50,271 nucleotides of DNA. Source: Macrostomum lignano (lineage: Eukaryota). The translations under genes were made by a program, and so were the position numbers. Within the stretch, counting starts at the first letter, position 1. Every line of letters begins with the position of its first letter. Below, piece after piece: positions 1-50,271 of the stretch. Location: positions 1 to 50,271 of the forward strand of contig NIVC01004330.1 in assembly GCA_002269645.1 (NCBI GenBank). Reading direction: 5' to 3'. The notes under the pieces were generated by a model. That model made no database searches and was not told the DNA's origin. It saw only the letters and a list, made by a program, of their open reading frames with translations.

Positions 1-624
1 CATTTAACTTGATGCCCTATTTGTGCGGCCAACCTGAACTTAATCTCCGCTCCGCCGCCATCGGTTGCTCCGTATGCTGCTCCCAGCTTCCCCTCCACGA
101 ACACGAGGTCGGTGCGACTTTCGCTGTTGCGGTCTGCCATGGGTTTTGCGTGCTCAGGTCGGAGATTCAGAAATTAGCAGCTCAGCAGTTGTAGTTAGAG
201 ATTGCGGGACCACGCGCACACGCAGTGCTACCTGAGACAGTCTGGACTTTTTGGCGTTGGTTTTATGATTTTATTAGAAAAGTTTTTTGCTATGGTCGGC
301 AGTCTTATCGGACCTTTACTACTGCAGGCTGATACGATTCTCGTAAAAAAGTATTGAGTACGCTTCTAGGTCGTATTCGAGTTGTTTATTTTCAGAACCC
401 TCTTCGCGACAGTGCCTAAAATATTGATTCAGGTCTACATGTAGTGACAGAACTTGGTTCTCTATCTCAATCTACGAGTATTTCTACAGCAGGGATTCGT
501 CTGACAACATTTAATTAGAGCACTCTTCTGACGATACTGATATGGGAATCAGTAATATGGTGATATTTAATACAGAGCTTCATTTGGTTGTAAATTCGGC
601 TGAAATGAGTGGGTCAGTGAGCCA

Positions 625-1900
625 TGCACCGTCAGATCTGGGTATGACCTAAACTTCCAGCTCCCCTCCACTGCCAACCGCGCACGGGGTGCCCAAGTAC
701 CCAGACTGTTTTCTATTACTGCAATTAGAATTACAGCCAGAGTTACCTGTCAAAATAAATACCCAATGTTGCAGTTGGAGAAGCCGGACAAGATTCCCAT
801 GGAGACATTTTAGACTTAGTCATATACTCGTATGTATACCCAGAGATTTATCCCCAGATCTGCTGACGTCACATCCTTTCATCGTCCACATCGCCGTCCT
901 CCCCATGGACGAGAGACATCAACGATTGCGACTGTGTTCGGACCGAGGCCCGAGAACGTACTTTTCACGATTAACGACGTCTTCAGCAGTCTCACCAAGG
1001 AGACGTTCCACGGCGTCCACTATGAAGAGATCCTGCCCTGTCCCAAGTGCTTGAATTCTCCTGTACTTATCGCTGGCACTCTCACGGTCCTACAGTGGCG
1101 GGCCCAGCAAACCGCTGTGTGCCTGCTGATCCAGGCCAGAGGCCTGAGCTTCAACCATATGCAGGGCGCCGAGGGCGAAAAATGCCTGCAGGCTGACACG
1201 CTCGCCCGCTCGGGATTGGCGCAGCAGCTGCTGCTGAAGCAGCTGAGCAGCTTAGAAGACTGAGAACTAACAGGAAGGAGTTCAGCTTTGCGTCACTTGT
1301 CCTGTTGGTTTGTATTATTTGCATTGAACTAAACATTTTGCGACTTTTGAGTAAACTTCTTGGCCTGATGGTGGCTGACGGAGTGGTTCGAGGTTGCATC
1401 TTCACAGTGTGGAAAATCCTGGAATATATGTGAGCCTTCAAGCAGACAAAGCCACTCTTAGAAGACTTGACTGTCAAACTAACTTGGTAGTTAAATAATA
1501 GAAAGAATTTGCTTTAAAAGAGCTGCTTACAATTCATATCCACGTGAGCTGCATTTTACAGGTGACGCGAAAATAAAATAATTATTTCTGGAATTTCGCA
1601 TCAGAAACTTTGCTTACTCTGGAATTTGCAGCTGAAGAGTTCGGTCCTGTCCTTAGGTGCTGTGGCTGTGACAAGCTGCTGTAGCTCTGCCCGGAGCACC
1701 AAAGAGCCGGAAACGGCCGGGTGACGGTGCTGCCTGCCGGGTCGATGGGTGGCCGGACCGCGAACTCGATTTCCGAGGGCGACCGGCTCTTCGCACGGTC
1801 GGCGCGGGAAACCCTGGCCTCAGACAGGTCGAGCATGGACGGGGCAAAGTACAAGGAGTACCTCGAGGAGCAGGAGAGCTGCATCCTGGCAGCGCGGTTG
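625..1900 (+). pseudogene. Degenerate, internally deleted remnant of a ROCO paralog (Roc, COR and C-terminal fragments)
   Basis: Four fragments match the minus-strand ROCO gene at 39.5-44.4 kb in the same order. ~645 LNFQLPSTANRARGA vs LNFWLSSIASHAPNA; ~775 EKPDKIPMETF; 880-1060 HIAV..MDER..IATVFGPRPENVLF.INDVF..L.KETFHGVHYEEILPCP.CLNS with a 1-bp deletion frameshift; ~1110-1200 CLLIQARGLSFNHMQG vs CSLLQASGIRLNCLEG; ~1680-1880 L*LCPEHQRAGNGRVTVLP...KYKEYLEEQE with TAG replacing TGG. Confidence 0.85.
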
Positions 1901-3174
1901 GCGGGCCAGCAGAGCCGGAGGTCCTCACGGCCTGTCAGGTGTCGATGATGAAGACCCGCAACAAAGTCTGCAGCTTGCAGGAGTGACTGCTTCCTGGTTC
2001 TGATTCTTCTGCTTTTCCACAGACTTTAACATAACTGACTTTTTCGCTGTTTTTAATGCACGCAGCGAGCCTTGTGAACCAGGTAGGAACAAAAGTCGCT
2101 TGACTTATCATTAATGTTCTCTAGTTTGCAGAGTGCACGAAATGAGATTCTAAACAATTTCTTCGATTCCAAAATAATGAAATTTAACTTGCATAGGAGC
2201 GTCATGCGTTGAATAGCAGTTTTTTTATCTAAACAGAAGCGAGTTAATTTTTCCGTTTTTTAACCATTGGATAAGCCATTGCTATTTTGCAGATTTATAT
2301 AGCTTGTGTTCAATTTTCTCCGACAAGCATAACATATTTTTATCGTTTTATCAAACGGTAAAAAATTAATTAAAACGCTATAATTTTAGCAATAGTTTTA
2401 GCTTTAGTGTGTTACTACTACTAGCAAAATTCCATATGAGGCTTCAAGACTCTGCAATGTCAATCCGTGAATTGCGTGCAATGCGCAACAGCCTTCTAAA
2501 CCACTGGCGCGGCGCGTGGACTCACTCCTCCAGCAAGTCTCCACCTTTGTTCACCTGGCAGGCAGCTTGCAGCCTCTGTCGCCCCATGGAGACTCAGCAA
2601 GCCGCTTTGTCACGCCAGAGAAGCATCGGCAAGAAATTTCCATACCATGAGAACCTTTATAAATGTTTCATAAGCAACTCGAGCCAAAGCCTAAGTTGCA
2701 TGATTGGCCCAAGCGTTTTAATAATTGAAAGCCTGTCGCTCCACAGCTGAAGTCCCGCAGCGGTTAGCTTTGCAGAAGCGGGACCCTGGCCTATGGGTGC
2801 CATTCTATGGCGATGTCTTTCGCTGTTCTCTCATTGTTATTATTTTTAATACGCTCATCATTAAGGGCGAAGCAGGAGTAAGTGGCAGCTGCAAAATGAT
2901 TGAGGATGCCTAATTTAGAAAATTCTGCAAGGAGAAAACTTTTCTGCCTCGGAGAGCCTGGGAGGACACAAGCAGCAGTTTCTCACGCAAAAGAATGCCA
3001 AGCAGGAACCGCGGACAAATTAGCTTCCAGGAACGCAGCGGCATCTCAAACTGGGGAGAGAATTCGCCGTACAGCGTCTAAGCAACAGCAAAACCGGTAA
3101 AACCCCGCCAAATCTGCTTCGGCAGAATGCAATTTCTTTTGCCCAGCCTCATTATCCGCAAGCTAAAGCTCTCG

Positions 3175-3927
3175 ATGCCAGAAGGAGTTCAGCTATCGAT
3201 TCGAATCTTGGCTACCTTGGCCTTGTTGGTGGCGGCTCAGGGCAGCCAGCAGTGCCCTGTGGCCTTCTCAGAGGTCAAGGACGGCTCCCTCTGCATCCGC
3301 AGCGCCTTCACCCGCAACCTGAGCGGCATCACCTCGGACCTGCCGTGCTCTCTGCATTGCGGCTCCGATCAGCGCTGCCAGGCCTTCACCACCGCCGACG
3401 GTCTGTGCCAGCTGTTCGTGTTCGACAAGTGCAGCAAGTTGGTGAGGGACTGCGGCTGCTCCAGGAGAGGCCGCCTGTTCGTGAAGCGGCAGCCGGGACT
3501 CTCGGCGGGCTCGCTGTGTCCTCCCGGCTACGGCGACGAGCTGTGCGGAGTGAAGTACCGGGTGCTGAAGAACAACGCAACTTGGGCGGTTCAGAGAGGA
3601 AGGTGCGAGTCGGAGCCGGGCCTGGTGATCATGGCCGATGTCGCTGACGCAGCTGAGCTGAGCCACGTGAATGCCCTGTTTGTCGCTCACTCCCCCACCT
3701 ATCCCATGTACCTGGGCGGCTACCGGGTGTTTCCGGGAGCCCAGGAGGCAGACGGCTGGTTTTGGGTCGGCTGCAACATCACGATCGGCTCTGTGTGGGG
3801 AACTGGTGAACCGAGTGGATTTAGCGAAATGGCCACCGCTCGACACATGACCATAGTGGACGTAGTGGACATCACCGATATGGGTCTCTTTGGCGCCCTT
3901 TGTGAATGCGTATCGCCCTTCGATTAA
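3175..3927 (+). CDS. Secreted PAN/Apple-like + C-type lectin-like domain protein (intronless, ~250 aa from Met at 3175)
   Basis: Hydrophobic leader ILATLALLVAAQG. PAN-like CSLHCGSDQRCQAFT..DGLCQLF. CTLD-like CPPGY...ATWAVQRGRCE...MYLGG...WFWV...WGTGEPSG...ALCEC. Uninterrupted ORF with GC3-rich codons. Confidence 0.7.
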   Translation: MPEGVQLSIRILATLALLVAAQGSQQCPVAFSEVKDGSLCIRSAFTRNLSGITSDLPCSLHCGSDQRCQAFTTADGLCQLFVFDKCSKLVRDCGCSRRGRLFVKRQPGLSAGSLCPPGYGDELCGVKYRVLKNNATWAVQRGRCESEPGLVIMADVADAAELSHVNALFVAHSPTYPMYLGGYRVFPGAQEADGWFWVGCNITIGSVWGTGEPSGFSEMATARHMTIVDVVDITDMGLFGALCECVSPFD

Positions 3928-4309
3928 CTATACCGGTCTGTGATGGACAGTTTTCAAGCTATTTGGATCCAAAGACTTCTTAAGTGACCCTGTCAGCTTC
4001 ATTATCATGAACTCAAATACTCAAATGGGCCCGAAGTGCCTGATGGGCCTGAGGATACTTTAATACAGGCTTGCAGTTTCCTTTGTTTTGAACTGTCCGG
4101 GCGGGCAGCACGAAAGAGTTCTGATTCAAAGCGTTATTTATTTCTAACCAGGAGCGCCTGCTTTCCATAAAAAACTTTTATTAATTCAGCATCAGTTTAC
4201 TGATACTGAAGTAGTTCAGCGAAGTCAATTTTCCCTTGGTAACCTTGTCATATCCCGTATGTTAAAGTCAGAAGCATATTCGATTGGTAGTATGGTCAGA
4301 GTGATAACA

Positions 4310-5570
4310 TTGTAGGAAAGTGCAGTGGCATGATGGGACTGCAGGACAGTGCAGTGGATTCAGGACAGTGCAGTGGATTCAGGACAGTGCAGTGGATGCA
4401 GGACAGTGCAGTGGATGAAGGACAGTGCAGTGGATTCAAGACAGTGCAGTGGATGCAGGACAGTGCAGTGGATGAAGGACAGTGCAGTGGATTCAGGACA
4501 GTGCAGTGGATTCAGGACAATGCAGGGGATTCAGGACAGTGCAGTGGATGAAGGACAGTGCAGTGGATTCAGGACAGTGCAGTGGATTCAGGACAATGCA
4601 GGGGATTCAGGACAGTGCAGTGGATGAAGGACAGTGCAGTGGATTCAAGACAGTGCAGTGGATTCAGACAGTGCAGTGCATGCAGGACAGTGCAGTGGAT
4701 GCAGGACAGTGCAGTGGATGCAGGACAGTGCAGTGGATGAAGGAGAAGGACAGTGCAGTGGATTCAAGACAGTGCAGTGGATTCAGACAGTGCAATGGAT
4801 TCAGGACAGTGCAATGGATTCAGGACAGTGCAGTGGATTCAGGACAGTGCAGTGGATTCAGGACAGTGCAGTGGATTCAGGACAGTGCAGTGGATTCAGG
4901 ACAGTGCAGTGGATTCAGACAGTGCAATGGATTCAGGACAGTGCAGTGGATGAAGGACAGTGCAGTGGATTCAGGACAGTGCAGTGGATTCAGGACAATG
5001 CAGGGGATTCAGGACAGTGCAGTGGATGAAGGACAGTGCAGTGGATTCAAGACAGTGCAGTGGATTCAGACAGTGCAGTGGATGCAGGACAGTGCAGTGG
5101 ATGCAGGACAGTGCAGTGGATGCAGGACAGTGCAGTGGATTCAGGACAGTGCAGTGGATTCAGACAGTGCAGTGGATTCAGACAGTGCAATGGATTCAGG
5201 ACAGTGCAATGGATTCAGGACAGTGCAGTGGATTCAGGACAGTGCAGTGGATTCAGGACAGTGCAGTGGATTCAGGACAGTGCAGTGGATTCAGGACACT
5301 GCAGTGGATTCAGGACACTGCAGTGGATTCAGGACAGTGCAGTGGATTCAGACAGTTCAGTGGATTCAGGACAGTGCAGTGGATTCAGGACAGTGCAGTG
5401 GATTCAGACAGTGCAGTGGATTCAGACAGTGCAGTGGATTCAGGACAGTGCAGTGGATTCAGGACAGTGCAGTGGATTCAGACAGTGCAGTGGATTCAGA
5501 CAGTGCAGTGGATTCAGGACAGTGCAGTGGATTCAGACAGTGCAGTGGATTCAGACAGTGCAGTGGATTC
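4310..5570. repeat. Minisatellite, ~19-bp unit CAGGACAGTGCAGTGGATT with 18-bp and GATG/GATGAA variants
   Basis: Directly visible tandem array. Variant units such as CAATGCAGGGG recur near 4519, 4595 and 4998. Confidence 0.97.
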
Positions 5571-6335
5571 AAGTAATGCTTCAGAATAAAAGGTTTTTAC
5601 GAGCTAGTTTCGGAATTCATTCTCATGGCTCCGATATTTGCCTTTTTACAGAGGCACTGGAGAAAGTGGTTTGCTTGCTGACACCCTCTGCTTGAAGCAG
5701 GCTATTAGCTTCAGTTTGCACCCATAAACCCACCTGCAGCGACAGCGGCTGCTCTCAGCAGCTGCACGCACCCACTTCAAACACCGGTGGAGCGAGAGGC
5801 AGCTGTCGTCAAACTGAAAGCTAAATGGACGGTTTGAGGGCTCTCGGTTTCTCATTGCCCCCTCCACAGGCTCCACCTCTCGATTACAGCTGAAGCTTCA
5901 TCAAACACCTCACAGTCCCGCAGCTGGTGTCACCAACCCATCAGAACAGCTGGCAAAACTCTGACTGGGAACTCGATAATTGCCCAAGAAATATTTTTGC
6001 TAAAACGTTTTCTCAAAATTTTATATTGCTTTGCCAGTTTCGTGTCGCTTACCAATAGAGTAATTGTGCATTGAGATTCAATCTGAAGCTGGCTTGATAT
6101 TGATATATTAAGGGAATCCCGGCACTGCTACAAAAAATTAAACAAAGTCTGTTGGATTTTTTTATTTAAGCGGTTACAAGTATTCCGATTTTTTAAAGAA
6201 ATTCAATAAAATTCGAATATGATGCTTTAAGCAGCAATATTCGCACATATAACTTTTCTATGAAAAGTACTTTCATATAGGGTAAGATGATGAGAAGAAT
6301 TAAAACGATTTAGCAGTACTTGTCCGAAAAAGCAC

Positions 6336-8461
6336 TCAGGTCATGATCAGTTTCTGCAAAGCCCAAGCCAGGAAAATCAGGCCGAATAGCGGGTGCCAGC
6401 TAGAGGCGCGCGTGGCACTGCGGGCTGAAGACTTCAGCATCTGTGGCAGCAACTCGCCGGACCCATTGTTTGGCTGCGGCCGGATCTGCAGCAGGTGGCA
6501 CATCAGACCGTAGATGTCCACCTGACGGAAGCTACCGTCGTTTACGCCGTTTAGCTCGACGCCTTGACGGAAACTGGGCCCAACGGCGAACATCGGCACC
6601 CGCATGTCGCTGTAGCTGTTGTCGAAGCCGTGGTGACCGGAACTTACTGGCTTCGTATCCTTGCTGGTCAGCACCAGGTAGCCCTGGTCGGGCAGCACGA
6701 GCACCTCGGGCGTCCTGCGGTTTTTGGCGTAGTGGAGTCGCTCCGGCAGACTGTCCTTGTCGAACACGCGCATGGAAAGGTTGCGCTGGCGCACCTGGTT
6801 GTTGAGGTACTCCACCAGCTGCTTCCGCTTACCCGGCTTGGCATTCATGGCCAGCAGCGGTCCGCTGTCCAGGACTCGGTCTACGAGCTCGTCCATGCTG
6901 CTGTTCAGGCGGATCACCTTGTCAGGCGTCATGCCCATCATGCCTGAAATGATGCAAATGTCGGTTCTATTCTGCATATGTATCAAATGGTGCAGTGCTT
7001 ACATTGATGGAAAATCTGGGTGAAACACATGTGGATCGTTGTGCCAATACAATGTATTAAAATATGCCTGACTGGCCCTCTTAAGTCCCGACAGTACTGG
7101 GATCGCAACTCCCTACAGTTTTCAGTTGCTGCCCCTGTCACAGCAATGAATATTGAGTGTACAGCCAGGGACATTTGGCTGGCGTGGCGACCCTACAGAA
7201 TACTCGCTTGGATAGCTGAGAATGGATTCCTTCCACTATGGATGGCAGTTTGAACTGCGTTAAAAACAGAAAATTGTACTCTGCGCCCAGCCCCTGCTGC
7301 AGCGGGAATCTCAGATAGCGGACTACTGATAAGGCTAACGAATTTTGACAGTTTCGTCAATTCTTGCCTGCAACTGCTGGTCAATGGCAAGCCTCAGCTA
7401 ACCGGCTCAGATAAAATGCACAGCCAAACAGCTCAGCTCCTGTGCTGAGAGAAAGCCCAGTCAGCGGCCAGAAGTGAACGGAAGTCAGGAAAAAAGACAT
7501 ACTAAATCACAGAGCTGTTACCTGTGCTTCCCGCGTTTTGCTCATTCTTTTCTGCGACACATAAAAATCTTGTTTCTCTCTCTTTGCTGTATCTTGGAAG
7601 TTGGTTTTAGATTAAAAAATCTGGTCCGAGATAAGTTTTCGATTTGAAGGTTCGCACACTAGAAATGAAACTGTTACAAAGAAAACTCAAGCAATTAATA
7701 TACAGCTTAATCATTCAGGCTTCCTCCTTTTAGGCAAAACTAAGAATGTCCTCACCGTGGTCTGATACAATCAGGACATTGACTTTATCTGAGAATTTCT
7801 TCGCCTTCAGTCCTTCGAATAGCGAGCGGATGGTGTCGTCAACTTTCTTTAAAACTTTCCTCATTTCTTGAGACTCAGGACCGAAATCATGTCCGGTGCC
7901 GTCGGGCTCATGTAGGTACATTGTGGCCATCTGCACGTCCTTCTCGGTGATCCACTCCAGCACGGTGCTCACCCGGGTCTCAAAGCTCACACTTCCGCTG
8001 TAGTTGAACCAGTAGTCCTGACGAACACCCTTGAACGAGACCTCGCTGCCGGGCCAGAAGAACGTGGCCGACTTCAGTCCCTGCTTCTTCGCGTTGATCC
8101 AGATCGGCTCGGATGCGTTCCACCAGCGCTCATCTCGAGTGCCCTTGTTGAAGGAGGCGTTGAACAGCGGGTCGTACATGCTGTTGCCGACGATGCCGTG
8201 GCTCTCCTGGTAGAGTCCCGTGGCGATGGTCCAGTGGTTGGGGAAGGTCTTTGTGGCAAAGGCCGGCTTCATGGACTTGACGTGCACGCCCTGCTTGATG
8301 AGCGACCTCAGGAACTGCGTCTCGTTGGGGTACCAGTTGAGGTAGTCGTAGCGGAAGCCGTCGCAGGAGACCAGGACCAGCGGGTATCGGGCTGGGCTGG
8401 CCGCCGATGCGCAGGCGGCGGCGCAGAGCAGAGCGAGAGCGGCGAGGCCAATCGACTGCAT
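6336..8461 (-). CDS. ENPP4/5/6/7-type ectonucleotide pyrophosphatase/phosphodiesterase, copy A; exons 8461-7756 and 6943-6336 (~437 aa)
   Basis: Signal peptide MQSIGLAALALLCAAACASA. Alkaline-phosphatase-superfamily motifs VSCDGFR, TKTFPNH (catalytic Thr), EPDGTGH, SDHG|M split by a phase-1 GT-AG intron, GHHGFDN, PMFAVGPSF. Hydrophobic C-terminal tail. Exact ENPP orthology is not assignable. Confidence 0.92.
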
Positions 8462-8515
8462 TTCGAATCCGGCAGAGCAGAAGGGCTGGCTTTGAAATTT
8501 TCTTCGCTCGGTCAG

Positions 8516-8523
8516 CCTTATAT
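8516..8523 (-). promoter_or_regulatory. Candidate TATA box of ENPP copy A
   Basis: ATATAAGG on the minus strand ~55 bp upstream of the ATG. Copy B has TATATAA at the equivalent position (26676-26682). Confidence 0.35.
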
Positions 8524-11493
8524 CAGTGACTCTTCGGAGCCCTGCTAGTGGGCCTTCAATTGGCTGTCTGTAGATACTGGACTGGCTGCCTGGCTGCTAT
8601 GCATAAGTGCATTTGGTTTGCTGTTCTGAGCGAACGAGCTTATTTTTTCTGCGGTCATACCTGGCCACTTCTCGGAAGCTCAATCTGCCTTCAAGAAGAC
8701 CTAGTAAGCTAACAAATACAGCCGTTTTTTCTGCAACCACGTTCTGCAGCTACGGACACTTTAGCTCCGTCGTAATTCTCTCCAAATTTTAACACTGGCC
8801 AAGCTAGTTCGAAAATATTTGCGCTGCACATGTCACTCCTGCAGCGGTTTTTGGCACCCCAGGTCCTCATGCGCAGCTGTAGCATTTCAGCTGAGACGAT
8901 AAACCGCTGCTCAAGAGCAAACATGAAAACATTTTGCCTGCTACCGAGCGAGCTGACATGTTTTAGTATGGCATGCATTTGTACTGAAATTTGCAGTAGA
9001 GATGAACAAGCAGCTTTGTAGCCTCCAAGATGTATGAAATAGTCGGATTTCAGAGTCCGTTTAGTATCAATCGAACTTTTTTCAATACATTAGATGCACT
9101 CAGCAACATGTACTAGTAGAAGTCTAAACTCACATCAAGCTTGCAGTTCTCGATTCAAATGTGGGTAATGCGATTCGCGTCACAAGGCACCAGCTTAGGC
9201 TGCTGAGGAGGGAGTGGAGAGTTATGGCTGGAGTTGGATTAAAGCTGCCAGTTTTCGAAAACTAGTTTCCGGGGTGAAAACATTAACACAAATTCTGATT
9301 GTAAAGTGCGACCTTCCTGGTGATTCCCAAGGCAGGGGGTGGATACTTCTAAAATTCTAAAGCATTCAAAGCCTGCTCGATCGCAGTTCGGGCCAGATTC
9401 CGACAAGACAGTGAATAAATATTATTTGCTTGCCAATACCTAAGAGAAAACGTCATTTTTCTCTGCAGAAAACCGGCTTATTTGCAACGGCCGAGAAGAT
9501 TGCAGAAACTGCTTTGCAGAATGGTAAATACGAGGTACCAGCGCGCGAAGAATTTGACCTTTTTAACCGCCGGCAAACGGGGCTTTTCTGGGTCAGAAAA
9601 AGACGCAGAAGTATCGGGATGCTTTTGCTGTGTTTTCTCGCATCTGAACCGAGCGCCGCTGGGATCTTCTGTGACCACCTTTGCTGTGGAAAAGTGCAAC
9701 TCTTGGGTGAAGGGGAAACCGCTCTGCCCGGCCGCGCTGGTTTGTTGGATTCCAGCTGAGATGGCGCGAGGCACTTCATCTTGTGCGGCCCAGCAGCTGG
9801 ACGTGTCTTGCAATGAATGAAGCGTCCACTCGCGAAAAGATTTTTCGCTTGAAAAATGGCCTTTTAATCACATAGATTGATAAACTGTTGCCCTCGTAAA
9901 TTCCGATTTCCGATATTAGAGAGGTTGATTTATTTGAGGTTCTTCAATATTTAAACCAAGGACCACTAGAAAACATGCAGTCTCAAGTTGTCCTTGATTT
10001 CAACTTCCTGGCTAAGGGCCCGGCAGGAGACCCCGAGAATATGATGTGCACGGTGCTGCATTCCATGCAGTCAGCAAATTTGCAGACAATCCGTTGCTTT
10101 TCACGCAGTTTTCACTACAGAATATTCTAACTTAGCTCCCAGAGCGGGTTCCCAATAACTCTATTCCTGCATTCCCTTGTTTTCTGACTCCGTGAGCTAA
10201 AGTTCAAACTAGCTGAATTCTGTATTTGAGATTTGCAACAAAGCAATGAACTGCAAGCAAGAATTTTGTTAATTTATGCATTTGTAATGTTTGAAAGACA
10301 GGTGGTGTAGTGCACTGTTATGTCTGGTTGTTATGGCTGCGGAATGAAGTCTGGTGGCCCGGCATGGTCTGGCAGGCGCAGGCGGCTCTGTCAAGGCGAC
10401 GCCTGCACCAGAACGCCGGAGGCGGTGACGCGCACGAGACACTCCCAGCCAGCCAACAGCGGATGGCAGACACAGCAGGGGAGGCAGACGTTCAGCAGCC
10501 GTCAGATAATTTCAATCGGCGCTGCGCCAGGAAGCAACCGAAGCTGTGCGACTGGCTTTTGGAAGCCCACCGGCTGTACGGCAACACGTCATCAGAACAC
10601 AATGCCACAGCAACACAGTCGGGCTCTATTAATTGAACAAATTATATTTGCAAAAATGTACTCAAATGTAATCAATGTTTCAGTTTTCTTTATGTTTAAT
10701 CTGCGAAGTTATCGAATTCTAGGCTTTGTACTTTTTTGGTTGGGGGAGAGATGTATTGCACTGTTACGTCGGGTCTCTCCTTTGCTCTCGCTTTTGTGTT
10801 CCCCCACGTGTACGCCCTTGCACTGTTACACAACAGTAGCAACGTTGTGCTCACCAGCTCGTATGTACTCAAAAAATATATGCTTAAATATACGGCCATG
10901 AGAGCCAAACTTCCACGCCCACACAAGCGCAATACAGGTGCTGATCTTTTGTTTTATATGCTTCAAAATGAGTATCTAAAATTTATTTTCAAAACCATAT
11001 TTTAATACAGCGATTGAATTTGAAAATATTCGATCCGATCAGGCCGTAAACACCAGTTAATAAGATTAAAATCACTCGTGCAGCTTCAGCATGCAGCAAG
11101 TTCTAATTGGGATCGCATGGAATTTGGCAACTTGTGGCAACTTTTCGTGTGCAACTATTTTCAGAAATAAATATCAGAAAATTTCAGACAGAGAGAGCGT
11201 TAGTTAAACATTTTTGTTAAGAGGGTTTCTAAACACGAGTAGGAGTAAACGAGTGCAGAGAATCTATTAAATCGGAGAAAATTTCTCAAAATCTTGCTCT
11301 AAATAAAAAATGATCCAGCATTTTTATCAAAAAATTTTATCATAGAAAAGTCTTCGATAAAGAAATGTTAGAGTTCACAAATGAATAAATCGAGAGGATA
11401 AAAGTGATTAAAAATCTATTGTAAGGTGTGGAAGTTTTGAAGTTTTAAATATCCTGTAAATAATTTATGGTAGAACCATCATCCGCTCGGCAT

Positions 11494-14400
11494 TCAGGAG
11501 AAAATGATGCCCGTCCTGCCGTCCCGGTGGACGCAAGAGCAGCTGGTGTAGCCGGATCTGCAGGCAAAGTCCGTGCCCTCGCTGCTCGGCTTCACGCAGT
11601 GCCCGGAAGCGTCCATGCAGTCGACGCTCACAGGGCCCGCCTCGGACTTCTCGGTGCACGAGTAGTGATAGCAGTAGCCCTCTGCCGGCACCTTTGTAGT
11701 CCAGGACGTGCCCAGCTTGTGCTCCGATGAGTCGTGGCCATCAATGCAGTGCCTCTCAAAGCTCACCACCTCCCCAGTTTCTCCATGTCCTGAAGGCGAT
11801 CCCGACTCACCAGTAGTTCCTGTCTCATGGGTTCCAGTCTCCTCACCAGTTCCAGGTTCAATGTCTGAAATTTAAATTTAAGGAAGCTTTGAGGCTGCAT
11901 CAATTTGATCAAACACAGAGCTCAAGCACAAAGCACGCAGATTAATGCTAAACTCAGCTCACGGGTTGGTGGCTTCCTGCCGTATCGGCCAAACACCTGG
12001 ACCTCGCACAGCATCAAGTAGGTCTTGGCAGTAGATTCGATTCGAACTGTACTGCCATAGCGATTGCAATTAAAAGTCCGCGTTGACAAATAGCCAGCAG
12101 TGGAGTGGTAACTGGCACACACTCTCCCATCCACCTTCACGATGATGTTTTTGAGATACCGCGAGCACACCGGGCCGCACAAGCGGGCGTAGATTCGCAC
12201 CTGTTGGATAAAGGCCGGCTTAATGGTCTTTGCCTGCCACCACGGCTTCGTCTGCATTTTCGTATGAGAGCAGGACTTTGCAGTAAAGTGCTGCGCCAGC
12301 TTCCCATCGATGGCTCTGGCGCACGGCGTGTGGGTGGAGCTTTGGCTGCAGTGCTTCAGCGGGAGAAGTGCTGCATGAACAAAAAAGTCAAGGATATTAG
12401 ACAGATATTCTCATTCATACAATTCGCTTTTTGCAACTCCATCTTCTTTCTAATCAAAAGAAACATCACTACTTGAATTGACTGTCGATATTTAGAATTC
12501 TACTAGCACAAGTCAATCACTCCGATAATACTCCCAAATATCAAACAGAAAAGCTAAATATCTCAAAATCCTACCTCCTTTATGAGCCAGCGAAGCATAC
12601 GTTCCGAAAACCTGAACTTCGCACAACATCAGGTACGTTTTCTTCGCCATAGCCTGAATCTCGACGACCTGCCCGACACTGTCGCAGTTGAGAGTGATTG
12701 TCGAACCGAGTCCAACGCCCTTGTGTCTGGCACAGATGTGGCCGTCGACCTTGACGACGATGTGTCTAAAGTTCACCCTACAAGGCGGAGTGCACAGTCG
12801 AGTGTAGATTCGGACCTGCTGGATGTGAGCGAGACGGTTCGTGTTTGCCTGCCACCATGGGTTCTTCTGACGCTTAGTGTGAGCACACGACTTTCCGGAC
12901 CAATACTGGCTGAAGTTATTGTCGATGGCTCTTCGACAGGGTGTATGAGTTGAACTCTGTCTGCAGTCTTGAAGTGGCAGCAGACCTGCAAAACATATTT
13001 TCGATAATCTGTCGGTAACATGTAATGTCGGTAGAACATGTAATTTTGTCAGAGTATACCTAAAACTGCCACCTCTGTAAAAAAAACTTACGTCCTTTGT
13101 GTGCTAACGAGGCGTAGTTTCCGAAAACCTGAACCTCACACAGCATCAGATAGGTCTTCGCTCGAGACCGAATTTCGACTACCTGGCCAACTCTGTTGCA
13201 CTCGAACGTGTGGGTCGAGAGGTAGCCCTTCGTCGATGTGTATCTGGCACAAACGTGCCCATCAACCTTGATGATTAGGTCCTTCAGGTATCTGGAGCAC
13301 ACTGGTCCGCAGAGCCGAGCGTAGATTCGCACCTGTCTGATGTGAGCCAATCGGTTTGTGCTCGCCTGCCACCACGGGCCTTTCTGCATCTTCGTGTGCG
13401 AGCAGGACTTTCCAGGCCAGTGTTGGTTCAGGTTGTTGTCAATGGCTCTCCGACATGGCGTGTGCGTTGAACTCTGCCTGCACTCTTGCAAGGGCAGCAT
13501 ACCTAGATTGGGGAAGTTTTATCGTATAGTTTCGCTCCTAATGGCGACATGATTGTACGATCGAATTCGATGGAGAAATAACCATGTGTGTATTCATGCC
13601 CTGTAGTCTTACTTCCTTTATGAGCCAGAGAAGCATACGTTCCGAAAACCTGGACTTCGCACAACATCAGGTACGTTCTTTTTGCCATAGCCTGAATCTC
13701 TACAACCTGCCCGACTCTGTTGCAGCTGAGAGTGATTGTCGAACCGAGTCCAACGCCCTTGTGTCTGGCACAGACGCGGCCGTCGACCTTGACGACGATG
13801 TGTCTAAAGTACACCCTACAAGGCGGAGTGCACAGTCGAGTGTAGATTCGGACCTGCTTGATGTGAGCGAGACGGTTCGTGTTTGCCTGCCACCATGGGT
13901 TCTTCTGACGCTTAGTGTGAGCACACGACTTTCCGGACCAATGCTGGTTGAGGTTATTGTCGATGGCTCTTCGACAGGGTGTGTGAGTTGAGCTCTGTCT
14001 GCAGTCACTGAGCGGTATTCGGTCTGAAATCGGTGTTTGCAGTCATCTGTACTAATGTGCAAAATGTAAACTTGTGGATGTATTGTAGCTCTTAGCATGA
14101 TAGTAGATGCCAATCAATTTTGGCTAATAATATATGCAAGCTACGAGTGTAAGCCTGTAGACATGCGTGTTAATTTATTTTCTAATTGGAAATATATTTT
14201 AATCCCTCAGCGGTAGAAGCTTATTTTAAGCAAGCTTACGTCCAGTGTGGGCCAGTGAAGCCCATTTTCCGAATGCCTGCACCTCGCACAGCATCAGATA
14301 GGACCGCACAGTGCTGTGGATCTCCAGAATCTGCCCGACTCGGTTGCAATGGAACGTCTTGACAGAGAAGTAGTGGCTCGAGTGGTACGAGGCGCAAGGA

Positions 14401-17400
14401 ACGCCGTCCACCTTGATCACAATGTTGTTCTGGTGCGACGAGCAGCCGGGTCCGCAGAGGCGGTTGTAAATCCGGACTGTGTGGAAGTGCGCCAGTCTGG
14501 GCGTGTTGGCCTGCCACCACGGCTTGTTCTGCATGTTGGTGTGCGAGCAGGAGTTGCCGGACCACTTCTGGTTAGTGTTGCCGTCGATGGCTCGATGGCA
14601 CGGAGTGTGCGTGGAGCTTTGCCTGCATGCCTGCAGGGGCAGCCGAACTGGAGAATTGTTGGTAAGTAAAAGCTATGTGACTTGTGTGAGTACTAATTTT
14701 TGAATGCCACTTTCAGTTGCCAGTAATTGCTTCAAAAAAATAATTGAAGGGTTCGCAGCCACTCATCAGAAAAACGGGGATCCAGCCTGTTGATTATTCT
14801 CTGAATTCCCCGCAGCTGTCTTCTGATTTCACTGCTGGTACCAGAAGGATCATGCTACTCTGCAGCGATAGTATATTCTGTTTGGAAAGAAATATTTTTC
14901 AACTTGCTTAGAGTCTCCCTTAGTTTTTAGTTCACTCACAGGGAGGCAGCTGACCTCTTGCCTTTTCTGAATTTGCTATCAACTACGTATAAAAGTTCCC
15001 AAATACAGATGCAGACAGCCAGCAAATGTTTTTTTTGCACAATCATGCCAAACCCTAACGAGCCAGTTGCATCCGAAGCGCCTAGCACTGTAAGGGCGCT
15101 ACGTGAGAAGCTTCAGAGCCTAGGGCTTTCAACACAAGGCAAAAAATGTGAACTTTTAATGCGGCTGAGGGCGCACCTCGAGGGCATCGCCTCCGACTTT
15201 GAGAATGCGGACGACGAGGACGAGGAGCGAGATGAAGCTGCCGCAGTGACGACGCGTAAAAGAAGAAACGGCGCTATGGCGAAGAGGCAACTGCCTTCTA
15301 TCGCGAACGAGTCGGTACAACATGGTCAAGAGTCTGACGCGGCTGGCGGCCTGGACGACGAGCTGGTGGAGGCTGAGAAGCAGCTCCGACTGCTAAAGCT
15401 ACGCAAGGAGGCCGCTCTGCTTCAGGCGGAAGTCAGCCAAATCAGCGAAGGCCTGCGACATCAAAGAATCCCGGTGAGTTGCTCATTAACCTGTGGTCTG
15501 ACGATGAAGATGCTGCCCAGCAAGAGCCCAGTCGGTTTGTAGGCAAGGTGTACCGAATCCCTGAGTTTATTAACAAGCGGAAGCAGCAGGAAGCAGGAGT
15601 GACTCAGTCCATTGACAAATCAGGGAGAGTCACCTTCAGAGTGAAGGAAGCTGTTGTTGACTCGCTGACGTTTGGAGACTGGATCTCGGCGAATGCTCGA
15701 ATCATTCTGAAGTTGCTGGATGATGGCAGGTTGGTGAAGAGCGGGCTGGGCGGCCAGCCTGATGTGTCAGAGTTGCGTGACTATCTGCGCTACACTGCGC
15801 GCATTGGCGAGCTGTTTGACCTCGGGTTCGACAATGCTCGAGTCATGAGGTTTAATGACGAGTGCAGACTGAGTGAAGATGGCGAGACGTCATGAGAGTC
15901 GCGCGGATCCGACCTTGGTCGAGTTGCCACCTACCTGATGGCCCCACAGAGTGCACCGACTGCCAGAGTTGACCGGGTGCAAAGACAAAGCCTGCAGCCA
16001 CCCTGCTTTGATTTCAACAAGGAAGCTGGATGCTCAAGGCGGAACTGCCGTTTCGCTCATCGGTGCCGGCGTTGTGGACTTGGCCACTCAGCGGCGATGG
16101 CGCACAGGGATGACGGTGCTGAGGTGAGCAGGCCTCTGCACTGACTGCGCGTCGATCCTGTTTTAACTTCCTCTGTTTTATCAACTGACCTAAAGCTGGA
16201 GGCTTGGATGGAAGAGTTGGAGTCGAATGATCTGCCGCAGGACAGAAAGCAGTTTATTCTGAATGTTGTGTCTGAGGGATTTCGGATTACGAATGTGCAG
16301 CGAGAAAACCTGAAGTCTGTCGAGGTCAGCAACTACGAGTCTGTGAATGTTTACGCTGAAGCTGTTCAAATGCAAATTCTGAGAGAAATTCGCCTTGACC
16401 GCTACCGTAGGTGCCCGGATGGGTGGCGGCCTCGGATTGTGAGTACGCTGGGTGCCCTGCCGAAGGATGGCGGTCGGGTACGCCTAATTCACGATTGCAG
16501 TCGGCCGGACAATCTGTCGGTGAACGCGCACTGGGAGAGCAATGAGAAGTTGCGATTTTCAAGCGCTGAAAACTTCGCAAGAAAGTTAACGAGAGGCTGC
16601 TACATGACTAAAGTTGACCTGAGTGAAGCATACCGCGCATGTGGAGTGCACCCAGGAGAATTCGTCAACACCGGTCTCAAGTTCAAGTTTCCTGGCTGCG
16701 CCACTCCCACCTACATGTTTGATACTCGCCTGCCGTTCGGGGCGGCAGCCTCGGTCACGTGCTTTCAACGCCTGAGCAATGCGATTCAGCTGATGATGGT
16801 GCGCAGAGGCTTCATCAACACCGAGTCTTACCTGGACGACTTTGCCTACTGCGGGACGCAGGAGAACTGCCAGCGCTTCTACGTCGATCTGATTGACTTG
16901 CGACTCGGCTGGGATTCATCGTCAATCCGGCCAAGTGTCAGCCGCCGGCGCAGAGGATGTCATTCCTTGGTATTGAGTTCGACACTGTGGAAGGAATCAA
17001 GAAGCTGCCGGATGAGAAGGCAAAGAAGTTGATCAACCTGGTTGGTGCCGAGTCAGCCAAGGTGAGGATTAGTCAGTGGGCCCTCCAACAGGTCATTGGC
17101 AAGTTGGGGTGGGCAGCTCAGGTCATCAGTTGCGGAAGGACCTTCTTGCGTGAGCTGATTGAGCGGTGCAACACCTTACGGCGCGGACAGCGAACGCTGG
17201 TCGACTCCGGGTTACGCAGTCAGCTGAATTGGTGGAAGGTGGCGTTACAGGCGTGCCGATGGGTGCAGCTGTGGCCGAGCTACAATCGAGTTGTGGCGAT
17301 GGAGTCCGATGCGTGCGGCAGAGGTGGTGCGGCGCTGGTGCGTGACCAGGATGGTCTGTTTGACTGGTGCTACCTGGACTGGGAGAAGGATGCAGGATCA

Positions 17401-20400
17401 GTCTTCGCGAACCTGCCGATCAACTACAAGGAAGCGTTGATCCCTCTGCTGACAGTGATGAGGTGGAGGGATGTGCTCAAAGGTTGCAAGGTGAGCATCT
17501 ACTGCGACAACCAGACGGCCTGTCACATCATCAACAAAGGCGTTTCAAAGTGTCCTGCGTTGCAGCGGCTGCTGTAGACGGTGGCTCTGGTGTGTTTGCA
17601 TTTTGGGATGAGCATTCGCGCGTTTCATGTGCCTGGTGATTTTTTAATTTTTGCTGACGCTGCCTCGCGGTTGCATGAGCGAGGCCAGCTGTTAAACTTT
17701 TTACTCCGCTGTTATGGTTTTATTTGCCCAAGCATTCTACAATCACTGCATCAGCATGCTTTTGGCTTGGCGACCGCCTCCTTTCTTCATTTTCAGGCCG
17801 CCCAGCTGCGTCAGACTCTCTTAGCAGCCGCGCCACATCGCTGGTGAGCGCTGCGTACGCACCGAGGTCGGCGCAGGCAGTCAACAGACACGTCCGTGAG
17901 TGGCGGGAGTTCTGCCGCCATACCGGCTGCGATCCAGTGTCCTGCAACGTCACGAGCCTGCTGAACTATTTGGCCAGTCTGATCGGCACACGGCTACATG
18001 CCTACAGCAGCATTTCGGCAGTCTACAGCTCTCTGTCGCTCTGGTTCCGAATTAACTCGTCGCCAGACCTGACTAAGCACGCTTCAGCGGTTCTTCTCCT
18101 ACGCGGCGCTAAACGGGTCCTCGGACTGCGCGTGAACCGAAAGCGGCCTGTGTCGCCTACAATGCTGACGGAGATGCGACGACTAGTTGACGAGACCGAC
18201 AGGCTGCAGCTGGCCTGCTGGGCTGTGACCATCTGCTGCCGGTGGGGAATGCTGCGAAAGTCCAGCCTTCTGCCACGAACTGGCAAGGGCCCGGCCTTTT
18301 CCCGGCGCGCCGACCTACTTCAGCATCCGAAGGGTCTGGTGTTGCGCTGCGAGTTCGGCAAGACCATCCAGTTTAAGGAGCGCAGCCACCTGGTACTGCT
18401 GCCGATATTGGCGCGGCAGCGAGCCCTGTGCCCGGTGAACGCAGTCGAGCGACACATCCGCGCCAACGGATTGAAGTCAGCAGTCACCGCTCTGGTCCTA
18501 CGCCGACGGAAGTGGCGTGGCGGCTTGCGCCTGCTGACTGGGAGGCACCTGGACTGCTTCCTCCGTGACAAGTTTGCCGCAGCCGGCGTTCGACCAGGAT
18601 CTTACTCCGCGCACAGTCTGCGACGAGGAGGAGCTACCTGGGCGTCTGTGCTAGGCCTCCCAGTGTCTGATATCATGCGCATTGGTGATTGGAAAAGTGA
18701 GGCTGTGCAGCGTTATCTCCCCCAGTTTCACCAGGCAGCGGTGGCTGCTGTGACTTTTGCCGGTGGTGTCTCTGCTTTGTTTTAGCTCCCAGCCTTCTGC
18801 TTTTGTTCGCTTGCTCGCTTTGGGTTTGGAGGTCGCTTTTTCGCTGTGCGCCTCCCGCGCGTTGCTCGCCTTGCTCGCCAATTGTCTCAATGCGTCTCTT
18901 TGTGTCTGGCTGGTCACTAAAGGATATTAGACAGATATTCTCGTTCATACAATTCGCTTTTTGCAACTCCATCTTCTTTCTAATCAAAAGAAACATTACT
19001 ACTTGAATTGACTGTCGATTTGTTTAGTTCTACTAGCACTTTTACTCCGATCTTACCCCAAATATCAAACAGAAAAGCGAAATAGATACTCTCAAAATCC
19101 TACCTCCTTTATGAGCCAGCGAAGCATACGTTCCGAAAACCTGGACTTCGCACAACATCAGGTACGTTCTTTTTGCCATAGCCTGAATCTCTACAACCTG
19201 CCCGACTCTGTTGCAGCTGAGAGTGATTGTCGAACCGAGTCCAACGCCCTTGTGTCTGGCACAGATGTGGCCGTCGACCTTGACGACGATGTGTCTAAAG
19301 TTCACCCTACAAGGCGGAGTGCACAGTCGAGTGTAGATTCGGACCTGCTGGATGTGTGCGAGACGGTTCGTGTTTGCCTGCCACCATGGGTTCTTCTGAC
19401 GCTTAGTGTGAGCACACGACTTTCCGGACCAATACTGGCTGAAGTTATTGTCGATGGCTCTCCGACAGGGTGTGTGAGTTGAACTCTGTCTGCAGTCTTG
19501 AAGTGGCAGCAGACCTGCAAAACATATTTTCGATAATCTGTCGGTAACATGTAATGTCGGTCGAACATGTAATTTTGTCAGAGTATGCCTAAAACTGCCA
19601 CCTCTGTAAAAAAAACTTACGTCCTTTGTGTGCTAACGAGGCGTAGTTTCCGAAAACCTGAACCTCACACAGCATCAGATAGGTCTTCGCTCGAGACCGA
19701 ATTTCGACTACCTGGCCAACTCTGTTGCACTCGAACGTGTGGGTCGAGAGGTAGCCCTTCGTCGATGTGTATCTGGCACAAACGTGCCCATCAACCTTGA
19801 TGATTAGGTCCTTCAGGTATCTGGAGCACACTGGTCCGCAGAGCCGAGCGTAGATTCGCACCTGTCTGATGTGAGCCAATCGGTTTGTGCTCGCCTGCCA
19901 CCACGGGCCTTTCTGCATCTTCGTGTGCGAGCAGGACTTTCCAGGCCAGTGTTGGTTCAGGTTGTTGTCAATGGCTCTCCGACATGGCGTGTGCGTTGAA
20001 CTCTGCCTGCACTCTTGTAAGGGCAGCATACCTAGATTGGGAAAGTTTTATCGTATAGTTTCGCTCCTAATGGCGACATGATTGTACGATCGAATTCGAT
20101 GGAGAAATAACCATGTGCGTATTCATGCCCTGTAGTCTTACTTCCTTTATGAGCCAGAGAAGCATACGTTCCGAAAACCTGGACTTCGCACAACATCAGG
20201 TACGTTCTTTTTGCCATAGCCTGAATCTCTACAACCTGCCCGACTCTGTTGCAGTTGAGAGTGATTGTCGAACCGAGTCCAACGCCCTTGTGTCTGGCAC
20301 AGATGTGGCCGTCGACCTTGACGACGATGTGTCTAAAGTACACCCTACAAGGCGGAGTGCACAGTCGAGTGTAGATTCGGACCTGCTGGATGTGCGCGAG

Positions 20401-22234
20401 CCGGTTCGTGTTTGCCTGCCACCATGGGTTCTTCTGACGCTTAGTGTGAGCACACGACTTTCCAGGCCAGTGTTGGTTGAGGTTATTGTCGATGGCTCTC
20501 CGACAGGGTGTGTGAGTTGAGCTCTGTCTGCAGTCTTGCAGAGGCAGTTTGGCTAAAATGGTTTCGGTACGAATGCATCATAAAATATCCTTGTTAGCAT
20601 CAGAATGCAAAATCTGTACTAAATGATAGACTGGATTGCGTGACTTACCGCCTTTATGAGCCAGAGAAGCATACGTTCCGAAAACCTGGACTTCGCACAA
20701 CATCAGGTACGTTCTTTTTGCCATAGCCTGAATCTCTACAATCTGCCCGACCCTGTTGCAGCTGAGAGTGATTGTCGAACCGAGTCCAACGCCCTTGTGT
20801 CTGGCACAGATGTGGCCGTCGACCTTGACGACGATGTGTCTAAAGTACACCCTACAAGGCGGAGTGCACAGTCGAGTGTAGATTCGGACCTGCTTGATGT
20901 GAGCGAGACGGTTCGTGTTTGCCTGCCACCATGGGTTCTTCTGACGCTTAGTGTGAGCACACGACTTTCCGGACCAATGCTGGTTGAGGTTATTGTCGAT
21001 GGCTCTTCGACAGGGTGTGTGAGTTGAGCTCTGTCTGCAGTCACTGAGCGGTATTCGGTCTGAAATCGGTGTTTGCAGTCATCTGTACTAATGTGCAAAA
21101 TGTAAACTTGTGGATGTATTGTAGCTCTTAGCATGATAGTAGATGCCAATCAATTTTGGCTAATAATATATGCAAGCTACGAGTGTAAGCCTGTAGACAT
21201 GCGTGTTAATTTATTTTCTAATTGGAAATATATTTTAATCCCTCAGCGGTAGAAGCTTATTTTAAGCAAGCTTACGTCCAGTGTGGGCCAGTGAAGCCCA
21301 TTTTCCGAATGCCTGCACCTCGCACAGCATCAGATAGGACCGCACATTGCTGTGGATCTCCAGAATCTGCCCGACTCGGTTGCAATGGAACGTCTTGACA
21401 GAGAAGTAGTGGCTCGAGTGGTACGAGGCGCAAGGAACGCCGTCCACCTTGATCACAATGTTGTTCTGGTGCGACGAGCAGCCGGGTCCGCAGAGGCGGT
21501 TGTAAATCCGGACTGTGTGGAAGTGCGCCAGTCTGGGCGTGTTGGCCTGCCACCACGGCTTGTTCTGCATGTTGGTGTGCGAGCAGGAGTTGCCGGACCA
21601 CTTCTGGTTAGTGTTGCCGTCGATGGCTCGATGGCACGGAGTGTGCGTGGAGCTTTGCCTGCATGCCTGCAGGGGCAGCCGAACTGGAGAATTGTTGGTA
21701 AGTAAAAGTTATGTGACTTGTGTGAGTACTAATTTTTGAATGCCACTTTCAGTTGCCAGTAATTGCTTCAAAAAAATAATTGAAGGGTTCGCAGCCACTC
21801 ATCAGAAAAACGGGGATCCAGCCTGTTGATTATTCTCTGAATTCCCCGCAGCTGTCTTCTGATTTCACTGCTGGTACCAGAAGGATCATGCTACTCTGCA
21901 GCGATGGTATATTTTGTTTGGAAAGAAATATTTTTCAACTTGCTTAGAGTCTCCCTTAGTTTTTAGTTCACTCACAGGGAGGCAGCTGACCTCTTGCCTT
22001 TTCTGAATTTGCTATCAACTACGTATAAAAGTTCCCAAATACAGATGCAGACAGCCAGAAAATGTTTGTCATAACGGAGGACACTAAGTACTGCTAAGCA
22101 TGCTAACTGCATGGCACCATTCAAAGTTTACTTGAGAAACATTGAGCACAGAAAACAAAGGGTGGCAACTCACTTGCGGCAGAGAAGCTGCACAAAATCG
22201 ACACCAGCAGAAGCGCCCTGAAGACTCTCTGCAT
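11494..22234 (-). CDS. Secreted multi-domain F-type lectin-like protein: signal exon + ten FTL cassette exons + linker/VWC-like exon (~1510 aa if all exons are joined)
   Basis: Exons: 22234-22174 (signal MQRVFRALLLVSILCSFSAA), A 21683-21276, B 21059-20649, C 20552-20142, D 20031-19621, E 19514-19104, A' 14647-14240, BC' 14023-13613, D' 13502-13092, E' 12985-12575, F 12370-11963, last 11864-11494. All have GT-AG boundaries in phase 1 and I saw no internal stops. Each cassette reads C.QSS.H.PC.RAID.N...SC.HT....PWWQ...V.IY.RLC...I.VKVDG..CA...C...G..VEI...YLMLCEVQ.FG, the fucolectin/FTP fold signature. Confidence 0.85.
12390..15031. repeat. Lower copy of the intragenic tandem duplication (exons A', BC', D', E')
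   Basis: Near-identical to 18920-22067 including introns, but 507 bp shorter. Homology starts at AAGGATATTAG (12390 vs 18920) and ends at CAGACAGCCAG.AAATGTTT (~15031 vs ~22067). Confidence 0.95.
15045..16144 (+). pseudogene. Gag-like ORF1 of the YR retrotransposon (SAP-like N-terminus, C-terminal Cys/His finger), disrupted
   Basis: SAP-like TVRALREKLQSLGLSTQGKKCELLMRL. Core DWISANARIILKLL...DYLRYTARIGEL. Finger CFDFNKEAGCSRRNCRFAHRCRRCGLGH. Frameshift near 15440-15480 and in-frame TGA at 15893-15895. Confidence 0.75.
16208..17847 (+). pseudogene. Reverse transcriptase / RNase H of the YR retrotransposon, disrupted
   Basis: RLIHDCSRP, KVDLSEAYR, LPFGAAAS, YLDDF, FLGIEFD, ESDACGRGG, INYKE, IYCDN, HVPG...ADAASR. 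1-bp frameshift near 16901 and in-frame TAG at 17575-17577. Confidence 0.92.
17724..18785 (+). CDS. Tyrosine recombinase (DIRS/Ngaro type), open reading frame intact
   Basis: N-terminal SAAYAPRS...WREFC. Catalytic set retained: MLRKSSLL (R), GKTIQF (K), CPV, HSLRRGGAT (HxxR), IGDWKSEAVQRYL (W and nucleophile Y). Confidence 0.9.
   Translation: MPKHSTITASACFWLGDRLLSSFSGRPAASDSLSSRATSLVSAAYAPRSAQAVNRHVREWREFCRHTGCDPVSCNVTSLLNYLASLIGTRLHAYSSISAVYSSLSLWFRINSSPDLTKHASAVLLLRGAKRVLGLRVNRKRPVSPTMLTEMRRLVDETDRLQLACWAVTICCRWGMLRKSSLLPRTGKGPAFSRRADLLQHPKGLVLRCEFGKTIQFKERSHLVLLPILARQRALCPVNAVERHIRANGLKSAVTALVLRRRKWRGGLRLLTGRHLDCFLRDKFAAAGVRPGSYSAHSLRRGGATWASVLGLPVSDIMRIGDWKSEAVQRYLPQFHQAAVAAVTFAGGVSALF
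18920..22067. repeat. Upper copy of the intragenic tandem duplication (exons A, B, C, D, E)
   Basis: Near-identical to 12390-15031 apart from one additional exon+intron unit. Confidence 0.95.
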
Positions 22235-22324
22235 GTCTCTTTAATTCGCCTTTTTGTCAGTCTTTGGTTCGAAAAACTCTTTTTCTGAGCGCAGCGTGCT
22301 CCGATTTCTGAGTTTATGAGGCGT

Positions 22325-22332
22325 CTCTTATA
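22325..22332 (-). promoter_or_regulatory. Candidate TATA box of the F-type lectin gene
   Basis: TATAAGAG on the minus strand ~90 bp upstream of the signal-peptide ATG at 22234. Confidence 0.35.
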
Positions 22333-24302
22333 GATGCTCCATCTCGTGGCCTCGCTGACACGAGCACGCTGGTCTCGCTCAAAAACAAGTGCGCTACAGA
22401 CACGTGCGGCGGCCGCAGCTGTTGATGAAGCGTGAGGGTGAAACCATGAACTCTCTACTCACCCCCAGCAACTCCATTCGCAAAATACAAGTACCCATTT
22501 AGACTAAGATTAGGGCAAAGCATGCCTGCGGCATTATAATATTGGTGAAGCCTTAAACACGAGATTTCATTTTAGTGCTGTTTACGAGCATCGTGTGCAA
22601 TTAATTCACTCCGAGTTGTGGCAGGCTTAGAAGATACAATAGAAATGTCTAGTCTTCTCTATACTAGTAGCTACTTCTATCTAGCCTAATTTATCTCTCT
22701 GAACTACGTAATGTGCAGATACAATATCATGTATTAATTAGTTGACTCATTTGGATGAGATTGTACAACTGTACATGTAGTAGGGTTTCGTGTTGTACAT
22801 GTAATTTTGGGGCGCGCGTGGGCCGTCTGGGGATTAATGTGACACTGTACATGTAGATGTGGATTAATGTAGAAGTATGTACTTTGTACATATAGAATTG
22901 GGTATAGACATGGACAATTTGGGATAGATAAGGATTAATGTACATGGAATTAATGTACATATATGAGTACATGGATTAATGTACATATACGACTACATAT
23001 TGAAGTATATCACGCTTAGGATATCGTTTTCATGTACTACTTACTTCATTTTCAGATAGTAGTATAATTTGCGTTTTTTGCGTCAAAATTCTGAAAACCC
23101 TGCTCTATCTGCACATTACGTAGTCTCAGAAAGCTGGGCGCTTTTATCTTTGCTTTGACATTCCAATTCAATGCTCCAGAGCCATTAAAATTGTGAGCCT
23201 CAGGCATTTGCAGTGGGCAGCAGGGAGCAGCATATGGTTGTATCTGCGGACGAGAGACCAAATGGATAATTCCATGCATTTGGCGGGTCTGCACAGTTGC
23301 ACGTGCTGCACTTAGCTGTCGTCCAGGCCTTACGTGTTGTTCGCTCTAAAGCGTGCCTTTTTTAAACAAAGTGTAGAAACAGTTATCATTTCTTAGAAAC
23401 TCTAGTTTTAAAATTACGCGAAAATTATATGTTTGTTTTAATTTGCAAAATATTTTCGAGTTGGAAAATTTGTTATAAATATACGCGATTTTTTGTATAA
23501 ATAGGGGCAAATTTTAGGGAAAAAAAGATAACTTGTTCGCAGCTTGCACTCGTTCGCTTGCTAACGAAGCTTCAAAGCTTATAAGCTTCAAAACGTGTTC
23601 ACTAAAAATCGCTCTTAGATTCCTTAAATCATTTTACAGTAAGAGATTCCAAGAAGCATTCAGAGAAATTCGGGAGTACATGCAAAGAGAGTATATGTTT
23701 AGAGTAGACGCCGTGGCCCTCTAATCTCGGTAACGCCCAGACTGGAGAATAGTACGTGTACCAGTAAGACCGCTCAGGCCAAGAGTACATAGACGCTACC
23801 AGACTTATACTTAGAACGCTACCAGAACGCTACCAGACTCACACGAAGAAAAAGTAGAACAATAGGGTTAATTAAATAGAAAGTTAGACCTGCAACAACT
23901 TTGGTGCCATTAGTAGAATTATTTATTAAGACAGAAGCAACCCCTGCGACAACTTTGGGGTATTATTAAGAGGGAAGTAAGCCCTAGGACAAAAGTAACG
24001 AGGAATCACGGAAACACGGTGTTTTTTCAATGTCATCTATTGAAGTTTACGCATAAGTGAGTAGATAATCTGAAAATGATATTGAATCTACCGGGAATGA
24101 CGTAATCAACCCCTCCTGAATTCAGCAGAAGAATAAGCAGTTATTTCTAACTACTGGCACCGGCGGTCGTTGCGCTTCTCATTTGCGACTGAAGGCTACT
24201 TGGTGCTGAGCTCAAATTCGGGCTTCTGCTGCCTTTGAACTTCTTTAAAATGAGAACTCAAAATTATCTGCTATGCCTGACACTGCATGACTGCATTGTC
24301 GC

Positions 24303-24488
24303 TTGGAGTGCCTGTCTTGTTGGAGTGCCTGTCTTGTTGGAGTGCCTGTCTTGTTGGAGTGCCTGTCTTGTTGGAGTGCCTGTCTTGTTGGAGTGCCTGT
24401 CTTGTTGGAGTGCCTGTCTTGTTGGAGTGCCTGTTTGTTGGAGTGCCTGTCTTGTTGGAGTGCCTGTCTTGTTGGAGTGCCTGTTTGT
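24303..24488. repeat. Minisatellite, 17-bp unit TTGGAGTGCCTGTCTTG (~11 copies)
   Basis: Directly visible tandem array without spacers. Confidence 0.95.
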
Positions 24489-25153
24489 TTCTAATGGGCC
24501 AATTTTTTACTTTATGCTTATAATTTTGTAACTGTTGCAGTTTCTATTGCTCTCCTGATTTATTTGATAGCTAGCAATATTTTTACACAGTTAAAGCGTA
24601 ACGGGTACATTTTCAAGTATTCTGAAATTCAAGATTCAGTTGGCATGTCATGCGGTTTATCAACTGACAAAGCATAGTAAAATTTAAATATAAAGGACTG
24701 AATGTTCACATCCACACATGTGTTTCCTCACACTTCTGCTAATAGAAGTTCACGCTGATGAACTGGTGGATTCGCCACTGCAAGTTTGTCGCTCGTAGGT
24801 AAGCGCCAACTTGTTCATGACTGAAACCAGCAGCTGTTGGTTTTCACCATGCCGCAAATATTGTGCTAGCGAATATTTCTAAGCCAAAATGGCTAATATT
24901 GTACAACAGAAAACCAGCCAGGGACCACTGCCACTGCTGTCAATCTAAAAGCAAAGCACGAAGTACGAGCTATGCTTCAGAAAATTTGCAGAAGTATCTC
25001 GAAACTGTCTCCGAATACATGGAAGCAACTACGTTCACGGTTCAGTATATTTTATTATCGAACCGAAATTTAATTCGTAATGTTGGTACCCAATTAGATT
25101 ATGTTCTTTTCAATAATTCATAAACGTGCACTCAATTTTCAAGGCAGTTTCCT

Positions 25154-26621
25154 TCAAAACTTTGAGAAGAATTCCGTCACCATGTTCATAACCTTCTCAA
25201 AAAACATCAGACCAACGTGCGTGAACCAGGAAAAGTCGGACCCCAGACTGGACATTTTCAAAATGAACGGCAGATAGTCAGTCGACCCATTGTTGGGCTG
25301 CGGCCGGATCTGCAGCAGGTGGCACATCAGACCGTAGATGTCCACCTGGCGGAAACTTTTTCGTCTGTTGCCGTCAATAAGGAAATTGTGATTGAAACTG
25401 GGCCCAACGGCGAACATCGGCACCCGCATGTCGCTGTAGCTGTTGTCGAAGCCGTGGTGACCGGCACTTACTGGCTTGGTATCCTTGCTGGTCAGCACCA
25501 GGTATCCCTGGTCGGGCAGCACGAGCACCTCTGGCGTCCTGCGGTTTTTGGCGTAGTGGAATCGCTCCGGCAGACTGTCCTTGTCGAACACGCGCATGGA
25601 CAGGTTGCGCTGGCGCACCTGGTTGTTGAGGTACTCCACCAGCTGCTTCCGCTTACCCGGCTTGGCATTCATGGCCAGCAGCGGTCCGCTGTCCAGGACT
25701 CGGTCTACGAGCTCGTCCATGCTGCTGTTCAGGTGGATCACCTTGTCAGGCGTCATGCCCATCATGCCTGAAATGTTTTAAAACAGACGCACGATAAAGC
25801 CTGATCATATTTTTTAGATTCGAAAAATATATTTTTATCGGTGTCTAAATTACCTACGAATATGACCAATGGTTTTCTAAAGATGGTTTCTGTCCAGAAA
25901 AAAGATGGCTCTCACCGTGGTCAGACACGATCAGGACGTTGACTTTATCTGAGAATTTCTTCGCTTTGAGACCTTCGAATAGCGAGCGGATAGTGTCGTC
26001 AACTTTCTTTAGGGCCTCTCGGACCTGCTTTGACTTTGGACCAAACTTATGACCAGAACTGTCGGGCTCATTTAGGTACATTGTGGCCATCTGCACGTCC
26101 TTCTCGGTGATCCACTCCAGCACGGTGCTCACCCGGGTCTCAAAGCTCACACTTCCGCTGTAGTTGAACCAGTAGTCCTGACGAACGCCCTTGAACGAGA
26201 CCTCGCTGCCGGGCCAGAAGAACGTGGCCGACTTCAGTCCCTGCTTCTTCGCGTTGATCCAGATCGGCTCGGATGCGTTCCACCAGCGCTCATCTCGAGT
26301 GCCCTTGTTGAAGGAGGCGTTGAACAGCGGGTCGTACATGCTGTTGCCGACGATGCCGTGGCTCTCCTGGTAGAGTCCCGTGGCGATGGTCCAGTGGTTG
26401 GGGAAGGTCTTTGTGGCAAAGGCCGGCTTCATGGACTTGACGTGCACGCCCTGCTTGATGAGCGACCTCAGGAACTGCGTCTCGTTGGGGTACCAGTTGA
26501 GGTAGTCGTAGCGGAAGCCGTCGCAGGAGACCAGGACCAGCGGGTATCGGGCTGGGCTGGCCGCCGATGCGCAGGCAGCGGCGCAGAGCAGAGCGAGAGC
26601 GGCGAGGCCAATCGACTGCAT
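25154..26621 (-). CDS. ENPP-type phosphodiesterase, copy B; exons 26621-25916 and 25767-25154 (~439 aa; an upstream in-frame ATG at 26648 is possible)
   Basis: Same motifs and the same SDHG|M intron position as copy A, with EPDSSGHKFGP. Intron is 148 bp versus 812 bp in copy A. C-terminal tail differs. Confidence 0.92.
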
Positions 26622-28830
26622 TTCGAATCCGGCAGAGCAGAACACCATGGCTTTGAAATTATGCGTAGGTGAGTATTATATAGCGACCCTCAAGCGAGTC
26701 GGCTTCCATGAATCCATGCTGTAGCCATATCAGTTTTTGTTTGATTGCGAATTTGCGCAGCGCTTCTTCGATTCGACTGAAGGCAAAATGCGCATACAGC
26801 TATTCCTGTCAAGAATTTTTGCATTTGGGGATCTTTTCTACACAAATAATGTCTTGTGGAATGTGTTGAGCCTCATGAAAATTTGTGGCATGAGCTCTAT
26901 TCGTCAGTCCATGAGTTGCAAAATTTTCGATTTCCTATGGATACTAGACTCTTGGCGCTCATACCCCTTCGCAAATTCATTACGGGACAGAATTCATGCT
27001 CTGCTGTTTACTTTTTTTCTGCTTTTTGGAACGCGCCTTACGAGTATCTTCCTTGAATTGCACATTTAAACGACTTGTCTTTCGTCTGAGGAGCGAATTT
27101 AGCTGCGTGGTTGAATATTAAATGCTGCTTGACGTGTTTTTCTTCATTTTTGTCTGGTACATAAGCGTTGAAAAAAAACAGGGTAATAGTGAATTAAACT
27201 ACAGGCAGTTAAGATGTCTTCATTTTGACAGCCGTGGCAAATGTTTTTAGTAGATTTTTCACTTGCAGCACAAAAAAGCACCAAGCCAAACTGATTTCTT
27301 GGAGATGATTTTCAAACCAAAAACTCGTAGACTAGTCGTACCCGATAGCATTTTTCATATTGCTGTTGACCTTGTCTTTCGAAAGCTATCAATATTAAGC
27401 CAAGGCCATGCAAGCAAGGCTATAGGAGTCAACTAGCTCGTAGTCTATTGGTTGGAACAGACCATGATGGCCGTTTTTCTGCTGTAATTGATCAATCAAT
27501 AGCGCTCGCTCGATTTAGTCTGGCTACAAAATTCGGCGCTTTATCTTAATCTATTTTGGTTCTCAACTAGCAAACTCATTCGTTATAGAAACTCGATCCG
27601 CCCTCTCTGACTTTGCTGAGTCTCCTCTTCGATCGATCGAGATTTCAACTGTCCATGTGCCACTTTTCTGCTGTAGTCTCTGACACAACAGACGAGATCG
27701 TCTGGAAAGACACATGGCTGACTGAACCGTGACAGTAAAATGGTAGTTTAAAACCTGTTTAAAAGCGGGTTAATTTTTTTGACAGATCAGTTCCTCTTAT
27801 ATGACACATGTACTGTACATTTGTTTTACCAAGAATGCCAAGAATTACCATTTAGGCTCTACACTTTTTACTGCGAATACAGGTGTTGTACAGGTGTTGT
27901 ACATGTCTTCTTCTAATGCACACGAGAGGTTTTTTCAGAAGTTCTGACTTTTGCGCACGATTTACGAGTTCGATCTAATTTTTATGTGTCGGACCAAGTG
28001 CTTTACTCGTATTAAATAGAACCCGGCTCCCTCAGCCCGAGCGTCACGCCCTTAAGAACAGTTTCCAGCGGGCCAAGCCAACTATGGAGTTGACACACCC
28101 ATACCAACCAGCCCGGCTGCTACCAGATCCTAAAGGGCGGCTGAAGCGGCCTGCGGTGAACTCGGGCCATTCAGCTCAACGGCCTTCTAAGCCCTTGATC
28201 AAGGCTTGTCAGGCGGTAGCATAAAAATCAATCACGTAATGCTCAGGCAGCTCCAACTCCTGTCAGATAGTCACCCCAGCTTTAAGGTTGCATACGAGTT
28301 AGATTATGGTTACATAGGTTGCATATAGATCGCGAGGAGCAAGGACCACTAGTGAAACAGCTTGGGACGTAAAACTCAAGGATCGTGTATTTTAAAGAGG
28401 CAAACTTCCCGGAAAAGAAATACACTGCGGCGGAGATAGAAAAACTTTTTATAACATAATCTATGATTTAATTTGATCTGGGACAGTAGAGATTTCAATT
28501 CTTTAAATTTAAGGCCCTAGGCCTAGCAAGCTCAACATATTACTCTCTGTTGTATTTTAGATAGTTGTATAGTGAAAGTTTTATTATCTTCATGTTTTTT
28601 TATTTCATAAAACCCAAGCCAAAGTTGTAGTCACGCCCTTAAGTCACGCCCTTTGTCTACAATTGTAGACAAACAATTGGCACAAAAAAAATTTTGTTTC
28701 GTTCCTTTTTTAATTGAATCAAGTATATTTGTAATACATTTGTTGCATGCAGGTACTCTTAGCCTTAAGCAAAACCTTGGCTTTAAAATGAATAGCTTTC
28801 TAAAGACTATAAAAACAAGGGGTGCTGACC

Positions 28831-28925
28831 AGTTCGGCGACAAACTAATTCGGCGACAGAGATTCACAATGGACTAATTCGGCGAAAGCAAATTCGGCGA
28901 CAATCTAGGCAAATTCGGCAACAAT
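28831..28925. repeat. Five spaced copies of AATTCGGCGAC-like motif (possible subterminal repeats of a DNA transposon end)
   Basis: Motif copies near 28831, 28847, 28876, 28891 and 28912, separated by short variable linkers. No partner end seen. Confidence 0.4.
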
Positions 28926-29158
28926 TGCGTATGATTTGAATAATTCTTTTTGTAGAATGGTATTCTATAATGCAGGTTAACTTTCCCTTTTTAACTAAGT
29001 TTGTTTTATCTATCATTTATTCTTATCAGTGAGTTTTAAGTCCTTTCCAAGAAATGTTCCCGCGTTAATTTCAGGCTTGAGCGGCCGATCGTAAACAAAA
29101 ACCTTTGGGACTTGGAAAAAACGAGAAAAGTTATTTTAAACAAGTAGGCCCCTACTGG

Positions 29159-29336
29159 TAGGGGCATAGGGAGGGGGGTGTATCCGCCTGAAGAGCCTGA
29201 CCAAAACTTTTTTTGCCCTTTGTTGCTATACATGCTACCATGTGACTCTGTCATAGCACTTTTACCTTGGTGTATCCCCCCGTAGAAAATTCACCTTGGT
29301 ATACACCCCGTGGGAAATTCCTGGCCATGCCCCCTG
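29159..29336. mobile_element. hAT-type MITE (~178 bp)
   Basis: Flanked by a perfect 8-bp direct repeat CCTACTGG (29151-29158, 29337-29344). Imperfect TIRs TAGGGGCAT / CAGGGGGCAT. Inverted subterminal GGGGTGTAT / ATACACCCC motifs. Confidence 0.72.
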
Positions 29337-30530
29337 CCTACTGGCCTACCTAGGCCTATTATAAAAAATGAAATTGGTAGGCCTAGGCTAGGCTTAGCTT
29401 AACCATTGTCTACATATAAGTTATTTTATTTAGACTTATGCATGTCTAGGAATAGCTAATAATATGCATTTAAATACTTGATTCATAAAATAACAAAATA
29501 AATTGGTTGCTTAATAAAGTGTTTTAACAGGTCAAGCATAGGCCATAGATTAGGCCTTAAAGAAATTGGATAAATAAATAAGTTGTGATAGCAAGTATTT
29601 GTAAGGCAAAAAACACTACTTTTTGGCATTACAAAACTAGCCTATAAAAATTAAATAAAAAAGTTTGTTCTTTCTTTGCATCTTTGGTCATTGACATTGC
29701 CATTAATGTTAACAATGAATTTGTTATTAATTCACAAAATTATTAATGCTAATTCATTAATCTGTTAGTTCAAAAAATCTTAATGGTAGTCTATTATTAA
29801 TACTATAGTATTAATGTTAATGAAAAATCTTAACACTTATTAACGCTTATTAATAGACTGGTGCCTAACACTGCAAGTAGCCATTAGTAGTTGACTTAGA
29901 CCACCTAATTCTCTCTGATTAGGTAATACCTTACCCTTATATTATTTTGCTTTTTCTCATATTTAAGTAATTGTGCTACTTTGTATTTTTATCTTGGCCT
30001 TGCCCAATATTGTATAAGCTATCAAACTAATAGATCCAATTATGCCAAAATTTTGCATAGCCAAGCTACTACTTCTATAATTGCCTATTGGCATAGTAGC
30101 TATGGCTGATTTCCATTTCCAAAAAAATTTATCTATCATTAAAATTATACTAAAGCATAAGGCAAATATACTATTAGCAATTAGAGTATGCATTTCTATA
30201 ATTTTTATGCACAGATATTTATTAGAGCATAGGCCTAGTTTTTATATGCTAATATTCAGAAATTGTGTCACAATTGGGAAAAACAGTTGTCAATCAATCA
30301 CTTTGCCAATAGTGTAGACTTTGTTATGCATATTGCTCAATAGTCTATTGAATAGAAATGGCTATGCAAGTCTAATTAGTGGTACCTATACCACCATAAC
30401 ATACTCTAGTGATATGAATTTGGGCTATAAAATTTTATAGAGTTAATGTTTTCCAACTTCTTTTGTAAACACCAATAAATGCTAAAATATACTAGTAATA
30501 TTCAATTAATATTTATGGACATACTGAGCA

Positions 30531-31581
30531 ATGCCTCAGCCATTGCAGCAGCATACAGACCAAAACTGTGCCACAGCACTCTCACAGCCAGGCTTGTGGT
30601 TTTCTAAACCTACTGTTAATCCACTGAAATCTGATCTGAAGCTGGCCCCATGCACTAGTGAGCTGCAGCTCACTGCCGGCAAGTCCACTGCAGCCAAATC
30701 CAACAGTGCACCAACAGCCTCCTGCCACTGCTTCTTGGCTGAGATTTGCCAGCTGCACCCCAATTCTGTCTTCGACTGCAAGGATTTGGCCTTGTGAGCA
30801 TATTGAAGTGGCACAAGAGAGTAGATAGAGAGATTGTGATGGAAGGAGAGAGTAGATGGAGAGATGGTGATGGGAGGGAGAGAGAGAGTAGATGGAGAGA
30901 TTGTGATGGGAGGGAGAGAGAGTAGATGGAGAGATTGTGATGGGAGGAGAGAGTAGATGGAGAGATTGTGATGGGAGGAGAGAGTAGATGGAGAGATTGT
31001 GATGGGAGGGAGAGAGAGAGTAGATAGAGAGATGGGGACGGGAAGAGAGAGTAGATGGAGACATGGTGATGGGAGGGGAGTCATAGGGTGGTTGCCATCA
31101 CGCCAACACCCGCCCCGCCGCCCGCAGGCGCTCGGTGACTGTAGAGCTGGACGTGTCGCCCGGCTCCTGCAGGCAGGAGGCGTGGCAGCTGATAAACTCA
31201 GAGGTGGCCGCTGGCTGCACCCTCGCGTCCATCAACGCCAGCCGACTGTCCAGCGGCCGAGTGCTGGTCAGGCCGGAGCTGTCCGCCGTGCTGCCGCTGA
31301 CGCTGAGTCACGTGACCCACCTGTCCGACATCATCGCCGGCTGCTCGGTGCGGCTGTGCTGGCAGTGCCGCCACCGCAGGCGGGGAGGCCCCCTGCTGCG
31401 CTGCGCCCGCTGCCGCTACGCCCGGTACTGCCGGCCCGCCTGCCAGGCCGAGGACTGGCGCCGCCACCGTTTGGAGTGCGGCTCGGCCGTGCGCACCGTG
31501 GCCAGGCTGGTCTGCTTCAACTATGCCGGGCCTGAGCCGCCCTTCAACCCCTTCTATGCCTTTGTGTCTGACCTTGCCTGA
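30531..31581 (+). CDS. MYND zinc-finger protein; exons 30531-30793 and 31128-31581 (~238 aa)
   Basis: CWQC...CARCRYARYCRPACQAEDWRRHRLEC is a complete MYND finger. Upstream exon HCFLAEI...DCKDLA joins in phase 2 via a GTGAGC...CCGCAG intron. The start codon is tentative. Confidence 0.75.
30820..31075. repeat. Purine-rich intronic minisatellite (~28-34 bp, GAGAGAGTAGATGGAGAGATTGTGATGGGAGG)
   Basis: Tandem array filling the MYND gene intron. Confidence 0.9.
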
Positions 31582-34500
31582 CTATCCCTGCCGCCTGACC
31601 TGACTCTCCCTGCCGCCTGACTCTCCCTGCCGTCTGACTCTCCCTGCCGCCTGACCTGACTCTCCCTGCCGCCTGACCTGACTCTCCCTGCCGCCTGACC
31701 TGACTCTCCCTGCCGCCTGACCTGACTCTCCCTGCCGTCTGACTCTCCCTTTCGTCTGGCTCCCTGTCGTCTGACTCTGCCGCCTGACTCTCCCTGCCAC
31801 CTGACTCTCCCTGCCACCTGACTCCCTGCCACCCGACTCTCCCTGCCACCTGACTCCCTGCCACCCGACTCTCCCTGCCACCTGACTCCCTGCCACCCGA
31901 CTCTCCCTGCCACCTGACTCCCTGCCACCCGACTCTCCTGCCACCCGACTCTCCCTGCCACCTGACTCCCTGCCACCCGACTCTCCCTGCCACCTGACTC
32001 CCTGCCACCCGACTCTCCCTGCCACCTGACTCCCTGCCACCCGACTCTCCCTGCCACCCGACTCTCCTGCCACCTGACTCTCCCTGCCACCCGACTCTCC
32101 CTGCCACCTGACTCCCTGCCACCCGACTCTCCCTGCCACCTGACTCCCTGCCACCCGACTCTCCCTGCCACCTGACTCCCTGCCACCCGACTCTCCCTGC
32201 CACCTGACTCCCTGCCACCCGACTCTCCCTGCCGCCTGACCTGACTCTCCCTGCCACCTGACTCCCTGCCACCCGACTCTCCCTGCCACCCGACTCCCTG
32301 CCACCCGACTCTCCCTGCCACCTGACTCTCCTGCCACCCGACTCTCCCTGCCACCCGACTCTCCCTGCCACCTGACTCTCCCTGCCACCCGACTCTCCCT
32401 GCCACCTGACTCCCTGCCACCCGACTCTCCCTGCCACCCGACTCTCCCTGCCACCTGACTCCCTGCCACCCGACTCTCCCTGCCACCTGACTCCCTGCCA
32501 CCCGACTCTCCCTGCCGCCTGACCTGACTCTCCCTGCCGCCTGACTCTCCCTGCCGCCTGACCTGACTCTCCCTGCCGTCTGACTCTCCCTTTCGTCTGG
32601 CTCCCTGTCGTCTGACTCTGCCGCCTGACTCTCCCTGCCACCTGACTCTCCCTGCCACCCGACTCTCCCTGCCACCCGACTCTCCCTGCCACCTGACTCT
32701 CCCTGCCACCCGACTCTCCCTGCCACCCGACTCTCCCTGCCACCTGACTCTCCCTGCCACCCGACTCTCCCTGCCACCCGACTCTCCCTGCCACCTGACT
32801 CTCCTGCCACCTGACTCTCCCTGCCACCCGACTCTCCCTGCCGCCTGACCTGACTCTCCCTGCCGCCTGACCTGACTCTCCCTGCCGTCTGACTCTCCCT
32901 TTCGTCTGGCTCCCTGTCGTCTGACTCTGCCGCCTGACTCTCCCTGCCACCTGACTCTCCCTGCCACCCGACTCTCCCTGCCGCCTGACCTGACTCTCCC
33001 TGCCGCCTGACCTGACTCTCCCTGCCGTCTGACTCTCCTTTCGTCTGGCTCCCTGTCGTCTCACTCTGCCGCCTGACTCTCCCTGCCACCTGACTCTCCC
33101 TGCCACCCGACTCTCCCTGCCACCCGACTCTCCCTGCCACCTGACTCTCCCTGCCACCCGACTCTCCCTGCCACCTGACTCTCCCTGCCACCCGACTCTC
33201 CCTGCCACCCGACTCTCCCTGCCACCTGACTCTCCCTGCCACTCGACTCTCCCTGCCACCTGACTCCCTGCCACCCGACTCTCCCTGCCACCTGACTCTC
33301 CCTGCCACCTGACTCCCTGCCACCCGACTCTCCTGCCACCTGACTCCCTGCCACCCGACTCTCCCTGCCACCTGACTCCCTGCCACCCGACTCTCCCTGC
33401 CACCTGACTCTCTGCCACCCGACTCTCCCTGCCACCCGACTCTCCCTGCCACCTGACTCCCTGCCACCCGACTCTCCCTGCCACCTGACTCCCTGCCACC
33501 CGACTCTCCCTGCCACCTGACTCCCTGCCACCCGACTCTCCCTGCCACCTGACTCCCTGCCACCCGACTCTCCCTGCCACCTGACTCCCTGCCACCCGAC
33601 TCTCCCTGCCACCTGACTCCCTGCCACCCGACTCTCCCTGCCACCTGACTCCCTGCCACCCGACTCTCCCTGCCACCTGACTCCCTGCCACCCGACTCTC
33701 CCTGCCGCCTGACCTGACTCTCCCTGCCACCTGACTCCCTGCCACCCGACTCTCCCTGCCACCCGACTCCCTGCCACCCGACTCTCCCTGCCACCTGACT
33801 CTCCCTGCCACCCGACTCTCCCTGCCACCCGACTCTCCCTGCCACCTGACTCTCCCTGCCACCCGACTCTCCCTGCCACCTGACTCCCTGCCACCCGACT
33901 CTCCCTGCCACCCGACTCTCCCTGCCACCTGACTCCCTGCCACCCGACTCTCCCTGCCACCTGACTCCCTGCCACCCGACTCTCCCTGCCGCCTGACCTG
34001 ACTCTCCCTGCCGCCTGACTCTCCCTGCCGCCTGACCTGACTCTCCCTGCCGTCTGACTCTCCCTTTCGTCTGGCTCCCTGTCGTCTGACTCTGCCGCCT
34101 GACTCTCCCTGCCACCTGACTCTCCCTGCCACCCGACTCTCCCTGCCACCCGACTCTCCCTGCCACCTGACTCTCCCTGCCACCCGACTCTCCCTGCCAC
34201 CCGACTCTCCCTGCCACCTGACTCTCCCTGCCACCCGACTCTCCCTGCCACCCGACTCTCCCTGCCACCTGACTCTCCCTGCCACCTGACTCTCCCTGCC
34301 ACCCGACTCTCCCTGCCGCCTGACCTGACTCTCCCTGCCGCCTGACCTGACTCTCCCTGCCGTCTGACTCTCCCTTTCGTCTGGCTCCCTGTCGTCTGAC
34401 TCTGCCGCCTGACTCTCCCTGCCACCTGACTCTCCCTGCCACCCGACTCTCCCTGCCGCCTGACCTGACTCTCCCTGCCGCCTGACCTGACTCTCCCTGC

Positions 34501-35372
34501 CGTCTGACTCTCCCTTTCGTCTGGCTCCCTGTCGTCTCACTCTGCCGCCTGACTCTCCCTGCCACCTGACTCTCCCTGCCACCCGACTCTCCCTGCCACC
34601 CGACTCTCCCTGCCACCTGACTCTCCCTGCCACCCGACTCTCCCTGCCACCTGACTCTCCCTGCCACCCGACTCTCCCTGCCACCCGACTCTCCTGCCAC
34701 CTGACTCTCCCTGCACTCGACTCTCCCTGCCACCTGACTCCCTGCCACCCGACTCTCCCTGCCACCTGACTCTCCCTGCCACCTGACTCCCTGCCACCCG
34801 ACTCTCCCTGCCACCTGACTCCCTGCCACCCGACTCTCCCTGCCACCTGACTCCCTGCCACCCGACTCTCCCTGCCACCTGACTCTCTGCCACCCGACTC
34901 TCCCTGCCACCCGACTCTCCCTGCCACCTGACTCCCTGCCACCCGACTCTCCCTGCCACCTGACTCCCTGCCACCCGACTCTCCCTGCCACCTGACTCCC
35001 TGCCACCCGACTCTCCCTGCCACCTGACTCTCCCTGCCACCCGACTCTCCCTGCCACCTGACTCTCCCTGCCACCCGACTCTCCCTGCCACCTGACTCTC
35101 CCTGCCACCTGACTCTCCCTGCCACCCGACTCTCCCTGCCACCTGACTCTCCCTGCCACCCGACTCTCCCTGCCACCCGACTCTCCCTGCCACCCGACTT
35201 TCCCTGCCACCTGACTCTCCCTGCCACCCGACTCTCCCTGCCACCTGACTCTCCCTGCCACCCGACTCTCCCTGCCACCTGACTCTCCCTGCCACCTGAC
35301 TCTCCCTGCCACCCGACTCTCCCTGCCACCCGACTCTCCCTGCCACCCGACTTTCCCTGCCACCTGACTCTC
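31578..35372. repeat. 3.8-kb satellite of 15/17-bp units (CTGACTCTCCCTGCCAC / CCGACTCTCCCTGCCAC / CTGACTCCCTGCCAC) with higher-order structure
   Basis: Directly visible. The variant block TTTCGTCTGGCTCCCTGTCGTC recurs near 31750, 32591, 32900, 33039, 34065, 34375 and 34515. Confidence 0.97.
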
Positions 35373-35943
35373 TGTTTTCCTTCCTGAGTTGCTGACTCCA
35401 CCTTAATTGCGTTATGCACTCGCCGCCATTCATTGCATCTCCCTGTCTGCAGTAAGTTGCAGTATGTGTAAAATATGAGTACTATGTTCGTTTTTCGCAC
35501 CTGTGATCCCATTGTTGATTTGTTTTTAAAATTCAACTTTATCCAGTTGTACATAAAAACTGATCCAGAAGGTGTACACCTCATCGATCAATCAGTCATG
35601 TGGTTGTGCGCGATGCTTTCATAAACAATAAAATTGATAAATAGGCAGTTTATTTCAATCTATAATTAGCTGGCTTAAAGTGGCCAGTAAACTCTTTTCC
35701 CCCATGATCAGGCACTCATTCCGTGTTGGTAATTCGCTTGCTAATCAGCCAATCTCCAGTCGCATCTGTTGATAGCAGCCAGCCAGCCAATGAGAGGCAT
35801 TCGTTGCGGCAATAGTCAAGTCTTAAATGTTCTCCTGTATGGGCAGCTGAAGACGACTATTTGGGACCCGTCGGTCACTCATTTGCGCCTTTATTATTGA
35901 GTTAAATTGTGCTTCAGCGCTGGCTCAGAATCCTTCCCGCCGC

Positions 35944-37736
35944 ATGGACTCGGGCTGGCAGCAGGTGGGGATGGTCTCCGACCTCGCCAAGGTGCGCTGC
36001 CGCCGGCTGTTCACCGAGCGAAGGGAGGACAGCATCGTCCTGGTGCACCTGCGGGGCCAGTTCTTCGCCATGAACGCCTGGTGTCCGCATCAGGGTAAAG
36101 GAGGGGGTAGTCTGCTCAGGATTCGAGTGCTGTGTGAATGTGTCTGCTCAGGATTCGAGTGCTGTGTGAATGTGTCTGATCAGGATTCGAGTGCTGTGTG
36201 AATGTGTCTGCTCAGGATTCGAGTGCTGTGTGAATGTGTCTGCTTAGGATTCTAGTGCTGTGTGAATGTGTCTGCTTAGAATTCTAGTGCTGTGTTAATG
36301 TGTGCTCAGGATTCGAGTGCTGTGTGAATGTGTCTGCTCAGGATTCGAGTGCTGTGTGAATGTGTCTGCTTAGGATTCGAGCGCTGTGTGAATGTGTCTG
36401 ATCAGGATTCTAGCGCTGTGTAACTGTGTCTGCTTAGGATTCTAGTGCTGTGTGAATGTGTCCGCTCAGGATTCGAGTGCTGTGTGAATGTGTCTGCTCA
36501 GGATTCGAGTGCTGTGTGAATGTGTCTGCTCAGGATTCGAGTGCTGTGTGAATGTGTCTGCAGGGTGAGTGCAGTGTGGATGTATCTGCAGGGTGAGTGC
36601 TGTGTGAATGTGTCTGCAGGGCGAGTGCAGTGTGAATGTACATGTATCTGCAGGGTGAGTGCTGTGTGAATGTGTCTGCAGGGTGAATGCTGTGTGAATG
36701 TGTGCAAGGGGTTGCTGGGTGAGCGCGAATAAAATGCAGTGCACATCACAGCGAGCTGATTGAAAATTTGGCCAGAACGAGGGCCAACCGCCAAGGCAGT
36801 GTGCATTCCTGACCATTAGAAAATCAAAGCCAGTGCACCCTGTGTGAGCAGGAGTACGAGTGCGTGCCTGCGTACAGTATCCGCGTGTTTGTATGTGCTC
36901 GGGATTCAGCGGAACCGGCAGAATTGCTTCAGCGCCGGTTCTGCTGGTTCTGATCAATTCTTGTATCAAGGCGAATCCCAACAGAAGTAACATGAGATTC
37001 GTTCAAATCCGGCAGGCGGGCCGCTGTTCCGCGGCGACATGGAGGACGTGAACGGGCAGCACTGCCTCGTCTGCCCGCTGCACCGGTACGCATTCAGCCT
37101 CAGCGACGGCACCGCCAGCTGCGGCCTGCGGGTAGGTTGCCGGTCCCTGAGCACTGAGCACTGAGCAGGCCTCTAAGAGCCGAGCCGGAGAAGCCGCCGT
37201 CGCGAACCCCTTTTCATCTCTCCCTCTCTCAAAATTTTGATGAGCTCCCGGCCCATCATTTTAATTTCGAGTCAGATTTTACCGTCGCGGCTCTTTGAGC
37301 ACCGCGGCTTTGACTTTGATGGGAGCAGGTGGTCGGCGGGGGAGGGGGGGCTGCCCTCGCTATCCAAGAGTCACGCGACCGCCGCCTGCCCACCCAAGCT
37401 GGCTAAATCCCTCTCCCGCCTCGCTATAGGGAGGATTTCATGAGTTCAAACCGGGCTTTGCCTCCGGGACAAGCCGGTTGTTGTCCCCGGGATCCGGCCG
37501 TCCGCTCCCGTGCGCCTGCAGCCTCGCGGCGGGTTTAATCAGCCAGCGCTGCTACCCTTGATTTCTTTTTGCGGCCGGCTGCCTCTCCCTAGCGGAAGTC
37601 GGGGTGGGGGAGAAGGGTGGAGCTCACGCGGCTGTTTTTGCCCTGTCTTTTGCAGCAGTCGACTTTCGAGTGCAAGGAAGAGGCGGGCCAGCTGTACATC
37701 CGGTGCCCCTTCCGGTTGTCGCTGCAGCCATTATGA
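35944..37736 (+). CDS. RFESD: Rieske [2Fe-2S] domain-containing protein, RFESD-like; exons 35944-36094, 37016-37131, 37656-37736 (115 aa)
   Basis: Rieske ligands CPHQ|GGPLFRGD and CLVCPLHRYAFSL; terminal exon QSTFECKEEAGQLYI. GT-AG junctions preserve frame. Resembles the RFESD pattern C.H.GGPL..GD.ED.....C.VCP.H.Y. Confidence 0.85.
36115..36700. repeat. Intronic minisatellite, 32-bp unit CAGGATTCGAGTGCTGTGTGAATGTGTCTGCT grading into a CAGGGTGAGTGC variant
   Basis: Tandem array in intron 1 of the Rieske gene. Confidence 0.93.
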
Positions 37737-38319
37737 GCAGTCTGTTCTCTGCTTTTTCATTAATTAGACAAAACTGACCTGACTCAGCCATGTGGCAGAC
37801 TGGATTCCGCACAAATATTCCATTGACATGGAAATATGCATGCATGTAACTGCACTGCTGTATAGAATCCCTGCTCAGCCTCGTGGGGACATGCCATGTC
37901 ACCTAATTTATGTTCTCACGCAGTAGTGCAAGCTCTGTAATAAGAAAACTTGACGGCTTGAGGGCTGAAAACTCAGTCCTTTTGTAATCCTGTCTCGCCT
38001 CCACACTTCCGCATTGCAACTCGAGCAAGCCTGTGTTTGTCCGGGGTGCAGCTCAACCAGCTTCCTGGAGTCGGAATGGCTGTACAAGCCTCTATGTCTG
38101 ACATTTGGCAAGCGGAGTCAGTAATGAATTTGTTTCACAGCTCAGTTTTTTTAGAGAAGACAAGTTCCAAAATCGTGCGTTTTACGAGCGTATGCTCTGC
38201 TGACCAATCAATTTTTTATTCTGGAACTGCATCTGCAGATCCATTTATAAGCTGTAAAATTAATCACTTCAAGTTTCTGACAGTCACATCCGCTCCAGAC
38301 AGTCAGATCGGCCAGATAG

Positions 38320-38720
38320 TCAGATCCGCCAGACAGTCAGATCCGCCACAGACAGGTGCAGATCCGCCACAGACAGGCACAGATCCGCCACAGGCAGTCA
38401 GATCCGCCACAGACAGGCGCAGATCCGCCACAGACAGTCAGATCCGCCACAGGCAGTCAGATCCGCCACAGACACGCGCAGATCCGCCACAGACAGTCAG
38501 ATCCGCCACAGGCAGTCAGATCCGCCACAGACACGCGCAGATCCGCCACAGACAGTCAGATCCGCCACAGGCAGTCAGATCCGCCACAGACACGCGCAGA
38601 TCCGCCACAGACAGGCGCAGATCCGCCACAGACAGGCACAGATCCGCCCCAGGCAGTCAGATCTGCCCAGACAGTCAGATCCGCCCAGGCAGGTACAGAT
38701 GAGCCACAGACAGTCACAGA
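38320..38720. repeat. Minisatellite, ~19-21-bp unit CAGATCCGCCACAGACAG(GC/TC)
   Basis: Tandem array between the convergent 3' ends of the Rieske and ROCO genes. Confidence 0.93.
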
Positions 38721-39500
38721 TCCACCGTGACACGGCGTCAAAGATAATATGATAAGAATTATTAAAAAATATCAAAAGACAAGTACGCTGTCAAGTATTG
38801 GCAAGGCGGCTACAATGAAAAGACCTAACTCATAAAATTATTCCCTGTGCGAGTATTATCGGCACACGAAGTAAGCAAATAAACTAAGACTTGTGTCTGA
38901 TCGTGGAACAAATAGTCCAACTCCAGCACTAAATTGCAATGCGGTGCCCGAAAGAATCACATTCAATTTTGCTCGGTAACCCTTTGCTTTCTGTTGAGAA
39001 AAGACTCTGGCCAAGGCCAGCGGCTTGCATGTGATGTGGAAAGGTAGCCGTGCATAAAAAACAAACTTATCTATCTCTGTCTTTAAAATATGCGGACTAT
39101 ATTTTTATTTTGCTCCAATAAAACTGACATTGAGAGGCCGGGCAGGTCAGCAATCAAAGCTCGGTACAAGATGAACGCAGAAAGGTAGGAAATTTGATTG
39201 CAGCATCAAGATAGTTTAACATACATGTACTCAGTCAGCAAGTCAGTGCATTGCAGATAGAAAAGTGTAGAAGTGTAGCATATAGAAAAACATCCCCAAG
39301 ACAAGTCTTCCTGCATTATTTAGTTCACATCCCAGAGTCTGGAATCAATCAGCGGGTTTGCCTCCTAGAGATATTTAATTAAACCTAAAAAACTACAAAG
39401 ATTAATAATGCGGGGAAATAAATAAGCCTCTTAAACATGGGGCAGTTGAAGTAAGGATTTCAGACTAAAAAAATCGCTGGTGTTTTCATTCGCGCTACCG

Positions 39501-42500
39501 TCACTGAATGTTGCAGACTTTGCTCCTGTTCTTCTTCAGTGACACCTGGCTGGCAGTCAGCGCCTCCGCCTCCGCCTTCTCGTCTGCCGCTGCTCGTCCA
39601 CCGCTGCTCCGCTGGCGCGGCGGCGTCTTCATTGTTGGCGCACCGCCGGCTTCGTTGGCCGCGGCCGCCGCCTCGAGCTGGCCGATGGCTACAGAAGTTC
39701 TGTGCCGCTGCAGCCTCTGCTTCGCTTCATCACCGGTGTCTTTTTTGCTTGCCACGTGCTTCTTTGATGCTATGTACTTTTCCTGCTCCTCCATGTACTT
39801 CATGTACTTTTTAACCGACTCGTTATACTGCGTATTGCCGAGCTTCAAAGCGTCCAGCTCCTTGTGCAGCAGATCGCGCAGGACGGCTTCGCCGGCGGAG
39901 AAGAGATTCTCCTGCGCGCCGGAGCCCGACGCCTCGTCGTCTGGCAACACCGTCACCCGGCCGTTGCCGGCTCTCTGGTGCTCCGGGCACAGCCACAGCA
40001 CCTTGCCGCTGCCCAGCGCACACTTGGACAGCCCGGAGTGGCGCTGCTCGCCCTCTGGAACATGCACACGGAAGACCGGATGAGACTCAGACAAAATTTC
40101 GAGCTGAGCGGCATTACAGGAGATCAATCAAACCTATGATCTATCAGTCAAATAAAAGTTCGAACATGGTCTGTATTTATGGATTGCTATTGTGGTCTGC
40201 TAAGGAAGAGTAGGAACTCTCTGAAACCGAATGCCCTGGGCTATTGCGCGTTCGAATCTCAGTTCTGGACACAGAACTACACTGTAGAAGCTGAAATTTA
40301 TGTTCAGTGACGAAAACCGTTGACTGTCATCGAGTTCTATATTCATGGTTGCGCATGAACTTGCGACCAAGTAACGCATAGAAATGCATTCACGGAGCAC
40401 TGAGTTTAAAAAAACCAGCAAACGGACTTTGAGCAATCGACACCCGCCCCACTCACTGGTGGCATCCGAGTACAGCTGCTGCACCGTTCGGTAGGCGTCG
40501 ATGAACGACTTCGGCGACACCGCAGCCTCCACACGGACTGCCTGCAGGAACTCCTCGGCTTGGATTCCCTCGAGGCAGTTCAACCGAATGCCGCTGGCCT
40601 GCAGCAGCGAGCAGATCCTTAGCAGGTACACTGAGGCGGCAGACAGCAGGTTTTCCCGGCCCGTCTTGCTGGCGGTCGCGAGGCTCACGGCCGGTCCGTG
40701 GGCGTGCCAGCCCTGTAGTGTTTCAAGGGATACATTGCGTTTTGGGAACCAAACCTATCATGCATTTCGACACTATAATCAATCTATTCTTAATAGTGGG
40801 GACATTGAGAAGCGTAAGTGTGAGAAGCGCGATGATGTTAAAGCATTCCAGGCCATGGATCGGAAGTTGTCCCGGTGTCCCGCAAAGCCCTGCTAAGAAC
40901 CGCCTGCGCTTTAATCTGCCATACCATGCAACTCACCCGCTGATTCTCGCAAAACACTCTGATCAGCACCTGTGGATTTGCGGTGGAAGGAAAAGCTGTA
41001 TAAAATTCAATCAATGGATCACACTGCACATTACTGCAATTTTGGTAAGGTTCGTAGGTAAACCAACCAATTCTTCCAGCTTGCCGCCGTCTGAATCCTT
41101 GCTCCGGCTCTCGTCACTGAAGTCGGTGACGTCGCTGAAGTCCGGCACAAGCAGCCGCGGCAGGTCGCTGTGGCTGAACTGCTTGAGAAACCGGCGCTGC
41201 GCAAGCTCGGCCTCCTCTCGAAACAGGCCGGGCTGGCTTGGCAACGGCATAGCAACGGTGGTCTTTCGTTTCATCAGCGGCACGTTTGCCGATCTTTTTT
41301 CGGCCTCTTTGGCCAGCAGACTTTTGATTCCGGCAACCAGTCTTTTAAATTCCAAAGCCGGAACATCCTTGCGAAAGTCGAACTCCTCGTAGCCCAGGCT
41401 GAGCATGCCCAGCTCCTGGGTCTTGAAGGCCTGCGTCTGGCCCACCACGACAGTCACAATCGGCTTGCGCAGGTTCTTTGCCGCGAAGCGAAACTCCATC
41501 ATGCAGTTGGCGCTGCGCTGGTACTCGTCGCTGACAAAAGCCAGGACTAGCGGGCACCGGCCGAGGCCCGAGCTGATGTCCTCGAATAGGCTGCGCTGCA
41601 AGTGAAACCGGACAGGGAGAGCTTCGTGTCTATCTGCTCCATTTTTACTGTTCTAACAAATTCCCACAACATGCCTTTTACAGACTGACACGATAACTAC
41701 TAACAGCCCTATAATCTAAGGATTGATATCAGAGATACAATGAGCTTTAATGAATGTGTGAATGCTCTTCTTCACGTTACACGTCGAGATCTTGAGATGT
41801 TTACGAGCATTGGAGATAAAATACCATCACTTCAAAGCTTTACTGACACATTCATCGATTTATAGTGTAATTAATATCTGCGAAACCTACGGTTCCAGTG
41901 TCCTTGACGTCGAGCCAGCATCGAATCCCCTCTGCTTCCAATCTCTCCCTGAGCCGACGCGGGTCACTGTCCTCGCAGCCAAGAGCTCCGTTTCGGGTTC
42001 CCTTCGCCACGGCGTCGTGAGAATTTGCCCAGCAGTAGGAAACAAAGACGTCCTTGTCGCGAGAGTCATCGCCACTGGGTTTTTGATTGGATGTTTCAAC
42101 CGCAGCCGAGACGTCCTTGATGACCTCTGCGAGCTGCCCTTCGTAGACGGACTTTTTGGCATCCGTCAGATCAATATACTTGTCTGTGCCGACGAGGAAG
42201 GCGAGCTCGGTGCAGTCCCGCCACGACTTGTCCGCCCCAACGCTGAGGTAGACGAGCTTCTTGCGCAGGTTGTTCTTGGCGCTGAACAGCGAGTTCAGGC
42301 AGGCCTTGTCTGAGCCGAAGGACTTTGTGAGGAACACGAGCACAGCGCTACAGTCGCTCATGTGCAGCTGCTTGTCCTCCTGCTGCTCGGGGTACGGCGG
42401 GTAGCTGAAAAGTGAACAGCATCTGGGATAAGCAAGGTGAACAGAAGCGAGGTGCACCAGAGTATTCCGCAATGGCTTACCAGCTGAGCCCTTCTGCCTC

Positions 42501-45500
42501 CAGCTTCTTGGCCACAGCCTCAGGGCAAGTTTGTCCTCTGTCCTTGCCGTCTTTCTGAAAATCATCCGCAAGAAACAGCAGACACACATCTCTGCTCATC
42601 TCCAGTCGAGCTCTGCGAAGCCGCAGCAGACTCTGTTCAAGCTGATGGTCGAACTCCGTCAGACTTTCTGGGCGGATGCTTGCGAGCAGCTGGCTCAGGT
42701 TTAGGATGTGAAACTCGAACGGGCACTGCAGGAATGACACCTGACGGCTGCTGGCCTTGCGAATCATGGCAACTCGGATGACGCTGCGCTCACTGTCACC
42801 CGATGAGGAATTCAGGCACTCGGGACAGGGCAGAATCTCTTCATAGTGGACGCCGTGGAACGTCTCCTTGATGAGACTGTCGAACACGTCGTTAATCATG
42901 AAGAGTACGTTCTCGGGCCTCGGTCCGAACACAGTCGCGATCAGGCGCTGTCTCTCGTCCATGGTGATGACGGCGATGTGGGCGTCCTTTCGGAGCAGCG
43001 AGCCGCGCTTCCAGATGGTGTTGCTGTCGGTGAACTCGAACAGCCGGACCTGAGCCCGGTTGAACAGCCCGGCTGGTAGGTAGTCGAACTGGTAGATGAA
43101 CCTCGCCAGCGTGTTGCCCTCGCCGTCCGCCTCTTGCGGGAACGAGTACTGCGCGAAGGTGTTCGAATTAAATCGCTAATTCACAATGGATCTCGGTTTT
43201 CCTGCATGAACTATGGGCAATGGCTTCAGTCTAGTTGTTTGAGCAAAGCACCTGCACCAGCCGACGTAGCGGAAGCGCCGTGGCCAAGGGCGTACTGTGA
43301 CACTGACAGACTGTTTTGTGACAGACTTGTAGGCCCAGAGTCTCAGCCCCAGACCGCAGTTGCCTGCCCCTTCTACCTGTTTCTTGAGCGCGTGTGCGCA
43401 AGAACTCACTAGTTTTTGTGTCTCTATCCATCTATCTATCTTGAACAAAACACAAGCTCGTCAGAATCAAAGTACCTCCGGCACGTCCTCTGGAAGCAAG
43501 CAGGGCACGATGTTGCAGTCCTCCTTCATCGCGTACGTTAAGTCGAAGGCCTCTGTAAGCTTCAGCAGCCACTCGTGAAGTGCTGGATCGAACTTGCTCC
43601 AGATCGCTGGAATGTCGGATCTTTTCAGCTGGCCGTTCTGCAGTTTGATGGGTTGTTAAAGTTCGGCTCAGGTTCATGCCATGCTGATAATGTACAAGCT
43701 ACTGTGACGGAGAAGCTCACCTGAATGGGCGAGTTCTTCACGCTGACAACGCACGCCATGACATCCACAATCCACTTCGGGTTGATGACCACTTTGTGTC
43801 TGAGGTAGTCCGTGTCGAAGTACTGCACCGAGCCGATGTCGTTCAGAAAGCTGACCGCTTGCCTCACGTGCTTGTCCTCGTAGAGGCCCTGCGACTGGGC
43901 CAGGTCGGCCACTTCCTGCCAGTCCAGAATTTTCACGTGGTCCCGGGTTCGTTTCTCGATCAGGCGGTCTTCAAAGTCCAGGAAGATCCGCGGCAGCCGC
44001 TCGCTCATGTACGGCTGCTGGAGGGCGACCTGAACCAGCTGCTTGCGGAGGTCGCCGATGCCCATGCCTGCGGTGGTGGGGGAATGCGGTGTTCTGCTTA
44101 GGAGGGGAAGCCACCTGGGCAGAAAGACTTGCTGTAACTGCTTACCGCTGTGCGATGAAATGATGTGAAATCCGCAGATCTGAGGATATCGCGATTTGAA
44201 CGTCTCCATGGGAATCTTGTCCGGTTTCTCCACCTGAAACAGTATATTTGTAACCTCCATTGTAGGCACAGTAAGGTGTTAGGTGACTTAAAGCACTTCT
44301 CACCTGATCAGCATGGGTGCCCACCACCAGAATCGGAGCGTTCGGTGCGTGGCTGGCGATGGAGCTGAGCCAGAAGTTTAGGCCGGCGTGCTCGTAGCCA
44401 GTCCTCACTGTGTACAGCAGCAGGTAGACAGCCCTGTGTGTGAGGAAGAACTGGTGGGTGTTGTAGTACACCCGCTGTCCAGCAAAGTCCCACGTGCTGA
44501 AGTGCAGCGGCGGACTGCCGTCGCCGATGTCGATTTGCCAGTCGCCAATGTCGATGCCGTCGGTGATCTCCTCGGCACCGATGACGCTGGTGGTCCCGGT
44601 GGTACTGCGCAGGGCGCGCAGCAAGCTGGTCTTCCCAACTCCGCCTGGAAGCGGTAAGAAGCTGATTAACTATGCACACTGTTCTGACCGGGTACCACAT
44701 GCTCCGGCCAGGAGAGACCCGGAAACTTACCCAGTCCGACAAACATCAGCTTTGTTCTCTTGCACTCCACTTGGTCGGAAGCGAGAAATTTGAGGTAGCT
44801 GAGCATAGCGCTCGAGCCCCTCTTGGCAACCTCCACAGGCGGAGTCTGCAGAGACGGGCACCTGGACACGTCCACGTGACTCAGTTGTGGCAGCTCAGAC
44901 AGACAGGGCGACAGGGACTTCAGCCTCGGATTGTGATCGAGGACCAGCCTTTGCAGCTTTTTCAAGCTTTTTATCTTGTCAGGAACTTGATGGATTGCCT
45001 GCAGTGAGATGTGACGCTTGTGCACTCCAATGGCCACTGATAAAGTTTATCTAAAAAAACAGTCTCAAAGGAGTATTTAAGAAGCCACATATCCCGCTTA
45101 CCTGATGCGAAAGTCGCAGCTCCCTGAGGTTGGTCAGCTCGAACAGGCAGGGCGGGATCCCGCCGGTTTCATCATCGTCCACGCTCTCCAGCCCCATGCG
45201 CGGCACGTCAGTCAGCATGTAGTGAAGGCCGCGGCAGTCCGCGATCCGTTTGGCTTGCTCCTCGGTGATGAGCAGGCTGAAGAACTGCTGCTCCGGCGGC
45301 ACGGGCTCCAGGCCCGCCAGTGTGACGCCAGGGTTGCGCAGGTAAGTCGCATCCAAAGGCGATGCTGTTCCCGCGCCGCTGTCGTGCTCATCCATCTGGT
45401 CCGCCACTCTGTCAGGCCAAGCAATCCCGTCGATGACGAGCTCCTGCAGCGAGCGCAGGTTGGCGAACTCCTTCGGCAGAGTGCGGATCGGCAGCTGCAG

Positions 45501-48500
45501 GAGGTGCAGCATGGTTAGTCTGTCTAGCTGTCCGATGGATGCTGGAAGGGCAGTGATGAGGCACCTGTCAAGCGTCAGAGACTCGAGCTTGGTGCTGCAG
45601 GTGTTTGGCAGCTGTGAGACCTTCGCGATGCTGATGGTGAGGCTCTGCAGATTAGGAGCGTTGCAGTCAATTGACAGCAGGTCGGACTGGGTTATCGTGA
45701 GGCTTCGCAGGCGCTGCATCGGCCAGCTTTTGTCCAGACTCTGCATCTTCTCCATCCTGTGCAGATGGAGAGTCTCTAATCCGGTGAGGCCCGTCAGGCA
45801 GGAGGCGCTGCTGATGAGGCGCGAGCTGATGAGGGCCGAGCGGACGCAGCTGCCGAAAGTGGCCAGAGTGGCCGCCACAGCCGCTTCTCCCTCGCCTGCA
45901 GCTGCGGAGCCGACCAGCTCGTCAATGAGGGTCGGGCTGCCGGCAGCCAGCTGGTGAGCCCTGCACACGGGCTGCAGGTCCTGGCCCTGCTGCTGCTGCG
46001 CCTGCAGAACCAGCGGCCCGCCAGGGGGCTGAGTGAACTCCGCAGTCAGGCGCTTCTTGAGGTCTTCGAGTCCATCGGGCTGCTCAGCGGCTGATGCGGC
46101 GAAGAGGCTGCGCCAGTGCGAGAGGGCGGCTCCGAGCAACAGCAGCCGCTTCACGACAGCCTCCGCAACTGAGCGGCAATGGCCGGGGCCGGTGAGCAGC
46201 TCGTGGCATGGCAGCATCAGCTGAGGGTGGGGGTGGGGTGGCAGCATCAGCTGAGGGTGGGGGTGGGGTGGCAGCATCAGCTGAGGGTGGGGGTTGGGTG
46301 GCAGCATCAGCTGAGGGTGGGGGTGGGGTGGCAGCATCAGCTGAGGGTGGGGGTGGGGTGGCAGCATCAGCTGAGGGTGGGGGTGGGGTGGCAGCATCAG
46401 CTGAGGGTGAGTGGGGTGGCGGCATCAGCTGAGGGTGGGTGGGGTGGCGGCATCAGCTGAGGATGGGTGGGGTGGCAGCATCAGCTGAGGGTGAGTGGGG
46501 TGGCGGCATCAGCTGAGGGTGGGTGGGGTGGCAGCATCAGCTGAGGGTGGGTGGGGTGGCGGCATCAGCTGAGGGTGAGTGGGGTGGCAGCATCAGCTGA
46601 GGGTGGGTGGGGTGGCAGCATCAGCTGAGGGTGGGTGGGGTGGCGGCATCAGCTGAGGGTGAGTGGGGTATCAGCTAAGGATAGGGTGGGGTGGCAGCAT
46701 CAGCTGAGGGTGGGTGGGGTGGCAGCATCAGCTGATGGTGGGTGGAGCGGCAGCATCAGCTGGTATTCAGCCCCTTACCCTGTGCTGCATCAAAGCCCTG
46801 ACGGCAGCCTGTGCTGTCAGGTGGCAGTCCAGAGCTGATGGCAGTGGGTGCTTCACTCCTGCAGAGTCCACCAGGTGCACGTCCGTCACGGAACCTGCGT
46901 GTTAGTTAAGCAGGGAGTCAATGATTTAGTGAAAATGGTCCCAGTAAGGAACTCAGACGGAATCCACTGAGCACGGTGTTTACTAACCGCTGTTGCACAG
47001 CAGGTGCGCTTTCAGTTTGCCAGAATCTGCTACATCCAGGATGCTGGGCTGGCACAACAGGCGGCCCTCTTCGCTGGTGAGTTCGGGCAGGAAAACCCAC
47101 AGGAAGCCGTGGCCAACGCCGGCCTTCTTCGCCAGAGACGCCAGCACACTGCGGCCGAAGCCGGCGGGCCCTCGAAGCCGACGCAGCGGCAGGGCTGGCC
47201 GTAGAGGATGGAGTCGTCCGTCAGGTCGCTGGTCTGATTCCAGCGGGGCAGGACGTTCGGGCTGGGGAAATTGGGTATCGGTAGCGCAGGATCGCTGATC
47301 GCTGAGGCTGAAGTGGTGCGCGAGTTAAGCAGGCCGTTAGCGCAGCTGTCCACCTGCAGCGGAGTATTTCTAATGCTATTTCTAATGCTATTTCTAATGC
47401 TATTTCTAATGCTACGCGCTTACAGCTGAAGTTCGCTCTGTCCAGCCGGTCGGGAGCTCTGAAGCTGCCAGCACTGATTTCAACCGTCACTGCAGCCAGT
47501 GCGGCGTCTGCCGGTTGCAGAGTAACCGACTTGGAGTCGGCCTTGACGACCCTGCTGAGTTCGCCGCCGGGTTTTCCGGACTTCCCGGCTTCGAGTCTCA
47601 GCCAGTCGCCAGGGCTGAGCTCTCTCGAGTAGTTCACGGCCTGGAGTTGGAGCGGTCTATGAGTTTCACTGTGCCGTTGGAAACAGAAGAAGATATTCAT
47701 TAAAAACCCACCGGGAAATTCGAAGCGCTGACGCAGACGGCGGCACCCGCCGAAGCGTTGAAAACCCAGCCGTAGTTCCTGCGCGGCACGAGCACCTTTC
47801 GGACGGTAACTCCATTCTCCAGCACCTCCAACAGGTCGCACGAGCCGCCCAGCTTCATTCTGTTCTCCTCCCTGTCCTGAAGAGCCACGAGAGGTGCCGA
47901 GTTGTGCCGCGACATCTCCGGCTGCAGATCGAAGGTCAGCCGCTTCTCCTGGTGCCCCGCCGACTTGTTGTCCAGCGAGATCTCCAGACTGCACTCTTTG
48001 CGCAGGAATTCCGAAAACTCCAGCGACTGAGCGTCGGGACTCGAATCCGGGTCTTTGCTGCTCTCTTTTGGGTACAAAATGAGCACGTTGAGAATCACGA
48101 TTCTCTCCTGATCTTTGGGCGACAATGCGAAGTACGCCGTCCGCTTCTGATCCTGCTCGCCGCCTGACACTGCGGCACCCGGGTCCACCGTGGCAGAGTT
48201 GCAGATCACGTGACGGGATGAAGTCACCTGGAATTCCGTGAGCTCGTACAGATTACTGCGGAAGGTGAACAGTGCCTCAATAATTGTTTTTATAACGGTT
48301 TCTCACCTTCAACTCCGTCTGCCCGGGGGCCAGCAGCTGCAGAGCGACTACAGCTGAGAAGCTGGGCTGCATCTCGGTTTTCTCCTTCAGGCAGAGCAGG
48401 CGGCTGTCTTCGGGAAAATCTTCGCAACAGCGGCTGTGTCGGCAGGGTCATCCGGGAAGTCTTCCGTCACACCGACCGGGAGCTGCTCAGCGTAGGTCGC

Positions 48501-50271
48501 TGGCAGCCAGGGAATTCGGTTGGTCAGCCGCACAGCCTCCCTGGGCGACTGCATAGTAACGCAGGGGAACAGCCCCGTGGGCGGGACGTCCACCGGCTCG
48601 CTGACGTGGCAGTCCTCGAACGAGCCGCTGCCCCGCTGGTCCACCGAGAACAGGACCCGCGCCCGGCTGGGGCCCACGAACCGCAGCTGGCAGCGCACGT
48701 GGCAGCCCGGGGCCGCTTCGGGGCCGGAGAACTTGAACTTCGGGTCCGGCTCTGCCGCTCCGCCAGCTGTGAGCAGTCTGCGGTTTGTGTCAAGATGGCG
48801 TGGATATTTTGCATTTGCAATGCATTGGCTTTGAGTCCGGCTCAGCTTCAACTGAGTTGTCTTAGTCTAGCACCATCAATCAGGAGCTCTATCACCTGCC
48901 GTCCACGCCGCTGTAACCAACAGAGCCAGGCAGCGTGCCGGGCTGGGCCATCACGGGAAAGTCGGCCGGCACGACTCCAATGGAAATATTTCCTTTAACG
49001 CCCTTGTTCTCAATGCCTGCAATGAAGTCACTTACAGTTAAGCGACGTACGCCAGTGGTTCTGGTTTCGATTGAGTTCCGCAGTCCGGCAACTTACAAAT
49101 CTCAAACGAACTGCTGCTCCTGGTCAGGCGTCTCTCCCCGATCAGGGTGGCCACGGGAACGAATATGTTGGAGGCGGCCAGCCCAGCAGATTCCTGCAGC
49201 GTGTTGAACCAGTAGAACGCGACGCCCGTCTCCTGCCACACCGAGCAGAAGGACCTCAGAGCGAAGCTGAACCTGCGGTCCACGCTGAGTGCGCCGTCCA
49301 TTACATCGTCAACGGGCTGGAAGGCCAACCAGTGGGGATCCCAATCACCATTTATCGGCAAGAGCTAAAACAGCAAGCCGCGCTCACATTAACAGCGGAC
49401 AGCCGGAAGGTGACAGTAATCGGCTCCTCCAGCAGCACCTGGCTTGTGGAGAAAACCGCATCTGCGGGCACGGTGCAGCAAACGCATATTCAGGCTTCTA
49501 AATATCATTATAAAAAGTTTTCATTTTCTCACCTGTCTGGCTTTCGGATAGCTTTGGATAAACCTCCAAGTACCTCGGCGTATGCTTTCTAAAATAGCAG
49601 AAGCGAGCAGAGGTCATCGAGTCAAGTTCTGCTTCATCTTCCTAAACCCCAAAAAGTTTTCGTATTCTGATAACTCTCTGATCAGTTTTGATTCATGACT
49701 GATTGTTGCAAGAAGCCAATTCTGAAGCACCAACACTTTGCAAAACTTTTTCAATGAGACTTTTTTTAACTATACAGCCCCAAAAAATTAGTCGTCAACT
49801 CACTCCAAAGCAGGACGCTGAGCTGCTGCTGCTGGGAACCACTGGGGCTGATGCTGAAGCTGACCTCAGGCGCCAGCACCGACTGCAGCGGGGCGCTGGG
49901 CAGAGCCGCACGCACCGGCTGCTGTCCGCAATGTCGCCATCGTCGATGTAGCCCGGCAGGACACGGCTGGGCCGCACATCACTGCCCCGCCCAGAGCCGC
50001 GCGGCGCAGCGGCCGCAGACGCCGCAGGAGTCACAGCTGGCCCGCCGAGGGCGCCGCAGAGGCAGCGGCCGGAGCGCCGGAGTCGATCCGGTTGAAGGCG
50101 CAGTCGGAGCCGCCGACCGAGCAGCTGCCGCACAGCGAGCAGACCGACTGCTGCGGCTCGCCGTCCAGCTGCTGCAGCTCCCAGCAGTGCTCGCTGTGGA
50201 CGGAGCAGTTCTCTGCTCAGGCGGGGAACGGCGGTTGCGCTGGCCAGTTTGTTACCGGGTAGTTCGTGAGG
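39501..50271 (-). CDS. Multi-exon kinase-less ROCO protein: Cys-rich - SPRY - unknown - LRR - Roc GTPase - COR - TIR - TIR - C-terminal domain (5' end beyond window; apparent frameshifts in the 5' part)
   Basis: SPRY: LTRSSSSFEI|CIENKG..GNISIGVV...PG...SVGYSGVDG|RL...GLFPCVTMQS (48.5-49.1 kb). LRRs at 44.8-45.8 kb. P-loop GLG|GVGKTS split by intron 44645-44730, then ITDGIDI, WDFAGQ, YYNTHQFFLT, VGTHAD. COR: FLNDIGSVQYF, INPKWIVDVM, LPAGLFNRAQVRL. TIR-like SAVLVFLTKSF and DVFVSYCW...FVSDEYQRSANCMMEF. C-terminal GKVLWLCPEH. No kinase motifs. Several exon boundaries are approximate. Confidence 0.88.
46207..46762. repeat. G-rich intronic minisatellite, 28-30-bp unit GGCAGCATCAGCTGAGGGTGGGGGTGGGGT
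   Basis: Tandem array inside the ROCO gene. The proximal units are exactly 30 bp. Confidence 0.95.

Follow-up and report, generated by a model that had tools for sequence, protein, structure and literature searches.

A repeat-less Ngaro-like retroelement copy at the joint of an in-frame exon-block duplication in a Macrostomum lignano lectin gene

Yeast Ty1 cDNA is captured at double-strand breaks, and replication-based template switching (FoSTeS/MMBIR) gives rise to duplications with inserted segments at the joint. Repair-mediated duplication in vertebrates offers a comparison system (PMC2671141), as do the tandem direct duplications that maize Ac/Ds elements create by reversed-ends (alternative) transposition; Ac/Ds elements move by cut and paste as DNA transposons, their termini are intact, and the breakpoints show 8-bp target-site duplications (PMC3744419). 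Among tyrosine-recombinase retroelements, the A-pol-B-A-B order is the defining feature of Ngaro (PMC3783388), and the transcript and linear single-stranded cDNA of DIRS-1 are missing the greater part of each terminal repeat (PMC7192593).

The window is the whole of contig NIVC01004330.1 (50,271 nucleotides) from the Macrostomum lignano PacBio/Canu assembly Mlig_3_7. Its minus strand carries a gene for a secreted multi-domain FTP/discoidin-type lectin, part of which is present twice in direct orientation, with BLASTN identities of 96.9% (12390–14006 against 18920–20535) and 99.2% (13608–15031 against 20644–22067). The upper (5') copy (18920–22067, minus strand) opens with the last (3') 384 nt of intron 1, continues with five lectin exons and ends in the next intron, 18 nt before its acceptor; the lower (3') copy (12390–15031, minus strand) opens with the same intron-1 segment, its acceptor intact, and goes on with four lectin exons and the intron after them. 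The upper block is 3,148 bp long and the lower 2,642 bp, with one 507-bp unit additional in the upper. A Ngaro-like tyrosine-recombinase retroelement core, now defective (15032–18919, 3,888 bp, plus strand), lies antisense to the lectin gene and fills the gap between the blocks exactly, as a preliminary description of this DNA had noticed.

That description also held that the corresponding positions outside the blocks are empty and that the upper intron stops 18 bp short of its acceptor, and both points hold. The first site, s1 (ATGTTT/GTCA, 22065–22071, break between 22067 and 22068), lies in intron 1, 106 nt past the exon-1 donor, and the second, s2 (AAAGTC/AAGG, 12384–12392, break between 12389 and 12390), lies 18 nt upstream of the acceptor AG (12372–12371) of the last lectin exon. 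At the left junction (15029–15044) a T-run leads into GCACAATC, after which the gag ATG comes at once; the first three T of the run are common to the element and to host ATGTTT, in line with the suggested T-run microhomology. The right junction has 0 nt of assignable microhomology, neither element junction has a target-site duplication, and s1 and s2 have no homology able to drive a simple unequal crossover. The junctions look like products of end joining with 0–3 nt of microhomology.

The gene begins with an exon carrying the ATG and signal peptide (MQRVFRALLLVSILCSFSAA; 22174–22234, minus strand, donor GTGAGT, phase 1 in the joined ORF), and its N-terminus is identical to that of annotated proteins P0060, P0128, P0129 and P0130. 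Five lectin-domain exons of 408 or 411 nt follow in the upper block (21683–21276, 21059–20649, 20552–20142, 20031–19621 and 19514–19104), open in all contigs, and four in the lower block (14647–14240, 14023–13613, 13502–13092 and 12985–12575). The unduplicated 3' gene end (11494–12370) holds the tenth and last lectin-domain exon (12370–11964, donor GTGAGC) and a Cys-rich C-terminal exon with the stop (11864–11494), which the preliminary exon list had missed; all these exons are on the minus strand. The ten lectin-domain exons are open and of phase 1-1, as anticipated, and with the signal exon form one ORF of 4,203 nt (last exon read to 11922). Their products give six matches to F5_F8_type_C_2 and F5/8 type C (E = 3e-34), and the UniProt names are those of FTP-domain proteins. 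They resemble multi-domain F-type (FTP)/discoidin-like lectins in their tandem domains of ~136 aa and signal peptide, but the canonical fucose-binding H...R-x-D-x4-R motif is only partly kept, with H, R and R present and, by eye, a different spacing and Asp.

At the level of sequence, ten phase-1 lectin-domain exons now stand in one frame, and a 4.46-kb composite intron containing the antisense element parts the upper fifth-exon donor from the lower first-domain acceptor. In-frame splicing across the element from one to the other is possible, and the frame would be preserved under any in-phase skipping of lectin-domain exons. Annotated genome-guided models omit either the lower exons or most of the upper ones. 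The proposed growth from a 5–6 domain lectin to ten domains is right in its end point and not in its start, as the element-free relative has seven lectin-domain exons. Counts of 7, 10 and 10, and the retention of one fourth-domain variant or another depending on the contig, show that the exon array clearly gains and loses units often, as read from these contigs.

The element encodes, on the plus strand, a gag-like region with a SAP domain (32 bits), a coiled segment and a CCCH zinc finger (15045–16144, ATG at 15045), a pol region with reverse transcriptase and RNase H (16145–17723; RVT_1 match of 42.4 bits, scored in a frame-intact sister copy), and a tyrosine recombinase ORF of 353 aa (17724–18785). 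The latter is open in NIVC01004330.1 and has the invariant R178, K213, H297, R300, W323 and Y331 (H-x-x-R). A search for a methyltransferase domain gave no match, and the element has no space for one. Gag is a single frame in a sister copy, and in NIVC01004330.1 has one frameshift of its own and one stop common to the sisters. Stops common to the sister copies lie at 15893–95 and 17575–77, and 1-bp deletions near 15440 and 16901 occur only in the NIVC01004330.1 copy. The insert ends with GGTCACTA. Its flanks are short, with 13 nt ahead of the gag ATG and 134 nt beyond the recombinase stop; this 3' stub (18786–18919, plus strand) carries a B-repeat-like motif (TTTGGGTTTGGAGGT at 18819) and then 86 nt to the right junction. 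The element copy contains no internal or terminal repeats, direct or inverted, including A/B split repeats, and no A2 or B2 follows the right stub. It is the coding core of a Ngaro-like element, keeping only stubs of the flanking repeats.

In a related Ngaro-like element of the same genome (L005), repeat A1 is 232 nt long and ends in a T-run/CACAATC motif just before the gag ATG, and the GCACAATC motif of our left junction equals its last bases. B1-A2-B2 lies downstream of its recombinase gene, and its right terminus is B2 plus 41 nt ending GGTTTAA. An intact relative (L008) has one 368-aa gag ORF, and its sequence breaks 38 nt before the ATG; given how such contigs assemble, this would fit an A repeat ending about there. 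All three elements have the N-terminal gag SAP domain. Because the A repeat expected of a normal Ngaro insertion is absent 13 nt before the gag ATG, the left junction, at least, is by comparison with these elements a non-canonical join. The copy is called truncated by analogy with related families and the family definition, because the best relatives found are 57–60% identical in protein. The right end, with its B-like motif and 86 nt ending TAA, resembles the right terminus of L005 and may be a true end of integration. Were this family's A repeat short, the insert could also be a unit-length circle opened inside A.

Four related contigs were compared. Two sisters, NIVC01002401.1 and NIVC01002342.1, have the same block-element-block order with junctions base-identical to those of NIVC01004330.1 and different linked variants; the three otherwise differ by 44 substitutions in the element, one 385-bp deletion and one 211-bp insertion. 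The deletion lies in the recombinase ORF of the sister contigs (18215–18599). The fourth, NIVC01000868.1 (L001), has a single block, no element, and s1 and s2 both empty. It serves as an ancestral-type comparator, and it is no revertant, having the lower-type state 9 nt from s1. Following the checks proposed earlier, neither duplication without element nor element without duplication was found in these four contigs, and alleles with the element at s1 alone or s2 alone did not appear (0/4).

Divergence among the contigs is mosaic. Relative to the lower copy plus L001, upper copies share ~7 derived sites in 1 kb and, in the intron before s2, ~8 clustered sites, and the promoter-proximal flank differs from L001 by 1.2–3.7%. 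The lower block and 3' flank are nearly identical to L001, with 0.0% difference in lower domain 1 of the sister contig and 0.19% in the last lectin exon. This contrast, divergence in the upper block and on the promoter side against a match to L001 in the lower block and 3' flank, points to the probable participation of two diverged chromosomes. Later gene conversion could imitate such an origin, and the lower domain 1–2 region of NIVC01004330.1 has clearly been gene-converted.

The reading we favour, at a probability of about 0.5, is that break repair or template switching went wrong once between two diverged chromosomes, and that an element copy lacking its repeats served as the bridge. The first step would have been a join at s1, where an end had broken or stalled: 0–3 nt of microhomology would have linked this end to the T-run on the 5' edge of a linear copy without repeats. 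The source of the copy would have been either the free sub-genomic cDNA intermediate or an element at s2 on the partner chromosome, from which DNA was copied. At its other edge the copy would have run on into s2 of a diverged chromosome, homologous or homeologous, which would have supplied the upper block and promoter side. Neither normal recombinase integration nor homologous crossover between two normal insertions would be involved. That element and duplication arose in one event, as first proposed, is supported because the two junctions are base-identical in three otherwise differing contigs; had the two been independent, a random insertion within a few (~3) bp of the joint in a ~10 kb gene would have odds of ~1 in 1,000. 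Among the mechanisms then named, template switch or repair fits better than crossover between normal insertions, for which the A repeat and A2/B2 are missing.

Such a crossover would have needed two normal same-orientation insertions, at s1 and s2 on two haplotypes, followed by unequal homologous exchange inside the element. Its geometry fits the empty outer sites and single element at the joint, the sequences are suggestive of two parental chromosomes that had diverged, and s2 looks insertion-prone, since contig L003 carries an unrelated insertion of 211 bp, poly(A)-ended, only a few bp from it. However, it requires two independent insertions ~3 kb apart, the left junction is without the A repeat of a normal left end, no A2/B2 stands at the right, and single-site elements are missing from the related contigs; we consider it unlikely. 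We rate as similarly doubtful a recombinase-driven origin, in which a circular unit-length copy was joined to non-allelic pseudo-sites s1 and s2 on different chromatids, or an integrated end recombined with a second site. GTCA occurs at or adjoining both host breakpoints (22068–71 and 12387–90) and 4–7 nt inside the element's right end (18913–16), the left flank of L005 ends GTCAA, and this motif could be a recombinase target. Furthermore, the recombinase ORF of NIVC01004330.1 is uninterrupted and keeps every catalytic residue, and the shared TTT on the left is reminiscent of the trinucleotide overlap suggested for DIRS integration (PMC7192593). Against this, the GTCA coincidence was noticed after the fact and is the weak hint it was first taken for (p ~0.03 for a 4-mer common to three random windows of such size), and its register varies (TTT/GTCA, GTC/A and GTCACTA/), no single crossover register yielding both junctions. 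The expected trinucleotide is missing at the right end, and the left break falls at the A/internal boundary and not at the B-A circle junction. The recombinase may nonetheless have taken part.

An assembly artefact, in which two haplotypes merged via a common repeat, is very improbable. Mlig_3_7 is highly redundant and difficult to assemble, 180 Mb of it consisting of blocks duplicated at ≥95% identity (PMC5730564), and the blocks differ by 1–3%, like haplotypes. An artefact is unlikely, however, because the arrangement and its base-identical junctions recur in two sister contigs and L001 has both sites empty; both junctions are linked by each of two clearly different element versions, one having the 385-bp deletion and one lacking it, spans of 2.6–3.9 kb are short for 130x PacBio data, and two non-canonical insertions would still be required. 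Judged from these sequences, we regard the arrangement as a real, inherited tandem duplication of a 2.6–3.1 kb exon block. Duplication first, by any mechanism, and later independent insertion exactly into the joint is the least credible account: the exon array is prone to unit gain and loss, but the insertion must hit the joint, s1 and s2 offer no common homology, no contig has the duplication without the element, and the insert has neither normal ends nor a target-site duplication.

Compared with Ngaro retrotransposons (DIRS order), the element has the same one-strand order of gag, RT, RNase H and tyrosine recombinase, lacks a methyltransferase domain, has the catalytic R-K-H-R-W-Y set, and carries a conserved B-like motif just past the recombinase gene, as in the canonical Ngaro-like element of this genome; it differs in lacking A-pol-B-A-B split direct repeats, in its nonsense and frameshift lesions, and in the N-terminal SAP domain of gag. 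By analogy, the shape of the insert matches the DIRS-1 sub-genomic cDNA intermediate, although DIRS-1 has inverted repeats, an internal complementary region and a methyltransferase, and its intermediate is normally completed before integration, whereas here an uncompleted form appears fixed in a chromosome (PMC7192593). As in the Ac/Ds duplications, the element occupies precisely the joint between two direct tandem copies, the outer borders are clean, and duplication and element placement are one event (PMC3744419); the M. lignano case, by contrast, involves a retroelement with abnormal ends and no target-site duplication. Like FoSTeS/MMBIR products, it would be one complex event that left microhomology at non-homologous breakpoints and a templated insertion in the joint, but what served as template is a mobile element or the RNA or cDNA made from it. 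With cDNA or filler capture at breaks it has in common an element copy without complete terminal repeats, 0–3 nt of microhomology and no target-site duplication, and, with repair-mediated duplication as well, the doubling of nearby chromosomal DNA. Unlike in those cases, the filler is nearly the full coding core of a tyrosine-recombinase element, and it bridges two non-allelic positions of one gene to give an in-frame exon-block duplication.

The gene that carries the duplication lies on the minus strand and comprises a TATA-like box on the promoter side, a signal-peptide exon (22234–22174), ten lectin-domain exons of 408 or 411 nt, each encoding one domain of ~136 aa, and a Cys-rich last exon for the C-terminus (11864–11494), which the preliminary description had overlooked. 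Every lectin-domain exon is in phase 1-1, and the signal exon and ten lectin-domain exons joined give one open reading frame. Broken domains had been suspected from an ORF listing, which was an effect of alternative start codons; each domain exon is open, and the lectin exons are open throughout in the window and all three related contigs (4/4). Searches with the conceptual protein recovered Macrostomum lignano proteins at 98% identity, including BOX15_Mlig000828g5, the locus of which is the reverse complement of window 1494–32234. A lone lectin domain scores under the profile cut-off; the annotated lectin protein P0129 matched PF22633 (E = 3.3e-34) and PF00754 (E = 6.1e-27), each over six stretches, and the family is named FTP-domain proteins in UniProt. 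Judged from sequence, the repeats belong to the F5/8-type-C / NedA-like galactose-binding-domain (F-type lectin / discoidin-like) family. Pieces of an ENPP-type phosphodiesterase gene (PF01663) were also observed on both sides of the lectin gene in all related contigs (window 25154–26648, minus strand, and ~7751–8499), a hint that a larger unit of ENPP and lectin genes was duplicated at an earlier date.

The upper block (18920–22067) and lower block (12390–15031) are direct duplicates, with 96.9% identity between 12390–14006 and 18920–20535 and 99.2% between 13608–15031 and 20644–22067, and the upper copy holds an extra 507-bp unit. Homology begins at 12390/18920 and ends at 15031/22067, and the retroelement occupies the gap between (15032–18919). 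The corresponding empty sites are s1 (22067|22068), 106 nt into intron 1, and s2 (12389|12390), 18 nt short of the AG acceptor that precedes the last lectin exon. Alignment and junction coordinates bear out the earlier account of blocks, element and breakpoints in all checkable details. Element and duplication are linked; an independent coincidence would have a chance of ~1 in 1,000. GTCA is the only host sequence common to s1 and s2, and at host level the two breakpoints do not lie in homologous sequence, as homologous recombination would demand.

The retroelement is 3,888 bp long, lies on the plus strand and encodes gag (N-terminal SAP, CCCH finger), reverse transcriptase (RT), RNase H and a tyrosine recombinase. 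RVT_1 scored 42.4 bits (cut-off 29.6) on a frame-intact copy from a sister contig, the RT_RNaseH match was weak, and relatives at 50–60% identity to the element carry PF00078 and PF17917. The recombinase ORF of the window copy (353 aa) gave no significant match in a Pfam search and none in a PDB sequence search; its homologues are annotated as Tyr recombinase / PF00589, and in the alignment the invariant residues R178, K213, H297, R300, W323 and Y331 are present, which is the full catalytic set. No piece of the element matched a methyltransferase in Pfam, and only ~150 nt separate RNase H from the recombinase. As absence of a methyltransferase separates Ngaro from DIRS1/PAT (PMC4157794), the combination of RT/RNase H and recombinase without this domain places the insert with Ngaro-type elements. 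DIRS1-like terminal inverted repeats were likewise absent from the element.

On its coding lesions, the window copy is to be regarded as dead. The stops at 15893–95 and 17575–77 are shared with the sister copies, and the other lesions are lineage-specific. Frameshifts near 15440 (gag) and 16901 (RT) are 1-bp deletions in the window copy, absent from both sister copies, and may be true mutations or leftover long-read consensus errors. We therefore dropped the frameshifts as a sign of an old insertion, as these two may be assembly errors and only the shared stops are informative.

Ngaro elements are defined by split direct repeats in the order A-pol-B-A-B (PMC3783388). Within 14800–19100, no significant repeats of at least 14 nt were found, and neither a second element copy nor terminal repeats were found in the window or the related loci examined. 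Only 13 nt (TTTTTGCACAATC) lie upstream of the gag ATG and only 134 nt downstream of the recombinase stop. Protein searches with the recombinase and RT/RNase H gave best relatives at 57–60% identity (a JGI sample and a Logan run) and a family at 34–46% in M. lignano itself. From this family, the element L005 has the same SAP-gag architecture and canonical repeats (A1 4877–5108; B1/A2 9148–9407; B2 9486–9543). Its A1 ends in T8, followed by CTCAGCCACAATCAAT-ATG, and downstream of its recombinase stop stand, in turn, the B1 motif TTTGGGTTTGGAGGT, A2, a spacer and B2, with 41 nt beyond B2. The T8/CACAATC motif of L005 also occurs at the extreme left edge of the window element and the 15-nt B motif at 18819; no A sequence precedes the T-run and only 86 nt follow the B motif. 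A closer relative, L008, is intact; the break in its contig, 38 nt upstream of the gag ATG, is likely a repeat boundary because graph-based contigs tend to stop at the start of a repeat. The absence of A-pol-B-A-B repeats, the short ends (13 and 134 nt) and the retention of repeats in L005 thus identify the window copy, as far as its sequence can tell, as a repeat-less derivative, a coding core edged by stubs of the flanking repeats and not a complete Ngaro member. The insert has a shape like that of the DIRS-1 sub-genomic transcript and linear single-stranded cDNA, from which most of both terminal repeats are missing (PMC7192593). L005 also possesses, between gag and RT (6403–6583), a perfect 83-nt inverted repeat with a 15-nt spacer, perhaps a palindrome produced by long-read assembly, perhaps a small insertion.

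At the left junction, host sequence ending ...AAATGTTT is followed by TTTTTGCAC, with three T assignable to either side; at the right junction, ...GGTCACTA is followed by AAGGATATT, with zero bases assignable to both. Microhomology is hence TTT on the left and 0 on the right, within the 0–5 nt range of end-joining or template switching. Comparison of host bases revealed no target-site duplication at either junction, and the left element end is non-terminal. GTCA lies beside s1, spans s2 and recurs 4–7 nt inside the right end of the element, and GTCAA terminates the left flank of L005. With a Monte-Carlo p of ~0.03 that some 4-mer is common to three such windows, we treat GTCA as no more than a possible lead to the recombinase target. 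For site-specific recombination, one GTCA crossover register serving both junctions was also considered and rejected, as no register fits.

Mlig_3_7 is a Canu assembly of PacBio reads with Pilon polishing, and is highly redundant owing to the neopolyploid DV1 line with its extra large chromosomes (PMC5730564, PMC10733133). Three further contigs carry the lectin gene: L001 (NIVC01000868.1), L002 (NIVC01002401.1) and L003 (NIVC01002342.1). L002 and L003, the sister contigs, show the same block-element-block order as the window, with both junctions base-for-base identical. Their element differs from that of the window by 44 substitutions, two 1-bp indels and a 385-bp deletion in the recombinase gene (L002 4740/4741, L003 13634/13635, equivalent to window 18215–18599, where the window ORF stays open). 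L001 has no element and a single block of six domain exons plus the last lectin exon, with s1 and s2 intact, hence seven lectin exons in place of the five- or six-domain ancestor first supposed. As at least two distinct molecules carry block-element-block with identical junctions, the structure predates their ~1% divergence and is very probably genuine.

Over the 1 kb from s1 through the first domain, ~7 derived sites are common to the upper copies of all carriers, and the first-domain unit in the lower copy of a sister contig is identical to L001. In the window, the first and second domains of the lower block (13608–15031 against 20644–22067) are upper-type at seven or more sites where the sister lower copy matches L001, which indicates a gene-conversion tract between the window blocks that turned the lower copy to the upper state and explains the 99.2% block identity. 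The intron before s2 contains ~8 clustered differences common to the upper copies relative to the lower copies and L001. Carriers differ from L001 by 0–0.2% in the 3' flank and last lectin exon and by 1.2–3.7% in the promoter-proximal flank. L001 as a revertant by deletion between blocks was ruled out, because it is lower-type to within 9 nt of s1 and unlike the carriers in the promoter-proximal flank. Most simply read, the promoter side and upper block would derive from one chromosome, and the lower block and 3' side from another, close to L001; the contigs are mosaic and later conversion may also give this pattern.

Variation among these contigs extends to exon number and small insertions. 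In the window, the fourth lower lectin exon (12575–12985) is nearest to the sixth exon of L001 (L001 12232–12642 and 13287–13697 compared), and its L002 counterpart (9990–10400), 4.5% different, is nearest to the fourth. This pattern suggests independent losses of two 517-bp units from the lower blocks, and turnover of the exon array through unequal exchange. L003 alone carries a 211-bp insertion (19475–19685, ~window 12394–12398) with a poly(A) end and short ATAT-type duplication a few bp from s2; this second independent insertion at almost one intron position may mark the s2 region as insertion- or break-prone. A 1-bp frame change near the end of the last lectin exon of L002 (~10990–11012; EVQVLADTAG... 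vs EVQVFGRYGRK...) is mirrored by the aberrant C-terminus of PAA58200.1. Elsewhere in the window, a 3.8-kb array (31577–35372) comprises ~224 copies of a 17-bp satellite (ACCTGACTCTCCCTGCC; 68% G+C, strong C skew), and further tandem arrays occur at 4342–5571, 24303–24489, 36110–36703, 38279–38723 and 46209–46762 with periods of 19, 17, 32, 19/40/59 and 28 bp, the 19-bp array varying in copy number between sister contigs.

The lower first-domain acceptor retains 384 nt of its own intron, hence a predicted splice from the fifth upper exon to the first lower exon, across a 4.46-kb composite intron containing the antisense element, is plausible. The annotated genome-guided models on L002 and L003 give no support for this splice: the L003 model joins the signal exon, five upper exons, the last lectin exon and the C-terminal exon, and the L002 model joins the signal exon, upper first domain, lower domains 2–4 and the last lectin exon. 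These models may represent genuine exon skipping, in this gene in frame in every case, or repeated exons collapsed in short-read assembly. Six AATAAA/ATTAAA hexamers are present on the lectin-sense strand inside the element.

Our favoured explanation, at about even odds, is that one aberrant repair or template-switch event made both duplication and insert, because a crossover needs a normal left end, which is absent, and normal integration keeps the repeats. In such an event, the T-run of a repeat-less element copy would have become linked to an end at s1, and the other end of that copy would be continuous with s2 on the partner chromosome. Free linear cDNA could have been ligated between two broken chromatids. 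Equally well, the element could already have been at s2 on the partner chromosome, so that the right junction would be a genuine product of integration; the upper block and element core would then have been copied by long-tract repair synthesis or through a read-through antisense transcript, with end-joining at the T-run as the last step. No AATAAA/ATTAAA was found on the element-sense strand over 15032–22300, which is compatible with read-through. Together with the retained introns and diverged upper block, this also fits a 3' transduction variant, where an element at s2 would be read through into the antisense block before cDNA-templated repair, a variant not separable from the other repair routes.

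The preliminary description had offered both template switching, retained here, and a crossover between two insertions. Homologous crossover between two normal element insertions could conceivably have used homology within the two copies, but is disfavoured by the absent A repeat, requires two insertions in the same orientation and the missing normal left end, and is unlikely. Joining driven by the recombinase, for which the element encodes a full catalytic set, is likewise unlikely, as normal integration yields no copy stripped of repeats. It is doubtful, too, that the Ngaro-like tyrosine recombinase might have joined one unit-length circular copy to two different GTCA pseudo-sites on sister or homologous chromatids, an “alternative integration” likened to Ac alternative transposition; if true, tyrosine-recombinase retroelements could create in-frame exon-block duplications in one direct step. 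An assembly artefact is very improbable given the identical junctions on distinct molecules, and later insertion of the element into an existing duplication joint is hardly credible; in none of the four related contigs is there a duplication without the element or an element at one site only.

The locus is a clean natural case of a mobile-element copy at the exact joint of an in-frame multi-exon duplication, which raised the lectin-domain exons to ten, all still open; the element-free L001 has seven. An element-free unduplicated relative and two variant carriers in one assembly allow base-level comparison of ancestral and derived states. As the insert is shaped like a repeat-less replication intermediate of tyrosine-recombinase retroelements, our results suggest that such intermediates, or ectopic copies, can bridge chromosome repair and so join exon shuffling of immune-type lectin genes. 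The locus is also a concrete place to ask whether a Ngaro-like recombinase ever makes rearrangements.

Duplications associated with transposons are well documented, as is filler DNA at the joints of duplications. Among the closest cases are template-switch duplications with inserted segments and, reportedly, the capture of retrotransposon cDNA at breaks in Ty1 work. Repair-mediated duplication with filler capture at breaks (PMC2671141) is similarly close. Tandem direct duplications whose joint is occupied by Ac (PMC3744419) differ in having target-site duplications and intact ends; at the lectin locus, where we infer the mechanism, no host bases are duplicated at the junctions and the left end is non-terminal. 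New here are a tyrosine-recombinase retroelement at the joint, an insert in the form of a replication intermediate, and a product in which the duplicated exon block is intact and in frame, its ancestral and derived states both present in one assembly.

Follow-up and report, generated by a model that had tools for sequence, protein, structure and literature searches.

A second Macrostomum lignano copy of a kinase-less SPRY-ROCO-TIR gene with a predicted prenylated C-terminus

Among the ROCO proteins that lack a kinase, vertebrate MFHAS1 (MASL1) has been linked to regulation of the Toll pathway, and Gerdol and colleagues reportedly recognised, in 2017, 'ecTIR-DC' families among the molluscan ROCO-TIR proteins. 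Catalogues of such proteins already exist for molluscs and other invertebrates; those of Aplysia have been described as ROC/COR-containing 'TLR/MyD88-like' proteins (PMC9334734). In bacteria, LRR-AP-GTPase-COR conflict proteins carry variable C-terminal effectors (PMC8195603), and a preprint reports that animal TIR domains are widely catalytic, including those of the TLR type (bioRxiv 10.64898/2026.04.20.719644). GenBank and UniProt list the product of the flatworm gene considered here as a hypothetical protein; both gene and family are already in public databases, and what we describe is an uncharacterised protein and not a new class.

The window, that is, the whole 50,271-nucleotide stretch of Macrostomum lignano DNA analysed, carries on its minus strand (50212-39501) exons 4 to 25 of a 25-exon gene. 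This gene is a second copy of BOX15_Mlig008399g1 / PAA58707.1 (UniProt A0A267ECV5; also A0A1I8IUY9), with which it shares the same exons and domain order through the final CNIQ. The public gene models of this species derive from RNA-seq, with boundaries set by trans-splicing and poly(A) evidence (PMC5730564). PAA58707.1 (2913 aa) maps in 25 canonical exons onto a sister locus that is 97.4% identical in DNA to the window copy. Exons 1-3 (residues 1-444 of PAA58707.1) fall past position 50271, beyond the window, and the remainder is laid out as follows.

50271-50213, minus strand: intron 3, the 5' edge of the gene part in the window
49804-50212, minus strand: exon 4, Cys-rich (ENCSVHSEHC...CSLCGSC...CDSCGVCGRC...), also kept in scallop XP_060065175.1
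49388-49588, minus strand: exons 5 (49588-49533) and 6 (49461-49388), linker into SPRY
48525-49154, minus strand: SPRY domain, SPRYD3-like; exon 7 (49316-49097), exon 8 (49016-48896) and the start of exon 9 (48777-)
46779-48524, minus strand: middle region, mostly beta, about 400 aa; rest of exon 9 (to 48307) and exons 10 (48227-47712), 11 (47640-47424), 12 (47307-46988) and 13 (46894-46779)
46221-46778, minus strand: intron 13, nearly all a 28-30-nt tandem repeat in about 19.5 copies
44837-46220, minus strand: LRR region; exon 14 (46220-45102) and most of exon 15 (44998-44731)
44304-44752, minus strand: Roc GTPase; end of exon 15 and exon 16 (44644-44304)
43476-44233, minus strand: COR-A; exons 17 (44233-44146), 18 (44067-43721) and 19 (43637-43476)
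42690-43148, minus strand: COR-B; first part of exon 20 (43148-42481)
42167-42590, minus strand: TIR1, probably a divergent TIR; end of exon 20 and first part of exon 21 (42404-41891)
41374-42055, minus strand: TIR2; end of exon 21 and first part of exon 22 (41595-41068)
39978-41208, minus strand: conserved C-terminal domain; rest of exon 22, exon 23, exon 24 (40712-40457) and start of exon 25 (40054-)
40969-40937, minus strand: exon 23, a 33-nt microexon within the conserved C-terminal domain
39501-39977, minus strand: low-complexity charged linker, polybasic stretch and predicted CaaX box (KKNRSKVCNIQ*, 39521-39504)
39104-39379, minus strand: likely 3' UTR, with ATTAAA at 39379 and AATAAA at 39109

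The exon chain in the window uses canonical GT-AG sites with compatible phases, and when a codon model is trained on the core it supports every upstream exon in its frame. The stop codon lies at 39503-39501, so that position 39501, given in the first-pass annotation as the start, is the 3' end of the coding sequence; along the minus strand, the two signals in the likely 3' UTR are the first poly(A) signals that lie outside introns. The encoded protein, of roughly 2900 aa, runs from an N-terminal region beyond the window through the Cys-rich, SPRY and middle regions to LRR, Roc, COR-A, COR-B, TIR1 and TIR2, and then through the conserved tail and the charged linker to a polybasic CaaX end (CNIQ). 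The kinase-less LRR-Roc-COR core flanked by SPRY upstream and by two TIRs downstream, as the first-pass annotation had described it, was recovered by Pfam and phmmer with all modules in that order on the minus strand, and the domain evidence is far beyond chance. That annotation had passed over the Cys-rich segment, the middle region of about 400 aa, the CaaX box, the degeneracy of TIR1 and the interrupted upstream frame.

The LRR region opens with an Ala/Gln-rich lead-in, the repeats themselves starting at about 45788, and the spliced product matches Pfam LRR_8 (48 bits) and LRR_14 (49 bits). Roc (Pfam, 70 bits), COR-A (95 bits) and COR-B (95 bits) are contiguous, as in ROCO proteins. The Roc P-loop, GLGGVGKTS, is split by the intron between exons 15 and 16, and G3 (WDFAGQ, with DFAGQ at 44492-44475) and G4 (GTHADQ, with THAD at about 44318-44307) follow; the G1, G3 and G4 nucleotide-binding motifs all read as intact, and GTP binding is predicted. 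Compared with solved structures, Roc-COR is best matched by LRRK2 (E=1.4e-39), with C. tepidum Roco at E=2.6e-30. TIR1 comes directly after COR-B, where LRRK1 and LRRK2 carry a kinase (plus WD40). Pfam searches of the window product and of the intact 2913-aa PAA58707.1 gave no Pkinase or PK_Tyr_Ser-Thr match at E<=0.05, which bears out the absence of a kinase claimed earlier, and no NB-ARC or NACHT match. The name that UniProt assigns automatically, 'non-specific serine/threonine protein kinase', is therefore a misnomer, a practical point for users of the annotation of M. lignano ROCO-TIR proteins.

Upstream of the core, SPRY had been taken as the N-terminus of the protein; this does not hold, as about 444 aa beyond the window and the Cys-rich exon (50212-49804) precede it. 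The domain itself gives no significant match to Pfam PF00622 in either the window product or the intact PAA58707.1. Searched against the PDB with phmmer, the segment matches 2yyo_A, the SPRY domain of SPRYD3, over 144 residues (E=9.3e-13); 72 SPRY-type relatives were matched, and nine of the ten tested proteins that match the segment carry Pfam SPRY (43-302 bits). On this match and on transitive homology we assign a SPRY domain here. The roughly 400 aa from SPRY to LRR hold no assignable domain and their predicted structure is poor (pLDDT 42), and the region is common to an M. lignano paralog, P0028. Between the two copies, the N-terminal exons differ by 21 synonymous and 14 non-synonymous substitutions (pN/pS 0.22), and are thus constrained coding sequence.

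The tandem TIRs proposed in the first pass are unequally backed by HMMs: TIR2 strongly, with 52.7 bits to Pfam TIR_2 (cut-off 28) and 56.9 bits on PAA58707.1, and TIR1 weakly, with 19.2 bits (E=0.0018), below threshold. When a TIR1 profile of 15 homologs was compared with structures, 33 of 36 matches were TIR structures (best E=0.0025), and homologs of the region are annotated as PF01582 and PF13676; TIR1 is probably a divergent TIR. In the alignment its KACLNSLF segment has Ser, not Glu, at the catalytic position. TIR2 keeps the Glu in NCMMEFRF (41508-41485), of which NCMMEF aligns to WCWDEL of the Cat1 TIR, and this residue with the surrounding C-M-M-E-h-R-F motif is kept in all relatives compared, across four phyla. 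The nearest solved structure to TIR2 is a catalytic TIR, a weak match (E=0.024). For NADase-type activity the catalytic Glu is necessary but not sufficient, and its retention in TIR2 is no proof of catalysis, because non-enzymatic TLR-type TIRs have Glu there too.

Beyond TIR2, the WLCPEH tail noticed previously is real and forms part of an invariant W-L-C-x-x-H. The invariant residues of the tail are C, E, W and H in LCExExGWH and W, L, C and H in WLCxxH. The conserved C-terminal domain has no structural match in the PDB and is specific to the family; because it has no such match, a role for the tail, metal binding included, would be a guess from four invariant residues. The protein ends in a predicted prenylation box, with Cys at -4 after a polybasic stretch. 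Ends of relatives read CVLQ, CVLQ, CTIH, CNLL, CMIL, CCVQ and CSIQ, and the tail invariants together with CaaX-like ends are present in eight full-length relatives. We know of no discussion in the literature of the division of roles between TIR1, without the Glu, and TIR2, with it, of the Cys/His tail domain or of the conserved CaaX end.

Taken as a whole, the locus is probably best explained as a copy of a kinase-less SPRY-ROCO-TIR gene whose product would work by a membrane-anchored, GTPase-switched TIR mechanism. C-terminal prenylation (farnesyl, X=Q) and the polybasic patch would hold the protein at a membrane, while SPRY, the LRR and the middle region between the two would provide ligand- or partner-binding surfaces that keep the Roc-COR dimer inactive. 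A change in binding or in nucleotide state would then rearrange the COR-mediated dimer and allow the TIRs to self-associate, with TIR2 as the active TIR and TIR1 as a non-catalytic partner surface. The earlier suggestion of a GTP-regulated dimerising immune receptor, akin to TIR-NLRs and with its TIRs juxtaposed by COR, may reasonably be inferred from current knowledge of ROCO and TIR proteins.

The TIRs could instead act as adaptors that recruit MyD88- or SARM-like adaptors or TLRs and yield no NAD-derived product; the protein would then scaffold or regulate Toll-type signalling, the role put forward for the vertebrate kinase-less MFHAS1. Adaptor function is the classical role of metazoan TIRs, the Aplysia literature groups ROCO-TIR proteins with TLR and MyD88-like proteins (PMC9334734), and TIR1 has lost its Glu and has a profile nearest to TLR TIRs. 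The conservation of the TIR2 Glu and its motif across four phyla, the catalytic TIR found, weakly, as its nearest solved relative, and the catalysis that the preprint extends even to TLR-type animal TIRs (bioRxiv 10.64898/2026.04.20.719644) argue the other way, and we give the adaptor role somewhat less than an even chance. For TIR2, NAD+ cleavage or a cADPR-type product may be slightly likelier than pure adaptor recruitment.

A further question is whether the window copy encodes the whole protein. Relative to the intact copy it carries frame-breaking deletions at 50070, 50041, 49986 (2 nt), 49897, 49804, 48411 and 47173, each of 1-2 nt and in homopolymer, five of the seven in exon 4, that at 48411 in exon 9 and that at 47173 in exon 12, a site through which the paralog P0028 reads in frame. 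All seven lie upstream of the LRR; from the LRR to the stop (46220-39501) the frame is a single intact one of 1645 codons. These deletions may be consensus errors left uncorrected in GC-rich sequence, or else lesions or decay of very recent date. If they are real, the window copy would be a decaying duplicate giving no full-length protein, either the source of an N-terminally truncated LRR-Roc-COR-TIR-TIR-CaaX product or an incipient pseudogene, and the copy at the sister locus (L001) would be the functional one. Such decay would fit the clustering of all seven indels within about 2 kb of upstream coding sequence, which random consensus error alone explains poorly: the 5 kb of core coding sequence holds one in-frame 3-nt indel only, and the introns of both halves are indel-rich. 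At each of the seven sites, two public models of the sister locus read on without a break. The DV1 line of M. lignano is moreover of recent polyploid origin, and its duplicated blocks of at least 95% identity add up to 180 Mb (PMC5730564); a clearly dead fragment of the same gene family lies elsewhere in the window. Against decay, the lesions are all deletions of 1-2 nt that sit in runs of C or G or in a GC-rich context, the signature of long-read consensus error, and exon 4 lies in sequence of 68-76% GC, where short-read polishing is weakest. Substitutions in the broken exons are also mostly synonymous (pN/pS 0.22), so that any loss of constraint would be very recent. We give decay of this copy somewhat less than even odds.

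That a SPRYD3-like gene lies head-to-tail upstream of a separate LRR-Roc-COR-TIR-TIR gene, their fusion being a gene-model artefact, is highly improbable, since the SPRY and ROCO-TIR parts are collinear with the scallop RefSeq model XP_060065175.1 on both sides and in the same order, and so make up one conserved gene. Such a split would accord with the best solved match of SPRY being a stand-alone protein, with the lack of a listed SPRY in most ROCO-TIR relatives first found, and with the polycistronic precursor transcripts of M. lignano, which can merge genes (PMC5730564); an ATG-initiated ORF is present (46397-45051), from which the LRR gene could start at 46397 with the repeat-derived MLPPHPHPQL... 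The SPRY-less relatives, however, are mostly partial proteins, the SPRY-to-LRR junctions are all canonical and phase-compatible, and a signal scan of the window found no AATAAA or ATTAAA from the SPRY exons to the LRR exons, an interval without any stop-plus-poly(A) signal. The TBONE pipeline, which cuts at trans-splice and poly(A) evidence, also yields the single ORF of PAA58707.1 (PMC5730564); this RNA-seq-derived model joins SPRY to the core, so the SPRY exons are not a separate transcript.

With a single SPRY-ROCO-TIR gene as the preferred reading, its value lies in a fully dissected example of the ROCO-TIR family in a tractable flatworm with RNAi and transgenesis. If TIR2 is catalytic and gated by Roc, an LRRK-type GTPase switch would be linked to TIR enzymology, and the protein could shed light on the control that Roc-COR exerts over a downstream effector in LRRK2. 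A more ambitious and rather unlikely combination is that a prenylated Roc-COR dimer gates a catalytic TIR2 and a pseudo-TIR1 while the Cys/His/Cys/His tail is a new metal-binding module. If true, this module would couple the TIRs with either the membrane or a partner, and the family would represent, in animals, a third independent design of sensor-switch-TIR immune receptor, beside STAND-based TIR-NLRs and Thoeris-like bacterial systems.

Compared with LRRK2 and LRRK1, the flatworm protein shares the LRR-Roc-COR core and differs in having, after COR, two TIRs and a predicted prenylated tail in place of kinase or WD40; no ankyrin or armadillo N-terminus was detected in it, unlike in those proteins. 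MFHAS1 likewise has LRR-Roc-COR and no kinase, but it lacks TIR, SPRY and CaaX, and the likeness drawn here is one of architecture. SPRYD3 has the closest solved SPRY domain (E=9e-13), yet it is a small stand-alone protein, whereas the flatworm SPRY is one internal module of a far larger one. Plant TIR-NLRs and bacterial LRR-AP-GTPase-COR proteins follow the same logic of repeat sensor, nucleotide switch and oligomerisation-driven effector (PMC8195603), the bacterial proteins with effectors other than the flatworm TIRs. The likeness to TIR-NLRs is analogy and not membership, because the switch is a Roc GTPase and not an NB-ARC or NACHT ATPase; the flatworm protein would be, in logic, a GTPase-switched counterpart of the STAND-switched TIR receptors. 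The molluscan ROCO-TIR proteins (scallop XP_060065175.1; Aplysia LOC106011403) share with it LRR-Roc-COR-TIR-TIR, the LCExExGWH...WLCxxH tail and a CaaX-like end, with cores 34-38% identical to that of the flatworm. The accessory domains vary, those in Aplysia being Mbt, EF-hand, Death and NHR. In the scallop protein the Cys-rich region and SPRY are present as well, ordered as in the flatworm; it differs in an extra N-terminal SPRY, an intact EF-hand and a SPRY that the Pfam model recognises, that of the flatworm being too divergent. Pfam finds SPRY, LRR, Roc, COR and TIR in the scallop protein in flatworm order, and the two proteins align in three collinear homology blocks (E=7e-18, 2e-15 and 0). 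This Pfam architecture, the tail invariants and the CSIQ and CNIQ ends agree with a scallop-type SPRY-ROCO-TIR protein, and the order shared with scallop marks the family as an old spiralian one.

Using Pfam on the raw stop-to-stop ORF pieces of the minus strand, we obtained matches to LRR, Roc, COR-A, COR-B and TIR_2 in eukaryotic, intron-bearing sequence where the first-pass annotation had placed a kinase-less ROCO protein. The pieces connect via canonical GT-AG introns of 70-300 nt and one intron of 558 nt, the latter a 28-30-nt tandem repeat, giving a spliced frame that is intact from 46220 to the stop codon at 39503-39501 (4938 nt, 1645 codons). The LRR, Roc and COR calls of that annotation are all borne out on the spliced product, at 48-95 bits.

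Pfam matches on the spliced product
LRR: LRR_8 48 bits, LRR_14 49 bits
Roc: 70 bits
COR-A: 95 bits
COR-B: 95 bits
TIR1: TIR_2 19.2 bits, under the cut-off
TIR2: TIR_2 52.7 bits

The Roc motifs are complete (GLGGVGKTS, which is split by an intron, DFAGQ and THAD), and the best match of the Roc-COR segment is human LRRK2 residues 1334-1716 (E=1.4e-39), followed by a Chlorobium Roco protein and LRRK1. Pfam detected no kinase family on either this product or the intact public model PAA58707.1, as had been read from the sequence at first pass. A0A1I8IUY9, A0A267ECV5 and related UniProt entries bear the automatic name 'non-specific serine/threonine protein kinase' with no detectable kinase domain, an annotation error spread from LRRK similarity. 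Intron 13 is filled by a 28-30-nt tandem repeat (46209-46762) whose copy number is unlike that of the sister locus L001 (contig NIVC01002342.1); one frame of the repeat stays open, reading PHPHPQLMLP over and over with ATGs in frame, and this gives rise to a misleading ATG ORF of 448 aa that enters the LRR exon.

The two TIR domains are unequal. TIR2 retains a Glu within the family-wide motif C-M-M-E-h-R-F, which aligns to WCWDEL of the catalytic Cat1 TIR, the best solved match and a weak one (E=0.024). TIR1 is divergent, with Ser at the Glu position, and none of the relatives compared has Glu there. Of the tandem TIRs proposed at first pass, TIR2 has strong profile support and TIR1 is probably a divergent TIR: nearly all structures matched by a TIR1 profile of 15 sequences are TIRs (TLR15/TLR2, TLR5, plant TIRs and MyD88; best E 0.0025). 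TIR domains signal through induced self-association, as enzymes or as adaptors. TIR2 could be the active TIR and TIR1 its non-catalytic partner; a role purely as an adaptor is almost equally likely. A recent preprint describes catalysis as widespread among animal TIRs (bioRxiv 10.64898/2026.04.20.719644).

Downstream of TIR2 lies a domain of ~200 aa whose conservation spans flatworm, mollusc and rotifer. Its LCExExGWH and WLCxxH motifs both contain invariant Cys and His, and the second motif corresponds to the WLCPEH tail noted at first pass. Its structure was predicted from the stretch P0022, near-identical to the window sequence, and the AlphaFold model is alpha/beta with a confident core (pLDDT 73, pTM 0.66). 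Comparison of this fold with PDB structures gave no relative (best E=1.1, TM 0.18, with insignificant weak matches to FERM lobes), and the tail sequence had no match in the PDB. At the C-terminus, a charged linker of low complexity leads into the final KKNRSKVCNIQ, and full-length relatives end in CVLQ, CVLQ, CTIH, CNLL, CMIL, CCVQ and CSIQ. Processing of CaaX boxes leads to prenylation, and the conserved box behind a polybasic patch predicts membrane attachment by this route.

No SPRY domain was detected by Pfam on single ORF pieces, on the refined exons of the N-terminal side or on PAA58707.1, and a 14-bit Pfam match on a crude model was not reproduced by the refined exons. Despite this, the SPRY module of the first-pass annotation is backed by a phmmer search against the PDB, in which a spliced segment matches the SPRY domain of SPRYD3 (2yyo_A, E=9.3e-13, 144 residues) with aligned YFEV-like, GW..S.GYH.DDG-like and LFP.V.M motifs. 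When 1.84 billion representatives were searched exhaustively with HMMER, the segment brought out 72 relatives; of ten run through Pfam, nine score strongly for SPRY (43-302 bits). These results indicate that the domain is genuine but divergent. The lack of matches in a word-indexed search with the crude SPRY and middle region was a prefilter failure, since the exhaustive search later recovered these relatives.

The exhaustive search also returned a 2457-aa protein, 92% identical, whose 90% cluster is made up of UniProt A0A1I8IUY9 and GenBank PAA58707.1 (BOX15_Mlig008399g1, 2913 aa), both from Macrostomum lignano. PAA58707.1 maps to L001 in 25 canonical exons. L001 and the window share 97.4% identity at the DNA level, which indicates that the window is a second copy of that locus, allele or homeolog, and not the identical sequence. 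This is in agreement with the 180 Mb of the M. lignano assembly that lie in blocks duplicated at 95% identity or above (PMC5730564). Exon transfer from L001 locates exons 4-25 in the window, with 50271-50213 as intron 3, while exons 1-3 (aa 1-444) fall beyond 50271. SPRY is therefore an internal module and not the N-terminus proposed at first pass; in the window a Cys-rich exon (50212-49804) comes before it, and ~400 aa to which no domain could be assigned come after it. For this middle region, the sole match among PDB sequences was Spt5 KOW-like and not significant (E=1.8), and structure prediction from a two-sequence alignment was unusable (pLDDT 42). An ATG at 49617 was discarded as a start codon, as were alternative boundaries for exons 7, 12, 20 and 22.

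Upstream of the LRR, the window copy carries deletions of 1-2 nt each relative to L001.

Coding deletions in the window relative to L001
50070, 50041, 49986 (2 nt), 49897 and 49804: exon 4
48411: exon 9
47173: exon 12

Two constructions that bridge the breaks, an 86-nt 'intron' at 48470-48385 and a model (model A) that skips 47423-47171 to give an intact 2300-aa ORF, were rejected as artefacts of 1-nt deletions on comparison with the transcript-based model and the 34%-identical paralog P0028; L001, the ML2-based model and P0028 all read through the deletion sites, and no small GT-AG intron convincingly resolving the exon-12 break was found. The frame-breaking lesions are without exception deletions that fall in C or G runs or in GC-rich surroundings, and the sequence around exon 4 has a GC content of 68-76%, which suggests that the upstream deletions are uncorrected consensus errors of the assembly, the reading we moderately favor. 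Genuine and recent decay of the window copy is a somewhat weaker but serious contender, since the lesions are confined to the upstream third and the core is clean: exons 13-25 (~5 kb) differ from L001 in length by a single in-frame 3-nt deletion, at 39619. Between the copies, the upstream exons show 21 synonymous and 14 non-synonymous substitutions (pN/pS 0.22; core, 0.38), and this mostly synonymous change argues that they have been under purifying selection.

The sharpest rival to a single gene is a SPRYD3-like gene of its own lying upstream of the ROCO gene, a possibility raised at first pass as SPRY exons in a separate transcript, and several lines of evidence oppose it. Each junction linking the SPRY, middle and LRR exons is canonical and phase-compatible, and all upstream exons score as coding, each in its expected frame, under a codon model trained on the ROCO core alone. 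On the gene's strand, AATAAA and ATTAAA are both absent between 50271 and 41751; introns aside, poly(A) signals first appear past the stop codon, at 39379 and 39109. The assembly's GenBank models are RNA-seq-based (StringTie/TACO), with gene boundaries set ahead of ORF calling from trans-splice and poly(A) sites that had been mapped by experiment (PMC5730564), and they still yield one ORF. Finally, the scallop protein XP_060065175.1 (3222 aa) has Pfam SPRY (72 bits), LRR, Roc, COR-A, COR-B and TIR_2 in the flatworm order, with three collinear blocks: N-terminal plus Cys-rich (PAA58707.1 residues 186-531 with scallop residues 404-768, E=7e-18), SPRY (E=2e-15) and LRR-to-tail (37% identity over 1456 aa). 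This shared order and collinearity indicate that the SPRY/ROCO-TIR fusion is old and conserved between Platyhelminthes and Mollusca.

The region N-terminal to the window (L001 3001-5186, aa 1-444 of PAA58707.1) has no Pfam domain, and parts of it resemble COR winged-helix motifs by eye only (e.g. ...RGIIIYLKRLRIVVTDPPWF...). Two non-ROCO M. lignano paralogs, P0032 (A0A1I8IX70, 612 aa) and P0028 (A0A1I8F3A9, 925 aa), likewise possess the Cys-rich, SPRY and middle module, and one of them carries the name 'PLAT domain-containing'; this occurrence suggests that the module has been shuffled as a single unit.

Other features of the window are the following.

Further features of the window
628-1980, plus strand: compressed, dead fragment of the ROCO-TIR family lacking the TIRs
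3127-3927, plus strand: 266-aa ATG ORF
4342-5571: satellite array, 19-nt unit x 65
6336-8461 and 25154-26648, minus strand: ENPP-type gene copies
16208-18785, plus strand: three successive long ORFs, retroelement-like
31598-35372: satellite array, 17-nt unit x 224, 68% GC, strong GC skew
36110-36703: satellite array, 32-nt unit x 19
38279-38716: satellite array, 19-nt unit x 22

The dead fragment retains a Roc end (44% identity), a COR-B piece (925-1059) 91% identical to the main gene, a WLC tail interrupted in frame by a stop codon (KLL*LCPEH) and the CaaX-like end KVCSLQ. The near-identical ENPP-type copies, ~18 kb apart on the same strand (first exons with Pfam Phosphodiest at 255 and 259 bits), are a local segmental duplication. 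The retroelement-like ORFs give a weak RVT_1 match (23.7 bits); Pfam found nothing in ORFs 2 and 3, and the last has a tyrosine-recombinase/DIRS-type likeness by eye only. The 266-aa ORF has a signal-peptide-like start, abundant Cys and, by eye, a lectin/PAN-type look, with no Pfam match at E<=0.001. The 38279-38716 array lies just downstream of the main gene, and is also found downstream of the L001 copy.

ROCO-TIR proteins have already been reported: a study of the Aplysia immunome includes TIR proteins that contain ROC/COR and have Mbt, EF-hand, Death and NHR as accessory domains (PMC9334734), and the 'ecTIR-DC' classes are large LRR-plus-TIR proteins lacking transmembrane segments (PMC6321704). 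The flatworm gene itself is already deposited, misnamed as a kinase in UniProt. Three features may be under-described: the asymmetry of TIR1 and TIR2, the tail domain with its Cys/His residues and the conservation of the CaaX end.

Known ROCO proteins form COR-mediated dimers, and the nucleotide state of Roc controls their C-terminal output. The most economical model we infer for the flatworm protein is probably a dimer tethered to the membrane, in which SPRY, the middle region and the LRR would provide binding surfaces, Roc-COR would act as the switch and TIR2 would be the active output. Bacterial LRR-Roc-COR proteins of conflict systems bear interchangeable C-terminal effectors (PMC8195603). 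In logic the flatworm protein is like the TIR-NLRs, but it is not an NLR, because it lacks a STAND ATPase.
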